Positions 1-64,000 of a stretch of DNA of 64,000 bases are shown piece after piece (position 1 is the first letter of the stretch; each line of letters opens with the position of its first letter). The stretch lies in the NCBI GenBank assembly GCA_035299045.1, contig DATGXJ010000031.1, positions 17,410 to 81,409 on the forward strand, given 5' to 3'. The translations under genes were made by a program, and so were the position numbers. The notes beneath the pieces are model-generated. The model was not told the DNA's origin and did no database searches. It saw only the letters and a list, made by a program, of their open reading frames with translations. Origin of the DNA: Flavipsychrobacter sp. (lineage in GTDB: Bacteria; Bacteroidota; Bacteroidia; Chitinophagales; Chitinophagaceae).

Positions 1-624
1 AAGGTTCACCAACAGGTTTTCCATCTCTACATAGTTGAGCGATGTGATAAACCCTTGCTGATGCAGCGTTTTTATATGTGCCGACTGCATGGCTATGAGT
101 TGCGCAGCACGGTTCTTTTTACTCAACACATAGGCTTCATCTTCTGCAGAAAGGTATTTCTTTAGTTCTTCTTCAAGCGTTGTTTGTTCTTCGGGCACGG
201 TGAAGTACTTCTTGTATTCTTTGTTGTATGGCTTCACCATATTCTCCCAACTGCGTGGCTCGCGCAGCTGATAACGCAGTGCAGTGAGCCATGCAATATG
301 CCTGTAGATGAGGGTGCGCTGTGCATCTTTATCGCCCACAAAATCGCGCGACATGATGCCCCAGGAACGGCTGCTGTTTACAATAGCACCATATATCTGA
401 CGGGCTTCCCACAGCCTGTTGTAAGTCTGTGTATTTTTGAAACCTACAATGAAAGCTGCGGCTGTACCTATCATAGCAATTGGCACCCAGGGTATGGTGA
501 GCCAACTGCAGCCACCTACAGCATATAAGACGGTAGGCACTACGGCCATTATCAATAGCCTGTATATATCCCTCCTCGTCCACACGAGGAATTCGGTAAG
601 CGAATAATGATCTCCTGTATGCAT
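1..624 (-). CDS. Bestrophin/YneE-family (UPF0187) anion-channel-like membrane protein; partial, 3' end runs off the window
   Basis: Absent from the ORF track because there is no stop inside the window. Manual minus-strand translation from the ATG at 624-622 stays open to position 1: MHTGDHYSLTEFLVWTRRDIYRLLIMAVVPTVLYAVGG...IAMIGTAAAFIVGFKNTQTYNRLWEARQIYGAIVNSSRSWG... The FIVGFKNxxxYxRxWEAR segment after two TM helices resembles E. coli YneE (FLGFRNNAGYARYVEARKLWG). Confidence 0.75.
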   Translation of the reverse strand, partial: MHTGDHYSLTEFLVWTRRDIYRLLIMAVVPTVLYAVGGCSWLTIPWVPIAMIGTAAAFIVGFKNTQTYNRLWEARQIYGAIVNSSRSWGIMSRDFVGDKDAQRTLIYRHIAWLTALRYQLREPRSWENMVKPYNKEYKKYFTVPEEQTTLEEELKKYLSAEDEAYVLSKKNRAAQLIAMQSAHIKTLHQQGFITSLNYVEMENLLVNL

Positions 625-681
625 AATGGTTGCTATTACCAAAGTAATAATACAGAAGTATCAGTACATGTACAATAAGCT

Positions 682-1887
682 TTATTTATAAGCGTAATCG
701 CTGAGGTACTCGTAGTTAGGAGTAAGCTTGCCATCCTCGCAGATAGTAGCGCGGCGAATGATATCGCTGTTGCCACTCAGTAGCTCTTTCAGAATAAACT
801 TCTCGAAGTGCGCACCGAAATACTGTGAAGCATCGCGTGGCAGCTCGTTTGGCAGGTTATCTACCGCCATCACATCTATCACATCGCGCGTATTCAGAAA
901 CGGATTTACTTTCGCTAATGTTTTGCGATCTATACCATATACAGGGTCTGCAATGGTAGATGCACCAACGTTGATAGGCACAGAACCATCAATATCACAA
1001 GTGATATCTGCTATCACACTCACGCGCCAATCATTGCGCTGAATATCCTGTTTTTCGAACAGGCGAGCAATATCATTATCCCAATAGATACCGTTCATCA
1101 GGATATCTGTCTGCGGAATGTATTTTGAGAACAGACATTTATATGCATGTGGATTGGCGTGGAAGTCATCGCGCGAAAAAAGGTCGTTGTCTTTACGTGC
1201 ATAGAGGTCGCCACCTTTCAGGTGCGTATATACAGGGTAATCGTACTGGTGTGTAAGGAAGTCTTCAGGCTCTACAGATTCTATATCGAAATGCGTCATT
1301 ACCTCTACAATACCACTTGCCACTTTTCCCGAGCCTGTAACTACTATTTTGATATTGGGCAGCTTTACTTCTGAATAAGCATGCAGCAGGTCTGAGAAAC
1401 CATCTACATTGTGTGCTGCGGGCAAATCGTACAGCCCGAATTTTTGCCCATAGGTAAGCAGCCCGTTGTGTGCGCCTACAACACCTGCATAAAAACCAAA
1501 ACCGAGGATGCGCTGCTCATCAATATGTGTAAGGCATTCGTAATCTACCATGCGGATGCGCTTTTCTATGAGGGCGTGCATCAGCTTCTGGTTGTATGGC
1601 TGCTTCTTTTTGGTATGAGAGAAGAAGAAATAAGTCTTGCCGGGAATCAGGTCATCTACCCTTACCTCTTTGATACCGAGCAGCACATCGCAGTCACTCA
1701 GGTCGTGCTTCAGCTCTATACCGGCAGCCGCATAATAGGCATCGGGTATACACCTGTCGGGCGATGGTTCTACAACAATTTTCAAACCGGGGTGTTTCTG
1801 CATTATCTGGACACATTGCTCAGGTGTCAGGGCAACACGGGTGTCTGCGGGTGATTTCCTTTCGCGTATCAAGCCTATACGAATCAT
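682..1887 (-). CDS. AlaDH/PNT-family NAD(P) oxidoreductase (saccharopine/lysine-ketoglutarate dehydrogenase-like)
   Basis: ORF 682..1935 trimmed to the internal ATG at 1887 (MIRIGLIRERKSPADTRVALTP...), because a TATCTTTG -7 box lies at 1915-1908 inside the longer ORF. The N-terminal IGLIRE..D.RVALTP segment, LLGIKEV, and a VVTGSGKVASG dinucleotide-binding loop are typical of the AlaDH/PNT N-terminal plus NAD-binding domain family. Confidence 0.7.
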   Translation of the reverse strand: MIRIGLIRERKSPADTRVALTPEQCVQIMQKHPGLKIVVEPSPDRCIPDAYYAAAGIELKHDLSDCDVLLGIKEVRVDDLIPGKTYFFFSHTKKKQPYNQKLMHALIEKRIRMVDYECLTHIDEQRILGFGFYAGVVGAHNGLLTYGQKFGLYDLPAAHNVDGFSDLLHAYSEVKLPNIKIVVTGSGKVASGIVEVMTHFDIESVEPEDFLTHQYDYPVYTHLKGGDLYARKDNDLFSRDDFHANPHAYKCLFSKYIPQTDILMNGIYWDNDIARLFEKQDIQRNDWRVSVIADITCDIDGSVPINVGASTIADPVYGIDRKTLAKVNPFLNTRDVIDVMAVDNLPNELPRDASQYFGAHFEKFILKELLSGNSDIIRRATICEDGKLTPNYEYLSDYAYK

Positions 1888-1893
1888 CTTACT

Positions 1894-1901
1894 TACATTT
1901 G
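1894..1901 (+). promoter_or_regulatory. Bacteroidota-type -7 promoter box TACATTTG (consensus TAnnTTTG) for the hscB-like gene
   Basis: Exact match to TAnnTTTG, 33 nt upstream of the ATG at 1934. Confidence 0.4.
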
Positions 1902-1907
1902 TACACT

Positions 1908-1915
1908 CAAAGATA
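1908..1915 (-). promoter_or_regulatory. Bacteroidota-type -7 promoter box TATCTTTG (minus strand) for the AlaDH/PNT-family gene
   Basis: Plus strand reads CAAAGATA, which is TATCTTTG on the minus strand, about 21 nt upstream of the ATG at 1887. The same TATCTTTGCAC-type box precedes mdh and fbaB in this window. Confidence 0.4.
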
Positions 1916-1933
1916 AGATACTGATTTCGCCGC

Positions 1934-2464
1934 ATGGTTAACTATTTTGAATTATATGACATCCCTGTGAGTTTTGCACCTGACGCAGCAGTGGTAAAAA
2001 AGAAGTTTTACGAACTGAGCCGCAGGTATCACCCCGACCGCTTTACACTGGCGGGCGATGAGGAGCGTGCGGAAGTATTGCGCATGGCAGCATTGAATAA
2101 CGATGCCTATAAAGTATTGCAGAACACAGATGCTACGATGGCATATATTCTGAAAATGAATGAACTATTGGAAGATGAAGAGAAATATAACCTGCCGCCC
2201 GACTTCCTGATGGAGATGATGGACCTGAACGAAAGCATCAGCGAATATGAAATGGACCCCGAAAACGAAACCTATAAAAAAGATGCCCATAATATGCTGA
2301 ATGCCCAACTGGACGCATGGAAAGCGGATGTGGAACCATTGCTGGAACAATTTGAAAAAGGGAACACATCAAAAGAAATTCTACTGCAAATAAAAGATTA
2401 TTACTTCCGCAAAAAATATTTGTTGCGGATTTTAGAAAGAATAAATACATTTGCAACCCGCTGA
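1934..2464 (+). CDS. hscB: J-domain Fe-S cluster co-chaperone HscB-like protein
   Basis: 176 aa. N-terminal J domain with an HPD motif (LSRRYHPDRF) followed by a helical C-terminal half. Size and layout match HscB. Confidence 0.65.
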   Translation: MVNYFELYDIPVSFAPDAAVVKKKFYELSRRYHPDRFTLAGDEERAEVLRMAALNNDAYKVLQNTDATMAYILKMNELLEDEEKYNLPPDFLMEMMDLNESISEYEMDPENETYKKDAHNMLNAQLDAWKADVEPLLEQFEKGNTSKEILLQIKDYYFRKKYLLRILERINTFATR

Positions 2465-2472
2465 ACAAGCAC

Positions 2473-2556
2473 GCCCAGATGGCGGAATTGGTAGACGCGC
2501 TAGACTCAAAATCTGGTTTCAGCAATGGAGTGCAGGTTCGATTCCTGTTCTGGGCA
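2473..2556 (+). tRNA. tRNA-Leu (anticodon CAA)
   Basis: Cloverleaf folded by hand: acceptor GCCCAGA/TCTGGGC, anticodon loop CTCAAAA (CAA), long variable arm typical of Leu, T-arm GCAGG-TTCGATT-CCTGT, discriminator A. CCA is not encoded. Confidence 0.9.
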
Positions 2557-2571
2557 CTGAAGTCCTGAAAT

Positions 2572-2601
2572 ACCCGCTCAATGAGCGGGTATTTTGTTTT
2601 T
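2572..2601 (+). terminator. Rho-independent terminator after tRNA-Leu
   Basis: ACCCGCTC-AAT-GAGCGGGT hairpin followed by ATTTTGTTTTT. Confidence 0.6.
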
Positions 2602-2758
2602 AGATAGTTTAGTCTTCAACAATCTGTTTAGTAGTTATCTGCGTATTTGACTTAAGTCAACTAATGGGTGTTATCAATGTTATATCATTGCATCGCTAAT
2701 TAAACAACCATATCACCCATTCAATACCGAGGCAATAACAAGTACACAAAACACTAAA

Positions 2759-3160
2759 ATGAGCGTAGAAAAGACAATAAACTATCTGACAGGCAAACCG
2801 CGAATAATGCTATTGATTGATGCTATTGGTGCACTTACCACGTCATTAATGCTGGGCATTGTATTGGCAAAAAATGTAGACCTGTTTGGCATGCCCACAG
2901 ACGTATTGCAACCACTGTCAGCCGTTGCCGCATGCTTTGCTGTATATTCATTTTGCGGTTACCTATTTGCAAAGAAGTATAAATTGTACATCCGTATAAT
3001 AGCTTTGGCAAACCTCAGCTACTGTATTGCAAGTGCGGCATTAACAATAATAAACAGGCATACACTTACAAGTTTGGGCATAGCGCATTTCATTGGGGAG
3101 ATCATTATTATACTGTCAATATTCTATATAGAATGGCGTGTTGCAAATAATGTGAACTGA
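2759..3160 (+). CDS. Hypothetical small integral membrane protein (about 4 TM segments)
   Basis: 133-aa ORF with four hydrophobic stretches (LLIDAIGALTTSLMLGIVLA, LSAVAACFAVYSFCGYLF, IIALANLSYCIASAALTII, IAHFIGEIIIILSIFYI). No recognisable family. Confidence 0.5.
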   Translation: MSVEKTINYLTGKPRIMLLIDAIGALTTSLMLGIVLAKNVDLFGMPTDVLQPLSAVAACFAVYSFCGYLFAKKYKLYIRIIALANLSYCIASAALTIINRHTLTSLGIAHFIGEIIIILSIFYIEWRVANNVN

Positions 3161-3172
3161 CAGATATAACAA

Positions 3173-3206
3173 ACGCATCCCGATATGGGATGCGTCGCTT
3201 TGTTTT
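3173..3206. terminator. Bidirectional hairpin terminator between convergent genes
   Basis: ACGCATCCC-GATAT-GGGATGCGT hairpin with T-rich flanks on both strands. Confidence 0.5.
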
Positions 3207-3217
3207 AGAACCCTGCA

Positions 3218-3790
3218 CTATTTTACAGCACTATACACTTTATCGTCCTGCTTTATCAGCTGACGATATGATGCATCGAAGTATGCTTTTTGCTCATATT
3301 GTCCGTTCATGTCTTTTCCCGTAAACATTACTTCCAATACATTATCGGGTGATAAAGACAATGCTTTGCCATCGCAATACACATCGTATGCCTTGGTGCT
3401 GATATCGTATCTCCACGTCATATATTGCACATTGCCACGGTATATATCTTTTGTAGTGAAATAGATTTTGCCACCTTTAGTATCGGGTATCATATTTACT
3501 ACAAATTTCACAACATAGCCTGTCTCACTCTTCATTCCCACACTCACAACATCAGTCGTTTTTTTAGTATTCACATCGTAGACCTTTATTGCACCGTCAC
3601 CATCTTTACTGATGAAATAAATCTTTTGTTGATAGTCCATAACAGAAGCTGCATCCGTATTATTTGATACGGTTGTCTTTGCATCATTCTGCAAAACAGT
3701 AATACTGCTACCCTCTTTTTGCAATTGATAAGACTGTGCATTTGCATCGGCAAACAGCATTACCATAATAACAACTACTAATTGTTTCAT
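3218..3790 (-). CDS. Hypothetical secreted protein (signal peptide), immediately downstream of the giant adhesin gene
   Basis: ORF 3218..3862 trimmed to MKQLVVVIMVMLFADANAQ (ATG at 3790), since the longer form overlaps the stop of the upstream gene (3808). It has a signal peptide ending ANAQ and no known motif. It is not PorP/SprF-like. Confidence 0.55.
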   Translation of the reverse strand: MKQLVVVIMVMLFADANAQSYQLQKEGSSITVLQNDAKTTVSNNTDAASVMDYQQKIYFISKDGDGAIKVYDVNTKKTTDVVSVGMKSETGYVVKFVVNMIPDTKGGKIYFTTKDIYRGNVQYMTWRYDISTKAYDVYCDGKALSLSPDNVLEVMFTGKDMNGQYEQKAYFDASYRQLIKQDDKVYSAVK

Positions 3791-3807
3791 ACAAGCTTTT
3801 TGTTTGA

Positions 3808-6800
3808 TTAACGAATCAGAGAAATATCTCCTTTTATAACGATTCTCTCTCCCGTTATACATCTCGTTTCTATTATATACACAAACACATCAGGTGTCAG
3901 CGCTTTTCCTTTAAAAGTACCGTCCCAACCTTTGCTTGGGTCGTTCACAGGTATATTATACGCCTCAAATACTCTTTCACCCCAGCGATTAAACACCAGC
4001 ATTTTATCTACGATAATCCCACCTTTCGATATTGGCCAGAACATATCATTAGCCCCGTCTCCATTCGGAGTAAACGTATTTGGTAATGAAATGATAGATT
4101 CATCGCACTTTACATTGATAGCTATGTCATCCGTTGCCTTGCACTGCTCGCCGTTATATACTACCACTTTGTACACTATCGATTTATCTACAATAGCAAC
4201 AGGATTGTAGCAATCAACACAGCTGAGCCCTGTTGGTGGCAGCCACTCTATCTTATTAACATTCGATGTTTTTGCATTCAGCTTGAAAGACGCACCTACA
4301 ACACCATCAAGATCAGGCCCTAAGTCTACAAATGGTTTTGCACGTACGGTTACGTTCTGATACAAGGTATCTGTATAACATTCATTCTGCTTTATGATAG
4401 CCATGTATCGCGTTGTTTGCGCTGGGGTAGCAACAGGCGCACTACTCTTATTATCATTCAATGATTGTACTGGGAACCAAGTGTATTCCTTACCACCGTC
4501 GGCATGCAATTGCGCCTGATCGCCCTCGCATATTTCAAGGTCTGCACCAACATCCATCTTGCGTTTAGGGATGATAGACACCATTGTTCCTGCAGTATCG
4601 CGGCAATTGTTGGTATCAACACCCACAACATAATATCTCGTATTAACTACGGGGCTTGCTACAGGGTCTGCACAATTGAGGCAAGACAATGTAGTCTCAG
4701 CAAACCAATTATATGTTTTTGCACCCGTAGCTATCAACTGTACTTTGCTGCCCGGACATACTTCAGTATCCGGTAATGTACCCAACTGCAATTGCGGGAA
4801 GTTGAGTACAGTAACATTTTCATTTACAGAACAACCTGTAGCATCTGTCACCCTTACACTATATGTACCACCTGCAAGGCCAGTAGCCAAAGTAGTAGTA
4901 AATGCAGGAGTAGTATTCCACAAATAAGTATATGGTGCAACACCGCCTGAAGTTGCTTTGATAACAGCAGAACCTGAAGAAGTACCAACACATGTTTTAT
5001 CAAGTGGCTCAACGGTTACCTTTATCTTAATAGGTTCTGTAATGCTCACCGTATCAGTGGCAGTACAACCGTTTTGATCAGTTATAGTCAGTGTATAAAA
5101 CCCTGCAGCAATTGCGGTAGCAGAAGGTGTAGTTTGTACAGGGCTCGTGTTCCAACTATAGGTATAGGGCGATGCGCCACCCGTTGCGCTACCTGTTGCA
5201 GTGCCATCGCTGTTACCATTACACAGTGCATCTGTTTTACCGGCTATACTAGCTATCAGTTGTGCAGGTTGCGATATACTAAGTTGTGCCGTATCCGTAC
5301 AACCTTTATTATCTGTTACCGTTACAACATACGCACCTGCGCGCAGCGTGTTTGCAGTAGCTGAAGATTGTATCGGCGCCGTATTCCATGAATAAGTATA
5401 TGGAGATGTACCGCCTGTTGCAGTGGCCGTAGCCTGTCCGTTGTTGCCATTAAAACAAGCGACATCGGTTTTGCTTGTTATTGTTGCATTCAATGCTGTT
5501 GGCTGATTGATAGTAACCATTGCCGTATCAGTACAGCCATTAGCATCCGTAACGGTTGCAATGTATGCGCCTGCCGGCAACGATGTAGCAACTGCGTTAG
5601 ATTGCACCGGACTTGCATTCCAACTGTATGCATATGGCAGTGTCCCACCTGAAGCAGCTACTGTAGCACTACCATTTGTGTAACCATGACAACTAACATC
5701 TTGTTTTTGTGTAATACCCGCATTCAGCAAAGCCGGTTGCGATATGCTTACAACTGCTGTATCGCTGCAGCCGTTGGCATCTGTTACAGTTGCTATATAT
5801 ATACCTGCAGGCAATGCGGTTGCTGTGGGTGTAGCTTGCGCAGGCATAGTATTCCATGTATAAGTATATGGCGTAGTACCACCTGTCGTTGCTACTGTAG
5901 CAGCACCATTACTCAGACCGTTACAACTAACATTTATCTTGCTGCTGATTGATGCATTCAACTGTGCGGGATGTGAAATATTTACCGTTGCAATGGCAGA
6001 ACAACCTTTGGCATCTGTAACCGTTACCTGATAAGTACCTGCAGACAAACCTGTAACAGATTGTGTTGTTTTAACAGGAGATGTATTCCATGAATAAGTA
6101 TATGGCAGGTTGCCACCAGTAGCATTTACAGCAGCACTACCATTGTTACCACCAAAACAAGTAGCATTTGCATAAGCAGAGATGCTTGCCGTAAGTACTG
6201 CGGGTTGCTGTATTACTGCTACGGCAGTATCAGAACATCCCATAGCATCTGTAACAGTAGCTGTATAAGTACCCGCAGCTAAAGACGTGGCCGTAGCACC
6301 TGTTTGCACAGGGTTTGTATTCCATATGTATGTATATGGCGTAGTACCACCTGTGATAACAACAGATGCTGCGCCGTTAGCACCACCGTTACAACTCACG
6401 TTCGTTACGCTACCAATGTTGGCATTCAATGCACCGGGCTGAGATATTACAACTGCAAGTGTATCGGTACAACCCGCGCTATCAGTAACTACTGCCATAT
6501 AACCACCTGATGCCAATGATGTTGCTGTTGTGCTTGTTTGTGCAGGTGTGGTATTCCACCAATAGGTATATGGCGACGTGCCGCCTGTAGCTGCTATAGT
6601 TGCAGTACCATTGTTTATACCATTACAACTTGCATTGGTTTTAGACACCAATGATAAATTAAGTTGAGTCGGTTGCGTGATTGCTACAGATGTTGTAGAT
6701 GTACAACCTTTGGCATCTGTAACCACAACTGTATAAGTACCCGCAGACAAACCGATTGCCGTAGCAGTTGTTTGTGCAGGAGATGTATTCCAGACATATG

Positions 6801-9800
6801 TATATGGTGCTGTACCACCTGTTGCCGATACGGTAGCTGTACCATTATTGCCACCAAAGCAACTGACATTGGTGTGTGCTGTAACAGCAGCATTCAAAAC
6901 AGGCGGTTGTGTAATGGTAATATTTGCAGTATCAGTACAACCAAGCGCATCTGTTACGGTTGCCACAAAACTACCAACGGGCAATGCGGTAGCTATAGCA
7001 GATGTTTGCACCGGAGAGGTATTCCATGAATAAGTATATGGCAATGTGCCACCCGTAGCACTAACAGTTGCTGTACCATTGCTGCCGCCAAAGCAACTGA
7101 TGTTTGTTGCAGCACTAATATTTGCATTCAATACTGCGGGCTGTGCTATCACTACCAATGCAGTATCGTTACAACCACCTGCATCTGTTACTGTTGCAAT
7201 ATATGTACCCGCTGCAAGGCCGCTTGCTGTTGCTGTGGTTTGTACAGGTGCAGTATTCCAGCTATAAGTATATGGAGATGTACCACCTGCCACACTTACC
7301 GTGGCACTACCGTTAGCTTCGCCAAAACATCTTGTATTTGTTTTGCTGCCGATGCCTGCATTCAGCGCATACGGCTGCAATATGACTACGGCTAATGTGT
7401 CTTTACACCCTGCACTGTCTGTAGCAACGGCTATATAGTTGCCTGCGGCAAGTGCTGTTGCAGATGCACTTGTTTGTGCAGGTGTGGTGTTCCACCAATA
7501 TGTATAGGGCGATGTGCCGCCTGTAGCCGCAACAGTAGCTGCACCATTATTTATACCATTACAAGTTGCATCGGTCTTTGAACTCAATACAAGGCTGACT
7601 TTTGTTGGCTGCGATATTGTAACCGTAGCTATAGCCATACAGCCTTTCGCATCTGTTACTGTCACCGTATAAGCACCAGCTGCCAATGCAGTAGCCGTAA
7701 TACCTGTTTGTGCGGGAGACGTATTCCAGCTATAGGTATATGGTGCTGTACCACCTGACACAGAAGCTGTTGCAGTACCGTTATTGCCACCAAAGCAGCT
7801 CACGTTTGTATGCGATGGTATTGCAGCACTCAGCACATTTGGTTGTGTGATGGTAACAAGCGCTGTATCTATACACCCCACTGTATCTGTAACAGTTACT
7901 ATATAGCTGCCCGCACTGAGCGTAGTTGCCGTAGCAGTAGTTTGAACAGGCGATGTAGTCCATGAATATGTATATGGAGACGTACCACCCGACACTGTAG
8001 TAGTTGCGGTACCATTACTACCACCAAAGCAACTGACATTGGTACTGCTGCCAATGCTTGCATTCAATACCGCAGGTTGTGTTATTACTACCAGTGCAGT
8101 ATCGGTACAGCCTTTACTGTCTGTTACCGTTGCAATAAATGTACCCGCTCCCATTGCCACTGTAGCAGTCGTTTTCACAGGTGTGGTATTCCACGAATAA
8201 GTATATGGAGATGTACCGCCTGTGACACTCACTGTAGCGTTACCACTCTGCTCACCAAAACAGCGCACATTGTTACTGCTGCTAATGCTCGCATTCAGTA
8301 CTGCAGGTTGTGTAATGACAACTACTGCTGTATCCGTACAACCTTTGGCATCTGTTACTGTGGCTATGTATGTACCTGCAGCAAGGTTGCTTGCAGCGGC
8401 TGTAGTTTGTACAGGAGATGTATTCCAGCTATAGGTATATGGTGTTGTACCGCCCGTTACATTCAGCGATGCGGTGCCGTTGTTTCCGCCAAAGCAATTC
8501 ACATTGGCAGATGCTGCTATTGACGCGTTCAGCACAGTAGGCTGTGTGATGACAGCCAATGCTGTATCTGTACAACCCAAAGTATCTGTTACCGTCACTA
8601 TGTAGCTACCTGCATTCAAGCCCGATGCGGTGGAAGTAGTTTGTACTGGCGATGTATTCCAACTATAAGTATATGGTGATGTACCACTTGTTGCTGTAAC
8701 AGTAGCGCTACCTGTTGCCGTGCCAAAACAACTGACATTGGTAATGGCTGTAATAGAAGCGTTGAGTTGCGAAGGCTGTGTTATTACTGCCAGAGCCGTA
8801 TCGATACAACCCAGTGTATCTGTTACAGTAACAGTATATGTACCCGCAGGCAGCGATGTAGCTGTGACTGTTGTTTGCACTGTACTGCTGTTCCAGCTAT
8901 AGGTGTAGGGCGATGTACCTCCTGATACACTGACTGTCGCATTACCATTATTGCCACCAAAGCAACTCACATTCGTTTTTGAAGCCAGTGATGCATTCAA
9001 TACGGTTGGCTGTGTAATGGTAACATTTGCCGTATCAATACAACCTTTACTATCTGTAACTGTAACTATGTAACTACCTGCTCCAAGCCCGGTGGCTGTA
9101 GCTGTTGTCTTTACAGGCGTTGTATTCCAACTATAAGTATATGGTGCAGTACCTCCTGATACACTTACCGTTGCGCTACCGTTAGTACCGTTATAACAAC
9201 TCACATTTACCCTGCTTGCGATGGAAGCATTCAGCAAAGTGGGCTGTGTTATTACCGAAGTATCTCTTACCACACAACCTGCATTATCCGTCATGGTAAG
9301 TATATAAGTACCTGCAGATAATCCGTTGATGGCTGCTGTAGTCCTTACGGGAGATGTATTCCAGCTATACGTATATGGCGTAAAGCCACCCGATGGTGTA
9401 GCCGTAAGTGTACCGTTAGCACCACCAAAACAAGACACATGCTGCCTGGCAACTACTACCTGCGGATTGCTGACGGTTAAGACAACAGTATCGTTTTTCG
9501 TACAGCCGTTTGCATCAGTTGCCGTAACATAATATGTGGTTGTTGTAAGTGGTGTAGCAACTGGATTGGCACAAGTAGAACAACTGAGCGCAGTTGTCGG
9601 TGTCCAGTTGTATGTAATAGGCGTGGCACTTGCAGTAGCATTTGCATTCAGTTGTATGCTGCTACCCCTGCATATAGTAGTATCTCTTGTAGCGTTTACT
9701 GCCAGATTATTAATGGTAACCTTGGTATATAATGTATCAGGACAACCGAAGCCGGTATAAGGTGTAAGAATGACTGCGTATGTTTTGGTTGTAGTAGGCC

Positions 9801-10590
9801 TTGCTATTGTAACAGACTGTCCCGTGCCTACTGTAGACCAGGTTGAAGAATCTCTCCAGACATACGAATTGAAACCCGGAGGGGCGCTCAGCGAAACAGT
9901 AGATGAAGTATCGCAAGCATTATAAGATATCTGGAACAAGCCGCAGTTAAGATCTACATAACCATAACCAAAGTGTGCTCCCTGCGCACAGTCTCCACTC
10001 GCAAAGTCTACGGCAACGGTACGCCCGGCATAACCCGAAAGATTGATACTGGCAGTAGACCAAGATTTGTATAGAGCACCATTGTTGATGGATGAAACTG
10101 TAAAACCTGGCAAACTAGATGTGGCTATATAATTAAACTGACTACAATTAATGATTGCATTTGTTATTGAGTCATAAGCTTTTACCTCAAAACGTGGTTG
10201 ATCTGCTGCTACGTGGCCGGGGTCTTCAAACACAACCGCATATCTGAATATCAGGCTGTAATTATTTATACCAGATGGTATGCGAATAAAATACCTGGCT
10301 CTTTCTGCTTGTGCACCTGTGTTGCTGTTACCCAACTTCAATGAGTAATTGCCACCACCGGGCGCAACAATAGGAAACCCTCCGTAAGGGTCTGTGGCTG
10401 TACCACTTGTGATAGTATGCCTGCCTGAAGAAGTACCTGATGTAGGTGTATTGATAGGACAACAAGTACCACGGAATAATTGCCAGTTGGTAAAATTGCC
10501 AAGTTCAAAATCTACGTTCGAGGGGCATGTTTGGGCGTAGGTAAATGAAAAAACAAATAGAAATCCTGCTATAAGTAACGCACGAATCAT
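3808..10590 (-). CDS. Giant SprB-repeat cell-surface adhesin with type-B T9SS (gliding-motility-associated, CHU_C-like) C-terminal sorting domain
   Basis: 2260-aa ORF. Layout: signal peptide (MIRALLIAGFLFVFSFTYAQ), ~210-aa N-terminal domain, Cys-bracketed Ig-like modules (C..C.NP.A.P...T.Y.V...D.NGC), and 20 tandem SprB-type repeats (VSCFGG.NG.ATV...GGT.PYTYSWNT.P.QT....GL.AG.Y.VTVTD..GC.DTA). The C terminus, LPNTFTPNGDGANDMFWP...VFNRWGERVFE...GWDGTFKGKALTPDVFVYIIE, is characteristic of type-B T9SS CTDs. Confidence 0.9.
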   Translation of the reverse strand: MIRALLIAGFLFVFSFTYAQTCPSNVDFELGNFTNWQLFRGTCCPINTPTSGTSSGRHTITSGTATDPYGGFPIVAPGGGNYSLKLGNSNTGAQAERARYFIRIPSGINNYSLIFRYAVVFEDPGHVAADQPRFEVKAYDSITNAIINCSQFNYIATSSLPGFTVSSINNGALYKSWSTASINLSGYAGRTVAVDFASGDCAQGAHFGYGYVDLNCGLFQISYNACDTSSTVSLSAPPGFNSYVWRDSSTWSTVGTGQSVTIARPTTTKTYAVILTPYTGFGCPDTLYTKVTINNLAVNATRDTTICRGSSIQLNANATASATPITYNWTPTTALSCSTCANPVATPLTTTTYYVTATDANGCTKNDTVVLTVSNPQVVVARQHVSCFGGANGTLTATPSGGFTPYTYSWNTSPVRTTAAINGLSAGTYILTMTDNAGCVVRDTSVITQPTLLNASIASRVNVSCYNGTNGSATVSVSGGTAPYTYSWNTTPVKTTATATGLGAGSYIVTVTDSKGCIDTANVTITQPTVLNASLASKTNVSCFGGNNGNATVSVSGGTSPYTYSWNSSTVQTTVTATSLPAGTYTVTVTDTLGCIDTALAVITQPSQLNASITAITNVSCFGTATGSATVTATSGTSPYTYSWNTSPVQTTSTASGLNAGSYIVTVTDTLGCTDTALAVITQPTVLNASIAASANVNCFGGNNGTASLNVTGGTTPYTYSWNTSPVQTTAAASNLAAGTYIATVTDAKGCTDTAVVVITQPAVLNASISSSNNVRCFGEQSGNATVSVTGGTSPYTYSWNTTPVKTTATVAMGAGTFIATVTDSKGCTDTALVVITQPAVLNASIGSSTNVSCFGGSNGTATTTVSGGTSPYTYSWTTSPVQTTATATTLSAGSYIVTVTDTVGCIDTALVTITQPNVLSAAIPSHTNVSCFGGNNGTATASVSGGTAPYTYSWNTSPAQTGITATALAAGAYTVTVTDAKGCMAIATVTISQPTKVSLVLSSKTDATCNGINNGAATVAATGGTSPYTYWWNTTPAQTSASATALAAGNYIAVATDSAGCKDTLAVVILQPYALNAGIGSKTNTRCFGEANGSATVSVAGGTSPYTYSWNTAPVQTTATASGLAAGTYIATVTDAGGCNDTALVVIAQPAVLNANISAATNISCFGGSNGTATVSATGGTLPYTYSWNTSPVQTSAIATALPVGSFVATVTDALGCTDTANITITQPPVLNAAVTAHTNVSCFGGNNGTATVSATGGTAPYTYVWNTSPAQTTATAIGLSAGTYTVVVTDAKGCTSTTSVAITQPTQLNLSLVSKTNASCNGINNGTATIAATGGTSPYTYWWNTTPAQTSTTATSLASGGYMAVVTDSAGCTDTLAVVISQPGALNANIGSVTNVSCNGGANGAASVVITGGTTPYTYIWNTNPVQTGATATSLAAGTYTATVTDAMGCSDTAVAVIQQPAVLTASISAYANATCFGGNNGSAAVNATGGNLPYTYSWNTSPVKTTQSVTGLSAGTYQVTVTDAKGCSAIATVNISHPAQLNASISSKINVSCNGLSNGAATVATTGGTTPYTYTWNTMPAQATPTATALPAGIYIATVTDANGCSDTAVVSISQPALLNAGITQKQDVSCHGYTNGSATVAASGGTLPYAYSWNASPVQSNAVATSLPAGAYIATVTDANGCTDTAMVTINQPTALNATITSKTDVACFNGNNGQATATATGGTSPYTYSWNTAPIQSSATANTLRAGAYVVTVTDNKGCTDTAQLSISQPAQLIASIAGKTDALCNGNSDGTATGSATGGASPYTYSWNTSPVQTTPSATAIAAGFYTLTITDQNGCTATDTVSITEPIKIKVTVEPLDKTCVGTSSGSAVIKATSGGVAPYTYLWNTTPAFTTTLATGLAGGTYSVRVTDATGCSVNENVTVLNFPQLQLGTLPDTEVCPGSKVQLIATGAKTYNWFAETTLSCLNCADPVASPVVNTRYYVVGVDTNNCRDTAGTMVSIIPKRKMDVGADLEICEGDQAQLHADGGKEYTWFPVQSLNDNKSSAPVATPAQTTRYMAIIKQNECYTDTLYQNVTVRAKPFVDLGPDLDGVVGASFKLNAKTSNVNKIEWLPPTGLSCVDCYNPVAIVDKSIVYKVVVYNGEQCKATDDIAINVKCDESIISLPNTFTPNGDGANDMFWPISKGGIIVDKMLVFNRWGERVFEAYNIPVNDPSKGWDGTFKGKALTPDVFVYIIETRCITGERIVIKGDISLIR
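4801..9465 (-). repeat. Array of 20 in-frame tandem repeats of ~234 bp (77-79 aa) encoding SprB repeats
   Basis: The first conserved Cys of each unit falls at aa 387, 465, 542, 621, 699, 777, 854, 932, 1010, 1088, 1166, 1244, 1322, 1400, 1478, 1556, 1634, 1712, 1790 and 1867 (hand count). Each unit carries a PYTY.WN motif. Confidence 0.85.
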
Positions 10591-10769
10591 AACAAATACA
10601 TTGTGATTGTTAACTCACTAATTAGCTGGGGAACAGTAAACATATATAATTATCCACAAACAATCAACAAAATGTGTATTTACGCTTCAGATTTTTTTAA
10701 AATTTAATATTGAAAATACTGGATACGATATCTATCTTTACTTACGATTTTACCCCAGCTACTATTGAA

Positions 10770-11495
10770 ATGAAAAAAATACTATGTGTAACTGCAGCTA
10801 TAATAATAGGTTATAGCAATAAGTCCTTTTCCCAACAGGTTGTATACGAAGACGAAGCCATAACAGAAATAAGCAATTGGCTACCTGCGGGACAATATGA
10901 TTTTCAGGTACTTGAAAAAGATGTACCAACCGATTTAAAGGAAATCATCAAAAAATACCAGAAATCACTTACAGACAATCGTGTTTGGTTTCAGAGCTAT
11001 AAAGAGCAGCATGCTACAGCTACCATACTACCCTACCACAAAAACTTTGGCATCTCTGCCGCAGAGTACGAGCGCTTCAACAAAGAATATCCAAAACTGA
11101 AAACCAAAGTAAAAACGACGAAAACACTGACGCTGGAAAACAATGGCGATAAAATAACTTTCAAGGGTTCAGACGGATTTAACTTTTTTGACGGCATCAG
11201 CTTTGACAAGAAGAAAAACAAAATGCTGGTTGATACGCTGGTAAGTAAATATAAAGGACAGATAAGCGAAGGCGACTCTTCTTCTTTCGGTGCATACAGC
11301 GGCTACAAGTGGCAATATGAAAAAGGCAATTACGAAGCGGTGAAGGCGTTGAAAAGCCCTGACTACATCACCATAGAGTTGACAATCAGCAAGACTAGTA
11401 ATAAAATGCTGATGATACTGAAAGTATTATCGATAGAAAATCTGATTACCAAAATAAACAGTACCGTTTCAGGATACATTGCTCCCAAACAATAA
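10770..11495 (+). CDS. Hypothetical secreted protein
   Basis: ORF 10710 (TTG)..11495 trimmed to the ATG at 10770 (MKKILCVTAAIIIGYSNKSFSQQ, a signal peptide). Lys-rich, with no recognisable domain. Confidence 0.55.
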   Translation: MKKILCVTAAIIIGYSNKSFSQQVVYEDEAITEISNWLPAGQYDFQVLEKDVPTDLKEIIKKYQKSLTDNRVWFQSYKEQHATATILPYHKNFGISAAEYERFNKEYPKLKTKVKTTKTLTLENNGDKITFKGSDGFNFFDGISFDKKKNKMLVDTLVSKYKGQISEGDSSSFGAYSGYKWQYEKGNYEAVKALKSPDYITIELTISKTSNKMLMILKVLSIENLITKINSTVSGYIAPKQ

Positions 11496-11511
11496 TAGCA
11501 AAGTGTATACG

Positions 11512-12018
11512 CTACTGTTGTGTGAGTGTAAAGATGATGTTGGTAGTATAAACACCTGACTGGTGGCCAAAGGGTGGCTTTACCAACATATCGAGCGTAT
11601 AGCTGTTTTCAAGACTGCTGTTTGTACTCCTTATCAAAGGACGAGCAGACGTGCTAACCGTCACAAACTGATCGCTTGCAGACTCTTTAAAAGAAAACAT
11701 GCTGACAGGCATTGTGCGGCTTGATGTTGCCGATGATGGGCTTGCATACTGCCCCTCTGTCATTATATTAACTATCCACGGACGAGAACTCTTTACATTC
11801 AGACTTGCGATATCATAAGCTACTTTACCATTTTCATAATCTTCAATCCTGTTCAGGACGACTTGTTTATGATGATCAGTAACATCAATACGCATAAGAG
11901 ATGGCATGTTTACAGAACCATTTACAGATGCGCTGTTGCCTATACCATAGGCATTACCGTTTGACTGTGCTGCTGCGGAGAGGGGTAATAATGATAATAT
12001 AAATAGTATTCGTTTCAC
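11512..12018 (-). CDS. Secreted pilin-like beta-sandwich protein, paralogue family member (candidate minor fibre subunit)
   Basis: 168 aa with a GTG start overlapping the upstream stop (GTGA) and a signal peptide MKRILFILSLLPLSAAAQ. It shares IEDYENGK, LNVKSSRPWIV and the C-terminal PFGHQSGVYTTNIIFTLTQQ with 14114..14695, 12015..12488 and 63406..63972. Confidence 0.6.
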   Translation of the reverse strand: MKRILFILSLLPLSAAAQSNGNAYGIGNSASVNGSVNMPSLMRIDVTDHHKQVVLNRIEDYENGKVAYDIASLNVKSSRPWIVNIMTEGQYASPSSATSSRTMPVSMFSFKESASDQFVTVSTSARPLIRSTNSSLENSYTLDMLVKPPFGHQSGVYTTNIIFTLTQQ

Positions 12019-12488
12019 GGCCTTGTCATTGTAAAAACAATAGAAAAATTGAACTGTCCCGACGGCACGAAGTTAGTAAAAGGATATAACACCACATCAT
12101 AATAGAAATTAAAATGTTGTGAATGTTGTACTGCCGGTTGTGTAAACAGCAATGCCTGTGCCTGAGAAAGCACAACATCCGTGCGACTTATATTGGCGTT
12201 GTACGAATCGTAATTCTGAAGCCTGAGTGCCAGTTTATTATTAAAAGTGTTGTAAAATGAATTGTTTTCAGATACCATGCTTGCAAAAACATTCCAGTTG
12301 TACTCCTTTACTTTCAGCTTCAACTCCAGTGCATTAGTCAATACTTTCTGCTGCTGTAACTCTTCTATATTATTATAGGAAAACTGAATGGGCCTGTTTG
12401 CCTGAACTGATATCTTGTTATTACCGTTTCCCTGAGCTAAAATTTGTAAAGGGCTCGTTAATAACAAAAATATTATTATTCTGTACAT
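12015..12488 (-). CDS. Secreted pilin-like protein, divergent paralogue (candidate minor fibre subunit)
   Basis: ORF trimmed to MYRIIIFLLLTSPLQILAQ (ATG at 12488). Motifs IEELQQQKV, LKVKEYNWNVF and C-terminal PSGQFNFSIVFTMTRP line up with the family motifs. Translationally coupled to 11512..12018. Confidence 0.55.
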   Translation of the reverse strand: MYRIIIFLLLTSPLQILAQGNGNNKISVQANRPIQFSYNNIEELQQQKVLTNALELKLKVKEYNWNVFASMVSENNSFYNTFNNKLALRLQNYDSYNANISRTDVVLSQAQALLFTQPAVQHSQHFNFYYDVVLYPFTNFVPSGQFNFSIVFTMTRP

Positions 12489-12509
12489 AGTAGTATTAGG
12501 GGCTTTTCC

Positions 12510-12517
12510 TATATTTG
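12510..12517 (+). promoter_or_regulatory. -7 promoter box TATATTTG for the chaperone-like gene
   Basis: Exact TAnnTTTG match, 40 nt upstream of the ATG at 12557, in the 68-bp divergent intergenic region. Confidence 0.4.
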
Positions 12518-12556
12518 GCGTGTTTTTTATATTATACCCCAATAATACTCCATTTT

Positions 12557-13438
12557 ATGAAACGAGCGCTAATATTCATCCCGCTTTACTTATCATTAAC
12601 ATGCAGCTATGCACAACAGCTTGACAGCACGCAGGTTAAGCAACTGAGCGAAAATGCACGTGCCAAAAACAACAATAAAAAGAAAGGTGTGGCAATACTG
12701 CCTGCAACGCTTTACTTCACTGCAGACAGAGGGCAAACGCAGACACTCAATATCAACTTTGACAATACGCTGGACAGCCCTGTACAGTTCAAAGTATCAC
12801 TCACAGACTTTATAAGAGACGAAAACTCGAACGTTACCTACATGGAACCGGGTAAACACCCGCGTTCTTGCGCCACATGGCTGAAGTTGTCTAACAACTT
12901 TATTGAAATCCCCGGCAATACTATAGGCACACTGCCTGTTACAATACAGGTACCTGACTCTGAAGCTGCAATATCTGAAATGAAATGGGCCATGATATTT
13001 CTGGAAGGTATGAAGGAAAAAGTAGCCAATCAGAAATCGGGTAATATAGATGCATCAGTAGAAAAATCGTATCGTGTAGGTGTACAGGTGTACCAAACAC
13101 CACCTACTGTATTGAGCAAAGATTTGAAAATGACATCATTCACTCCGATGCTGGAACGCGGACAATATCGCGTAACATGCAAAAACCAGGGCAGTGTATT
13201 ATTAAGGTGTATATCTTATATAGAACTGCTGTCTAAAGAAAGCGGAGAGAAAATAACTGTGTATCCGGGCAAAGAAGGGAAGGATCCGTTTAAAATACTT
13301 CCCGATCAGGTACGAAATATTGATTTCATTATTCCAGACACTGTACCGAAGGGCAAATACACAGCTGTTGCCATGATAGATGCCAATGATGATGAAGTGC
13401 CGCTTGAAGCTGCGCAGTTGGAAATAGAATTGAAATAA
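12557..13438 (+). CDS. Secreted two-domain beta-sandwich protein, candidate periplasmic pilus chaperone-like component
   Basis: ORF trimmed to MKRALIFIPLYLSLTCSYAQ (ATG at 12557). The first half, ILPATLYFTADRGQTQTLNINFDNTLDSPVQFKVSL...WLKLSNNFIEIPGNTIGTLPVTIQVP, has the P..l.f...gq.q.l.i.N....p..f.v pattern of Ig-like chaperone/surface domains. The second half, YRVTCKNQGSVLLRC...KGKYTAVAMIDAN, looks like a second beta-sandwich. The function is inference only. Confidence 0.6.
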   Translation: MKRALIFIPLYLSLTCSYAQQLDSTQVKQLSENARAKNNNKKKGVAILPATLYFTADRGQTQTLNINFDNTLDSPVQFKVSLTDFIRDENSNVTYMEPGKHPRSCATWLKLSNNFIEIPGNTIGTLPVTIQVPDSEAAISEMKWAMIFLEGMKEKVANQKSGNIDASVEKSYRVGVQVYQTPPTVLSKDLKMTSFTPMLERGQYRVTCKNQGSVLLRCISYIELLSKESGEKITVYPGKEGKDPFKILPDQVRNIDFIIPDTVPKGKYTAVAMIDANDDEVPLEAAQLEIELK

Positions 13439-13480
13439 GCTCTACTACTCTACTTAAAGAATTCATAATCAACATTATAA

Positions 13481-13506
13481 GGTCGGCAAATGCCGGCCTT
13501 TTTTAT
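13481..13506 (+). terminator. Rho-independent terminator after the chaperone-like gene
   Basis: GGTCGGC-AAAT-GCCGGCC hairpin (one G-U pair) followed by TTTTTTAT. Confidence 0.55.
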
Positions 13507-14113
13507 TGCCCCGATACTAATTCTACGAGTTTCAGGAGGGCAAGAGATAGTAATTCTACAGGCCAAAAGCAATGTGGGCGCTACTTTCGCAGTGTATTAC
13601 ACACCCTAATTCGGGCAATTTTCATCATATTATTATTTACATTCTTTGTTTCAAAATTGTGGATTCACTGTTAGTTCATGTGGATAACCCTGCTCTATTT
13701 AAGCGTTTCAAGAATTGACCTATATCAATAAGTCACAATAAATTCATTACAAACAACTGTCTACAAGCACTTTAAAAGCTTTTGGTGGCAAAAACAGGCA
13801 TTCATATAATATTTCGCCTACATACAACTGTTTCATTTAGCAGGTAAACAGCAATAAAACAACATAAAAACGTAAAATATAAAATATGAAAATAGTAAAT
13901 GAAACCAACAACGTTTTGCTGAAACCCTTTATAGTAAAGCAGTACAAGGCAATAATATATTCGCAACACGATGTTGCAGAATAGATGTAAAACTGCTTTT
14001 GTCCATGATACATTGTTTTGTGTTAAAAATGTTAATAAAGGAGTTTACATCCGCCTCTGTTTTGATAGAGATTTGCATTACAAACTTTTTCAAACCATTT
14101 AAAACGAAAAACA

Positions 14114-14695
14114 ATGAAAAAAATCGTTCTGACAGCAGCAGTAGCAATCGCTGCATTCGCTGCAAAAGCACAAACAACAGCAGTAAGCACTTTGAACACA
14201 AGCGCTATCCTGAATGAAGTAATCGTTCTGACTCCATCTTCTCAGAATGGTGCACCTGGTACTAACCTGCCTTTCGTAGGTTTCATCAGCAACACTTTCA
14301 ACACAATCGCAGAGTATGACAATGGTCTGGATCTGGTTGAAAATCCACAAGTTCTGCCTACAGGTGCTGGTGAATTCGAATTCACTATCGCTTCTAGCGT
14401 AGGTTACAACGTAGTTGCTACTAGCCCTGCAAACTTCACTTGGAGCGGTGGTGCTTCTCAAACTTACCCAATGGCTGCTAGCGCATTGAAACTGACTGTA
14501 GTAGGTGCTCCTTCTGGCGCAACTAGCGTACTGCCAGCTAACACTGCTCTGAACAGCGCAGGTACTACACTGTTCGCTCATCCAATGGGCCACACTACTG
14601 CTAACTGGGGTATGAATGTACACCTGACTCCAGGTTACGGTCACCAAGGCGGTACTTACACTCTGCCTGTAACTATCACTGCTACTACTATCTAA
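14114..14695 (+). CDS. Secreted pilin-like protein, candidate major fibre subunit (highly expression-biased codons)
   Basis: 193 aa with a signal peptide MKKIVLTAAVAIAAFAAKAQ and no lipobox Cys. Family motifs are IAEYDNGL, FEFTIASSVGYNVVATS and C-terminal GYGHQGGTYTLPVTITATTI. All 9 Ile codons are ATC and all 8 Phe codons are TTC (hand count). GGT/GCT/ACT/CTG dominate, as in metK, mdh and fbaB in this window. Confidence 0.75.
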   Translation: MKKIVLTAAVAIAAFAAKAQTTAVSTLNTSAILNEVIVLTPSSQNGAPGTNLPFVGFISNTFNTIAEYDNGLDLVENPQVLPTGAGEFEFTIASSVGYNVVATSPANFTWSGGASQTYPMAASALKLTVVGAPSGATSVLPANTALNSAGTTLFAHPMGHTTANWGMNVHLTPGYGHQGGTYTLPVTITATTI

Positions 14696-14743
14696 TCTTA
14701 CGCCTGCATAGGCTAAGCATAATAGATGCAGTAAAATGCAATG

Positions 14744-14777
14744 AGCCCTCTCGATATGTAGAGAGGGCTTATTTTAC
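14744..14777 (+). terminator. Rho-independent terminator/attenuator between the major-subunit-like gene and the barrel gene
   Basis: AGCCCTCTC-GATATGTA-GAGAGGGCT hairpin followed by TATTTTA. The next gene starts 64 nt later on the same strand. Confidence 0.6.
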
Positions 14778-14840
14778 CCCCCTTGAGGAAATTTAAGAGA
14801 GGTTATTTATTAATCTCAAACATTAACGCATTCAATCCCC

Positions 14841-17630
14841 ATGAATCGTTACCAACATACAATACCACTATTAAAGCTATGGTGTATACTATTGGTTGCC
14901 ATTTTTGCAACGCGTAGCTATGCCAACCCCGGCAACTATATAGTTAAGGTAAAAATTTTAAAAGACTCACTGATAGCTGCAGAAAATACCAATCTGCTGG
15001 CTAACAAAGTCACCATAGCAAATAATACCAAAAAGGTACGCAGAATAGCTGTACGTACCATTGTACCATTCGGTTGGAAGAACATCTCCAGAAATAAGTA
15101 CATTGATGGTGATGATGAGTATTACAACATATCTCCCGGTGAGGAGATAAGTGTACCCGTTAATTTATTGAAACTGCCCACAGCCAAATCTGAATGGACA
15201 GAAGTGAAGTTCAAAATCTGGTATCGTGAACTAGCAAGTGACACGCAGGAAGCTGCATACAGTATACGTACTAAAGAGCGTAAAACATTTGTAACGCAGC
15301 CTAAGAGTGATATTATAGACGTAGACAAGGTAAATACCACCGCAAGCTTCAAGACATACCTGAAAAACACAGGCAACATTGAAGATACTTATGTACTGAA
15401 GTACAAAAACTATGAACTGAATATTGATGACTCTGTAATTATAAAACTACAACCGGGCAAGGACAGTAACTATACACACGAGATAAAACTCAACCACTAT
15501 CAGATTGCCAATGTAAATTCAGAGACCATCACATTCAATGTAACAAACAGCATAGGACAACAGTACAACAACTACTTTCAACTGCAGAAATATGCAGAGG
15601 AAGGCAAATACAACAGATCATCCTACAGCGGCATACCGCTCAGGTTAGAAATGGGAGCTATTTCTTTTGGCGAAAGAACCAGTATATACGGAGCAGCAAG
15701 AGGAAGGATACAGTTCAAAAACGCCAGAAGTTTTGAGTTTACATACAGAAGTAAGCAGTTTGGCAACATGCCTACAGGCTTGCAACAACATATTTTCAAA
15801 CTGCAGTACAACAGTAAAAACCTTACTGTTACCGCAGGGCAGGTAAATCTGCCATTGTTTTTTGTAACAAACCCAATAAGAGGATTGGATGTTACATACA
15901 ACCTGAATGGCGTAGGCATCAGCTTGATAGCTGTAATGAGAGACGGCCAGTCATACTTTCAGAATGATGTATATGCAGCTATACTGAACTATAGCCTGAA
16001 AAAAGCAACTGTAAATAACATGCTGATGTTCAATACAGACCATGGCACAGGCATCAACAGCTACATTTCATCAAACGATGTTGTTTTCATAAATAAGAAA
16101 AATATAACCTTTAACATACTTGCGAGAGCAGGATACGAGGAAAACCCGCGAAATCAGGCCGCTCCGAAACAAATGGGGATATCGGGCGGCTATGGTTTCC
16201 GGGTTTCTAAAAATAAAATCACATTCTCATCTACTGCCAACTACTACGATAAGCGTTTCCCCGGCATCAACAGAGGGTTGATATATCACAACCACGACAT
16301 TACACTATCTACCAAAAAATCGGGAATCGGCCTGTTCTATTCATCAAGCTACATGATGATGAATTTCCTGAGAGACAGCCTTTTCAATTCAGACCTGCTT
16401 TCTTACAACATAGACAGGCTTGGTATCAGGTACAACAAGTTTTCCAAATCGGTTCAAACATCCCTAAGCACAGGTTTGCTGAAGCAAAACGGATTGTCGT
16501 TTATGAACGGCGGACTGAAGACATCTTACTTTTTTGATGTGCTCAGCAGATGGCAAATGGGCAACAAATGGACATCTAACCTGAATATACAAAGTGCATT
16601 CGGAGACGACCCGACACCGGGAAAAGAAGACCTCTTCATCATCACATCTACTGCAGACATTAGCTCTAAATACTTCGGATTCATGATGCTGTATACACGC
16701 ACACCCATTACAGGATACGAAGACGGCAAGCAAACAATACTATCGTATACAGAAACGGTAAACGGCGGGCCAAACGTTAACTTCTACCTTTTCAGAAGCA
16801 GGATGCACGGTACTGTAAGATATAACCTATCTAAAAGCCTGAAAGATAATTTCTTTACCAGTGGTGTAGGCGGAAGCCTCGGATATACAGGACCGAAGAG
16901 TGGCTTCTCTATCAATGCAAGTTGCTTTGTGCCCTTCAGAAGCCAAACAGACGACCCCGGGCTGCCTATCGCCAACAGGAGAACAGCACAGCTTGCCATC
17001 AGCAAACAACTGCATGTGCCTGTGCTCTTCAACAAAAAATATCACACACTGAAGTTGGTTTTGTTTAATGACGTGAACAATAACCAATCTATGGATGCGG
17101 ACGAAATGCCTGTTGAAAATGTGAAGATGACCATCAATAATATGCCCTTTATCAGCAACGGAGATGGCGAAATAAAATATAAAAACGTGGAGAAAGGCGA
17201 CTACCACATACACGTACAAACCAACAATGAAAATCTGGTGCCCATCAACGGCATTAATCAGATAATAACTGTTGACAACAACATCACCTTTACCATGCCA
17301 TTCAAGAAGGGTAAAGAAATAACTGGTACTGTACGCATTATATCAGACACATTCAGCACATCAAAACTTAGCCCCGACCAGATAAAGATAACTGCAGTAG
17401 ACTCTGTGGGTATTCGCTTCAGCACACTTACAGACAAGCAAGGCAATTTTAAGCTGTCTGTACCTGCCGGTGTATATAATGTACGCATCAGCCAGTCATT
17501 TCTTGAAAACTCTGACTACAAAGCACAACAGTCGGGCTTCAAAATAGACTTGATGAACAAAGAAAAAGAGAATGTAGTATTTGTGCTGAAACAAAAAGCA
17601 CGCAAAGTCCGATACCTTGAAAACAAGTAA
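14841..17630 (+). CDS. Large secreted outer-membrane beta-barrel protein with N-terminal Ig-like and C-terminal CarboxypepD_reg-like domains; candidate usher-like pore
   Basis: 929 aa with a signal peptide ...LLVAIFATRSYA. N-terminal ~250 aa has Ig-like patterns (VTIANNTKKVRRIAVRTIVPFGW; FKTYLKNTGNIEDTYVLKY). The middle ~450 aa shows alternating hydrophobic/aromatic strands (FEFTYRSKQFGN, LQYNSKNLTVTAGQ, GLDVTYNLNGVGISLIAV, ITFNILARAGYE, GGYGFRVSKNKITFSSTANYY). The C terminus has two prealbumin/CarboxypepD_reg-like segments (GDGEIKYKNVEKGDYHIHV; GTVRIISD...TDKQGNFKLSVPAGVYNVRIS). The usher role is inference. Confidence 0.7.
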   Translation: MNRYQHTIPLLKLWCILLVAIFATRSYANPGNYIVKVKILKDSLIAAENTNLLANKVTIANNTKKVRRIAVRTIVPFGWKNISRNKYIDGDDEYYNISPGEEISVPVNLLKLPTAKSEWTEVKFKIWYRELASDTQEAAYSIRTKERKTFVTQPKSDIIDVDKVNTTASFKTYLKNTGNIEDTYVLKYKNYELNIDDSVIIKLQPGKDSNYTHEIKLNHYQIANVNSETITFNVTNSIGQQYNNYFQLQKYAEEGKYNRSSYSGIPLRLEMGAISFGERTSIYGAARGRIQFKNARSFEFTYRSKQFGNMPTGLQQHIFKLQYNSKNLTVTAGQVNLPLFFVTNPIRGLDVTYNLNGVGISLIAVMRDGQSYFQNDVYAAILNYSLKKATVNNMLMFNTDHGTGINSYISSNDVVFINKKNITFNILARAGYEENPRNQAAPKQMGISGGYGFRVSKNKITFSSTANYYDKRFPGINRGLIYHNHDITLSTKKSGIGLFYSSSYMMMNFLRDSLFNSDLLSYNIDRLGIRYNKFSKSVQTSLSTGLLKQNGLSFMNGGLKTSYFFDVLSRWQMGNKWTSNLNIQSAFGDDPTPGKEDLFIITSTADISSKYFGFMMLYTRTPITGYEDGKQTILSYTETVNGGPNVNFYLFRSRMHGTVRYNLSKSLKDNFFTSGVGGSLGYTGPKSGFSINASCFVPFRSQTDDPGLPIANRRTAQLAISKQLHVPVLFNKKYHTLKLVLFNDVNNNQSMDADEMPVENVKMTINNMPFISNGDGEIKYKNVEKGDYHIHVQTNNENLVPINGINQIITVDNNITFTMPFKKGKEITGTVRIISDTFSTSKLSPDQIKITAVDSVGIRFSTLTDKQGNFKLSVPAGVYNVRISQSFLENSDYKAQQSGFKIDLMNKEKENVVFVLKQKARKVRYLENK

Positions 17631-17649
17631 TCTTCTAAAACAAAAGAGT

Positions 17650-18030
17650 ATGAAAAACCTGCTATTCATTATCATACTGCTATGTGTAGCCATCAGTGGC
17701 TATGCACAAGACTACACCTACTGCAAAGTGATGTATATATACACAGGCAGCGACTTTTTTGCAGTAGACCATAGCGAAACAAAGGAACAGACAGGCAATA
17801 TCTCAATAAGAAAGGAGCATATTATCATAGATGGCAAGCGATACAAGATTAATAAGCAGTTAAAAGAAAATACCTATCGTGCCAAGGGCAGGATAGTCGA
17901 ATACATATATAACTCAAACAAAATGACTGCATTGCACGTGCGCAGGCAAAACACAGATGTATACTATACGCTGAATGGACAGGGCAATAACAATATGTTA
18001 ACCCAAAATACCCAATCTGCGGTATACTAG
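17650..18030 (+). CDS. Hypothetical small secreted protein, last gene of the cluster
   Basis: ORF trimmed to MKNLLFIIILLCVAISGYAQ (ATG at 17650), 19 nt after the stop of the barrel gene. No family recognised. Confidence 0.5.
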   Translation: MKNLLFIIILLCVAISGYAQDYTYCKVMYIYTGSDFFAVDHSETKEQTGNISIRKEHIIIDGKRYKINKQLKENTYRAKGRIVEYIYNSNKMTALHVRRQNTDVYYTLNGQGNNNMLTQNTQSAVY

Positions 18031-18148
18031 TTTCAGCATTCAATGACTATATTTGATGTAACATAATGAGCGATATGAGATGATAATCATATAAACAGCT
18101 ATCACGAGATTTTACCCCATTTTTTATTTTAACGAAAGACACTCTATT

Positions 18149-18523
18149 ATGTTAACGACTATCACTGACTTCCTGCATCAGCGGGTCTATGGTAAGCAGT
18201 ACCAAGACTTGTTTGAGCAGATCAGTAACACCATCACAGGTGAGTACATAGAAGACATGTACTCATACATTGAAAAAAACGGCACCCCTCCATCATTCGA
18301 GGAGATTATGCACAAGGTAAAAGCACTAAGTACAGAGCTGACCATGCGTGCAGAGTGGATACGAGAGAACTACAAAGAAGGGAAAGGTTATCGGTCCATC
18401 AAATTGACCACCGGGTGTAAACGAATCATTAAAAAGGCTGTAGAAGAGTACATGCGACAGGCAAAAAGCGTTCACGCTATCAAGTCGCAAAGAGATGTCA
18501 TGTTGTTAGAAATGGCTATCTGA
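18149..18523 (+). CDS. Hypothetical cytoplasmic protein
   Basis: 124-aa ORF with no signal peptide or TM segment, helical and charged, followed by its own terminator. Confidence 0.5.
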   Translation: MLTTITDFLHQRVYGKQYQDLFEQISNTITGEYIEDMYSYIEKNGTPPSFEEIMHKVKALSTELTMRAEWIRENYKEGKGYRSIKLTTGCKRIIKKAVEEYMRQAKSVHAIKSQRDVMLLEMAI

Positions 18524-18536
18524 ACCTTCTTATACG

Positions 18537-18571
18537 ACAGAGAGCCGTATAAGTACGGCTCTCTGTATTTT
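18537..18571 (+). terminator. Rho-independent terminator
   Basis: 13-bp perfect stem ACAGAGAGCCGTA-TAAG-TACGGCTCTCTGT followed by ATTTT. Confidence 0.65.
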
Positions 18572-18794
18572 CAATTGTTTGTTTGATATGAAAATATCGT
18601 AAACAATGAAAAAAAATCATTCTGGTTGCAAATATACAAAATATTCGCAACAGGTAAAGTATTGCCCTTACCAATACTTAACCTAATGCTAAAACACATG
18701 TAACACCTGAAACACAGCCCAATCCTAATTTCAATGAAATAAAAAACTGAAAAACAAAAAATAATCTACGCTAATTTTTAAAAGACATCCCCAA

Positions 18795-19400
18795 ATGAGA
18801 ACAGGCTATGATGCTAGAGCATCTGTAATAAACGAAGGAACACAAGAAATACAACGTCTTGTGCTGAAGATTACCCAACTGGCGGGCATACGCGGCGAAG
18901 AGTTTATCAAAACCTTCCCTTTTATGCACGACGGGCGCAACTTCAGAATACTGAACAATATCTGCGAAGAGTTGCCACCATACAAAAGAAACTCTTTTCT
19001 GGGTATCAGCTTCAGCTCCTATCACTATATCAACTACATCAAATTCTACAGTACCTACAAATCTTTCCCGCTGAATAAAGGCGATGAAATAATCCTGACT
19101 TTTGAAAACAAGGAATCACTTCGCTTCAGTTTTACATCTCCCGGCAAGAGCATGGGCTACCTGACAACCAATGCCTGTGCCATTGGCGAAATGGAGCTTG
19201 CATACATTGCAGAAAACAGGCTGGCATACTGGAAGCTTTACAACCATGAAAAACAACAATCTGTGATTGGCGGTTTTACCAGACAAGAGTTTAACAAACA
19301 GTACATTTCTGAAAAAAGCGGCAAAGAACTTTTTAAGAAAATGGCTGAAGAAATACTCACATCAAGGCAATTGCTGTTCAACCATAGCAACGCTATATAA
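18795..19400 (+). CDS. Hypothetical cytoplasmic protein
   Basis: 201-aa ORF with no signal peptide and no recognised motif, followed by its own terminator. Confidence 0.5.
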   Translation: MRTGYDARASVINEGTQEIQRLVLKITQLAGIRGEEFIKTFPFMHDGRNFRILNNICEELPPYKRNSFLGISFSSYHYINYIKFYSTYKSFPLNKGDEIILTFENKESLRFSFTSPGKSMGYLTTNACAIGEMELAYIAENRLAYWKLYNHEKQQSVIGGFTRQEFNKQYISEKSGKELFKKMAEEILTSRQLLFNHSNAI

Positions 19401-19435
19401 CACTGCTCACTCTCTCTATATATAACAACCCAACG

Positions 19436-19464
19436 AGAGCCCTTTAGAGGGCTCTTATTTTTTT
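19436..19464 (+). terminator. Rho-independent terminator
   Basis: AGAGCCC-TTTAGA-GGGCTCT hairpin followed by TATTTTTTT. Confidence 0.6.
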
Positions 19465-19542
19465 GTATAACGTCGCGCTTTGTTACAAAATAACAATACC
19501 GCCTGTTTATGCGGTTTTCATCGCTTACCTTTACCGCCTGAT

Positions 19543-20724
19543 ATGTCTATATACACAACAAAAGCGCCGGTTATCATTACCTGCCACAAAAGGCTTGCTC
19601 CTTATCTGGAAGCAGAGGTACGCGAACTGGGCTTTGAAATAGAAGAAACATTTATTACGGGTGTAAAGCTGCATGCAAGCATCAACGAGTGCATAGTACT
19701 GAACCTGAATCTGCGCTGTGCCAGCCAGATACTATACAGCCTGAAGGCTTTTCATGCTACGGATGCCGATGGTATTTATAATGTGGTTAAGAACCTTGCA
19801 TGGGAAAAACTGTTACACGATGGTGGTTATTTTTCTATCACCAGCAATGTGATGAACGAAACCATCAACAACAGCATGTTTGCCAACCTGCGTGTAAAGG
19901 ATGCTATTGTTGACCGCATGCGCGAGAAAACAGGCAATCGCCCTTCTACAGGTGCAGAGCTGAATGGCGCAGTGGTACATCTTTTCTGGAAGAATGAAGA
20001 CGCTGAAATATTCATAGACACATCAGGAGACTCATTGGCAAGACACGGCTACCGTAAAATACCGGGGCGTGCACCTATGCTGGAAGCACTGGCAAGTGCA
20101 TGTATATATGCCAGCCAATGGGATAGAAAGAGTCCGTTCATCAACCCCATGTGTGGTTCGGGCACACTGGCTATAGAAGCTGCGTTGATAGCATCGGACA
20201 CCAGGCCCGGGCTGTTTCGTACCAACTATGCGTTTATGCACCTGATAGGATACGATGAAGAAGTGTACCTACAGGAAATGGAAAAGCTGGATCAAAAAAT
20301 AAAAGAAGTACCGGGGCTGAAGATAATAGCTACAGACCTAAGCAACATAGCCATTACCAATGCCAAAAAGAATGCAATAGCTGCAGGTGTGGCAGATATG
20401 ATAGACTTTGCAGTTTGCGATTTTGCCCAAACCGAAGTGCCACAAGATGCAGCGGGCGTAATGATGGTGAACCCGGAATATGGTGAGCGACTTGGCGAGC
20501 TGGACGAGTTGGAAGCTACCTATGGACGCATTGGCGACTTTATGAAACAACAATGCAAAGGCTATCATGGCTATGTATTTACCGGCAATATGGACCTTGC
20601 CAAAAAAATAGGGCTGAAAGCTAAGCGCCGCATAGAGTTTTACAACGCTACCATAGACTGCCGACTACTGGAATATGAACTATATGCCGGTACCCGCAGA
20701 ACGGATAAAGAGGTAAACGAATAA
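19543..20724 (+). CDS. THUMP-domain class I SAM-dependent RNA methyltransferase (RlmL/RlmK N-terminal-type)
   Basis: ORF trimmed to MSIYTTKAPVIITCHKRLAPYLEAEV (ATG at 19543). THUMP-like N-terminal half, then GYRK..G.APMLEALASA, SAM motif I NPMCGSGTLAIEAA, and an NPEYGERL catalytic (D/N)PPY-type motif. Confidence 0.8.
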   Translation: MSIYTTKAPVIITCHKRLAPYLEAEVRELGFEIEETFITGVKLHASINECIVLNLNLRCASQILYSLKAFHATDADGIYNVVKNLAWEKLLHDGGYFSITSNVMNETINNSMFANLRVKDAIVDRMREKTGNRPSTGAELNGAVVHLFWKNEDAEIFIDTSGDSLARHGYRKIPGRAPMLEALASACIYASQWDRKSPFINPMCGSGTLAIEAALIASDTRPGLFRTNYAFMHLIGYDEEVYLQEMEKLDQKIKEVPGLKIIATDLSNIAITNAKKNAIAAGVADMIDFAVCDFAQTEVPQDAAGVMMVNPEYGERLGELDELEATYGRIGDFMKQQCKGYHGYVFTGNMDLAKKIGLKAKRRIEFYNATIDCRLLEYELYAGTRRTDKEVNE

Positions 20725-20759
20725 TATCTTACATTTATAGAACACAAATACAGGGAACT

Positions 20760-20915
20760 ATGTCATTATTGAACGGCGGAAAGAACAACGCAAAGAAAGG
20801 TGCCAAAGGCGCGAAGCCTACAGCAGCACCCGGTGCAAAATCCTTTGTAAAACCCGGCAAGACTGCCAACATAAGTAAGAAGCCTATAAAAACAGGCGGA
20901 ACACGAGGAAGCTAA
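20760..20915 (+). CDS. Possible small lysine-rich basic protein (51 aa), below the ORF-track cutoff
   Basis: Manual translation gives MSLLNGGKNNAKKGAKGAKPTAAPGAKSFVKPGKTANISKKPIKTGGTRGS. It starts 35 nt after the methyltransferase stop and is followed by a hairpin at 20923-20946. No family recognised. Confidence 0.35.
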   Translation: MSLLNGGKNNAKKGAKGAKPTAAPGAKSFVKPGKTANISKKPIKTGGTRGS

Positions 20916-20922
20916 TAAAAAT

Positions 20923-20946
20923 AAAGCCTGCTAAACAGCAGGCTTT
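20923..20946. terminator. Hairpin shared by convergent genes (overlaps the last codons of the GNAT gene)
   Basis: AAAGCCTGC-TAAACA-GCAGGCTTT. A T-rich tract follows on the minus strand and a weaker one on the plus strand. Confidence 0.45.
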
Positions 20947-21485
20947 ATTAATGAATAGATAGTTTCGTCCCAATATCTGCCATTGTGATAGATATAATCT
21001 TTAAAATAAGCCTCGCGGACAAAGCCTGCTTTTTCTACCACAGCTATTGATGCTGCATTTTCGGGGCGTATAATGGCCTCTATAGAATGCAGGTTCATAA
21101 CATCAAACCCATAGTTGAGCGATGCTATAAAAGCCTCGTAGAGAAAACCTTTGCGACGATAGTCGTGATGCATTACATACCCTATTTCGCCACGATGTGC
21201 ATCCGGTCTGATATTGGGATATCCGATGATGCCCATCAATTTATCTGAACCTTTTTCTGTTATAGCCCAGTTGATACGCTCGTTGCGCTCCGTAAATCCA
21301 CGCATCATATTGATGACACCCATTGCATCGTCAAGCGTTTTGGCAAGCGGGCGTGGTATATATTGCATGGTATCGGCATTGCTGCGTATCTCAAATACTT
21401 CCTGCACATCTCTGTGCTCTACATTGCGTAGTACAAGCCTATACGTTTCCAATACAGGAAAGGGGTTGAAATTTATATTCAACAT
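20931..21485 (-). CDS. GNAT-family N-acetyltransferase (RimJ/RimL-like)
   Basis: ORF trimmed to MLNINFNPFPVLETYRLVLRNVEHRD (ATG at 21485). The L.T.RL.LR start, GEIGYVMHHDYRRKGF and AAS..V.EK.GF are typical of the Acetyltransf_3/RimJ family. Confidence 0.75.
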   Translation of the reverse strand: MLNINFNPFPVLETYRLVLRNVEHRDVQEVFEIRSNADTMQYIPRPLAKTLDDAMGVINMMRGFTERNERINWAITEKGSDKLMGIIGYPNIRPDAHRGEIGYVMHHDYRRKGFLYEAFIASLNYGFDVMNLHSIEAIIRPENAASIAVVEKAGFVREAYFKDYIYHNGRYWDETIYSLIKPAV

Positions 21486-21710
21486 AAAAATTCTGTTTAG
21501 TAAAAGATTAAATAATAAATGAAGCCCCTTGTATGGCGGGCAAAAACCTGCGGAAACTAACAACAACAGCAACAACACGGCATTGCAATATGCAATACTG
21601 GTGTCTGATAATCTTGCGGTGAACGTGCACCGCTGCAAACTGTTGTCATTACATCGGTTTTCATTGTTGTTTATTTACATCTATACTAAAGATAAGAAGA
21701 TTTCAGAAAA

Positions 21711-21938
21711 TTAAGCTTGTTTCTTAGGTGGCAAATCAAAAGCTTGTGCATCATGCTCAAAATGGCCTTTGTGTGCACCATCGCAAAAAGGTTTATTCTT
21801 TGACATACCACATCTGCAAAGACTTACCACTTCCCTGCCCTGCAAGCCATAGGTATTGCCATCTTTATCTACTATTTCAAAATCGCCTTCTATCTTCAGC
21901 GAGCCATTGTTGTTTACAGTAATCTTAGTTGTTGCCAT
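21711..21938 (-). CDS. CDGSH-type iron-sulfur domain protein
   Basis: 75 aa containing CRCGMSKNKPFCDGAH, which fits the C-x-C-x2-S-x3-P-x-CDG-x-H signature. Confidence 0.85.
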   Translation of the reverse strand: MATTKITVNNNGSLKIEGDFEIVDKDGNTYGLQGREVVSLCRCGMSKNKPFCDGAHKGHFEHDAQAFDLPPKKQA

Positions 21939-22005
21939 CAGTTATAATTAGTTTGCTGCGAAAGTAGTTTAAAAATCAGCATACAAAAAAAACAGTATGC
22001 CGCCA

Positions 22006-24120
22006 TTAATCAAACTCACCCGTTACATCTCTTACTTTCACCCCCATTTGGCTGTATATAAATGACAGGATATTGGCATCCTCTTCAAAACTGGACGTAC
22101 TATGTCCCGCATTATTCATTACATAAAGCAATACAGGATTAGACGAAGTAGTATTCTGCTGCAACATTGCAACATACTTATATGAGTGAAAAGGCATTAC
22201 CCTATCGTCACTATCGCCAGTCACTACTAACATAGACGGATATGCTGCTTTAACGACATTGTGAATCGGAGAATACTTATATAAATAACCGAATTCATCC
22301 TTATTGCTACTAACGCCATATTCCTGTTGCCATGCATGACCAATGGTATAATGTTGATACCTGAGCATATCATATACTCCATTCTGCGCTACTGCAACCT
22401 TGCATATATCCGGACGCTGATTTACAACCGCAGCTACAAGCAATCCTCCATTTGAGCCCCCCATGATAGCCAACCTGTCCTTATTTGTATATCCATCTTT
22501 TACAAGATATTCTGCTGCCGCTATAAAGTCATCAAAAACATTCTGCTTCTTTTCACGCATACCTTGTTTATGCCAATCGCTACCATGCTCGCCACCACCA
22601 CGTATACAAGGCACAGCAATCATACCACCGGCCATCATGTGGGTAACGAACTTTCTACTGAAAAACGGTGTCATCAGAGCACCGTAACCACCATAGCCAT
22701 ACAACAATGTAGGTATCTTGCCATTTTTTCTAATTCCCTTTTTATACGCCAGCATGATAGTAACTACTGTACCGTCTTTGGAAGTATAGTGCGCTTTTTT
22801 CACTTCCAATGCATCCGGGTTATATAGTATAACTGTTTTACCCGTAATCTTCAATTTATATTCATTCAGGTCGTACTCATAAATATATGAGGGATGTAAG
22901 TAGGAATAATATTCAAACCGAATGGCGTTTACAGACCAATCGTTCTCGATATAACCCAAAGACCCACCTTCAGGAAAATTCAATGTGGTTATTAGTTTAC
23001 CATTCGTATCAAATACCGCTAAAGAATAATCAAGGTCGTTAATATAAACCGTGATTAGTTTATTACCTGCAAAACACGAATATGTAAGCACGTCTTTATA
23101 CTGTGCAATAACCTCTGCGGCAACATTGGTTTCCTGTTTTTCAAAACTCAATATCTTACCATTGGGTGCATCCAGGTCGGTTTCAACATAAAACTTATTA
23201 TTTCGTAAATCAAGCACCTTAAAATCTGCATCTTTCGACGAAGTGATAAGTGTCTTGAAATCGAATCCTGATTTAATATCTGCCCACAACACTTTGTTAT
23301 ATCCGGCAGTTTTGGCTCTATTATCATAAACAATCAGCACCCTTCCGCTATCAACGATATCAAAATTCAGCAAACATTCTTCGCAGTCCTGATTTTCATA
23401 AACAAGTGTATCATCTGCCTGTGGCGTACCCAGTTTATGATAGTATATACCCGGTGATATATTCTTTGTACCCATTCCGTTTTTAGGCACAGGATACCTG
23501 AGATAAAACACACCATTATCGTACCACTTCAGATTACTAAACTTCACCCACTTCAACACATCATCTTTATCCTTAAACGGATATACATGCTTAAAACGAA
23601 TCTCCTTCCAATCACTGCCGTTATAAGACAACATAAAAGCCAGATTTTCGTCATCTGCAGAAATAGCATACCCTGCTACAGACACATCATCATCCTTAGC
23701 TTTTTTATAATCTCTGGGATCAACCGCCAGTGCAGGTACTTGCCCGTCTTTCTTCTTAATGTACATGGATGCACCCTGATCTGTACCGGCATTCAAAAAA
23801 AACTCAACGTAATACCGCCCTGACTTTACAATCTCTGGCATATTATAGTAGCTGTACATTTTCAGCAAGGGAGTCATTTGATGTTTATTCTCATATTTCA
23901 ACAACAGTGATGATGAAATATCCTGCTGCTTTTCAACCCATTCTTGCACTGCAGGTGAATTTGTCTGCTCCAATGCTCTGTAAGGATCAGCTAATTTGGT
24001 TCCGAAATAATCATCTACTACGTCAGCTTTAGGGAATACGGGATATGATAGCTGCTGTGCATGAGTATTGTAAGAAAAGAGAATGCAGCATAACAAGGTT
24101 TTTATAAGTGTTTTTTGCAT
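22006..24120 (-). CDS. Prolyl oligopeptidase (S9A family), secreted/periplasmic
   Basis: ORF trimmed to MQKTLIKTLLCCILFSYNTHAQ (ATG at 24120). N-terminal YPVFPKADVVDDYFGTKLADPYRALE, a beta-propeller middle, and a catalytic serine motif GGSNGGLLV in the C-terminal alpha/beta hydrolase domain. Confidence 0.85.
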   Translation of the reverse strand: MQKTLIKTLLCCILFSYNTHAQQLSYPVFPKADVVDDYFGTKLADPYRALEQTNSPAVQEWVEKQQDISSSLLLKYENKHQMTPLLKMYSYYNMPEIVKSGRYYVEFFLNAGTDQGASMYIKKKDGQVPALAVDPRDYKKAKDDDVSVAGYAISADDENLAFMLSYNGSDWKEIRFKHVYPFKDKDDVLKWVKFSNLKWYDNGVFYLRYPVPKNGMGTKNISPGIYYHKLGTPQADDTLVYENQDCEECLLNFDIVDSGRVLIVYDNRAKTAGYNKVLWADIKSGFDFKTLITSSKDADFKVLDLRNNKFYVETDLDAPNGKILSFEKQETNVAAEVIAQYKDVLTYSCFAGNKLITVYINDLDYSLAVFDTNGKLITTLNFPEGGSLGYIENDWSVNAIRFEYYSYLHPSYIYEYDLNEYKLKITGKTVILYNPDALEVKKAHYTSKDGTVVTIMLAYKKGIRKNGKIPTLLYGYGGYGALMTPFFSRKFVTHMMAGGMIAVPCIRGGGEHGSDWHKQGMREKKQNVFDDFIAAAEYLVKDGYTNKDRLAIMGGSNGGLLVAAVVNQRPDICKVAVAQNGVYDMLRYQHYTIGHAWQQEYGVSSNKDEFGYLYKYSPIHNVVKAAYPSMLVVTGDSDDRVMPFHSYKYVAMLQQNTTSSNPVLLYVMNNAGHSTSSFEEDANILSFIYSQMGVKVRDVTGEFD

Positions 24121-24191
24121 GGTGCAAGATATAGTAAAGCCTCCTTTATGGGGAGGCTTTAGTAAGGGGTACAACAAGGGGTAACAATTAT

Positions 24192-25184
24192 TTAATATCT
24201 GAGCCTATGGATTCTGAAACCTTCTTTACCCATAATAGGTTTCAAGCCATATTTTGCATAAACGGCATCCCATGTTTGCGTGCTTTCATAGCGGTGCATG
24301 CCCTGCTGTTTGTTATAATGCGTTTCTTTAAACTCCATTATTGGTAGCTTGGTAAGTACATCCGGCTTGTTCGGATCCAGCGCAATTGGTGCAGGCTCGT
24401 AAGTAAGGCTTGCAACCTCATTATTAGGGTCGTTATCTACAATCACTATAACTCTACCGTACGTTTGACCTTGCAATGTACTCTTCCTCAGCCTAACTAT
24501 ACTGATTCTCGGATTTTGCTCTACTGTCATACCGCTCTTTGTAACAAAGAATGAAGACTCGTCTGTCATTACCATATTGCCACCTGTAACAATGATATTC
24601 GAATTTTCTTTCAGGCTGATTGTAGAACCGCCCAGCACCACTGTAGAATTATCTTTTATCACTACACTACCACCACCAATAGTCAGTTTCACCGAAACAT
24701 CTATTACTTCATTTACCAGATCGTCTTTGTAAGTAAACGGTTCGAATATGACTATGTCTCCTACTTTTTCGGCTTTGGCACCATCAAAGAGTATGGCAAA
24801 GTTTGTTTCAACTTTAGATGCTATAGCAGGTGTAGCAGGGTCTTCCTTAGTCGTGTTAATACCAATCACTATAGCTTTATACACACTTTGAGAACCATTG
24901 AATTTTACACCATTCAGCTTAGTGCCATTCAGCCTTATTCCATTCAGCCTGATGGCAGACATATATTTATCTGCAGATACTTCCTTAATCACAAAATCAT
25001 AATCGATGGTAACACCGGGCTCTGTTGTTTTCAGTTGGCCGCTTACTACCTGTGCTTTGTTATCTGTAAAGTCTGCATCGGTAATTGTGGTATTTGTCGT
25101 AGCTGTAGGCACAGCATTGTTTTGTTTGGTACAAGATGCCAGCGATATTGCCGTTACCATCAGGCTATAGAATAGTTTTTTCAT
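24192..25184 (-). CDS. Hypothetical lipoprotein with a short pentapeptide tandem repeat
   Basis: Lipobox in MKKLFYSLMVTAISLASC. Contains IRLNG-IRLNG-TKLNG-VKFNG, encoded by 4 x 15-bp tandem repeats. No family recognised. Confidence 0.6.
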   Translation of the reverse strand: MKKLFYSLMVTAISLASCTKQNNAVPTATTNTTITDADFTDNKAQVVSGQLKTTEPGVTIDYDFVIKEVSADKYMSAIRLNGIRLNGTKLNGVKFNGSQSVYKAIVIGINTTKEDPATPAIASKVETNFAILFDGAKAEKVGDIVIFEPFTYKDDLVNEVIDVSVKLTIGGGSVVIKDNSTVVLGGSTISLKENSNIIVTGGNMVMTDESSFFVTKSGMTVEQNPRISIVRLRKSTLQGQTYGRVIVIVDNDPNNEVASLTYEPAPIALDPNKPDVLTKLPIMEFKETHYNKQQGMHRYESTQTWDAVYAKYGLKPIMGKEGFRIHRLRY

Positions 25185-25517
25185 TGTTTTGTATTTCCTG
25201 TAAATATCTATTACGGGCAGGCAGTGTACATATTACAATTCACGAACGGGCATTTTGGGTTCATAAACGGTTATTTCCACCTGAATACATTGGTTTCCGC
25301 TTCCGTTGATATTTTTTCCGCTTCGCTGAGTATGGTTTGTTTCGGGTAGGCAAAAAGTCGTCACTTTGTGTCGCAAAAGAAAAAACAGGTAACTGAGCGC
25401 TCAATTAAGAAAACCTCGAAAAACACCCCGACACATTGAAAATAAAGCAGCACCGGCGGCAACCGATGCTGAAATTGAAAATCAATTTTTAAAACTAATT
25501 ATCTATAATCTAAAGTA

Positions 25518-26183
25518 ATGAAAAAAACAATTCTTTTATCTGCATTGACAGTATTAGGCATTTTTACGACAGGCAACGAAGCGAAAGCACAGAAAGGATT
25601 TTATGCGGGTGTACAAGGCACACCGGGCATCAGCAGAATGTATAACGCAGATGACCAGGATGATAAAAACATAGAATTGAAAACTACATTCGGCATATCG
25701 TTTGGCGTAGGTGGCGGTTACAACTTCAACAAAAACATGGGCGTAGGTATTGAGGCACTGTATAGCATGCAAGGCCAGCGCTACGATTTGCTGGGGCTGG
25801 AATACCAAAAACGTCTTGACTATGTTAAGATTCCGGTGTACTTCAGCTACAATACAAACCCGGCTAAAAAGGTAATGTTTACAGCAAAAGCAGGTCCGCA
25901 AATTGGCATACTGACAAACTCTGAACTGAATGTAGATACTAAAGGCAAAGACCAGACAGTAGATACAAAAGACCAATACGAAACAGTAACATTTGGTGCT
26001 ATGATAGGTGCAGGTGTACGTGTGAATGTGGCTAAGAACCTATATGTAGATGGTGGCCTGCGTTTTGACGGTGCATTTACAAACGCCGAAGACGAAGATG
26101 CCATTGGCTACCCGGCAGGCCGTGCAACTACCTACAACCTGAATGCAGGCGTAGAAGTGGGTGTTAAATACTTTTTCAATTAA
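25518..26183 (+). CDS. Outer-membrane beta-barrel protein (small porin/OmpA-barrel-like family)
   Basis: 221 aa with a signal peptide ...GNEAKAQ, alternating Gly/aromatic strands (GFYAGVQG, FGISFGVGGGYNF, GVGIEALYSMQG), and a C-terminal aromatic beta-signal VGVKYFFN. Confidence 0.7.
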   Translation: MKKTILLSALTVLGIFTTGNEAKAQKGFYAGVQGTPGISRMYNADDQDDKNIELKTTFGISFGVGGGYNFNKNMGVGIEALYSMQGQRYDLLGLEYQKRLDYVKIPVYFSYNTNPAKKVMFTAKAGPQIGILTNSELNVDTKGKDQTVDTKDQYETVTFGAMIGAGVRVNVAKNLYVDGGLRFDGAFTNAEDEDAIGYPAGRATTYNLNAGVEVGVKYFFN

Positions 26184-26208
26184 TATCGGGGTGATTAAAT
26201 TGAAGGCA

Positions 26209-26239
26209 AACAGGGGCAATGCCCCTGTTTTGTTTATTT
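26209..26239 (+). terminator. Rho-independent terminator
   Basis: CAGGGGC-AAT-GCCCCTG hairpin followed by TTTTGTTTATTT. Confidence 0.65.
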
Positions 26240-26241
26240 AG

Positions 26242-26249
26242 TACTTTTG
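26242..26249 (+). promoter_or_regulatory. -7 promoter box TACTTTTG for the radical SAM gene
   Basis: Exact TAnnTTTG match, 20 nt upstream of the TTG start at 26269. Confidence 0.4.
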
Positions 26250-26268
26250 CGCCACAGAAAAATACATT

Positions 26269-28464
26269 TTGAGCGCACCCATACTATTAATAACGCCACC
26301 TTTTACACAGCTGAATACGCCCTACCCGGCTACAGCCTACCTGAAGGGTTTCCTGAATACCAAAGGCATACCTGCCGTACAGGCAGATATGGGTATAGAG
26401 GTGACGCTCGCGCTTTTTTCGAAAGAAGGCCTGCAGCGCTTGTTTGCACAGATAGATAATACTGGCGAATACTCAGATAATGCAAAACGCATTATAGCCT
26501 TGCAAAACGACTATATACAAACCATAGATGCCGTCATTGCGTTTTTACAAGGGCATAACCCTACATTGGCACATTTGGTATGTAAGCGCAACCTACTACC
26601 CGAAGCAAGTAGGTTTGCCAATCTGGATGACTTGAGTCACGGATTTGGTACGATGGGTACACAAGACAAAGCCAAGCATTTGTGCACCATGTATCTGGAA
26701 GACCTGAGCGACCTGATACAGGAATGTGTAGATCCGCATTTTGGTTTCAGCAGGTATGCAGAAAGACTGGGGCGCAGTGCGAATAGCTTTGATGAACTAT
26801 ATAATGCACTGCAAGCACCACTTAGTTTTATTGATACGCTTACCATAGAACTACTGGCGCAACGAGTACAGGATGTGCAGCCATTTATGGTGGCATTCTC
26901 GGTGCCGTTTCCGGGCAATCTGTTTGCTGCATTTCGCAGTGCACAGTGGCTGAAGGCAAACCATCCACAAATAAAAGTGACGATGGGCGGTGGCTTCCCG
27001 AATACAGAGCTGCGATCACTGAGCGATAAACGTGTGTTTGAATTCTTTGACTACATAACGCTTGACGACGGTGAAGCACCGATAGAAAACCTGATAGCTT
27101 ATGTGCACGGAAAGCTGGCACCTGAACAACTGAAAAGAACATTTGCACTACACGATGGAGAGGTTACCTACTTCGAAAACCCGTCTTGCAGCGATTATAA
27201 ACAAGGGCAAGTTGGCACACCAGACTACAGCGATTTACTACTCGACAAATATATATCGGCCATAGAGGTTGTAAACCCTATGCACAGCCTCTGGAGCGAT
27301 GGCAGGTGGAACAAACTAACCATGGCACATGGCTGCTATTGGGGCAAATGTACCTTCTGCGATGTTTCGTTGCCATACATAAAACTATACGAGCCCATTG
27401 CTGCACAAATGCTGTGCGACAGAATGGAAGAACTGATTGCACAAACAGGGCAAACAGGTTTTCACTTTGTAGATGAGGCTGCGCCACCAGCATTGATGCG
27501 CGAACTGGCATTGGAAATCATTCGCCGCAAAATGGTGGTGAGTTGGTGGACAAATGTGCGTTTTGAAAAAGCTTTTACACGCGATTTGTGCTTGTTGTTG
27601 AAAGCATCGGGCTGCATAGCAGTATCGGGTGGATTGGAAGTAGCATCTGACAGGTTGCTGAAATTGATAGACAAGGGTATAACAGTAGAACAGGTAGCAA
27701 AGGTGAATAAACACTTTACCGAAGCAGGCATCATGGTGCATGCCTACCTGATGTATGGCTACCCTACACAAACGGAACAGGAAACAATTGACAGCCTGGA
27801 AATGGTAAGGCAGATGTTTGATGCGGGCATATTGCAATCTGCATTCTGGCATCAGTTTGCATTGACAGCACACAGCCCTGTTGGTTTGAATCCTGAAAAA
27901 TATGGCGTGACAATAACAACACCCGGCATTGGCAGCTTTGCGAATAACGATCTGGAATATACCGAAGCAACAGGTGTAGACCACAGCAGCTTCAGCTTCG
28001 GACTGAAGAAGTCACTGCACAATTATATGTACGGTGCATGTCTGGACTATCCGCTGCACAAATGGTTCGATTTCAAAATACCGAAGACAACCATTGCTCC
28101 GGATTTCATCATCAAAGCATTGGAAGAAGAAGCATATACTGCAGGCAAGCCGAATACTAAAATTGTATTGATTGGTAATATGCCAAAGGTGGAACACTAC
28201 ACAAAATCAAAGAAAGGCAATACATGGGAGATGACCTCTTTTACCTTCCAAACAAAAACAGAAACATTTACCATCAACATCAACCAGTCTGAAGGTTTAT
28301 GGTTTGAAACACTACTACCGCAGCTATCTGTGAGCAATACAAAGGTGATGACACTGCAGGAAGTAAAACAAAGCTACGAAGCTGCAGGACTGGAAGACTT
28401 TGAACTATTCTGGGACAACAAACCAATGAATACTATTTACAAAGCAGGCTTGCTGCAATTATAA
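26269..28464 (+). CDS. B12-binding-domain radical SAM protein (class B-like), function unknown
   Basis: 731 aa with a TTG start. The N terminus ILLITPPFTQLNTPYPATAYLKGFLNTKGI is typical of the B12-binding domain. The Cys cluster is MAHGCYWGKCTFCDV. Confidence 0.8.
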   Translation: MSAPILLITPPFTQLNTPYPATAYLKGFLNTKGIPAVQADMGIEVTLALFSKEGLQRLFAQIDNTGEYSDNAKRIIALQNDYIQTIDAVIAFLQGHNPTLAHLVCKRNLLPEASRFANLDDLSHGFGTMGTQDKAKHLCTMYLEDLSDLIQECVDPHFGFSRYAERLGRSANSFDELYNALQAPLSFIDTLTIELLAQRVQDVQPFMVAFSVPFPGNLFAAFRSAQWLKANHPQIKVTMGGGFPNTELRSLSDKRVFEFFDYITLDDGEAPIENLIAYVHGKLAPEQLKRTFALHDGEVTYFENPSCSDYKQGQVGTPDYSDLLLDKYISAIEVVNPMHSLWSDGRWNKLTMAHGCYWGKCTFCDVSLPYIKLYEPIAAQMLCDRMEELIAQTGQTGFHFVDEAAPPALMRELALEIIRRKMVVSWWTNVRFEKAFTRDLCLLLKASGCIAVSGGLEVASDRLLKLIDKGITVEQVAKVNKHFTEAGIMVHAYLMYGYPTQTEQETIDSLEMVRQMFDAGILQSAFWHQFALTAHSPVGLNPEKYGVTITTPGIGSFANNDLEYTEATGVDHSSFSFGLKKSLHNYMYGACLDYPLHKWFDFKIPKTTIAPDFIIKALEEEAYTAGKPNTKIVLIGNMPKVEHYTKSKKGNTWEMTSFTFQTKTETFTININQSEGLWFETLLPQLSVSNTKVMTLQEVKQSYEAAGLEDFELFWDNKPMNTIYKAGLLQL

Positions 28465-28828
28465 TCTCCCCCCCTCCCCGATATACTATTAGCAATAGTA
28501 CAGACTTATTGCATTTTACCTGCAAACAATACGAATAAATAACACATGTGTTTTCTGTAAATTTGTTATAATTCAAATCCACAAAAACACAAATCATTGT
28601 TTTTCAATAAAATACAATGAAAGTGCATCTTATTTTTTAATAAAAACACAAGTAAAAAAGTCCAGTGTATTTCACAGTTTTTATTCGGCCTTGGCTGGGT
28701 AGATTTGTGAAGTTTGTTTTGTTTGTACCCGTAAGCCCTATCACCATGGAGACCAACGAAAACTGAAAACATTTACCTACCCTTTTCCATTTACAAACAC
28801 CTCTTGTAAACGAACTGTTACCATTAAA

Positions 28829-28868
28829 ATGCCCCTATAAATTCCTATTACTATGGGGCATTTTTTTT
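28829..28868. terminator. Hairpin terminator, stronger in the plus orientation (8-T tract) and abutting the stop of the minus-strand response regulator
   Basis: ATGCCCC-(19-nt loop)-GGGGCAT, flanked by AAAA upstream and TTTTTTTT downstream on the plus strand. Confidence 0.5.
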
Positions 28869-29523
28869 ATTCTAACGGTTCCAAACCGAATTGCAGGGCG
28901 AAGACAACAAGCCCTGCTCTTGTTTTTACACCCAGCTTCTCAAACAACTTGTCGCGATACCAGTCTATGGTACGCTGGCTCAGGGTCATTTTATCTGCAA
29001 TGTCTTTGTAGGAATAATCGCAGCAGCAATAACGCAGAAATGTAATTTCAGACTTTGTAAGGTCCATCATTTTGGTAGAAACATTATCCTCTGCTTTAGC
29101 TACTACTTCTTCAGATATAAGGTCGGAATAATAAGTATACCCATCCAGAATAGCAAGCATAGATGCATGCAAATCCTGCGGGCCTGCTTCTTTGGGTAGG
29201 AAGCCCCGGGCACCGCAGCGCAGCATACGTATGATGCTGAACTCATTGTGGTGCATAGACAGCGCTAGTATCTGTATCTGGGGCCACTTCTTCTTTATAA
29301 AATTGGTAGCATCGTAGCCGTTCATGCCATGCATATGAATATCCATAATCACCACATCGGGCCTGGCAGGTGCTTTTTCTATCTTGTCTATCAGCTCTTG
29401 CCCTTCTGATGCTTCCATGGTAACAACAAAATCGGGGAAAGTGTTGATGATATACACTAACCCTTTGCGTAGTATAGCGTGGTCGTCGGCAAGTGCAACG
29501 GTATATTTTCCGTCGTTTGTCAT
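28867..29523 (-). CDS. LuxR/NarL-family two-component response regulator
   Basis: The receiver domain (VALADDHAILRKGL...VVIMDIHMHGMNG) has its phospho-acceptor Asp in the MDIHM context. The C-terminal HTH is LTKSEITFLRYCCCDYSYKDIADKMTLSQRTIDWYRDKLFEKLG. Confidence 0.85.
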   Translation of the reverse strand: MTNDGKYTVALADDHAILRKGLVYIINTFPDFVVTMEASEGQELIDKIEKAPARPDVVIMDIHMHGMNGYDATNFIKKKWPQIQILALSMHHNEFSIIRMLRCGARGFLPKEAGPQDLHASMLAILDGYTYYSDLISEEVVAKAEDNVSTKMMDLTKSEITFLRYCCCDYSYKDIADKMTLSQRTIDWYRDKLFEKLGVKTRAGLVVFALQFGLEPLE

Positions 29524-30287
29524 TGTTTAGTATTTAAGGTTAGTAACAATGTAGTGCCTTGTCCGGGTTTAGATTGTAGTGCAAAATCTGCCTTCAGCAT
29601 TCTTGCGCGGTTTTTCATGTTTGCCAGTCCTATACCGTCTGCTGCGGCATCTGTATCAAATCCTGTTCCGTTGTCTGTAATCTTCATTTCAAATAGCCTT
29701 TCCGTGTACCTCATACTAATGCGCAAGTTAGTAGCTTTTGCGTATTTTATGGTATTGGAAATTGCCTCTTGTATCATGCGGAAAACGATGAGCTCGTGAC
29801 CACTATTGAAGTTGTAATAATCTCCCTCTACAAGTACCAGTGCATCGATGCCTGTGGAGCGTTTTACAAAATCCACCTCTTTTTGCACAGCCTCTACAAG
29901 GCCGTGGTTCATTACATAATCACTGTTCAGCACATGGCTGATGTTGCGTGCATCTTTTATAACCTCACCCAATAAGCCCTGCGACTCTTTTGCAAGCTCT
30001 GCAATGGTATTTTTATCTTCCGTTGCTTGCATAACATGCAGAAAACGCATGACAGCATTGAGGCGTGAGCCTATATTATCGTGCAGTTCCCGAGACATGG
30101 TATTGATAGCCTGCTCCTTCACCTCCAGCCCTGTACGCAATACCTCCTGCTCCAGTTGCTCCTTCTCTATACGAAAACGGTTTTGCTTTCGCTTTTGTAC
30201 TTGTAAATAGATGACAAGAAAGAATGCGAAAATTGACAACAAGGATGTGCCTGCTATAAATAATACTATTACTGAAGTATCATCCAT
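29520..30287 (-). CDS. Sensor histidine kinase, HisKA_3 (NarX/DegS-type) + HATPase_c, single N-terminal TM
   Basis: H-box MSRELHDNIGSRL, N-box MIQEAISNTIKYA, G1 ITDNGTGF, G2 DGIGLANM. ATGA overlap with the regulator gene. Confidence 0.85.
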   Translation of the reverse strand: MDDTSVIVLFIAGTSLLSIFAFFLVIYLQVQKRKQNRFRIEKEQLEQEVLRTGLEVKEQAINTMSRELHDNIGSRLNAVMRFLHVMQATEDKNTIAELAKESQGLLGEVIKDARNISHVLNSDYVMNHGLVEAVQKEVDFVKRSTGIDALVLVEGDYYNFNSGHELIVFRMIQEAISNTIKYAKATNLRISMRYTERLFEMKITDNGTGFDTDAAADGIGLANMKNRARMLKADFALQSKPGQGTTLLLTLNTKQ

Positions 30288-30936
30288 TATTCATTTTCAT
30301 TTTTTTATATCTTAAGAAAACGAAACCGTATCCCAAATAATAAATAATGTTTACAAACAATAATACATTAAGCAATATATTATTAGCTATACCCGCATTT
30401 TTTGTTAGATAGCCATATGTACCCCACAAGAATAATGTACTTGTCCAGAAAAAAAACAGAATAGTAGTAAACCAAAAATGTGGATATTTTGTTAGTATTA
30501 AGCTATCATCTGCTAGTAACATTCTATAAAAAGAATATAACGAGAAGGAAACGACTACTATCGACTCAAATAATAAATAGAAATTATTCAATTGCTTAGG
30601 GGATTGAATAATAAAATAGTTAACATATCCAATTACTAAACAGACGCTACCAATAATAACTCCCAATCTTTTTCTTGAGAACCCGTCTATACTGTAATTG
30701 AAGTATAATGAAATCAGGAATAGTTCTATCGGACTATAAAATCCATATACGATATTACTATTCCCGATTTTATATGCATACGTAGTAGCAACTATTTCAT
30801 TTATAAAAGAAGAAATTACCAATAGTTGCAATACCCCAACTGAAATATCCTTTTTACTACGAATCAGAAAACTTGTTATTACAGCAAATACCATTGCAGT
30901 ACCACCTAGAACAAGTCTAATTTCGTACAAATTCAT
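30280..30936 (-). CDS. Polytopic membrane protein (about 6 TM), candidate stand-alone sensor module of the kinase
   Basis: 218-aa ORF made almost entirely of hydrophobic helices. It overlaps the kinase start by 8 nt (ATGGATGA) and begins 2 nt after the upstream lipoprotein gene. Visibly AT-rich. Confidence 0.6.
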   Translation of the reverse strand: MNLYEIRLVLGGTAMVFAVITSFLIRSKKDISVGVLQLLVISSFINEIVATTYAYKIGNSNIVYGFYSPIELFLISLYFNYSIDGFSRKRLGVIIGSVCLVIGYVNYFIIQSPKQLNNFYLLFESIVVVSFSLYSFYRMLLADDSLILTKYPHFWFTTILFFFWTSTLFLWGTYGYLTKNAGIANNILLNVLLFVNIIYYLGYGFVFLRYKKMKMNNG

Positions 30937-30938
30937 TA

Positions 30939-31472
30939 TTAATTAGTTGGGAGAGTATTTGAAGATGCTGTACCTGTTCCAGGACATGTATTAGGACATG
31001 GCGATAAATGATCCATCACTCCCTGTGATCCAATCACATAATTACCACTTGCATTATAGCCTGCAATCACCAATGTAAGTTGTCCTGCTTTTGTACCACA
31101 GTAGGTATTGGCACCACCACCATTAATATAAGGCAATGTGTGTGCGAACATCAATTTAACATTTGTAACTGTTGGGTTAGCATCCAGATAGGCACGCAAT
31201 TCATTTGCATCAGCAATCAAAGAATAAAGATACTGATTGTTAGGATTGCCATTCAGGCTGTTAATGTAGCTGGTAATCATTTTATTGGCAGTATCAACAG
31301 GTATACAGCTCTCACAAGTATCCGGGGCTGTAGAGCTGTCTTGCGATGATGCCAATGCCATTGGTTCAGTTTGTTTGTTTGCGGCATCTTTGTTTTCGCC
31401 ACCACTTTGGCAGGCAGTAAGAGATGCGGCAGCGATGAGGGCTGCAATAGTCATTTTGTTTGTTGCATTCAT
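30939..31472 (-). CDS. Hypothetical lipoprotein, first gene of the sensory operon
   Basis: Lipobox in MNATNKMTIAALIAAASLTAC, a low-complexity linker, then a Cys-containing globular part. No family recognised. Confidence 0.6.
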   Translation of the reverse strand: MNATNKMTIAALIAAASLTACQSGGENKDAANKQTEPMALASSQDSSTAPDTCESCIPVDTANKMITSYINSLNGNPNNQYLYSLIADANELRAYLDANPTVTNVKLMFAHTLPYINGGGANTYCGTKAGQLTLVIAGYNASGNYVIGSQGVMDHLSPCPNTCPGTGTASSNTLPTN

Positions 31473-31696
31473 AAATTTTCAACTTTTACCGAAAGATACT
31501 GCCCTCATTTGATAATTGCACCCGTGTAAAAACGGGCAAATTTACATGGCATTTACAATACAGTACAGAAGCCTCTTATAAAAATTAAAATAAATATCTT
31601 TTTCATAGAAAAATACTGCAAAACCATAACAGTTGTACTATGGGTAATGTGGTATAAAAGACTGAAATTTGTACAAATAACCAACAGACAGTATAA

Positions 31697-33118
31697 ATGC
31701 TGCATAAAACGAAGATTATTGCTACCGTAGGGCCTGCTTGTAACACTTATGAAAAATTGCTGGCACTGGTAGAAGCCGGTGTTAATGTATTCAGACTCAA
31801 CTTCTCGCACGGCACACATGCACAACACAAAGAAGTAATAGATCATATACACCGCATAAACATAGATTTCCCTTTCAACATAGCCATTCTGGCCGACCTG
31901 CAAGGACCTAAACTGCGCGTAGGTGATATAGAGAATGGTGAAATGGAACTGATAAAAGGTGATTCCTTCTTCTTCACCAACGAAAAACGCCTGGGCAATA
32001 AAGATGGTGTTTACATCTCTTACCCATCCTTTCACAAAGATGTGCGCATAGGCGAAAAAATATTGCTGGACGATGGCAAGATAGAAGTACTGGTTACTGC
32101 CATTACAGACGATAATAAAGTACAGGTAGAGGTACTGACATCAGGCACGCTGCTTCCTCGCAAGGGTGTAAACCTGCCTGATACCAAAATATCGCTGCCG
32201 TCACTTTCTGAAAAAGACCTGGCAGATTTGGATTTCATCATCAGTCAGGAGATAGACTGGGTAGCCTTGTCTTTTGTTCGCCGTCCAGAAGACGTGCATG
32301 AGCTGCGTAAAATATTGCGTTCTAAAAACAGCCCTGCTAAAATCATTTCTAAAATAGAAAAGCCCGAGGCACTGGAACATCTGCGCGAAATCATACTGGC
32401 ATCAGACGCTGTAATGGTGGCACGTGGCGATCTGGGTGTAGAACTACCGTTGGAGCAGATACCAATGATTCAGAAAAACATCATCCGCAAATGTATACAC
32501 AGGGCCAAGCCCGTAATCATTGCCACACAGATGATGGAGAGTATGATAGACCGTACGCGCCCCAACCGTAGCGAGATAACAGACGTTGCCAACGCTGTAT
32601 TGGAAGGTGCGGATGCTGTGATGCTGAGTGGCGAAACTGCAATGGGTAAATACCCGGAACTGGTTATCAAAACAATGGTGAGCATAATAGGCGAGGTAGA
32701 AAAAGAAGAGATTGTATATAACCGCAACCTTGTACCACAACCACATTCGCCTTCTTTCCTAAGCGATGCGCTATGCTACAATGCCTGCGAGATAGCAAAA
32801 GACATCAATGCCAATGCGCTGATAGGGATGACACAGAGTGGCTATACAGGCTTTATGCTATCCAGCTTTCGCCCACGCTCTCCGCTGTTCATCTTTACCA
32901 AAACACAAACATTGGTCAATCAGCTGAGCCTTAGCTGGGGTGTACAGGCATTTTTCTATGCACATGAAGAAAGCCTTGACACCATCTTCAAAGACCAACT
33001 GGCCATACTGAAAGATAAAGGGCTGGTAAAAATGGGCGATGTTGTTGTAAATACAGGTAGTACGCCTATCATAGACCACGGCCCTACCAATATGCTGAAG
33101 ATAACAAAAGTGGACTAG
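31697..33118 (+). CDS. pyk: Pyruvate kinase
   Basis: TKIIATVGPA....E.L..L...G.NVFRLNFSHG, MVARGDLGVELP and the full-length 473-aa architecture. Confidence 0.92.
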   Translation: MLHKTKIIATVGPACNTYEKLLALVEAGVNVFRLNFSHGTHAQHKEVIDHIHRINIDFPFNIAILADLQGPKLRVGDIENGEMELIKGDSFFFTNEKRLGNKDGVYISYPSFHKDVRIGEKILLDDGKIEVLVTAITDDNKVQVEVLTSGTLLPRKGVNLPDTKISLPSLSEKDLADLDFIISQEIDWVALSFVRRPEDVHELRKILRSKNSPAKIISKIEKPEALEHLREIILASDAVMVARGDLGVELPLEQIPMIQKNIIRKCIHRAKPVIIATQMMESMIDRTRPNRSEITDVANAVLEGADAVMLSGETAMGKYPELVIKTMVSIIGEVEKEEIVYNRNLVPQPHSPSFLSDALCYNACEIAKDINANALIGMTQSGYTGFMLSSFRPRSPLFIFTKTQTLVNQLSLSWGVQAFFYAHEESLDTIFKDQLAILKDKGLVKMGDVVVNTGSTPIIDHGPTNMLKITKVD

Positions 33119-33142
33119 CTAGTTGATAAATGAGATATTATT

Positions 33143-33172
33143 AAGGTTGCCCTATCGGCAACCTTTTCTTAT
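33143..33172 (+). terminator. Rho-independent terminator after pyk
   Basis: AAGGTTGCC-CTATC-GGCAACCTT hairpin followed by TTCTTATTT. Confidence 0.55.
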
Positions 33173-33205
33173 TTAAATTCGTTTATAGTCTTAAATCTTT
33201 CCACT

Positions 33206-33808
33206 ATGCGCATAGTTGCTACCATACTTTTTAGCATTGTCATAATGCATTGTAATGCACAAAGCCTGAAGATAAATGATGCAGCTTTTGCACAGCTGAA
33301 TAACAAACGTATTGCTACCAACAAAACAGGCATGACGATACTCGGTGCGTGGGGTGCAGCCAATATAGTTGGAGGTGTAGCAGGCGCGCTTGCCTCATCG
33401 GACCAAGAGTGGAAATCTTTCCATACCATGAATGCATTGTGGGGTGCTGTAAACATGGGCATAGCAGGCATGGGCTATATAGGTGCCAGAAAAGAAGCGG
33501 GGCAAATACTGACTTGCGACAAAATGCTTGACAGATATGAAAGCGGGAAACGCCTGTTTCTGATAAATGCCGGGTTGGATGTAATATACATAGGCAGTGG
33601 CATGGCACTGATATCTTATGCAGACGATTTAGATAATTCTGCCCGCTGGCGTGGCTATGGCAAGTCTGTTGCTATGCAAGGTATATTCCTGCTGGTTTTT
33701 GATGGCACTATGTATGCACTGCATCAACACAAGAACAAGCAATGGTACAACCTGCTGGAGGGTGTTTGTGTAACGGGGAACGGTGTGGGGGTTAATATAT
33801 CCCTCTAA
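33206..33808 (+). CDS. Hypothetical membrane protein
   Basis: 200-aa ORF with a signal/anchor MRIVATILFSIVIMHCNAQ and several Gly/Ala-rich TM segments (ILGAWGAANIVGGVAGAL, ALWGAVNMGIAGMGYIG, GLDVIYIGSGMALI, AMQGIFLLVFDGTMY). Confidence 0.5.
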   Translation: MRIVATILFSIVIMHCNAQSLKINDAAFAQLNNKRIATNKTGMTILGAWGAANIVGGVAGALASSDQEWKSFHTMNALWGAVNMGIAGMGYIGARKEAGQILTCDKMLDRYESGKRLFLINAGLDVIYIGSGMALISYADDLDNSARWRGYGKSVAMQGIFLLVFDGTMYALHQHKNKQWYNLLEGVCVTGNGVGVNISL

Positions 33809-33814
33809 GTATCA

Positions 33815-34279
33815 TCAGAGGTTAATGTACATTCTATGCAAATCTTCGGTAAACCCTGCTTTTTTAAATAATTTTTGAGCAACATTATTAAAATTCCACA
33901 CAGTAAGATCTACTCTCGAACAGCCGATTTCATTTGCGAATGTAAATACCTCTTCAATCAATGCCATTCCAACACCCTTTTGCCTGTACTTCACATCTAC
34001 CATCAATTGGTGAATGTGTAAATAGCTATATTCAGCAACAAAAGCACTCTCCGGCCTGATAATTTGTTGTACCTGAACATATCCGCAAGCTACATTTCCC
34101 TCAAATGCTGCATAATGTCTGTATGAATTATCCGCAATACACCCACGAAAATATTCTGCTACTGCTTTTTCATCAAATGCCTTAAAAATATGAGGGAATG
34201 CATGTTGGTGCAGTTGTTGCAACTGTCTACTTAACGGCAATAGCAATGCGGCGTCTTTTACTAATTGAATATCCATCAT
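33815..34279 (-). CDS. GNAT-family acetyltransferase
   Basis: 154 aa with the acetyl-CoA motif VDVKYRQKGVGMALIEE and C-terminal A..LF.K.GF. ATGA-type overlap with panC. Confidence 0.7.
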   Translation of the reverse strand: MMDIQLVKDAALLLPLSRQLQQLHQHAFPHIFKAFDEKAVAEYFRGCIADNSYRHYAAFEGNVACGYVQVQQIIRPESAFVAEYSYLHIHQLMVDVKYRQKGVGMALIEEVFTFANEIGCSRVDLTVWNFNNVAQKLFKKAGFTEDLHRMYINL

Positions 34280-35121
34280 CCTAGCAGCATATTGTCTATC
34301 AGCCTTATCTCGCCAATGCGGGCAGTTATCAGGGCTACCATAGGGCGACCGGGTTCGTAGTTGTTTAGCAGTGTAAGATTATCAGCATCTGCCAGAGAAA
34401 TATATTCTACCTCAAACCCTTTGGCGGTCATCAGGTCTGTACATTCCTTACGTACGATGGCAAAATTGCCATCTGTCTGTTTTGTTTTGATAGATACCAG
34501 ACACTGGTATATAATAGATGCCAATGCACGTTGCGGGTCTGTAAGGCGGCGATTGCGGCTGCTCATAGCCAGTCCGTCTGCCTCACGTTGCGTAGGGCTT
34601 ATTATCATTTCAATATGGCTGCCCATTTGCCCCAGCAGGTTTTTCACCACCATACACTGTTGGTAGTCTTTCTGCCCCATAAACAGCTTATCTGGGCGTA
34701 CTATATCCAACAGGCGGGCTACTACCTGCCCTACGCCTTTGAAATGGCCCGGGCGCTTCTCCCCTTCCAATATGGTATCCAGATAGCCAAAATCGAAAAC
34801 AGGCATTTTTTCTGTGCCGTCAGGGTACATTTCATCTACCGATGGTAGCAAAAGAATGTCGCATTCAGCCTCTATAAGCTTTTTTACGTCATCTTCTACA
34901 GAAATGGGGTATTTTTCGAAATCCTTCTTATCGTTGAACTGTGTAGGGTTTACAAAAATGCTGCAAACCACTATATCTGCAGCTGTTTTAGCCTGTTTTA
35001 CCAACGAAATATGGCCATTATGCAGGGCTCCCATAGTAGGCACAAAACCAATCTTCTTGTTTTCTGCACGCAGAGAAGCTATATAAGACTGAATATCAGC
35101 AACCTTTTTAAATATGACCAT
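34276..35121 (-). CDS. panC: Pantoate--beta-alanine ligase
   Basis: GFVPTMGALHNGHISLV (HIGH-like motif), VSIFVNPTQF and FGQKD-type MGQKDYQQ. 281 aa. Confidence 0.92.
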   Translation of the reverse strand: MVIFKKVADIQSYIASLRAENKKIGFVPTMGALHNGHISLVKQAKTAADIVVCSIFVNPTQFNDKKDFEKYPISVEDDVKKLIEAECDILLLPSVDEMYPDGTEKMPVFDFGYLDTILEGEKRPGHFKGVGQVVARLLDIVRPDKLFMGQKDYQQCMVVKNLLGQMGSHIEMIISPTQREADGLAMSSRNRRLTDPQRALASIIYQCLVSIKTKQTDGNFAIVRKECTDLMTAKGFEVEYISLADADNLTLLNNYEPGRPMVALITARIGEIRLIDNMLLG

Positions 35122-35177
35122 ATCGTAATTTTTGCTCTTATCCGTTTATTTGTCGGGGTTGGAATATAATATTTTCG

Positions 35178-35185
35178 TAATTTTG
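35178..35185 (+). promoter_or_regulatory. -7 promoter box TAATTTTG for the glgA-like gene
   Basis: Exact TAnnTTTG match, 55 nt upstream of the ATG at 35240. Confidence 0.35.
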
Positions 35186-35239
35186 CAGACAATTTCCGGC
35201 AAGTTTAATTTTTTTTCTTGTTTTAATCTAACATTCCGA

Positions 35240-36064
35240 ATGTCTGCAGAGAAAAAACGTGTTTTAATTGTAGCTAACGAACTATCACCTTACATTGAGT
35301 TTACAGATTTTGCTCATATACTGAACAAACTGGCAGTAAAAACCTTCGATTCAGGCCTTGAGGTACGTGTTATCATGCCTCGTTTCGGCCTCATTAACGA
35401 ACGCCGCCACCGCCTGCACGAAGTAGTACGCCTTTCGGGCATCAACGTTATTATAGATAAAGACGATTATCCGTTGATAATCAAGGTTGCATCATTGCCA
35501 AACGCACGCCTGCAGGTGTACTTTATGGATAATGATGATTATTTCAAACGCAAGCACGTATTCCGTGACGACAACGATACTTTCTTTGACGACAATGCGG
35601 AACGTATGATATTCTTCTGCAAAAGCGCATTGGAAACCGTTAAGAAATTTGGCTGGCCTCCGCATGTTATCCACTGTCACGGCTGGATGACATCGCTGAT
35701 ACCTGCATACCTAAAAACAGCATATAAGAAAGAGCCTGTTTTCGGTTATTCCAAAGTTGTATATACTGCTCAGGACAATCAGTTTACAGAACAACTGCAC
35801 CCAAGCTTTGTGAAAAAAGCACTGGTAAGCGCAGATATTAAAGAAAAAGATCTGGATATATTCAAAGATGGTACCAACCTGGCACTGACGCTTGGTGGCA
35901 GCAAATATGCCGATGTAGTAGTACATGGTTCTGAAACACTTGACAGCGCAATATCTGACGAAGTGAAGCCGAGCCGTTACAAAAAAGTGGTGAAATATGA
36001 AGAAAGCTGGAAAGAGGATGTAAGCTCTCTGCTGGATTTGTATAAAAGCTTAACAGAGTCTTAG
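35240..36064 (+). CDS. Glycogen/starch synthase N-terminal-domain-only protein (Glyco_transf_5-like), KTGGL motif not conserved
   Basis: ORF trimmed to MSAEKKRVLIVANELSPY (ATG at 35240). VRVIMPRFG, VYFMDNDDYFKRK, DNAERMIFFCKSALETVKKFGWPPHVIHCHGWMTSLIPAYLK match the GlgA N-terminal domain. The protein is only 274 aa, and the position of the KTGGL motif reads IEFTDF. Confidence 0.75.
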   Translation: MSAEKKRVLIVANELSPYIEFTDFAHILNKLAVKTFDSGLEVRVIMPRFGLINERRHRLHEVVRLSGINVIIDKDDYPLIIKVASLPNARLQVYFMDNDDYFKRKHVFRDDNDTFFDDNAERMIFFCKSALETVKKFGWPPHVIHCHGWMTSLIPAYLKTAYKKEPVFGYSKVVYTAQDNQFTEQLHPSFVKKALVSADIKEKDLDIFKDGTNLALTLGGSKYADVVVHGSETLDSAISDEVKPSRYKKVVKYEESWKEDVSSLLDLYKSLTES

Positions 36065-36102
36065 TATTTCTTTTATCACTTTCGCTGAAAATAACTACCA
36101 AG

Positions 36103-37485
36103 TTGAAAAACAATTTATTGAATCTTGCAACTGCAGTATTGGTATCGGGCATGGCCATCAGTACTACAGGCTGCAAAGAGGATACTATATTGAAAGCAGG
36201 TATAGCACCTGCTTCAGATAATATTTTTTCGAATGCCATTGGCGATACTTTAACTATATACGCCACTACAGTATTTGACGACTCTACCGCTACAGGCTTT
36301 ACACCTACCAGCGGCATTATATACCACGGTTTAGGCACCAGCAACGATGCTTTCTTTGGCCGCAGTAACTTTGGTATATATATGCAGGTATTGCCTACTG
36401 CATCAAACCTGAGTTTACCATCTACGCCAGACTCTGCAGTGCTGATACTTCCATATTCAGGCTTCAGCTGGGGTGATACAAGTAACAAAACCGTTACAGA
36501 AGAGTTTGAAGTTTACAGACTTACAGAAGACATAAGTAAAGACACTGCTTATTATAGCAAGCAATACAAAAACGTAGACTGGGCTAACCCGCTAAGTGAG
36601 CCAAACAGCACCAACCTGTATAGCCTGAAAGATTCTGTTAAGGTAAATGGCAGTAATAAAGCGCCTCACATTCGCATAAAGCTAAAAGCTGCTTTTATGA
36701 ATGAATTGCTGACTATTGCCAAAAATGCCAATAACAATAGTGAGTTTGTATCTGCCATGAAAGGCATATACATTGTAGCAAAAGACACAAACAATAACAC
36801 TATAAAGACTATACCATATGTGTCTCTGACAGGTTCAAACGACTATTCAAGAGCCGGTATAGCATTTTACTACAAAGAAAACGGAGGTGTTTCTACAAAC
36901 TTCCTGAACTTCTCCAGTACAGATTGCGCTCACTTCAACCGTATTACCCGCAACTACAACGGATATCCTGCTTATCCATTTATTACAAAAACTACCGGCC
37001 AACAATCAGATTCAATAATATTATTACAGAATGAACCTGGTGCAGCTTTTGATATCAGAATTCCTTACCTGAAAAATTTACCAAAAGCTATCATTAATAA
37101 AGCTCAGCTTGTAATTACAAAAGTAAGTTTAGCAAGCGACCCTGATGCTGATAAAATGACCGAACCAACCAGAATGTTCCCTGTAGGTATTGATAAAACA
37201 GGCAAAGCTTATTCAATTCTTGATAGAGAACCATCTGATGACACCGGACCAATCGACTTTATTGATGGCGTTAAACGAACGGTCACCATCAATGGCTTAA
37301 CAGTAACGCAGTGGTATATTAACATACCTAGAGAAGTTCAAAAAACTATTATTAATAATTCGGATGAATTACATTTACGTATTAACGGCACTATTACTTA
37401 CCCCGGGGCATACAGGCTTATAGCAGGTGGTAAACATAGCGCTTATAAAATACGTTTGAACATAACTTATTCTCAAGTCAACTAA
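36103..37485 (+). CDS. Hypothetical lipoprotein (DUF4270-like by position between glgA-like and glmS)
   Basis: TTG start, so the start is uncertain. Lipobox in AVLVSGMAISTTGC. The family name rests on my recollection of conserved Bacteroidota synteny, not on motif evidence. Confidence 0.55.
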   Translation: MKNNLLNLATAVLVSGMAISTTGCKEDTILKAGIAPASDNIFSNAIGDTLTIYATTVFDDSTATGFTPTSGIIYHGLGTSNDAFFGRSNFGIYMQVLPTASNLSLPSTPDSAVLILPYSGFSWGDTSNKTVTEEFEVYRLTEDISKDTAYYSKQYKNVDWANPLSEPNSTNLYSLKDSVKVNGSNKAPHIRIKLKAAFMNELLTIAKNANNNSEFVSAMKGIYIVAKDTNNNTIKTIPYVSLTGSNDYSRAGIAFYYKENGGVSTNFLNFSSTDCAHFNRITRNYNGYPAYPFITKTTGQQSDSIILLQNEPGAAFDIRIPYLKNLPKAIINKAQLVITKVSLASDPDADKMTEPTRMFPVGIDKTGKAYSILDREPSDDTGPIDFIDGVKRTVTINGLTVTQWYINIPREVQKTIINNSDELHLRINGTITYPGAYRLIAGGKHSAYKIRLNITYSQVN

Positions 37486-37499
37486 AACATTGTACTACT

Positions 37500-39338
37500 A
37501 TGTGTGGTATTGTTGGATATATAGGCACTAAAGAAGCATTCCCTATTTTATTAAAAGGGCTGAAACGCCTTGAGTACAGGGGCTATGATAGTGCAGGCAT
37601 TGCATTGCTGAACGGAGACCTGACTGTTTATAAAAAAGCCGGTAAGGTTAGCGAACTGGAAAAAGTAACAGACGGTCAAAAACTGAATGCTACCATAGGT
37701 ATTGGCCACACACGTTGGGCTACACATGGCGAACCAAATGATCGTAATGCTCACCCACACCTGTCTCAGTCCGGCAATCTTGCTATCATCCACAATGGCA
37801 TTATAGAAAACTATGCCGCTATCAAAGAAGAGCTACAAAAACGTGGTTATACTTTCAATTCTGATACAGATACAGAAGTACTGGTGAATCTGGTAGAAGA
37901 AGTATGGAAGCAAGACAAAAGCACACTGGAAGATGCAGTACGCGTGGCACTGAACGAAGTAGTTGGTGCATACGCTATTGTTGTGATAGATAAAAACAAC
38001 CCCAACCAACTGATAGCTGCCCGCAAGGGAAGCCCTTTGGTAATAGGTGTTGGCGATGATGAATTCTTCATAGCCTCAGATGCCTCACCTATCATTGAAT
38101 ACACTAAAAATGTGGTGTATCTGGACGATCAGGAATATGGTGTTGTAAATCGTGATGGCAGCTTCACTATAAAAACGCTGGGCAACATCAAGAAATCTCC
38201 GGCCATAAAAACGCTGGAAATGAGTCTTGAAGCAATAGAAAAAGGTGGGTTTGACCACTTCATGCTGAAGGAAATATACGAACAACCTAAAGCAATAGCA
38301 GACAGCCTGCGCGGACGCATGAATGCGCAGCAAGGCTGGATAAAACTAGGTGGCCTTAGTGAATACATCAACCGTATAGACAATGCCAAGCGCTTCCTCA
38401 TTACTGCATGTGGCACATCATGGCACAGTGGTCTTATTGGCGAATACCTGATAGAAGACCTGGCACGTGTACCAGTAGAGGTAGAATACGCATCGGAGTT
38501 TCGCTACCGCAATCCGGTGATTAACGAAAGTGATGTTGTTATTGCCATCTCACAATCGGGTGAAACGGCTGATACATTAGCAGCAATAGAACTTGCAAAA
38601 GAAAGGCAAGCGCTGATATATGGCATATGTAATGTGATTGGTTCTTCTATAGCACGCACATCACATGCAGGTTCTTACACACACGCAGGCCCCGAAATAG
38701 GTGTAGCATCGACAAAAGCATTCTCAACACAGATATGTATGCTAACGCTGATTGCACTGCAAATAGCACAGCAAAAAGGCACCGTATCTACTTCTAAACT
38801 GCGCGAGATACTCTACGAACTGGAAAATATTCCTAAGAAGATAGAAGAAACGCTGAAACTGGATGCACAGATAAAAGAACTGGCTGCTATCTATAAAGAT
38901 GCTACCAACTTCCTGTATCTGGGACGTGGCTACAATTTCCCTGTAGCGCTAGAAGGTGCACTGAAGCTGAAAGAAATATCTTACATACACGCAGAGGGCT
39001 ACCCTGCTGCCGAAATGAAACACGGGCCTATCGCACTGATAGACGAAGAAATGCCTGTTGTTTTCCTTGCTACCAACCACAGTGCGTACGAGAAGATAGT
39101 ATCGAACGTACAAGAGGTGAAAGCACGCAAGGGTAAAATCATTGCCGTTGTAAACAAAGGCGATACGCAGATACGCGCACTTGCAGACCATATTATAGAA
39201 GTACCTGAAACGGAAGAAATACTTTCACCGCTGGTAACTATAGTACCACTGCAATTGCTGGCATATCATATTGCCATCCTTCGCGGTTGCAATGTTGACC
39301 AGCCACGTAACCTTGCAAAATCTGTAACGGTTGAGTAA
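37500..39338 (+). CDS. glmS: Glutamine--fructose-6-phosphate aminotransferase (isomerizing)
   Basis: MCGIVGYIG N-terminal nucleophile, two SIS domains (SQSGETADT) and C-terminal NLAKSVTVE. 612 aa. Confidence 0.95.
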   Translation: MCGIVGYIGTKEAFPILLKGLKRLEYRGYDSAGIALLNGDLTVYKKAGKVSELEKVTDGQKLNATIGIGHTRWATHGEPNDRNAHPHLSQSGNLAIIHNGIIENYAAIKEELQKRGYTFNSDTDTEVLVNLVEEVWKQDKSTLEDAVRVALNEVVGAYAIVVIDKNNPNQLIAARKGSPLVIGVGDDEFFIASDASPIIEYTKNVVYLDDQEYGVVNRDGSFTIKTLGNIKKSPAIKTLEMSLEAIEKGGFDHFMLKEIYEQPKAIADSLRGRMNAQQGWIKLGGLSEYINRIDNAKRFLITACGTSWHSGLIGEYLIEDLARVPVEVEYASEFRYRNPVINESDVVIAISQSGETADTLAAIELAKERQALIYGICNVIGSSIARTSHAGSYTHAGPEIGVASTKAFSTQICMLTLIALQIAQQKGTVSTSKLREILYELENIPKKIEETLKLDAQIKELAAIYKDATNFLYLGRGYNFPVALEGALKLKEISYIHAEGYPAAEMKHGPIALIDEEMPVVFLATNHSAYEKIVSNVQEVKARKGKIIAVVNKGDTQIRALADHIIEVPETEEILSPLVTIVPLQLLAYHIAILRGCNVDQPRNLAKSVTVE

Positions 39339-39400
39339 TAAAAGCATGCAAATGCCTATATTGCGAACCATTAAATAATTATTAGTAAACACAGTATAAA

Positions 39401-40654
39401 ATGCCTTATTTATTCACTTCAGAGTCTGTATCAGAAGGACATCCGGATAAAGTAGCGGATCAGATATCAGACGCATTAGTAGACAACTTTCTTGCATGGG
39501 ATCCGAATTCTAAAATTGCCTGCGAAACACTGGTAACAACAGGACAGGTAATATTGGCGGGCGAAGTGAAATGTAATACATATATAGATGCTCAGAGCAT
39601 AGCTCGCGACGTGATAACTAAAATAGGCTACACGAAGAGCGAATATATGTTTGAGGCTAACTCTTGCGGTGTACTTTCTGCCATCCACGAGCAGTCACCG
39701 GACATCAACCAAGGTGTAGACAAGAAGAAAAAAGAAGATCAAGGTGCTGGCGACCAGGGTATGATGTTTGGCTACGCTACAAACGAAACAGCCAACTATA
39801 TGCCACTAGCATTGGATATGGCTCACGCACTGCTTCGCGAACTGTCTGCCATCCGCCGCGAAGGCAAACAAATGAAATACCTGCGTCCTGATGCTAAAAG
39901 CCAGGTAACGCTTGAGTATAGCGATGATAACAAACCTGTACGCATCGATACTATCGTTATCTCTACACAGCACGATGACTTTGCTGAAGAGAAGAAAATG
40001 CAGGAAACCATTAAGAAAGATGTACTGAACATTCTGATACCTCGTGTTATGAAGATGTATCCTCAGTACAAATCGTTGTTCAACAATAAAATCAACTACC
40101 ACATCAACCCTACTGGTAAGTTTGTGATAGGTGGTCCACATGGTGATACAGGCCTGACAGGCCGTAAAATAATCGTAGATACATACGGTGGTAAAGGTGC
40201 ACACGGTGGTGGTGCTTTCAGTGGTAAAGACCCTAGTAAGGTTGACCGTTCTGCCGCATACGCTACACGTCACATTGCTAAAAATCTGGTAGCTGCAGGT
40301 GTATGCGACGAAGTTTTGGTACAAGTTTCTTACGCTATCGGTGTTGCAAAACCAATGGGTATCTATGTAAACACATATGGTACGGCGAAAGTAAAAATGA
40401 CTGATGGCCAGATAGCTAAACTGGTAGAGGAAGTATTTGATATGCGTCCTTACTACATAGAGCAGCGCCTGAAACTGCGCCAGCCTATGTATAGCGAATG
40501 TGCTGCATATGGCCACATGGGCCGTGAGTCTCAGACAGTAACTAAAACATTCAAATCTGCAGATGGCAAAACGAAGAATGTAAAAGTAGAACTCTTTACA
40601 TGGGAGAAACTGGACTACATTGCTAAGGTTAAGAAAGCCTTCAAGCTGAAATAG
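39401..40654 (+). CDS. metK: S-adenosylmethionine synthase
   Basis: [52 protein letters not shown]. Confidence 0.95.
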
Positions 40655-40676
40655 GTTTACCTAATTAAATAAATTA

Positions 40677-40708
40677 AAATCCCGTCAGTTAGCTGACGGG
40701 ATTTTTTT
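40677..40708 (+). terminator. Rho-independent terminator after metK
   Basis: AAAATCCCGTCAG-TTAG-CTGACGGGATTTT hairpin followed by TTTT. Confidence 0.7.
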
Positions 40709-40830
40709 GTGTTACCAGATTAAAAAACAATGTATTATATATAATCATATAAAATACCAGTAAAAACACCAGTTTTTATAGAAAAAAAACACATACATTC
40801 ATGTTATTGTTAACCATAAATTTTAATAAC

Positions 40831-42363
40831 ATGAAAAAAACATTATTATTGGCGTGCCTATCTGCAGCATTTAGTGCGTATGCACAACCTTTTACCCCAA
40901 ACACAGGCAGTTGTGGTCTAGCCTATGGCAGAGTATGTATGGGTACTGCAACTGGATTTTCTTACAGTGATGTAAATTCTTGGGACCCATACTATTTAGG
41001 AACTGCAATACCTGAAACCAGAGATGTTCATGGCGGTTTGACAAATACCTCTAATTATCACTATACTATTGGTGAATTCACAAATGGATCACAAAGAGAT
41101 ATTTTTTATTTTAAGAAAAACAGATTGGATGGGGATATTGTTGATTTCCTTGCAATAGATGCAAATGTCGATATCAATAATGGCACCCAAGAGAATGATA
41201 TACCTAGAAGGATGACAATTGATGAAACAAACCATCTTATGTATGTTGTCGGAGAGTTTGTAACATCAGGAACATCTACACCATTTTTGCTTTGCTATGA
41301 TATATCTGGGCCAGCTTCAAAAATGTGGGCAGTTGCTCTACCTGGAGGAGATCACGGATTGGATGTAACTTTAGACAACAATTTAGATATATATGTATTA
41401 TCTCAGCCTGCAACGGGGGGTACTTTTGACATATATAAATATGATAATACCGGAAGCATTCTTGGCAGTTTTAATAATTCATCATTTTCAGGGTCAACAT
41501 CCCCTTACCCATATAGATTAGCACATGATAATACAACAGACGATATTTATGTTGTAGGCACTGATGGAGGAAATGCTTTTATTGGAGGTATAAACACATC
41601 ATTATCAGCGATAGATTACAGAACAACATCTAGTGCAGGTGGATATTATGATGCTGATATTGATGTCAGTAATGGTGAATTAGTAGCTGTAGGAACAATT
41701 CCTGTAGGATTTGGGATGGCTAGTGGTACATGGGCATCATGGGATGTATCTACTACACCGTATACACTTAGCTATAACGGCGTAGGCACAAGTACCGATG
41801 AGGCCATAATTGATGTACAAGTAACACCTGCTGGTCAATACATCGTAATAGCGATTGATGCAACAAGTGGCTCTCCTGAACGTTATTTGACATATGTAGA
41901 CAAAGCTGCCAATGGCGGCTTAGGAGATGTCCACTATGGCACAAACTCATATCACTTTGTGAATAATCCTAGCGGAATATTAGCCACTTGTATGCATAGA
42001 GATAGTGATGGTTATATTGTTGTTGGTGGATTTGATGGAGGAAATGTTTTGGCATGGACTGCTAAGTTCAATAATCCCGGAGTTATGTCATGGTCGGGTT
42101 ACCAAAACAAATCTACAAGTACTCAAAGTATCCAGAAAGAAAAAGTAACAACATCTCCTAACCCTGTAAAAGCAGAACTGACAGTATCAGGCAATAGCGC
42201 AAAACAGTATAGAATCAGTAACACTCTTGGACAAATAATATTACAAGGAGAAATAAATAATAACAAGATCAATGTATCTCAGCTTTCTTCGGGCAATTAC
42301 TTCATTCAGGTTATATCAAATACGCATCAGCAAATTGCTATCAGCAAGTTTGTTAAAGAATAA
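40831..42363 (+). CDS. Secreted beta-propeller-like (SBBP-repeat-like) protein with type-A T9SS C-terminal sorting domain
   Basis: ORF trimmed to MKKTLLLACLSAAFSAYAQ (ATG at 40831). Recurrent D.YVVG/YVVGEF-type repeats. CTD: TTSPNPVKAELTVSGNSAKQYRISNTLGQIILQGEINNNKINVSQLSSGNYFIQVISN. Visibly AT-rich. Confidence 0.7.
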   Translation: MKKTLLLACLSAAFSAYAQPFTPNTGSCGLAYGRVCMGTATGFSYSDVNSWDPYYLGTAIPETRDVHGGLTNTSNYHYTIGEFTNGSQRDIFYFKKNRLDGDIVDFLAIDANVDINNGTQENDIPRRMTIDETNHLMYVVGEFVTSGTSTPFLLCYDISGPASKMWAVALPGGDHGLDVTLDNNLDIYVLSQPATGGTFDIYKYDNTGSILGSFNNSSFSGSTSPYPYRLAHDNTTDDIYVVGTDGGNAFIGGINTSLSAIDYRTTSSAGGYYDADIDVSNGELVAVGTIPVGFGMASGTWASWDVSTTPYTLSYNGVGTSTDEAIIDVQVTPAGQYIVIAIDATSGSPERYLTYVDKAANGGLGDVHYGTNSYHFVNNPSGILATCMHRDSDGYIVVGGFDGGNVLAWTAKFNNPGVMSWSGYQNKSTSTQSIQKEKVTTSPNPVKAELTVSGNSAKQYRISNTLGQIILQGEINNNKINVSQLSSGNYFIQVISNTHQQIAISKFVKE

Positions 42364-42394
42364 AATGGATGATTATAAATCTGTATTGCATAAT

Positions 42395-42431
42395 AAAAGA
42401 AAGCAGGAACTGTTTGTTCCTGCTTTCTTTT
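42395..42431. terminator. Bidirectional terminator between convergent T9SS cargo genes
   Basis: 16-bp stem AAAAGAAAGCAGGAAC-TGTTT-GTTCCTGCTTTCTTTT, with A/T tracts on both sides. Confidence 0.65.
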
Positions 42432-42450
42432 ATTTAAACTATAACCTTAA

Positions 42451-43917
42451 TTATTCTTTGTTAAGCTTAATAACCTGACTATGTTTTTCGTCTGTGTACT
42501 TGATTATGTACACACCAGCAGGTATGTTAGCTATATTTAAGTCTACATTAAGACCATACATACGTTCTGAAAGGATTACGCGACCTGAAAGATCTACAAT
42601 CTCTACATTAGCTACACCTTGTTTCTGACCTTTAGTTATATACAGGCTAACCTTATCTTTTGCAGGATTAGGGAATGCTTTGATACCAAATTCAGCAACC
42701 TCGCCAACACTTTCAATACCTGTACCAGGCTGTGTCAGGAATGAATCTATACCCCATTCTGAATAAGGTGTTGGAGAACAACGTGCACGCAAGAGGAAGT
42801 AAACTTCTCTACCAGGAGGCAAACCTTGCAATAGCAAACTGGTTTGTGTTGTAATAGTACCAGATGGCGGTATTGCCGTATCGGTGCTCATAGCATATTC
42901 ATAGTCAATAACACTTGGAACAGGATTCCAACTAGCAATAGCCGTTGTGCTTGTAACGTTTGTAATAGTAACATCTGGTGTATAGCAACATGGCGGTGTT
43001 GTGAAAGAATCTAACCTCCAAGGCGAATATTCCCAATTCCATTGTTCTTTACCAACTGTATCACATATACTACGTACCCAATAATAGTATTTGGTATCAC
43101 AATCTATCCTTGTAATGTTTGTATCTGGCAATGGTACTTTAGTATCTGTTGTCAGATAATAGCCATAAGATGTTGGTGGAACGTTAGAAGTGCTTATCCA
43201 GTATTCATATAATACAGCAATCAGTCTCTTATCCCAATTGATAGTAGCTGATTTGTATGTCATATTTGATGGCATTTTAGCAGCAGGAGGCGTACATGGG
43301 TTTATAACCTGCAAATCGTAGTCCTCTACTTCGCCCCACAAAAAGCTGGAAGCAGCACAAGGATCATAAGATGTAGGTGGCGATGTAGGAACAGCACCAT
43401 TACGAGTTCCGGCACGAACACGCATACGAGACATACCATTTTTAGCTGACAGCGGAATTGGCATACTAAATGAACCTGAATATGCAAATGTAGGTGGCGA
43501 TACCCACATAACCTCGCCAATCGGATTAGTTGTAGCGTTGTAAAGAGTATTATTAAATACTCCATCACGGTTCCAATCAACCCACACTACAACTTTGTAG
43601 GGATAGCTGGACTGGTTGTGCTGGAAGACATCAACAGTACAAGTGACTGTAGTGCCAGCATTAACAACCCCACCGGTTGTATAATACGTATAGCCTGTAG
43701 AAGAGTTACAAGTATTGTTAGGGTTATTAATGTTTGTAACTGCTCCTGTTGTTCTCACATTATTGATACGAGCTGCATAACCAGTAGACCCTATCATACA
43801 GCTACCAAGCACACCGGCTGTTGGCGTACAGTATTGCGCCATTGAGGCACCTGCTGTGAAAAGCAGGCATGCCGTAGCAAACATTTTTTTGAAATTCGGG
43901 TACAGTTTAATATTCAT
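42451..43917 (-). CDS. GEVED-domain + FN3-like modules + type-A T9SS CTD cell-surface protein
   Basis: Signal peptide ...LLFTAGASMAQ (the start may be the internal MFATACLL). The head domain starts QYCTP and ends WGEVEDYDLQV (GEVED signature). Cys-bracketed FN3-like modules follow (W.....YEY......Y..VR..C....S.W). CTD: IKAFPNPAKDKVSLYI...IPAGVYIIKYTDEKHSQVIKLNKE. Confidence 0.75.
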   Translation of the reverse strand: MNIKLYPNFKKMFATACLLFTAGASMAQYCTPTAGVLGSCMIGSTGYAARINNVRTTGAVTNINNPNNTCNSSTGYTYYTTGGVVNAGTTVTCTVDVFQHNQSSYPYKVVVWVDWNRDGVFNNTLYNATTNPIGEVMWVSPPTFAYSGSFSMPIPLSAKNGMSRMRVRAGTRNGAVPTSPPTSYDPCAASSFLWGEVEDYDLQVINPCTPPAAKMPSNMTYKSATINWDKRLIAVLYEYWISTSNVPPTSYGYYLTTDTKVPLPDTNITRIDCDTKYYYWVRSICDTVGKEQWNWEYSPWRLDSFTTPPCCYTPDVTITNVTSTTAIASWNPVPSVIDYEYAMSTDTAIPPSGTITTQTSLLLQGLPPGREVYFLLRARCSPTPYSEWGIDSFLTQPGTGIESVGEVAEFGIKAFPNPAKDKVSLYITKGQKQGVANVEIVDLSGRVILSERMYGLNVDLNIANIPAGVYIIKYTDEKHSQVIKLNKE

Positions 43918-44125
43918 GTTATCTGCGTTTGCGGATTTTTAATGGATGTTTAGCTAATAAACACCAATAGCAATAATAATAATAAAATATCAATTTTCAA
44001 AGCCTCTATTAAGTGCAAAAAACACACTTAAAACCAGAACTTAATAATTAAGACATTATCAGCACGTTAATCGTTTGTATCTGCCTTCAAAAAACAGCAA
44101 TATTAATCGGTTTTTAATCCTGCAA

Positions 44126-44152
44126 TTAAAAAAGCCGGCTTGTGCCGGCTTT
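44126..44152 (-). terminator. Rho-independent terminator for 44178..45854
   Basis: The minus strand reads AAAGCCGGC-ACAA-GCCGGCTTT followed by TTTTAATT. Confidence 0.6.
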
Positions 44153-44177
44153 ACAAGATTTCTATATAGAATGCTAT

Positions 44178-45854
44178 TTATTGCTTTGTAAACTTGATGT
44201 TTTGCGTTTGCTCATTGTCTGTGTATTGCAATATATACACACCAGGGCTGTAGCTGCTTACATCAATTTGCCCTTCTGTACCTTGCAGCATAAAAGTATT
44301 AAGCGTTTGCCCTTTCAGGTTCAGTATAGTTAGTCGTGTATCCCTGAATTTTGCGCCTGCTTTTATACTCAGCACATCTGTTACAGGATTAGGATATAAC
44401 TTAATTGTAGTTTCACCCTCTGCATTAACTACACTTGTAGCAAATTGCGATGTATAGTCTATAGAAGCCCATCCTGAAGCCTGCTTAATACCGTTATCTA
44501 TACACATACAACGCACGTGTGCAGAATAGTTAGTTCCCGGCAATAAATATGGAGTCTGTATTGATGGAACTTTTACAGGGGTACCATTTGGTGGCAATGT
44601 AGCGGCAGAGCCAAAATAGTACTCGTACTGATATGCTGTCTTTACAGGCGCCCAAGATACAATAGAGTTGTTTGAAGTAAGGTGTGTAAGAGCAAGTGTA
44701 GGCTTACGGCATGGTGTAGGTGTGTAGAAAGAATCCAAAGACCATACTGAGCTATCGTTCATAACGCATCTTGCACGAATATGTACATAATGCCACCTAC
44801 CTTCTTCCAACCCTGTTAATGCCTGGAAATTGCCTGTACTTGAAACGTTTTTAATATTCGGATTAGTAGATAATGGCGCGTTTCTGAATGTATCTACCAG
44901 ATATTGGTAGCCTGTTACATTAGGCTCTTGCAGCCACTGAATGTTGCCGGAATTACTATCTACGTTGCTGGCAATAAAGCCACTTGGTTTGTTGCAAGGT
45001 GGCAATGTGGTAAAAGCAATAGTATCCCATAAAGAGTAGCTGATTGCACTGCAATAATTGCGCACGCGTAAATAGTGTGTTTTACCTGGTATCAGGCCCG
45101 TAACATAAGCGCTTGTGGCAGTTGTAATAACAGGAGCTTTCAGCACTTTACCTGGTGTAGTAGTATCAATAACATACTCGTATTGAAAAGAACCTGTAAC
45201 AGGTGTCCAATTGACCTGAGCAGCCATAGAGCTAACTGTTGTAGCTGCCGTTGCAGTAGTACGTGTACAAGGAGAACCTGGTATAATATCCAGCGCCAAT
45301 TCTGCACTACCGGTACCACCACCATTACTTGTAGTGCTGGTAGATAAACCCCACATACGTCTGTTGCCGCCAGCACTACCCTGTTGTAATGTTATACCAC
45401 CAGAATAAGAGTTATTGCGATAAATATCTATAATAAGATTAGATGTTCCATCCCAAAAAAATGGAGAAGACAGGGTAAAAGAAAACCAGTTGCCGGATAC
45501 ATGCGTAACAGTAGCTGTAGATGCGGAATAACAGGTGGTAAGTCCAGTTATCCAAGGATTGATGCCTGTAGGCATTGCTGTTAATGTCGTAGTACCTATT
45601 AATATGTTCAGATTTGTAAAAGTAGAAGTACCTGTACTGGCGGCTTTGAAGTAAATCGTGGTAATTGTACCCATTGGCACAGTTGGTACAAAGTCTGCAG
45701 GCATATACAAATATTGCACCTTATCTGCAATGGTGCTGCCAAATGGGAACACGTTATTTGCACCACTTGCAGATCTAACGTAAGTTTGAGCAAATGAAGA
45801 GTATCCGAAAAATACTAACACACTCAAGAATACTTTTGATAGAAATTTATTCAT
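44178..45854 (-). CDS. T9SS cargo: distinct N-terminal head + three FN3-like modules + type-A CTD (paralogue of 46083..47882)
   Basis: Signal peptide MNKFLSKVFLSVLVFFGYSSFAQ and a ~190-aa head. Three modules follow (e.g. CNKPSGFIASNVDSNSGNIQW...YQYLVD...WHYVHIRARC...SVWSLDSFYT). CTD: IKLYPNPVTDVLSIKAG...YSPGVYILQYTDNEQTQNIKFTKQ. Confidence 0.7.
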   Translation of the reverse strand: MNKFLSKVFLSVLVFFGYSSFAQTYVRSASGANNVFPFGSTIADKVQYLYMPADFVPTVPMGTITTIYFKAASTGTSTFTNLNILIGTTTLTAMPTGINPWITGLTTCYSASTATVTHVSGNWFSFTLSSPFFWDGTSNLIIDIYRNNSYSGGITLQQGSAGGNRRMWGLSTSTTSNGGGTGSAELALDIIPGSPCTRTTATAATTVSSMAAQVNWTPVTGSFQYEYVIDTTTPGKVLKAPVITTATSAYVTGLIPGKTHYLRVRNYCSAISYSLWDTIAFTTLPPCNKPSGFIASNVDSNSGNIQWLQEPNVTGYQYLVDTFRNAPLSTNPNIKNVSSTGNFQALTGLEEGRWHYVHIRARCVMNDSSVWSLDSFYTPTPCRKPTLALTHLTSNNSIVSWAPVKTAYQYEYYFGSAATLPPNGTPVKVPSIQTPYLLPGTNYSAHVRCMCIDNGIKQASGWASIDYTSQFATSVVNAEGETTIKLYPNPVTDVLSIKAGAKFRDTRLTILNLKGQTLNTFMLQGTEGQIDVSSYSPGVYILQYTDNEQTQNIKFTKQ

Positions 45855-46033
45855 CCCGATACTTTAAATTTGAAAATTGTTAAAATCACATTGTGTTCTT
45901 AAATTTAATATTAAGACAGCTAAAATGTACCGATGAGTATGTTAGTAATTTTAATTTTAATTTCATTTTAATACCACTTCCATACAACAGAAATCAACAA
46001 AATAATCCTAATGGAATGACTATCAATAAATTA

Positions 46034-46060
46034 GAAAAGCCACGGAGTCCGTGGCTTTTC
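46034..46060 (-). terminator. Rho-independent terminator for 46083..47882
   Basis: GCCACGG-(3-nt loop)-CCGTGGC hairpin flanked by AAAA/TTTT. Confidence 0.6.
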
Positions 46061-46082
46061 TAATTATATTATATAAACAATA

Positions 46083-47882
46083 TTACTGTTTGTTAAACCT
46101 CATTACTTTGGTATTCTCACCATCTACAAACTTAACAAAGTAAATACCGCTTGCAAGTGCTTTAACATCTACAGATGTTTTACTATCTGTTACATTTACT
46201 ACTTGCAATGTTTTGCCAGTAACATCTGTAATGTACATTACTGCTTTGTTAGAATAACTACCCGAAACCTCAACATTCAGTATGCTTTCTGCAGGGTTAG
46301 GATATAGATTGATAAACACGCTGCTCAATCCTACATTACTGATACCTGTTGGTGGCTGCGTTGCAAACTCTAACAACGACCATGGAGATACTGACAATAC
46401 GCCGTTATCACGACACTTACAACGAACAAACAAATCATAAGTGGTTTTAGGCAGTAATGCCGTTACTTGAACACTTGTTGTTTTTAACGGTGTACCTAAT
46501 GTAGGTGTAATGTTTGAGGTAGCCAGATAATATTCGTATTCATATGCGGTATTTACAGACGGCCAGAACGCAACAGCACGATTTGATGACAGATACGTAA
46601 GGCTTGTTTGCGGCCTGCGGCAAGGGATAGGTGTGTAGAAAGAATCTAACATCCAAGCAGAGCTATCAACATTTGGGCAAAGTGTACGATAGTATACATA
46701 ATACCATGTACCTTCTGTTAACCCTGTTTTGCTGACAGAAGGAGATGTAGTACTTGTTGCCGCACCTCCAGTAGGTGTCAACTTAGTAGCTGTAACTATG
46801 TATTGGTAATTGGTAGCTGTAGAAACTGCCGGCCATTGGAATGTTGCAGAGTTAGTATCTACTGCCGCTACAACCAGCTTACCAGGCTTAGTACATTCCG
46901 GTAATGTACGGAACGAAATTGTATCCCACTGAGAAATGCTGACAGCAGAACACCTTGTACGTACGTGTAAATAATAAGTAGTAGCAGGAGTTAAACCATT
47001 TCTGCTACCTACAGTAGGAACTGTGTTAGTTATTGTTGTAGCAACATTCGGTGCAAGATCGGCACGCGTGTCAACTGCATATTGATAATCTAATACACTA
47101 CCGCTAATACCTGTCCAACTAAAGCTGGCAGCTTGAGAGTTGAATGATGTTACCGTAAAGCCTGTTGCCTTAGCACATGGCGTAGGAGGATCCCACTGAT
47201 ATACCTGACCTGTAGCAGGATATGAACTGATAGACGTAGTAAACACAGTACTTGATGGTGCCGGAGCAGAGGTAGCTAAAGGCAGAGATTGATAATCTGA
47301 ACCTGAATAGCCAATACCTATAGCCATACCCGGACGGGCAGCTGAACCTTCTCTTTTGTATACAAACTGAATGCGTCCGGATGTTTCATACAGTCTCGCC
47401 TGCATTGTATATTCAGGATTGGCAGAATAAGAAAACGGCCTCCAGTTTTTCCATTCAAATGTGAACACTCTGTTAGGAGCAGTACCGGTAACTACATAAG
47501 AAGCAGTAGCACCACTCGTACCCCACTCATCTCCCCACATAGGGAAAAGTGTAGGCCCCATTACATTCAATGCACCTGTAGAACCAGAAAGATATACTGA
47601 TGAAGTATTATTGAGGCATATATAACCATTGGAACCAACACTTACGGTGTTGTAGTTATTGCCACAAAACGGGAAATTGAAGCCAAGCGGCACGTTTGTC
47701 ACAATACAGTCATCGCAATGTATTGTTGACGTGACTGTACTACCGCTAATGTAGTTGAACGTTTCTGTAGATGTAGTAAAAACATAGGTTGAACAGGCAG
47801 GAATTTGTGCTTTTGCGCTCATAGACAGTAGCGTAAACAGCACACCCGTTAAAATTAATCTGAAGCTGTATAAGTATTTCAT
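46083..47882 (-). CDS. T9SS cargo: different N-terminal head + three FN3-like modules + type-A CTD (paralogue of 44178..45854)
   Basis: The ORF track starts at a TTG (47891). I prefer the ATG at 47882 (MKYLYSFRLILTGVLFTLLSMSAKAQ). The stalk modules align closely with the neighbour (CTKPGKLVVAAVDTNSATFQW...YQYIV...WYYVYYRTLC...SAWMLDSFYTPIPCRRP). CTD: INLYPNPAESILNVEV...LASGIYFVKFVDGENTKVMRFNKQ. Confidence 0.7.
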   Translation of the reverse strand: MKYLYSFRLILTGVLFTLLSMSAKAQIPACSTYVFTTSTETFNYISGSTVTSTIHCDDCIVTNVPLGFNFPFCGNNYNTVSVGSNGYICLNNTSSVYLSGSTGALNVMGPTLFPMWGDEWGTSGATASYVVTGTAPNRVFTFEWKNWRPFSYSANPEYTMQARLYETSGRIQFVYKREGSAARPGMAIGIGYSGSDYQSLPLATSAPAPSSTVFTTSISSYPATGQVYQWDPPTPCAKATGFTVTSFNSQAASFSWTGISGSVLDYQYAVDTRADLAPNVATTITNTVPTVGSRNGLTPATTYYLHVRTRCSAVSISQWDTISFRTLPECTKPGKLVVAAVDTNSATFQWPAVSTATNYQYIVTATKLTPTGGAATSTTSPSVSKTGLTEGTWYYVYYRTLCPNVDSSAWMLDSFYTPIPCRRPQTSLTYLSSNRAVAFWPSVNTAYEYEYYLATSNITPTLGTPLKTTSVQVTALLPKTTYDLFVRCKCRDNGVLSVSPWSLLEFATQPPTGISNVGLSSVFINLYPNPAESILNVEVSGSYSNKAVMYITDVTGKTLQVVNVTDSKTSVDVKALASGIYFVKFVDGENTKVMRFNKQ

Positions 47883-47990
47883 ACTTCGCAATAGTTACTT
47901 GTTGATTTTGCAAATAATAAACCTTCTTAAAATTATATTAAAAATTTTAAAAAGAGATAATTATTTTTACAATAAGTTTAAAATGTGAAT

Positions 47991-48021
47991 AAAAAAAATG
48001 CACTACAAATGATGCAGTGCA
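47991..48021 (-). terminator. Rho-independent terminator after fbaB
   Basis: The minus strand reads TGCACTGC-ATCATTT-GTAGTGCA (one G-U pair) followed by TTTTTTTT. Confidence 0.5.
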
Positions 48022-48051
48022 TTATAGTATAAATATTTAACTATTAGTTAA

Positions 48052-49110
48052 TTAAGCGATTGTGATGCTGTTATCCAGATACACATCTTGGATTGTATTC
48101 AACAATTGAACACCTTCGTTCATTGGCTTCTGGAATGCTTTACGACCACTGATGAGGCCCATACCACCTGCACGCTTGTTAACAACTGCAGTCATCACAG
48201 CCTCTGCCATATCTGATGCACCTTTAGATTCACCACCAGAGTTAATTAAACCGGCACGGCCCATGTAGCAGTTAGCCACCTGGTAACGACACAGGTCTAT
48301 CGGGTGATCTGTAGTCAGTTCGTCGTATACTTTTTTGTGAGTTTTACCGAAGTTCAGTGCAGTGTAGCCACCATTGCCAACAGGCAATTTTTGCTTGATG
48401 ATATCTGCCTGAATAGTTACGCCCAGGTGGTTTGCCTGTGCAGTAAGGTCTGCTGCTGTGTGGTAGTCAACACCATCTTTCTTGAAAGAGCTGTTGCGCA
48501 GGTAGCACCACAGTACTGTAGCCATACCCAGTTCGTGTGCATATTCAAATGCTTTAGCAACTTCTACTATCTGGCGAGCGCTCTCGTCGCTACCAAAGTA
48601 GATAGTAGCACCTACAGCAGTTGCACCCATGTTCCATGCATCGCGGATAGTACCGAACATTATCTGGTCGAACTTGTTAGGATAAGAGATAAACTCATTA
48701 TGATTGATCTTAACGATGAAAGGTATTTTGTGAGCGTATTTGCGAGCTACTGCACCCAGTACACCATAAGTAGATGCAACTGCGTTACAACCACCTTCCA
48801 TAGCCAGTTTCACGATATTTTCAGGATCGAAATAAATAGGGTTTGGAGCGAAAGAAGCGCCTGCGCTGTGCTCGATACCCTGATCTACAGGAAGAATAGA
48901 TACATAACCAGTGTTTGCAAGACGGCCATTGCCCATCAGTGCCTGAATGCTTTTCAGGGTTTGGATGTTACGGTTAGACATTTGCCATACGTCATCTACA
49001 ACATTGCCTGAAGGCAGGTGCAGTGCAGATTTGTCGATGGTTTTGCAAGTGTGGTCAAGATAAAAGCCTGCCTGGTCGCCCAGCAGTTCCTGTATTTTTG
49101 TCGATGCCAT
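48052..49110 (-). CDS. fbaB: Class I fructose-bisphosphate aldolase (FbaB/DhnA type)
   Basis: 352 aa. [31 protein letters not shown] (Schiff-base Lys region) and [13 protein letters not shown] resemble E. coli FbaB. Expression-biased codons. Confidence 0.88.
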
Positions 49111-49141
49111 ATATATATGATATTTTTCCTTAAAAAGTGTG

Positions 49142-49149
49142 CAAAGATA
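49142..49149 (-). promoter_or_regulatory. -7 promoter box TATCTTTG (minus strand) for fbaB
   Basis: Plus strand reads CAAAGATA, an exact TAnnTTTG on the minus strand, 32 nt upstream of the ATG at 49110. Confidence 0.45.
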
Positions 49150-49188
49150 ATTATTAAACCAATAAGTTGGTTACTGCCCTGTAGTTAA

Positions 49189-50736
49189 TCAGGGGTTAAG
49201 AATGAATACTTTACATTCAGCACTTATATCTACCGAAGGCAAAGCCTCTCCCCTTTCATTTTTCAGTTGCCAGTTGGCATTGTATTGGGGGTAATAACAG
49301 TAATATTTCACACCGTACTTACGTAGTTCAGGCAACAATTCCTGAAAGCTTGCAGGTGCTTTGTGTATGATATGGTAGCTGTTCCCTGAGAAATAGGCTA
49401 CTCTTTGCATATATACCGCCTCAGGCATACCAAAAACGACATTAGAAGCCATGCTACCCTTTATGCCTTGTTGCTTTAAGTCTTGCGCCAACTTATATTC
49501 TGCCGTGCCTTTGTTCCACATACTCTTCATATCCCACACAGGCCATATAGCATAGCTGAGGGCAAAGAGCAAGATTATACCCTTGCGGTTCAGCATCCTG
49601 CTTTTGCGCAGTATTGCCATACCCAATACCATGCTGATAGGCAGCATATACCAGATATAGCGCGGCTCGAAGTTGATAAGCAGAAACGGCAATGGGAAAA
49701 TGCTGTAAGGTATGATGACAGGATAGTATGCGCGGTACTTTTGCCGCATTACTTTGCGAAACAAAAGCAGCCAAACCATATATACCCAGACCGCCAGAAA
49801 ACCTACACCTATCATCAGGCTACTGAGTGTAAACTTGTAGCTGTTCTGCACCAGCTTCATCAACTGGCGAATGAATAATGTGGTTGAAGTCCAAAACTGT
49901 GGCGTCTCTCCATTTACCAGCCACGGGTCTTGCCAATAGCTGATGCCATTGCCTGCGGGCAACAGATATCCGATACCATCCTTCCAATACGGATGCCCTA
50001 CCAGATACCACGACATATTGAGCTTGCCGGCAGTGCCTGTTGTCCACATGCCATATTTATGATGCAATGCAAACAACCACGGGCTGCTTAGTAACACCAT
50101 TGTACCAATCATTACAGCCGATATCTTCAGCCACTCTACCCCGTTAGCACTTCGCCATGCACGGGTATTGTAGAACACTACAGCCAGTGTACTGAGTATA
50201 AAAAATGGGAAGGCATAGGCTTTGGCAAAGTATGCCAATGCACCCAGCACACCTGCCCCCAACCAATATAATGGTGTGTGCCTGAACTTGTGGCTTATCA
50301 TCAGGCGGAGTGCGTAGAGTAAAAAGAAACACTCCCAGATATCATCGTAGTTCTGATAATACACTGCGTATGCAAGAAACACAGAAGAAGCCATACAAAG
50401 CAACCACTGTGCAAAGCTGTTGATGCTATACCTGATGAAAAATGAATGGGTGATGCGTAGCAGTAATACTGCGCCAATAGCATTGGCTATAATTGCACCG
50501 TCAATGGCAGTAGTACCTAGTTTAATAAAAATCGCCGTCAACCAGCAGCTCCACGGGCTCCAATATCCGTTCACAGCATTCAGCCAGTCACCATCTGCAT
50601 ATAGCTTGGATATAGTAAGATAGGCAGTAGCATCCGGGTCTACATAGTATTTGCAATACGGATAGTAAACGGCAATCAACAACAACAGCACTATGGCCGA
50701 TGCAATAAATGGTATGTGTTTGCGAAACTGTTGCAA
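49189..50736 (-). CDS. Polytopic membrane protein, putative GT-C-fold (ArnT/PMT-like) glycosyltransferase
   Basis: 515 aa, 10 or more TM segments, TTG start. It has an acidic first loop (YYVDPDATAYLTISKLYADGDW) and a soluble C-terminal ~110 aa. The family call is tentative. Confidence 0.5.
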   Translation of the reverse strand: MQQFRKHIPFIASAIVLLLLIAVYYPYCKYYVDPDATAYLTISKLYADGDWLNAVNGYWSPWSCWLTAIFIKLGTTAIDGAIIANAIGAVLLLRITHSFFIRYSINSFAQWLLCMASSVFLAYAVYYQNYDDIWECFFLLYALRLMISHKFRHTPLYWLGAGVLGALAYFAKAYAFPFFILSTLAVVFYNTRAWRSANGVEWLKISAVMIGTMVLLSSPWLFALHHKYGMWTTGTAGKLNMSWYLVGHPYWKDGIGYLLPAGNGISYWQDPWLVNGETPQFWTSTTLFIRQLMKLVQNSYKFTLSSLMIGVGFLAVWVYMVWLLLFRKVMRQKYRAYYPVIIPYSIFPLPFLLINFEPRYIWYMLPISMVLGMAILRKSRMLNRKGIILLFALSYAIWPVWDMKSMWNKGTAEYKLAQDLKQQGIKGSMASNVVFGMPEAVYMQRVAYFSGNSYHIIHKAPASFQELLPELRKYGVKYYCYYPQYNANWQLKNERGEALPSVDISAECKVFILNP

Positions 50737-50742
50737 GATGGT

Positions 50743-52098
50743 TTATTTACCCTTTGCAATATTAGCAGTATTGCGCAGCCTTTGCAACTGTAACTGAAAA
50801 CCTATTGCCGCACAAGCCATTGCAATAAGCGACACAGGCATGAAGTAACGTATATGCGCTATAGCACCTGCAATAAATACATAGTAGGCTATCAGCAGGA
50901 ATGCAAATACACGTATGCGCACATCGACACTTTTATTGAAGAAAAACAATAGCATACCTGCCAGACGCAGCAGATTGAATGCCAACACCACCATAGCTAT
51001 CGGAAATGAAGGGCTGCGGGAGATGTATTCCTTCAAGCCGCTTATGCCTTTTTCCTGCATAGTAGCATAAAAGCCCGATTTATCGTGCAGGTCGTACAGT
51101 TTTTCAAGTGTCAGCCTGCCGGTAAACATATCAATCTCCCCTTTGCCGGGGTCAACCAGCATACGCAAACTATGCTTGGTATGATACACCATAAAGCCAC
51201 CGAAATTCTCCTTCAGCAATTGCATACCACGCCTATTTGCGTAGTTATATCTGGAGGAGAAATGATCCATCGTATCTATAATGGCCCGCTCATTATTAAG
51301 AAAGGCCTTGGCTTCATCGGGGCCTTTAGTATCCTTGTAGTAATTGAAGTAATAAAAGATGGCATTGAAAGACTGCGTACTCGAGAAATGCAACCTGCCG
51401 GTACGTTGAAAATTGAAGTATCCATACCCAATAACTACCAACACAGGCAGTATAGCACACAGGAAGGAATGTAATAAGTCTTTGTATATAACAACCCCTG
51501 CCAACAGCATAACCAACGCATGTATATATACCAACGGATAAGCTACCGGTTTTATCATAAGGCCAACTACCAACCACAGGCTCATATACAATGCAAAGCG
51601 CCAGTTTTTATATAGCACAAAACGGATGAAAGAACTGAAATACAATATCACAGTAGTTTGCAGCAAAAGGTCTGGTGTGATGCAGTTGGTATTTATGTAC
51701 TGCGATGGATAAATGACAACAAATGCCAGCATCACCCAATCGTACTTTCGCGTATAGCCTATATTGCGCACTGCATGGCGCAGATACATGATATTGAATA
51801 TAGAAATGATATTCTGTACAAAAAGAACAGCCCAATTGCTATGCACAAATAAATAGACGAGCCACATAAAAAGCGGATATCCCGGCGGACGAAGCGTCAT
51901 CAGCTCTGCCTGCAATGGCTTCGACAAATCGCCGGCATACAACCACCCTTTACTGATGTTGTGCGCCATATCTACATATTCCTGCGAATCGCCATTGAAT
52001 ATGCAGCCATAATACAGTGCTGCAAAGAAATACAACGTATGCACCGCTATCAGAGAAAGCAGGAAACGGATATCGGCGCGGGTTGGTTTAATAATCAT
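50743..52098 (-). CDS. Polytopic membrane protein, putative GT-C-fold (family 39/83-like) glycosyltransferase
   Basis: 451 aa. The first loop, NGDSQEYVDMAHNISKGWLY....LRPPGYPLFMWLVY, resembles the ArnT/PMT D..Y...a..l..G......RPPlYpl pattern. Ends 6 nt before the next GT-C-like gene. Confidence 0.55.
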   Translation of the reverse strand: MIIKPTRADIRFLLSLIAVHTLYFFAALYYGCIFNGDSQEYVDMAHNISKGWLYAGDLSKPLQAELMTLRPPGYPLFMWLVYLFVHSNWAVLFVQNIISIFNIMYLRHAVRNIGYTRKYDWVMLAFVVIYPSQYINTNCITPDLLLQTTVILYFSSFIRFVLYKNWRFALYMSLWLVVGLMIKPVAYPLVYIHALVMLLAGVVIYKDLLHSFLCAILPVLVVIGYGYFNFQRTGRLHFSSTQSFNAIFYYFNYYKDTKGPDEAKAFLNNERAIIDTMDHFSSRYNYANRRGMQLLKENFGGFMVYHTKHSLRMLVDPGKGEIDMFTGRLTLEKLYDLHDKSGFYATMQEKGISGLKEYISRSPSFPIAMVVLAFNLLRLAGMLLFFFNKSVDVRIRVFAFLLIAYYVFIAGAIAHIRYFMPVSLIAMACAAIGFQLQLQRLRNTANIAKGK

Positions 52099-52258
52099 GA
52101 ATATGTGTGGGGATGTACAAATATAATTTGCAATAAATGTTTATCAAAGCTACTATGAACATACTTAATGATTAAACAACACTTATTAATTATCAAGTAT
52201 TTGATGACGTCGATGATACATATCAACAAAATAAAACAGATAGCAGCCAAAAAACTAC

Positions 52259-52266
52259 TAATTTTG
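52259..52266 (+). promoter_or_regulatory. -7 promoter box TAATTTTG for the desaturase gene
   Basis: Exact TAnnTTTG match, 39 nt upstream of the ATG at 52305. Confidence 0.4.
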
Positions 52267-52304
52267 CGCCCGTCTTAAAAAAGTAACAAACAAGGCAACA
52301 TTGC

Positions 52305-53060
52305 ATGGCAATACTTATATTTTTTATAGCTCACTGGTATTTATCATTGTTCTCTCAAACATTCTTTCAGCATCGCTATGCGGCACACGGTGCTTATACC
52401 ATGAGTAAAGGCTGGGAACGTTTCTGGTTTATATTTACATTCGTTACGCAAGGCTCTTCGTACCTGAGCACAAGAACATACGCGCTGATGCATCGTATGC
52501 ACCATGCATTTGCAGACACAGAGAAAGACCCGCACTCTCCTAAATACTTCTCGAACGTATTTACGATGATGTGGCACACAAAAAACGTGTACACTTCTAT
52601 CTACGATGAAAAATTTGAAATAGAAGAACGCTTTAAAAAGAATGTACCAGAGTGGCGCAGCTTCGACCAGTTTGCACATGGTTGGGCACCACGCATCTTC
52701 TGGGCTGCTGTGTACACTGCCTACTATGCATACTTTGCTACAAGCTGGTGGATGTATTTGCTGTTGCCAATACATTACGCATCAGGACCTGTACATGGTG
52801 CTATCATCAACTGGTATGCACACAAATATGGCTACAAGAATTTTGAAATGAAAAATACATCAGACAATCTATTCCATGTAGACGTGCTGATGCTGGGTGA
52901 ATCTTATCACAACAATCACCACATGCGCGCATCTAACCCCAACTTTGGTGTACGCTGGCACGAGATAGACCCTGTGTACTACATCATCCGCGTATTCAGC
53001 GCACTGGGTATGATAAAGCTGAAACAACCAAAGCTGAACCCTGTAGAAACTGACTTCTAA
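52305..53060 (+). CDS. Acyl-CoA (delta-9-type) fatty acid desaturase
   Basis: Three histidine boxes (HRYAAH, HRMHHAFADTEKDPHSP, HNNHH) and TM pairs. 251 aa. Confidence 0.85.
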   Translation: MAILIFFIAHWYLSLFSQTFFQHRYAAHGAYTMSKGWERFWFIFTFVTQGSSYLSTRTYALMHRMHHAFADTEKDPHSPKYFSNVFTMMWHTKNVYTSIYDEKFEIEERFKKNVPEWRSFDQFAHGWAPRIFWAAVYTAYYAYFATSWWMYLLLPIHYASGPVHGAIINWYAHKYGYKNFEMKNTSDNLFHVDVLMLGESYHNNHHMRASNPNFGVRWHEIDPVYYIIRVFSALGMIKLKQPKLNPVETDF

Positions 53061-53079
53061 GAACAGACTGTTAATATAT

Positions 53080-53111
53080 AAAGCCACAACGATTGTTGTG
53101 GCTTTTCTTTT
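53080..53111 (+). terminator. Rho-independent terminator after the desaturase gene
   Basis: AAAGCCACAAC-GATT-GTTGTGGCTTT hairpin followed by TCTTTTAT. Confidence 0.6.
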
Positions 53112-53138
53112 ATGGTTAACTTTAGTAAAACCGTAAAA

Positions 53139-53471
53139 ATGATAATAGGCGTTGCAGGACCATACTCTGCAGACACAGAAGAACAGCGGCAGCAGAACCT
53201 TGACAAGTTGAATAAGGCTGCAGCAATGCTTTTAGAAAAGGGGCATATACCATTGATAGGCATTAACGCTGCACTGCCTGTTGTTAATGCTGCTGATGTA
53301 GCTGACCGTTACAAAGCAATAATGGATATATCTATGACTGTGATAGACAAATGTGACGCACTATTATTGATAGCTGAAAGCCGTGGCGCCAATATGGAGT
53401 GGGACCTTGTACTAAGCAAAGGACTGCCAGTGTACTACAGCATAGAGGAAGTACCTGACGCTACAGCTTAA
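53139..53471 (+). CDS. Hypothetical small protein, possibly nucleoside 2-deoxyribosyltransferase-like (DUF4406-like)
   Basis: Start placed at MIIGVAGPYSADT (ATG at 53139), because the ATG at 53112 abuts the terminator T-tract. IGVAGPYS...PLIGINA...CDALLLIAESRGANMEW resembles the Rossmann-like DUF4406/NDT fold pattern. Tentative. Confidence 0.45.
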   Translation: MIIGVAGPYSADTEEQRQQNLDKLNKAAAMLLEKGHIPLIGINAALPVVNAADVADRYKAIMDISMTVIDKCDALLLIAESRGANMEWDLVLSKGLPVYYSIEEVPDATA

Positions 53472-53829
53472 AATGCGGATTATATATTATCCCGAAGATA
53501 TTACCCCACGGGTCTTTAACGGCTGCCACCACGATACCCTCTCCCACATCTTGCGGCTGCTCGTGCCCGGTAGCGCCAGCTGCCAATAGCATATCGTAGG
53601 TAGCTTGTGCATTTTCTACCCCCCAGTAAGTAACAGCACTATCACCATATACAACAGCGCCCTCTGTTGGTTGCAAACCAAGTTCATACCCACCTACATT
53701 GAAGCCCACATAAAAAGGCATATCGAAATACGGTGCGATACCCAGCACTTTGGTATACCATGTTTTTGCTGCTTCTAAATCTGGCACTTTATAGCCCAGC
53801 GTTCGCAGGCCCAGGAATGGTGTTTGCAT
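53461..53829 (-). CDS. VOC-family (glyoxalase/bleomycin-resistance fold) protein
   Basis: 122 aa. L..LGYKV.DLEAAK.WY..VLG and C-terminal V.DPWGNIFGII are typical of VOC proteins. The 3' end overlaps the convergent gene by 11 nt. Confidence 0.75.
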   Translation of the reverse strand: MQTPFLGLRTLGYKVPDLEAAKTWYTKVLGIAPYFDMPFYVGFNVGGYELGLQPTEGAVVYGDSAVTYWGVENAQATYDMLLAAGATGHEQPQDVGEGIVVAAVKDPWGNIFGIIYNPHFKL

Positions 53830-53838
53830 AGTTATAAT

Positions 53839-54141
53839 CTAACGATTTTGTAAATAGTATACAATATTTGCTTGCAAAAGGTAATTAATTACACTGCAAA
53901 CAATAGATAGTCCGTATTTTTTTTTCTTATAAAATAGAAATGTTACAATAAGAACAACAACTCCAAATACACCTGAAATTAAATATGGTCTTCTGATTAA
54001 TTCTATAGTATCGTTTGACACCAATGGACTTATTAATTGCCATTTAGTCATGAAATACGCTACAAATTTTCCCAGTGTAATCAAACACATTAAGACCGTT
54101 ACAACAAGTGCGGGTACTCTTAGCTTACGTGACTGCTCCAT
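53839..54141 (-). CDS. Hypothetical small membrane protein
   Basis: ORF trimmed to MEQSRKLRVPALVVTVLMCLITLG (ATG at 54141), 4 nt after the stop of the upstream gene. About three TM segments. Confidence 0.4.
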   Translation of the reverse strand: MEQSRKLRVPALVVTVLMCLITLGKFVAYFMTKWQLISPLVSNDTIELIRRPYLISGVFGVVVLIVTFLFYKKKKYGLSIVCSVINYLLQANIVYYLQNR

Positions 54142-54145
54142 CGTG

Positions 54146-54925
54146 CTACGAAACAAGTTTTGACATATACCCAACCGCTTCTTTCATCCTGCTGCCATAC
54201 CAGCTAAACATTTCGCCGTCTACCAGCTTTACATCAGCATCGGGCAGTACAGCTTTTATTTCTGCTATATGCTTTTCTTTAAAAGGGAATGGCTCTGAAG
54301 ACAGCAGCACCAGTTCCGGATTAAGCTCTTTCAGTTTTTCAAGGTCTACTTCAGGGTAGCGGCTTTCGTGCTTCAATACATTTACCCAGCCTATGGTTTG
54401 TATCATGTTACTGATAAAGGTATCGCCACCAACACTCATCCACGGATTGTACCAGATGAAATATGCCACTCGCTTGGGCGTGGTTGCTTTTTGCAGTTTG
54501 GTAAAGCCCGTTACTATCTCATCTACCAGTTCATTTGCTTTAGCATCTCTGCCTGTCAGCAGCCCTACTACCTGTATCATTTGCAAAGCTTGTGGTATGT
54601 TGTGCATATCGCTTATCCATACCGGAAACTCTTTTGCCAGTGCTTCAATCTGTTCGCGTTCGTTTTCTTCTTTGTTAGCAATGATGAGGTCGGGCTTTAG
54701 TTCGCGTATCACATCTATATTCAGCTTCTTGGTACCTCCTACCCTTGTCTTGCTTCGAAACCAGCTTTCGGGGTGCACGCAAAACTTAGTGATGCCTACT
54801 ACTTCATCTTCCAGCCCAAGATAATGCAGCAGTTCTGTCTGCGAAGGCACCACAGATACGATGCGCTTTGGCGGAAACTGAAATTCCACATCGCGGCCAA
54901 GCATATCGGTTATTATACGCCTCAT
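54146..54925 (-). CDS. BtuF/TroA-like (helical-backbone) substrate-binding-protein fold, no signal peptide
   Basis: MLGRDVEFQFPPKRIVSVVPSQTELLHYLGLEDEVVGITKFC....DVIRELKPDLIIANKEEN matches cobalamin/siderophore-type class III SBPs. The longest possible ORF begins directly with the mature-domain sequence. Confidence 0.7.
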   Translation of the reverse strand: MRRIITDMLGRDVEFQFPPKRIVSVVPSQTELLHYLGLEDEVVGITKFCVHPESWFRSKTRVGGTKKLNIDVIRELKPDLIIANKEENEREQIEALAKEFPVWISDMHNIPQALQMIQVVGLLTGRDAKANELVDEIVTGFTKLQKATTPKRVAYFIWYNPWMSVGGDTFISNMIQTIGWVNVLKHESRYPEVDLEKLKELNPELVLLSSEPFPFKEKHIAEIKAVLPDADVKLVDGEMFSWYGSRMKEAVGYMSKLVS

Positions 54926-55260
54926 GAAAAACGTTTTATGTACGCCATCACAATCATGGCAAATATGGCGTCTATCAAAAACAGGCTGCTATGATACAAT
55001 TCTTCTTTTACCAGAAAATGCAAGAGCAGGCTGAGTGTTGTAACACCAATATATGCATACGCAGCCCAGCGCTTCATATCGCACACAAACAACCATGCAA
55101 ATGTGCATGCCAGCATCCACAATGGTTGCAACCATATCAGCGAAGACAACGACTCTGTACTGGCATTATATATACTAAACACCAGCAAGCCGATATGAAA
55201 CAAAGCCACCAGTGGAAATACTACCGGTGGCTTTTTTATAAATCTTTCTACGAAACTCAA
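54922..55260 (-). CDS. Hypothetical small membrane protein
   Basis: 112 aa with about 4 TM segments. ATGA overlap with the downstream SBP-like gene. Confidence 0.45.
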   Translation of the reverse strand: MSFVERFIKKPPVVFPLVALFHIGLLVFSIYNASTESLSSLIWLQPLWMLACTFAWLFVCDMKRWAAYAYIGVTTLSLLLHFLVKEELYHSSLFLIDAIFAMIVMAYIKRFS

Positions 55261-55300
55261 AACTTATACGTTTTAGTAACCATTCAACTATTCAACACAA

Positions 55301-56674
55301 TTATCCTTTACTGAAAGCATTCAGCACATCGTACTTGGTAAGGATGTGGTACTGGCCACTATCGTCTTTGGTAAGTACCGCACCGTTTTCTTTGCTGATG
55401 TAGTGCTTCAGGCGTTCCAGCGGCATATCCATTTCTACCATTGGCAGTGCAGCTTCCTTCACATCGCCAATATTGAAATCGCGCACCTCGCCATTATCTA
55501 TCATTTGTTTAAAAAGGCCCGACTGCGTGATGGCACCAGTTACTTCCGTGCCCTTCAATACAGGTATCTGCTCAATGTCGTATTTCTTCATCAATTCCAG
55601 TGCATCGCTCACTTTAGCACCTTCATCTATAGTTACCAAACGACGACGGCCAAGACCACCAATCAAATCACGAACGGTTGATACTTCAAGGAAGCCACGA
55701 TCCAGCATCCACTCATCATTGTATATTTTACCTACATAGCGGCTACCGTGATCGTGGAATACCACCACAACCAGGTCGGTAGGCTTCAGGTGCTGTTTCA
55801 TTTGCTTCAGCCCTGCAATTACAGAACCTGCGGAGTAGCCCACGAACAGGCCTTCTTCCTTCGCTATACGACGAGCCATTACAGCACCGTCTTTATCGGT
55901 TACTTTTTCAAAATGGTCTATTACATCTTTAATGTAGTTCTGCGGCAGGAAGTCTTCACCAAAACCTTCTGATATGTATGGGTGCACCTCGTTCATATCC
56001 AGCTCACCTGTATCAAACCATTTTTTCAACAGTGAGCCATAGGTATCTATCGCCCACATTTTGATGTCGGGGTTCTTTTCTTTCATGAACATACCGATAC
56101 CGGTAATAGTACCGCCCGTACCACTAGCTACTACGATGTGCGTTACTTTACCTTCTGTCTGTTCCCAGATTTCAGGAGCGGTGCTCTCGTAGTGTGCCTG
56201 ACGGTTTGCCAGATTATCGTATTGGTTTACATACCAACTATTTGGAATCTCTGTTGCCAGACGCTTAGATACCGAATAGTAAGAACGCGGATCTTCAGGC
56301 TCTACATTTGTAGGGCATACAATCACCTCTGCACCTACAGCCTTCAGGATATCTACTTTTTCTTTCGATTGCTTGTCTGTAGTGGCGAAAATACATTTGT
56401 ACCCTTTGATGATGGCAGCCAGTGCAAGGCCCATACCTGTGTTACCACTTGTACCTTCTATAATAGTACCACCGGGCTTTATTTTACCTTCCTGCTCTGC
56501 CACTTCCAGCATCTTCAGTGCCATACGGTCTTTGATGCTGTTGCCGGGGTTGAAGAAATCGACCTTTGCATAAACAGGGCATGGCAGGTCAGCCGTTACC
56601 TTGTTTAGTTTAATAAGCGGTGTATTACCTATTGTTTGCAGTACGTTATCGTACACGCGTTTTGCTGCGTTCAT
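55301..56674 (-). CDS. Cystathionine beta-synthase-like PLP enzyme (CysK/CysM fold + tandem CBS domains)
   Basis: GNTPLIKL, FFNPGNSIKDRMA (PLP Lys), GTSGNTGMGLA, GTGGTITG, then a ~120-aa CBS pair (IEQIPVLKGTEVTGAIT...GAVLTKDDSGQYHILTKYDVL). Confidence 0.85.
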   Translation of the reverse strand: MNAAKRVYDNVLQTIGNTPLIKLNKVTADLPCPVYAKVDFFNPGNSIKDRMALKMLEVAEQEGKIKPGGTIIEGTSGNTGMGLALAAIIKGYKCIFATTDKQSKEKVDILKAVGAEVIVCPTNVEPEDPRSYYSVSKRLATEIPNSWYVNQYDNLANRQAHYESTAPEIWEQTEGKVTHIVVASGTGGTITGIGMFMKEKNPDIKMWAIDTYGSLLKKWFDTGELDMNEVHPYISEGFGEDFLPQNYIKDVIDHFEKVTDKDGAVMARRIAKEEGLFVGYSAGSVIAGLKQMKQHLKPTDLVVVVFHDHGSRYVGKIYNDEWMLDRGFLEVSTVRDLIGGLGRRRLVTIDEGAKVSDALELMKKYDIEQIPVLKGTEVTGAITQSGLFKQMIDNGEVRDFNIGDVKEAALPMVEMDMPLERLKHYISKENGAVLTKDDSGQYHILTKYDVLNAFSKG

Positions 56675-56780
56675 ATTCTGAAAATATAGTGGCGAAGGTA
56701 AATAATAAGATGGAGAGCGGAAAGTTTACGATTGAATTACAATTGATTAATTAATTTTATAACAACCTAAATCCCATTTT

Positions 56781-57230
56781 ATGAAGTCATTACAATTAAG
56801 TTTTGTTTTCTTCTTAGCTGTTACAGTTACGTTGTTTGGTTGTAAAAAGAATAATATACCTCCGGCAGATACAAATTCCCTGAGTAAATACGCTTTAAAG
56901 ATTAAGCAAAAACGTAATTGGCATTATTCCTTTTATCAAATAACAGCTAAACATACCAGTAGCCCACAAATAACGAATTTCGCCTTTGACACAACATTTG
57001 CGCTGTCAATGCCTGATGATAGCACTATTAAACTATGGCTTATGCCTAATACGAATGTTTACGATGCACACTACCTTATAAAAGATGATACTTGTGTCAT
57101 ATACAAAGCAAACTACGGAGCAGATGAACCTTTATTAATGAGGTATAATTTTATTAATAATCATATATACATTCATGGAGGAGAATCACGGGCATCATAT
57201 GTTACAGATATGAATTGTATTAGCTACTAA
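56781..57230 (+). CDS. Hypothetical lipoprotein
   Basis: Lipobox in MKSLQLSFVFFLAVTVTLFGC. 149 aa, AT-rich, no family recognised. Confidence 0.5.
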   Translation: MKSLQLSFVFFLAVTVTLFGCKKNNIPPADTNSLSKYALKIKQKRNWHYSFYQITAKHTSSPQITNFAFDTTFALSMPDDSTIKLWLMPNTNVYDAHYLIKDDTCVIYKANYGADEPLLMRYNFINNHIYIHGGESRASYVTDMNCISY

Positions 57231-57602
57231 ATACTTCGTAGAATATACATTCAGTAGTTGAGCATAAAACCTACCTGCCATTGGGCTGAATGGGTAACGA
57301 TAAGCATAGTAAGAAATATTGTTCTATGCGTTAGCATTTACCGCAAATAGTAATAGAAAGGCAAAAGCGGATTTCGGACATTCATATCTTAAGAACTAAC
57401 GAACGTATTGTATACAAATATGACAACATCCATATATCGACAATAAAATATAACGAAGATTATAACAGAAAATTAATGCCGTAATTGTTATACCCAAACA
57501 TATAAACTACCAATTAAACCCATTCATATATCACGATAGATATCTGGCAAATCATGGAGAATATATCACTATTATAAGTTACGTTTATTCAATCTAAAAA
57601 TC

Positions 57603-57610
57603 TACATTTG
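57603..57610 (+). promoter_or_regulatory. -7 promoter box TACATTTG for the transglutaminase-like gene
   Basis: Exact TAnnTTTG match, 49 nt upstream of the ATG at 57659, at the end of a 428-bp ORF-free gap. Confidence 0.35.
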
Positions 57611-57658
57611 CGCATCCTCTTACTCACTGTAACGCCCTAATTATATATTCTACGCAAA

Positions 57659-58504
57659 ATGCTATTGAGAAAAATCTCCGGGTTCATGCTGATATTCATA
57701 GCCGGATTTTTATTAATGTTCACGTTACTCAGTTATAGTGACTGGAAGTACGAGGACGAGCTTGTGCATAATCTTGCTATAGAGGTAAAGGAACGATGTC
57801 CTGAAAACAACCTCAATTGCATGGTAGATACAGCCATGCATTATACCCACCTGATACAGGACCCAATGATGACGCTTTTCAGCGATAAAACATTTACATC
57901 TCCGAAACTTGCACTAACACGTAGTTCATTCAGTAATTTCTATTTTGGCAAAGGTGCATGTGGGGCATATGCAAGCTTCTTTACCAGGCTGATGATGCAT
58001 ATGGGCTATAAAACAAAATTTGTAATACTAACAGTTGGCGGCAGGGAAGGTGGTCATATTGCCACTGTAATAGAAAAAGACCATCATCTATTGTTAGTAG
58101 ACCCTCTGTCAGGGCATATATTTAGAGACTCAGCCGGTAAAATGGTTGATATTGATACTGTATCTAAATACTGGAACAACTACTACAAACACAATCTGTC
58201 TGCCAAATATGAACCCTCGTACAACTATCAGGAAGGCTGGAAATATACTAATTGGGGAAAACTGGGCTTTATCTCTAAAGCTTTCTACAAAACATCTGTA
58301 TTCTTTATAGGCAAAAAGAGAACAGACAATATATCATTGCACTACTATATTGTTAGGCTCAATAAGAGTATTGTCTTTGTAACATCAGCATTGTTTATAT
58401 TATCTGTTATGATAGCATTGCGCCTTTTCAGGCCGGAAGTAAACAGCCTACTTGAATACGTGGCTAACCGTAAAAACCAGCGACACCACAACACCGACAA
58501 CTAA
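57659..58504 (+). CDS. Membrane-anchored transglutaminase-like cysteine protease-fold protein
   Basis: N- and C-terminal TM segments. The core GKGACGAYASFFTRLMMHMGYKTKFV...GGHIATVIEKDHHLLLVDP supplies a Cys...His...Asp triad in the order and spacing of transglutaminase-core domains. Confidence 0.65.
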   Translation: MLLRKISGFMLIFIAGFLLMFTLLSYSDWKYEDELVHNLAIEVKERCPENNLNCMVDTAMHYTHLIQDPMMTLFSDKTFTSPKLALTRSSFSNFYFGKGACGAYASFFTRLMMHMGYKTKFVILTVGGREGGHIATVIEKDHHLLLVDPLSGHIFRDSAGKMVDIDTVSKYWNNYYKHNLSAKYEPSYNYQEGWKYTNWGKLGFISKAFYKTSVFFIGKKRTDNISLHYYIVRLNKSIVFVTSALFILSVMIALRLFRPEVNSLLEYVANRKNQRHHNTDN

Positions 58505-58670
58505 AGATAAACCTGCCAGCAGGGCAAACATAGCGAACAAAGATGGCTCGGCTGGCTGTGTTTTGTACTCCTTATTCATTTCCATACAGCTATCATTTTT
58601 CAGGTTTTGAAATACTGTAACGGGTACCTGATATATGTATAGAAAAAATTATGCCAAAATCACTAAACAA

Positions 58671-60200
58671 CTAATATTTCATCAACATTTTGTTAGCTAT
58701 TAATTGACCTTGTTTATCGGTAATTATTATAGAATATGTACCAGAAGGCAACTCATTTAATGGCACTACTATCATATTAGCAGTTTGTGGCAACCTATGT
58801 TCTGATGCATGCACTATCTTTCCGACATTGTCTACAATACTAATTTTGCAATCAGTAACAGAATGAGATTCAAATTCTATTGTTACATTATTCAATATTG
58901 GTACAGGATATACTTTTACATTTGCGTTTTTATTGATGCTGTTAGATACTACTACAGATTTTGTTGTATCTCCAAATACATGTAACTCAAATACTCCGGT
59001 AGTTTGTTGTGCTGAAAAGAATATTTTATCATCATAATTAATCATACAATAAGGATTGAAATTCCCTAGACCAGGATTACTATCCGATATTAGCTTTGGA
59101 GGAGCGCTACCATCAAACTCCCAAAACTCAATTCCATGTGTACTATCATCTCCATTAAAGTATAACTTACCCTTGTATTCGATAAAACTATAGCCTGAAT
59201 TCAACGGATAGCCAGTTGGCAAATTATTCATATGATAAACTTTATACAACACATCAGTTGTAAGATTATACCCATATAAATCTTGCCCCAAATTGCCGTC
59301 ACTCAAAACAAAGTACAAGTTGTTATTTAGAATCCCATAACCATGTGAATCGCCCCCATACCTGGCTTTTGCACTAATACCTGGAGGGCCTATGAAAGAA
59401 TAGTTTATACTTGTCACTTTTTTGACAATATTGTTGCTATCAATAGTGTAAAACTGATAACCATTATTCCCGACAAGAACATTATCAAAATAAATAAAAT
59501 ACAATTTACCGTTTAGTACACTAAGGTTACCTGGCGAATATATGCCCGTATTATTTGTACACTTTAAAACAATTCCTGTAGATGGTTCATAACGATAAAT
59601 CTGATATTTATCATCATTATCTCTTGCTACATAAAAAAGGCAGCTATTATATACAACAAGTCCCCGCGCATAGCCATCACTACTACCTGTTCTTGTATCT
59701 GCTATAAGCCTTGCGATACCTGTTACTGGGTTATACTCGTAGAGTTCCCTACCCGTTGGTGGTTTATATGCTTCAAAAAACAATCTACCGGAAAGTGAAA
59801 TAATATTTTTAGGCTCTGATGATACAGGACCTGGCAAAATATCAGAAGCCAAACTTATTGGGTTCACTCCATCAAACTTATACAACTCATAATCAGAGCC
59901 ATTACTACCTGAAAAATAAAGTGTATCGCCAACTATAGCAGGTCTACCATATCCGTTAAAGTAACTCGAGTGCGGAAATTTTGTCCAAATACCTGATTTA
60001 TCAAAACTGGCAATTTCCCTACTGTTAGGATTAGTGCTTGAGAACGTCATATAAAAAAGTTTGTCTTTAAATACTATAAGATCTGAACAAGTTTGATAAT
60101 TTGCTCCTGGATAATGATTTATAGCTTTGTATAATATTTGGGAAAAGCTACTTATGTAATATAAAAGACAAAAAAGGCTTACGGTAATTACTTTATACAT
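58671..60200 (-). CDS. ELWxxDGT-repeat-like beta-propeller protein with type-A T9SS CTD
   Basis: Signal peptide MYKVITVSLFCLLYYISSFSQ. Recurring degenerate repeats (ELYKFDGVNP, ELYEYNPVTG, QIYRYEPSTG, DLYGYNLTTD, EFWEFDGSAP). CTD: VKVYPVPILNNVTIEFES...LPSGTYSIIITDKQGQLIANKMLMKY. Visibly AT-rich. Confidence 0.7.
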   Translation of the reverse strand: MYKVITVSLFCLLYYISSFSQILYKAINHYPGANYQTCSDLIVFKDKLFYMTFSSTNPNSREIASFDKSGIWTKFPHSSYFNGYGRPAIVGDTLYFSGSNGSDYELYKFDGVNPISLASDILPGPVSSEPKNIISLSGRLFFEAYKPPTGRELYEYNPVTGIARLIADTRTGSSDGYARGLVVYNSCLFYVARDNDDKYQIYRYEPSTGIVLKCTNNTGIYSPGNLSVLNGKLYFIYFDNVLVGNNGYQFYTIDSNNIVKKVTSINYSFIGPPGISAKARYGGDSHGYGILNNNLYFVLSDGNLGQDLYGYNLTTDVLYKVYHMNNLPTGYPLNSGYSFIEYKGKLYFNGDDSTHGIEFWEFDGSAPPKLISDSNPGLGNFNPYCMINYDDKIFFSAQQTTGVFELHVFGDTTKSVVVSNSINKNANVKVYPVPILNNVTIEFESHSVTDCKISIVDNVGKIVHASEHRLPQTANMIVVPLNELPSGTYSIIITDKQGQLIANKMLMKY

Positions 60201-60351
60201 AGAATATAGGTTTAGAATATAGACGTTAATAACTATAAAAACGTTAGAATCAACTAAAATTCATTAAGACATCAATCTATTCAAATATAATATTGAAATA
60301 GTAAAACATAAGACATTAACCAAAATCATCTGCACAAATAGTAATTACCCC

Positions 60352-60359
60352 TATCTTTG
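60352..60359 (+). promoter_or_regulatory. -7 promoter box TATCTTTG for mdh
   Basis: Exact TAnnTTTG match, 48 nt upstream of the ATG at 60407. Same TATCTTTGCAC context as the fbaB promoter. Confidence 0.45.
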
Positions 60360-60406
60360 CACGGATTTTATATTTATTTAAACTCACAATAAAAAGAATA
60401 AACGAA

Positions 60407-61342
60407 ATGAAAGTAACTGTAGTAGGTGCGGGTGCAGTAGGTGCTACCTGTGCAGACAACATCGCCCGCAGGGGATTGGTTGAAGAACTGGTACTCGTAG
60501 ACATCAAAGAAGGTTTTGCTGAAGGTAAAGCGCTGGACATCATGCAGACGTCGTCTCTGCTGGGTTTTGATACCCGCGTAATAGGCAGCACAAACGACTA
60601 TAGCAAAACTGCTGGTTCTGATGTTTGCGTTATCACTTCAGGTATTCCGCGCAAACCAGGCATGACTCGTGAAGAGTTGATTGGCACAAACGCAAAAATC
60701 GTTGAAACAGTTGCTAAAAACCTGCTGCAATACTCTCCTAATACTATCATAGTGGTGATAAGCAACCCTATGGATACTATGACATACCTGACGCTGAAAG
60801 CTACAGGCCTGCCTAAAAACCGCATCATCGGTATGGGTGGTATACTGGATAGCGCACGCTTCAAAACATACCTGCAACAATCACTGAACTGCTCTCAGAA
60901 CGACCTGCACGCAGTAGTAATAGGTGGCCACGGCGATACTACAATGATACCACTGACACGCCTTGCTACATTGAATGGCACACCTGTTAGCAACTTCCTG
61001 AACGAAGAACAACTGAAACAAGTTGCTGCTGATACAATGGTAGGTGGTGCTACACTTACAAAACTGCTGGGCACAAGTGCATGGTATGCACCGGGTGCTG
61101 CAGGAGCATTGCTGGTAGAAAGCATCATCCGCAACCAGAAGAAAGTATTCCCTTGCTGCGTAGCGCTGGATGGCGAATATGGCCAGAAAGACATTTGCCT
61201 GGGCGTACCTGTAGTGATAGGCAGCAACGGCTGGGAAAAAATCATCGACTACAAACTGAACGCTGAAGAACAAGAAGCATTCAACAAAAGCGCAGAAGCA
61301 GTACGCAGCATGAACGCTGTACTGGAAACACTGGTAGCGTAA
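60407..61342 (+). CDS. mdh: Malate dehydrogenase (LDH-like MDH)
   Basis: MKVTVVGAGAVGATCA NAD-binding loop, ITSGIPRKPGMTREEL substrate loop, GGHGDTM catalytic His. 311 aa. Confidence 0.95.
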   Translation: MKVTVVGAGAVGATCADNIARRGLVEELVLVDIKEGFAEGKALDIMQTSSLLGFDTRVIGSTNDYSKTAGSDVCVITSGIPRKPGMTREELIGTNAKIVETVAKNLLQYSPNTIIVVISNPMDTMTYLTLKATGLPKNRIIGMGGILDSARFKTYLQQSLNCSQNDLHAVVIGGHGDTTMIPLTRLATLNGTPVSNFLNEEQLKQVAADTMVGGATLTKLLGTSAWYAPGAAGALLVESIIRNQKKVFPCCVALDGEYGQKDICLGVPVVIGSNGWEKIIDYKLNAEEQEAFNKSAEAVRSMNAVLETLVA

Positions 61343-61375
61343 TCGCATTTTGATTGCCCGTACTTAATATATGTA

Positions 61376-61408
61376 TACAGCCCCTCAATGAGGGGCTGTA
61401 TGTCTTTT
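61376..61408 (+). terminator. Rho-independent terminator after mdh
   Basis: TACAGCCCCTC-AAT-GAGGGGCTGTA hairpin followed by TGTCTTTT. Confidence 0.65.
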
Positions 61409-61482
61409 AAGCCATACAATATGTGATATGTTTTTTCGTTCTGTTATTTAAGAACTATTAACTTTATACAAACAATAAACCT

Positions 61483-62403
61483 ATGCGACCTTTTATTTTG
61501 CTGCAACTGGCAGCCATCCTTATTTTCTGTAACGCAACAGCACAACAATACCATCCGTTCCCCTACGGTAATGCTTTCTGGAGCGACTATAATCATATCT
61601 ATGTTTCTCAAGTAGGCTATTTCACTGAAGAGGCCATGTATTTTGCATCCGGCAAAGACACTACTATAAAAGGCAATACCTATCAAAAGATTATGGCACG
61701 ATCTCTGTCACTTCAAAACAAAACCGGATATCTACCAGTATCAGGAGGTGTTGCAAAAGGACAAGATTACTATATATGTGCTATAAGAGAAGACAGCAAA
61801 AAGCTGTACATGTATTACCGTGATACTGAAACGCTGATGTGGGACTTTAATGTAAACATAGGAGATACTATCAAACAGATTTTTGTATTCAACATTTACG
61901 ATATCAAAAACATAAACGCCGTAATAACCGGCACTGATAGTGTTTCCATTGGTGGTGTCTATAGAAAAAGGTATATAACAACTAATAGTGCTTTTACACT
62001 TGTGGAAGGAATTGGTGCGAATGGTTTCCCATTTTTCTATGGCTCTTACTTTTCTCACCAAGGTGGCGAGCCAATTTGCTACACAGAAAATGGGTACACC
62101 ACATCTTATTCATCAACCTACCCATGCTATTATATTCATCCTTACGGCACACCAACAGGCGTTAGCAACACGGCTGCAAACAAAGCTGCTAACATCTACC
62201 CCAACCCATTCAACAATCAGCTGATGGTGGATGCCGATGCCACGTATATAAAGCTGACAGATGCCATGGGCAAAGTGGCAATAACCCAACTTGGCAGCAA
62301 CAAAACAATCAATACTTCTTCACTGCCTGTAGGCTTGTATATACTTACCCTACATGATGATAGTGGCAATATAACCGAACGAAGAAAACTGATAAAAGAA
62401 TAA
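61483..62403 (+). CDS. Hypothetical secreted protein with type-A T9SS CTD
   Basis: Signal peptide MRPFILLQLAAILIFCNATAQ. CTD: NIYPNPFNNQLMVDADATYIKLTDAMGKVA...LPVGLYILTLHDDSGNITERRKLIKE. Confidence 0.65.
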   Translation: MRPFILLQLAAILIFCNATAQQYHPFPYGNAFWSDYNHIYVSQVGYFTEEAMYFASGKDTTIKGNTYQKIMARSLSLQNKTGYLPVSGGVAKGQDYYICAIREDSKKLYMYYRDTETLMWDFNVNIGDTIKQIFVFNIYDIKNINAVITGTDSVSIGGVYRKRYITTNSAFTLVEGIGANGFPFFYGSYFSHQGGEPICYTENGYTTSYSSTYPCYYIHPYGTPTGVSNTAANKAANIYPNPFNNQLMVDADATYIKLTDAMGKVAITQLGSNKTINTSSLPVGLYILTLHDDSGNITERRKLIKE

Positions 62404-62407
62404 ACAG

Positions 62408-62436
62408 AAAAGCCTGCTACATAAGCGGGCTTTTTT
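62408..62436 (+). terminator. Rho-independent terminator
   Basis: GCCTGC-(7-nt loop)-GCGGGC hairpin (one G-U pair) followed by TTTTTT. Overlaps the 3' end of the convergent gene. Confidence 0.55.
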
Positions 62437-63064
62437 ATGGCAATATGTATTTGCCTATTATGTACAACCACAACAGACCACCCGAAAGGCTACCTAAACC
62501 ACCCCAGACAATAAACTGCAGGCGGTGTTTTTTGAGCAACACAAACGTAATCCACCACAATACAGTACTTGCAGCAACAAATATCAACAGATGCCCAATC
62601 AATGGATTAGCATTGTAATAATCCAAAAGCTTACATTCATCACATCTATAAGGCACTTGTTTTGTAGTTAGATATTTTGCCCAGAAAAAGACTTCGTTAA
62701 ATACATTCCTGCTGATAAAAAACGAACAAGCCAGCAGAAGCAAGTGCCTGAAGTTATAAGCATCTATTTTCTGTTTTCTGCGAACAACAAGCAGACCAAT
62801 AATGCCGCCCAAACCTGTGAGGATTGTTTGTGCAGGACCACCCCATGTAAACAGACTTAGCCTGTATTCATACAGACGAAAAGTATCTGCATCTTTAGCG
62901 GCATTGTAAGCATCATAACAGTTTTCACAACTTGTATACTGATAGTGAACAGATGTTTTAAACCCAACCATTTCACCTACAAGCGCATGGCCACACTCGT
63001 GTGCCAGTGTACCAACAATGGCAGCAATAAAAAAGACAAGAAATATGCGGGCTTTGTTGTGCAT
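62435..63064 (-). CDS. Putative membrane-embedded zinc metalloprotease (HExxH; S2P/M50-like)
   Basis: 209 aa with about 5 TM segments. An HECGHALVGE motif sits at the end of the first TM. Family assignment is tentative. Confidence 0.5.
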   Translation of the reverse strand: MHNKARIFLVFFIAAIVGTLAHECGHALVGEMVGFKTSVHYQYTSCENCYDAYNAAKDADTFRLYEYRLSLFTWGGPAQTILTGLGGIIGLLVVRRKQKIDAYNFRHLLLLACSFFISRNVFNEVFFWAKYLTTKQVPYRCDECKLLDYYNANPLIGHLLIFVAASTVLWWITFVLLKKHRLQFIVWGGLGSLSGGLLWLYIIGKYILP

Positions 63065-63099
63065 AATAACTACACAACATTACTACAAAATAAAGAATA

Positions 63100-63267
63100 C
63101 TACGCCTGTGTATTGCGCACTTTGGTATACGTATACACAATGCGCTTGCCCACTACTTTCATTTCTACCTCTACCAGCTCTCCGCGAAATGGATTGAGCC
63201 TTGTAAAATAATGCAACACTTTATTGCTGAATATTCTTGGTCGGTCTGTTGATGTCAATGCTTTCAT
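63100..63267 (-). CDS. Hypothetical small protein (55 aa)
   Basis: ORF 63100..63309 trimmed to the ATG at 63267 (MKALTSTDRPRIFSNKVLHYF...). No family recognised and coding status is uncertain. Confidence 0.3.
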   Translation of the reverse strand: MKALTSTDRPRIFSNKVLHYFTRLNPFRGELVEVEMKVVGKRIVYTYTKVRNTQA

Positions 63268-63405
63268 GTTTGTTCTGTTTATGTAAATATCACACACCGT
63301 AGAGGCCATACCAAACTACAGCCCCTGTTTAACGGGCAATTAACCATTACAAAACAGGCTGCACATGGCAGCCTGCATACAATATTCAAACAAAAAAAGA
63401 TTTTA

Positions 63406-63972
63406 TTACATCTGTGTAGCTGTAAACACAACATCAGTAGTATATGTACCGGGTGCTGCAAGTATCCCGGGCGTTGCTTTGTACTTTACGGTAAACGTCT
63501 GGTTGCCACCCGGATTACAATATGTAAGCAGTGTTGTGCCACCGCCTATTGTAAGGCCCAGCCAACCTAGCAGCGCCTGCAATGTAGGTATACCACCCGT
63601 GTTATTAGCCGTTACCATTACCTGCAAGCCTGTGCTTACGGGGATGATGTTATTAACTGTATATGTACCTGTGTAGGTAAAATTTGTAGAAGAGCTGGCC
63701 ACTGCTACTTTAAATTTTTTGTTGGAGCGTACGCGCAAATCCTGCGTCACGCTTTCCTTACCATTTATAAGTTCTGTAGCGTTGTTGTATGTAAAATTGA
63801 GTGTACCACCCGCACCATTGATGAATGATAGTTCGATGGCATCAGAAAGATCGAGCTTGGCAGTTTGTACCGCTGTCCTACTTGCATTTTGTGCGTTGGC
63901 AGAAAATGCTGCTACCATACCCAAAATAAATATAGCTATTGCTTTAAGAAGCGTGTTTGTCTGTTTGTTCAT
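63406..63972 (-). CDS. Secreted pilin-like protein, fourth paralogue of the 11.5-14.7 kb family
   Basis: 188 aa with a signal peptide ...GMVAAFSANAQ. TELINGK, LRVRSNKKFKVAVASSSTNFTYTG and C-terminal APGTYTTDVVFTATQM align with the motifs of 14114..14695 and 11512..12018. Ordinary codon usage. Confidence 0.6.
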   Translation of the reverse strand: MNKQTNTLLKAIAIFILGMVAAFSANAQNASRTAVQTAKLDLSDAIELSFINGAGGTLNFTYNNATELINGKESVTQDLRVRSNKKFKVAVASSSTNFTYTGTYTVNNIIPVSTGLQVMVTANNTGGIPTLQALLGWLGLTIGGGTTLLTYCNPGGNQTFTVKYKATPGILAAPGTYTTDVVFTATQM

Positions 63973-64000
63973 ACCGTGTGTCTTTTTCTTGGGTTTATAA

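Follow-up and report, generated by a model that had tools for sequence, protein, structure and literature searches.

The locus described here probably specifies both a TLP-1-type pilus, formed by donor-strand exchange, and the machinery that assembles it, a reading to which we assign a probability of about 70 %. Its products belong to unrecognised families and, we infer, form a chaperone-usher-like pathway distinct from both type V pili and T9SS cargo, in which a 293-aa protein would serve as chaperone and a 929-aa protein as usher. An earlier, sequence-only reading had proposed a fibre locus of this kind, with subunits from a pilin-like family that it could not name, and the core of that reading is upheld by the kinship of the small proteins to TLP-1, the usher-like fold of the 929-aa protein, the two Ig-like domains of the 293-aa protein and the co-occurrence of the genes among relatives. 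TLP-1-type fibrils, which had been seen by cryo-EM without a known organism or assembly genes, thus gain a candidate assembly locus.

Organization of the locus

The window, by which we mean the whole stretch of 64,000 nucleotides analysed, contains the following features of the locus and its neighbours.

11512..12018 (−): pilin-like subunit of the 168-type; 168 aa, secreted, with an N-terminal extension; ORF and small-protein family member
12015..12488 (−): pilin-like subunit of the 157-type; 157 aa from the ATG, secreted, lacking the N-terminal donor-strand segment
12557..13438 (+): two-Ig-domain WxLIP homologue (DUF916-type); 293 aa, secreted, without a membrane anchor
13479..13500 (+): terminator-like hairpin and T-run directly 3′ of the 293-aa gene; consensus match only
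14114..14695 (+): pilin-like subunit of the 193-type; 193 aa, secreted, with an N-terminal extension; directly 5′ of the barrel gene
14744..14769 (+): strong hairpin, then UAUUUUA, between the 193-aa and 929-aa genes
14841..17630 (+): outer-membrane barrel protein (AlphaFold2 model); 929 aa, with a signal peptide
17650..18030 (+): lineage-specific secreted protein; 126 aa; homologue only in locus L013
63406..63972 (−): orphan pilin-family paralogue; 188 aa, with an N-terminal extension of 38 residues
10770..11495 (+): secreted protein, function not assigned; 241 aa; accessory, Chitinophagales clade only
18149-18523 (+): cytoplasmic protein; 124 aa; locus-linked in the Chitinophagales clade
18795-19400 (+): cytoplasmic protein; 201 aa; locus-linked in the Chitinophagales clade

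All of the ORFs named in the earlier reading are present at these positions. In order, two pilins (−) precede three plus-strand genes, for the 293-aa protein, a pilin and the barrel; the 168-type and 157-type genes are divergent from the 293-aa gene, a point of strand that had gone unremarked. The upstream side of the 188-aa orphan gene extends beyond the window edge. Signal peptides are evident by eye on each of the locus proteins, which open with a basic residue and then a hydrophobic stretch that leads to a small-residue/Q site (AQ, for example). No lipobox cysteine is conserved, the one in LTCSYAQ of the 293-aa protein being missing from its orthologues. Nor does a scan of Pfam and NCBIfam profiles match a T9SS C-terminal domain in any locus protein, as had been noted.

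The small secreted proteins

The three small secreted proteins and their distant fourth copy had been described as paralogues, and profile-profile comparison of orthologue groups bears this out. Pairwise BLAST among the four is weak, except between the 188-aa and 193-aa proteins (28 % identity over the full length), but hhalign joins the 168-type to the 157-type group (95.9 %, E 5e-9), the 168-type to the 193-type (93.9 %) and the 193-type to the 188-aa protein (91 %). Each group is likewise joined to a Cytophagales pilin group (81-99 %, with 97.7 % for the 193-type and 97.8 % for the 188-aa protein). The three motifs picked out previously are conserved columns in a 19-sequence family alignment, and the family HMM matches only the four small proteins among the window's 155 ORFs of at least 70 aa. 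None of the 19 members, scanned one by one against Pfam, has a fimbrial, SCPU or DUF4402 match, and no protein of the locus matches a fimbrial, SCPU, PapD or Usher family of Pfam or NCBIfam.

The subunits differ ahead of motif 1. In the 168-type, 39 residues separate this motif from the signal peptide and include an alternating segment, SASVNGSVNM, that aligns to the β1 donor strand of TLP-1; most subunits retain such an extension with its alternating pattern. The interval is only 19-21 residues in the 157-type (5/5 orthologues in the 19-sequence alignment) and 29-46 residues in all other members, and it is the 14-20 residues aligning with the donor strand that the 157-type lacks. This parallels the Pam pili of CPR bacteria, for which a single-domain pilin without a linker strand has been proposed as the tip. 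The 157-type gene is present in a single copy per locus, and in the loci compared the 168-type gene is always accompanied by it. The 193-aa gene stands where TLP-1 loci have their TLP-1-like major pilin. The 193-aa protein is a candidate major subunit, the 168-aa protein a candidate minor or adaptor subunit and the 157-aa protein a candidate distal tip or cap, and the 188-aa orphan is possibly an alternative major subunit.

Relationship to TLP-1 fibrils

TLP-1a and TLP-1b (PDB 9ikj/9ikk) are pond-water fibrils, seen by cryo-EM, that polymerise by donor-strand exchange and whose source organism and assembly genes were previously not known. When the 19-protein profile was compared with the PDB, the only significant matches were to TLP-1a/b (9ikk, E 5e-7; 9ikj, E 4e-6), with all three motifs aligned. 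The family also matches the pilins of TLP-1 loci (hhalign 98.2 %, E 5e-14), as does the 168-type orthologue group (94 %, E 1.4e-7). An HMM made from the TLP-1-locus pilins alone gives poor scores to the proteins of the window (E 8e-5 to 1.9 among the 155 ORFs); individually they are weakly tied to TLP-1, and the link therefore depends on family profiles. By these profile comparisons the window's small proteins belong to the TLP-1a/b fibril family. Donor-strand exchange has been shown by others only for these homologues, the TLP-1a/b fibrils, and it is by homology that the window subunits would have an incomplete fold completed by a neighbour's strand.

Metagenome loci for TLP-1 were retrieved using only the TLP-1 N-terminal peptide as query. 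In 7/7 contigs of at least 4 kb, each with a close TLP-1-like pilin, two pilins precede a gene for a 929-aa homologue that is full-length (E 6e-48 to 3e-77) and closes the pilin operon. Most TLP-1 loci also encode the 293-aa protein: in L022, L045 and L047 its homologue, again full-length (E 1e-40 to 1e-44), lies upstream of the pilins, and one is also encoded by L024, whose 3 kb stop short of any barrel gene; none was found in the upstream DNA of L032 and L044. With four starts and a donor at n+4, the geometry of the TLP-1 fibrils is not obviously explained by a single pore, which counts against the proposed pathway.

The 929-aa barrel protein

An AlphaFold2 model of the 929-aa protein (106 sequences; pLDDT 89.6, pTM 0.72) reproduces the layout that had been deduced from its translation, with two N-terminal β-sandwiches (~36-250), a barrel of ~26 DSSP strands (262 to 732) and two C-terminal prealbumin/SdrD-B-like β-sandwiches (~735-918). 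The large central barrel is therefore present, but the plug that might have accompanied it is not, no inter-strand loop being longer than ~16 residues. The domain order is that of the FimD and PapC ushers, although these have 24 strands and a plug. The top Foldseek matches in the PDB are FimD (3rfz_B, E 4.7e-13), 9fy9_D and PapC (7lhh_C), over 770-800 aligned columns, and the E-values of TonB-dependent transporters are six orders of magnitude worse. The TM-scores to ushers are only 0.22-0.34, a weak global superposition, and the match could partly reflect the combination of a big barrel with Ig-like domains. The family has 153 representatives at E≤1e-30. There are weak Pfam CarboxypepD_reg and SdrD_B matches in the C-terminal part, no Pfam match to Usher, and an hhalign value of 0.5 % against the E. 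coli Usher-family profile. We consider the 929-aa protein a candidate pore for usher-like secretion and assembly.

The 293-aa two-Ig protein

The Pfam family WxLIP_PGBD is matched by 19/20 members of the 293-aa family (best E 1.2e-7), whose best PDB match is EfmWxLIP1 (9i25/9i1y); with four Firmicute WxLIPs, hhalign reaches 97 % (E 1e-10) in an alignment of 213 columns that takes in both Ig-like domains. The C-terminal half of the 293-aa protein has no Pfam match, PapD_N/C is matched by none of 20 members scanned singly, and similarity to PapD-type E. coli chaperones is not detectable by hhalign (1.7 %). The two-domain, PapD-like partner envisaged earlier thus keeps its two Ig domains, by homology to the two-Ig WxLIP, and loses its likeness to PapD, which we reject in favour of that homology. 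The transmembrane helix of WxLIP has been lost from the 293-aa protein, which would therefore be soluble in the periplasm. Section 2.4 of PMC10599100 describes an AlphaFold2 prediction in which a hairpin strand of WxLIP fills the β-sandwich gap of its WxL partner. The literature takes WxLIP for a partner in wall and host binding rather than a chaperone, and describes WxL proteins as surface proteins, not pili. On sequence grounds we consider the 293-aa protein a candidate periplasmic chaperone.

Conservation of the gene set and its neighbours

The order of the genes varies, but the set itself is found again in Chitinophagales, Cytophagales and TLP-1 loci, in keeping with the co-occurrence predicted for it. 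Every gene is on one strand in L009 and L016, whereas the Cytophagales loci L019 and L062 have pilins, the barrel and then two pilins (−) and the two-Ig gene (+). In L007/L008 a pilin and the two-Ig gene are present and no barrel gene was found within 8 kb. Of the six genes originally grouped together, five belong to this set; the sixth, encoding the 126-aa protein (17650-18030), has a BLASTP match only in the near-identical MAG locus L013, therefore falls outside it, and is probably not part of the system. In L001-L006 its position is taken by a 130-aa gene homologous to that of the 124-aa protein.

Homologues of the 241-aa protein (37-45 % identical) adjoin the locus in L001-L017, even where it is rearranged (L009 and L016), and none was found in Cytophagales or TLP-1 loci; this protein, which has no Pfam match, is accessory and not core. 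Homologues of the 124-aa and 201-aa proteins lie on the flanks of the locus in L001-L006 and, despite rearrangement, in L009, L010, L016 and L017, and in L007/L008 a 201-aa homologue is directly 3′ of a 277-aa WxLIP-like gene. The 124-aa protein has only a weak LexA_DNA_bind match (E 0.005), and both are possible regulators. T9SS-type secreted proteins with CHU_C or Por_Secre_tail C-terminal domains adjoin the locus in the window, L001-L006, L009, L011, L022 and L045, and Cytophagales loci have no CHU_C neighbour.

Proposed assembly pathway and alternatives

In the pathway that we propose, the pilin-like subunits (157, 168 and 193 aa, and the orphan 188-aa copy) would be exported by Sec and held in the periplasm by the 293-aa WxLIP-like protein, with one of its strands inserted into their incomplete β-sandwich. 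They would then be handed over to the 929-aa outer-membrane protein, where the N-terminal strand of each incoming subunit would displace the chaperone strand and the fibre would be threaded outwards. Since the 157-aa subunit lacks a donor strand, it would be the first to enter and would sit at the distal end as a cap; next would come the 168-aa subunit as adaptor, and the 193-aa subunit would form the shaft, an order that we infer from the subunit types.

The polymer might alternatively assemble without a chaperone, as do TasA and the archaeal cannulae, with the 293-aa protein as a surface anchor or matrix-binding partner and the 929-aa protein as an outer-membrane base or an unrelated porin. 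Donor-strand polymers of this kind are described in PMC12518558, and the published role of WxLIP, the lack of a sequence link to PapD or Usher, the plugless barrel and the loci with no 293-aa or 929-aa gene nearby all agree with it. We nevertheless think it unlikely, because in a diderm the folded subunits must traverse the outer membrane and the 929-aa family, which ends the pilin operon in TLP-1 loci, provides the only conserved outer-membrane protein of the set; the ushers' lead over TonB-dependent transporters and the soluble character predicted for the 293-aa protein also argue against it. Slightly less probable again is a Gram-negative counterpart of WxL clusters that makes no fibres, its monomeric surface proteins being bound non-covalently to the WxLIP-like partner, with the barrel exporting or anchoring them. 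The WxLIP homology and the description of WxL proteins in the literature favour this, as does the alignment of one pilin subgroup to small WxL proteins (75 % probability, both WxL motifs in register), yet the nearest solved relatives of the small proteins are true donor-strand-exchange filaments, the segment aligned to the TLP-1 donor strand is kept in most subunits, and a locus with several paralogous subunits, of which one lacks the extension, is patterned like a pilus operon.

That the locus is an ordinary archaic (sigma/Csu, SCPU) chaperone-usher operon diverged past easy recognition seems to us very improbable. The parts list and domain order are the same, ushers head the Foldseek list and the C-terminal G-x-Y strand motif is, on the sequence-only reading, like that of SCPU subunits; but its assignment to Csu, SCPU or DUF4402 fails at the sequence level, with no Fimbrial, SCPU, DUF4402, PapD_N/C or Usher match in Pfam for the three families (19-20 members scanned singly) and hhalign values of 1.7 % and 0.5 % against chaperone and usher profiles of E. 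coli proteins. The chaperone-like protein is, moreover, clearly a WxLIP homologue and the barrel has no plug insert. We give even less credence to a 929-aa protein devoted to nutrient uptake (SusC/TonB-like) or to T9SS (a PorP/SprF-like partner of the adjacent SprB/CHU_C giant protein), with the small proteins as accessory surface binders. CarboxypepD_reg-like domains do occur in SusC-type proteins and T9SS-type proteins do adjoin many of the loci, but the domains come in the opposite order to those of SusC, neither a plug nor a TonB-box domain is present, TonB-dependent transporters score far below ushers, and the Cytophagales loci manage without a CHU_C neighbour; T9SS cargo genes are in any case abundant throughout the window, so their adjacency is weakly informative.

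Intergenic elements

The hairpin 3′ of the 293-aa gene has a 9-bp stem with 6 GC pairs and is followed by TTTTATTG. A 676-bp intergenic region lies 5′ of the 193-aa gene, and the RNA between this gene and the 929-aa gene, which contains the second hairpin, folds at −43 kcal/mol (z = −4.9 versus shuffles). This hairpin (14744..14769) is possibly a partial terminator that would set the subunit-to-pore ratio, by analogy with the fimA and papA operons.

Organization of the locus

The signal-peptide ORFs of the locus comprise genes for pilin-like proteins (168-, 157-, 193- and 188-aa), a protein with two Ig-like domains (293-aa) and a large barrel protein (929-aa), together with one further gene (window coordinates):

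11512-12018, minus strand, 168-aa gene, signal-peptide ORF
12015-12488, minus strand, 157-aa gene, signal-peptide ORF
12557-13438, plus strand, 293-aa gene, signal-peptide ORF
14114-14695, plus strand, 193-aa gene, signal-peptide ORF
14841-17630, plus strand, 929-aa gene, signal-peptide ORF
17650-18030, plus strand, 126-aa gene, signal-peptide ORF between the barrel gene and a conserved 124-aa gene
63406-63972, minus strand, 188-aa gene, signal-peptide ORF away from the main cluster

All of the ORFs that a sequence-only reading had assigned to a six-gene Csu/SCPU-like chaperone-usher fibre locus are present as it described them. The two minus-strand small genes diverge from a plus-strand series that begins with the 293-aa gene, and every locus product starts with a signal peptide that ends in a small-residue/Q site. 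Conserved lipobox cysteines are absent from the signal-peptide cleavage region of the locus proteins, and none of these proteins has a Pfam match to a T9SS C-terminal domain (Por_Secre_tail, CHU_C) or to the FimA/Mfa families. When all locus proteins were scanned with Pfam and NCBIfam, nothing scored above the cut-offs, and there was no Fimbrial, SCPU, DUF4402, PapD_N/C or Usher match; weak matches to Unstab_antitox, HV_small_capsid and similar families were dismissed as noise. 'Hypothetical protein' is the label of every homologue for which a source annotation was retrieved, and look-ups of the four window proteins gave no name.

The pilin, two-Ig and barrel families all lie inside 6.5 kb in the window, and the three stay together elsewhere through inversions and reshuffling. 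The clustering of subunit, two-Ig and barrel genes, which the sequence-only reading had proposed as a check, thus recurs in reordered form in Chitinophagales, in Cytophagales and in metagenomic contigs that encode close relatives of the TLP-1 fibril protein:

Arrangement of the gene set (L numbers are fetched loci; L001-L017 are of the Chitinophagales type)
Window, L001-L006 and L013: two pilins (minus), two-Ig gene (plus), pilin (plus), barrel (plus)
L009, L010, L016 and L017: whole gene set on one strand
Cytophagales L019, L020 and L062: two or four pilins, barrel, then two pilins (minus) and two-Ig gene (plus)
TLP-1 loci: two-Ig gene, two pilins, barrel

A genome scan with the 293-aa alignment reached six close loci. 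Related loci come from Flavipsychrobacter, and the Chitinophagales MAG UWPOB_CHIT7 has about 99 % protein identity to the window at this locus. Lacihabitans and Leadbetterella sequences fall in the same cluster as the L019/L020 barrel protein, and a cultured carrier of the system is Lacihabitans sp. CS3-21. L007 and L008 represent a minimal pair, with one pilin and a two-Ig gene and no barrel gene nearby.

The 126-aa gene, counted as the sixth member by the sequence-only reading, does not belong to the conserved set: its only homologue is in the near-identical MAG, no other fetched locus has one, and we reject this single-lineage gene as a component of the system. Three neighbouring genes accompany the locus in the Chitinophagales clade only:

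10770-11495, secreted 241-aa protein
18149-18523, plus strand, cytoplasmic 124-aa protein
18795-19400, plus strand, cytoplasmic 201-aa protein

These keep company with the locus even in reordered Chitinophagales loci. Homologues of the 124- and 201-aa proteins, which have no family assignment, are also encoded at L009 6074-7167, L016 7185-8183 and L008 8896-9480, and in L007 and L008 the 201-aa homologue lies directly 3′ of the two-Ig gene. All three proteins may be accessory or regulatory, and the two cytoplasmic ones could be dedicated regulators.

Farther out, the window encodes on the minus strand (3808-10590) a secreted 2260-aa protein in which a unit of about 75 aa (…SCFGGNNGTATVSVSGGTSPYTYSWNTSP…) recurs nearly unchanged more than 20 times and whose C-terminal sequence is of the T9SS type (CHU_C-like); homologues beside related loci match Pfam SprB and CHU_C. 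Secreted T9SS-type giants of this sort border related Chitinophagales loci and the loci of the TLP-1-type contigs L022 and L045, with none beside the Cytophagales loci, and we judge the adjacency of these SprB/CHU_C giants to be functionally uninformative.

The small proteins and TLP-1

A full-length alignment could be made of 19 small proteins encoded in the window and in related loci, and the three motifs picked out in the sequence-only reading prove to be conserved columns of this alignment. Group-wise profile-profile comparisons with hhalign tie the four window proteins together as one family: the 168-type orthologue group scores 95.9 % against the 157-type group and 93.9 % against the 193-type group, the 193-type group scores 91 % against the 188-aa protein, and each group scores 81-99 % against the Cytophagales pilin group.

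When the profile of the 19 sequences was run against all PDB sequences, only two significant matches were found, 9ikk_A (E-value, 5e-7) and 9ikj_A (E-value, 4e-6), with all three motifs aligned. These entries, of 16 chains each, are named TLP-2 and TLP-1 respectively in the PDB file; from the protomer size and the entry names we take them to be TLP-1b and TLP-1a of the CryoSeek study. [quoted passage not shown] The predicted structures most like them belonged to proteins without annotation, led by one from a Flavobacteriales bacterium (PMC11494351). The source was not identified by metagenomics or by mass spectrometry, and the authors could go no further than to suggest 'uncharacterized bacterial pili' (PMC11494351); the TLP-1 papers identify neither organism, genes nor machinery, and in the literature searched there is no paper that ties TLP-1 to an operon or sets out such a pathway.

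The window-type pilin alignment matches the pilins of TLP-1-type loci from the second strand to the C-terminus (hhalign 98.2 %, E-value, 5e-14). By group the scores are 94 % for the 168-type, 84 % for the 188-aa protein, 68.5 % for the 193-type and 26 % directly for the 157-type, which joins the family by way of the 168-type group. Individually, the window proteins score weakly against HMMs built from TLP-1-locus pilins alone, and we therefore claim the link to TLP-1 at the level of family profiles only. Shared features are E-Y-x-x-G, L-x-V-x-S-x-x-x-W, a C-terminal G-x-Y-x-x-x-(I/V)-x-F strand and an N-terminal strand at the position of the TLP-1 β1 donor. The mature window subunits are shorter (about 140-170 aa, as against about 236 aa in TLP-1) and lack most of the TLP-1 head insert, and there are three or four kinds of subunit in the window instead of two.

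In most family members 29-46 residues separate the signal peptide from the E-(Y/L)-x-x-G motif, and this stretch contains an alternating-hydrophobic segment that aligns with the TLP-1 β1 donor strand. By homology, on the profile match to TLP-1a/b and these β1-aligned extensions, the window subunits would have an incomplete Ig fold and polymerize by donor-strand exchange with an N-terminal donor extension. All five 157-type proteins in the 19-sequence alignment have only 19-21 residues before the motif and lack exactly the donor-aligned segment. A 157-type protein would thus accept a strand and donate none, which fits a distal tip subunit. The 193-type gene sits where TLP-1 loci have their major-pilin gene, and the orphan 188-aa protein could provide an alternative subunit for the shaft.

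Gene clusters of the TLP-1 type

The JGI metagenomes were scanned with the conserved TLP-1 N-terminal peptide alone, a query that holds nothing of the 293-aa or 929-aa families, and 35 loci were recovered. Seven contigs of at least 4 kb carry a close TLP-1-like pilin (L022, L032, L044, L045, L047, L048 and L050). Each encodes this pilin, 252-267 aa long, and another pilin of 217-253 aa that has diverged further. A protein of 1147-1201 aa is also encoded in each and aligns with the 929-aa profile over its full extent (positions 5-905 of the profile, E-values 6e-48 to 3e-77). In L050 both the TLP-1-like pilin and this large protein are truncated where the contig stops. Upstream, L022, L045, L047 and the short contig L024 also encode a protein of 305-325 aa, truncated by the end of the contig in L024, whose match to the 293-aa family is full-length (E-values 1e-40 to 1e-44). 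L032, L044, L048 and L050 carry the pilins and the 929-like gene; in L032 and L044 there is no 293-like gene adjacent to the pilins.

We put at about 0.85 the probability that the window locus is a donor-strand pilus locus of the TLP-1 type. The TLP-1 fibrils gain a genetic address, since genes 76-100 % identical to a TLP-1-like N-terminal fragment are present in freshwater metagenomes, and the conserved operon with its candidate chaperone and pore makes the origin and biogenesis of these fibrils testable.

A search with the partial TLP-1b sequence turned up a single frameshifted gene in metagenomes, with 76 % identity. The metagenomic sequence nearest to the deposited TLP-1 N-terminus (L021 82-877) is a frameshifted copy, split into ORFs of 98 and 182 aa, of the pilin that is intact in L022; the frameshift is probably an assembly error in this short Logan contig.

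The two-Ig protein

The 293-aa family was represented by 20 homologues (37-100 % identity), 19 of which match Pfam WxLIP_PGBD (DUF916), the best with an E-value of 1.2e-7; some members have weak Ig-like Pfam matches (fn3_5, Cep192_D6, Motile_Sperm and ASH). The best PDB match of the family is EfmWxLIP1 (9i25/9i1y), and hhalign against the WxLIPs of four reference WxL clusters, from plasmids of Enterococcus, Lactococcus, Lactiplantibacillus and Bacillus, gave 97 % (E-value, 1e-10) over 213 columns across both Ig-like domains. This homology predicts a secreted, soluble protein of two Ig domains. The PapD-like partner expected in the sequence-only reading was not borne out at the family level: none of the 20 members matches PapD_N or PapD_C, and hhalign against five E. 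coli chaperones gave 1.7 %, an alignment that is topologically sensible yet non-significant. The C-terminal half of the family has no Pfam match, DUF3324 included. Unlike WxLIP, the family lacks a C-terminal transmembrane helix or hydrophobic tail and ends in a conserved ...PLEAAQLEIELK.

Two segments are very conserved, at residues ~150-183 and 278-293. The first is a hairpin that ends in SYRVGVQVYQTPP at the close of domain 1 and, in the non-significant hhalign alignment, sits at the position of the PapD G1 donor strand and YRP motif; the extreme C-terminus, DDEVPLEAAQLEIELK, is the most conserved segment of the family. Either the SYRVGVQVYQTPP hairpin or the DDEVPLEAAQLEIELK C-terminus could be the strand offered to subunits. 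We propose a chaperone-like role for the 293-aa protein mainly because a hairpin strand of WxLIP is predicted by AlphaFold2 to close a gap in the β-sandwich of its WxL partner (PMC10599100), which in our view amounts to donor-strand complementation.

The barrel protein

A word-indexed search for homologues of the 929-aa protein returned six relatives. When the family profile was searched exhaustively, 841 cluster representatives scored E≤1e-3; the stricter threshold of E≤1e-30 left at least 153 (clustered at 50 % identity), and the majority are full-length proteins of about 900-950 aa. AlphaFold2 with seven close sequences only gave an unusable model (pLDDT 43); with 106 diverse homologues the pLDDT was 89.6 and the pTM 0.72. 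The order of domains in this model, with the strands assigned by DSSP, is:

Signal peptide, then β-sandwiches at ~36-145 and 150-250
262-732, ~26 long antiparallel strands
~735-835 and 849-918, two C-terminal β-sandwiches

N-terminal domains, a large barrel and two C-terminal β-sandwiches had been read from the sequence in just this order, and weak CarboxypepD_reg and SdrD_B signals sit in the last two domains. A Foldseek search of the PDB with the model placed the ushers FimD and PapC at nine of the 11 top-ranked positions (E-values 4.7e-13 to 4e-10, probability 1.0), with alignments of 766-818 columns but TM-scores of only 0.22-0.34; the best FimD and PapC matches, aligned over 770-800 columns, extend to an E-value of 1e-7, and TonB-dependent transporters are far behind in the ranking (E-value, 6e-7). 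The barrel differs in detail from the plugged one of ~24 strands that the sequence-only reading had envisaged. DSSP assigns ~26 strands, and the longest gaps between them are about 16 residues (505-522 and 698-715), whereas the plug insert of FimD is about 85 residues. No Usher, PapC_N or PapC_C Pfam match was found for the family, hhalign against five E. coli ushers gave 0.5 % (the aligned regions being topologically sensible and non-significant), and a profile search of PDB sequences with the family found only the SdrD B-like C-terminal domain. The predicted architecture of the 929-aa protein is usher-like, but the sequence and profile tests place it outside the Usher family (PF00577).

The barrel proteins of TLP-1 loci (L022 11565-15122, and those of L032, L044, L045, L047 and L048) have an extra C-terminal tail of about 150-200 aa, absent in the window, which consists of a low-complexity linker rich in K, D and G followed by a small domain. 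A distant 1229-aa match to the family (P0007) carries a SPOR (PF05036) domain. The extra tail may serve to tether the protein to peptidoglycan.

Sequences identical or nearly identical to the 929-aa protein are found in the EukProt transcriptomes of the protists Pigoraptor vietnamica and Colpodella angusta, presumably from bacterial contaminants or prey, and their presence suggests that the gene is transcribed.

Relationship to known fibre systems and a proposed pathway

The likeness to chaperone-usher systems (FimC/FimD, PapD/PapC; Csu/CupE) lies in the logic of the parts: several Sec-exported subunits predicted to exchange donor strands, one of them without a donor strand as in tip subunits, a soluble two-Ig protein as candidate periplasmic partner, and a single outer-membrane protein of about 900 aa with the same domain order in its model. 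By sequence or profile, however, no window component resembles its counterpart. The four window pilins and the 19 family members, scanned singly, have no Fimbrial or SCPU Pfam match at E≤1, which places the subunits outside these Pfam families, and the TLP-1-like pilins have no match to Fimbrial/SCPU-related Pfam families either; the partner belongs with WxLIP (DUF916); and the barrel has ~26 DSSP strands, no inserted plug, two N-terminal domains rather than one, and C-terminal domains of a prealbumin/SdrD-B-like kind. The chaperone-usher-like reading of the locus is supported once corrected, the families lying by sequence outside every described class. Type V pili (FimA/Mfa) are also strand-exchange fibres of Bacteroidota. 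Their subunits are lipoprotein precursors that are proteolytically processed and donate a C-terminal strand; the window proteins have no lipobox and no FimA/Mfa match, and homology to TLP-1 would place their donor strand at the N-terminus. The Pam pili of CPR bacteria (bioRxiv 10.64898/2026.03.03.709456) are, like the TLP-1 type, recently recognized donor-strand-exchange pili that were found by cryo-EM. Pam systems also have two-domain chaperone-like proteins, and PamT, a single-domain pilin without a donor strand, is the proposed tip; but their chaperones have a PapD-like fold and are anchored in the membrane, the systems lack any outer-membrane part, and the pilins have two domains and are reported to be CPR-exclusive (bioRxiv 10.64898/2026.03.03.709456). 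The 168-aa protein has a weak match to NCBIfam CPR_Pam_pilin_C (E-value, 0.022), which falls well short of the cut-off.

The WxL clusters of Bacillota encode small and large WxL proteins, a WxLIP (DUF916, DUF3324 and a transmembrane helix) and a small LPXTG protein. As in the window, several small β-sandwich proteins are encoded next to the WxLIP or 293-aa gene; the 293-aa protein differs from WxLIP in lacking both a transmembrane helix and a Pfam match to DUF3324, and the window locus has no LPXTG protein, has a large outer-membrane barrel and is in a diderm host. Neither the window small proteins nor the 19 family members match Pfam WxL (PF13731). The Cytophagales pilin group scores 75 % (E-value, 2.4e-5) by hhalign against six small WxL proteins, with the other groups below 17 %, and the two WxL motifs fall on the second and third motifs of the sequence-only reading. 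When pilins of L019 are aligned with the small WxL proteins of L063-L066 (hhalign 75-78 %), K-x-W-x-V-x-V is aligned with the first WxL motif, G-W-x-L, and Y-T-x-x-(I/V)-T-(F/Y)-T-V with the second. Since only one pilin subgroup aligns in this way, we treat shared ancestry of WxL domains and TLP-1-type pilins as a hypothesis at which the alignments hint and do not claim it.

What would be new here is a probable donor-strand pilus with a candidate periplasmic partner and outer-membrane pore, from families in which no such roles had been recognized. Subunits would be exported by Sec, capped in the periplasm by the soluble WxLIP-like protein and handed to the N-terminal domains of the barrel protein; strand exchange would add each subunit at the base of the fibre, and the C-terminal domains would hold the fibre as it passes out through the barrel, with the 157-type subunit entering first, the 168-type next and the 193-type forming the shaft. 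We regard this pathway as a whole as likely, and the specific assignments of the 293-aa protein as chaperone and the 929-aa protein as usher as having rather better than even odds. The four-start n+4 architecture of TLP-1 is not obviously explained by a single pore.

If true, this would be a third route in Bacteroidota beside type V pili and T9SS-anchored filaments, and a plug-less barrel of ~26 strands with usher-like order would be a new way of threading a polymer of folded subunits across the outer membrane. The WxLIP homology suggests that the WxL clusters of Bacillota may also use strand complementation, which would reframe them. A still broader proposal, which we advance tentatively and rate somewhat short of even, is that the locus represents a separate and widespread Bacteroidota donor-strand pathway, with a soluble diderm WxLIP partner, pilins that are remote WxL homologues and a plug-less ~26-strand pore that either arose independently or is an usher too diverged to be recognized; WxL clusters and this locus would then be the monoderm and diderm forms of one ancient strand-complementation system, and the locus would be the missing TLP-1 machinery.

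Intergenic signals

An Rfam scan of 10500-19500 gave nothing above noise, a sigma-70 promoter scan did no better than shuffles, and the window shows no enrichment of the Bacteroidota -7 motif TAnnTTTG; one copy at 12510-12517, 40 bp upstream of the 293-aa gene, is only a hint. One terminator-like hairpin lies directly 3′ of the 293-aa gene, and a strong hairpin with a U-rich tail is located between the 193-aa and barrel genes (14744-14769; -43 kcal/mol, z = -4.9). A hairpin after the major-subunit gene is familiar from the fim and pap operons, and by analogy that at 14744-14769 may represent a similar arrangement. The 193-aa gene is preceded by an intergenic region of 676 bp, and upstream of this gene a direct repeat, GATA(C/G)TAATTCTAC, is present at 13513-13526 and 13546-13559 with 33-bp spacing, and may be a putative binding site for a regulator.
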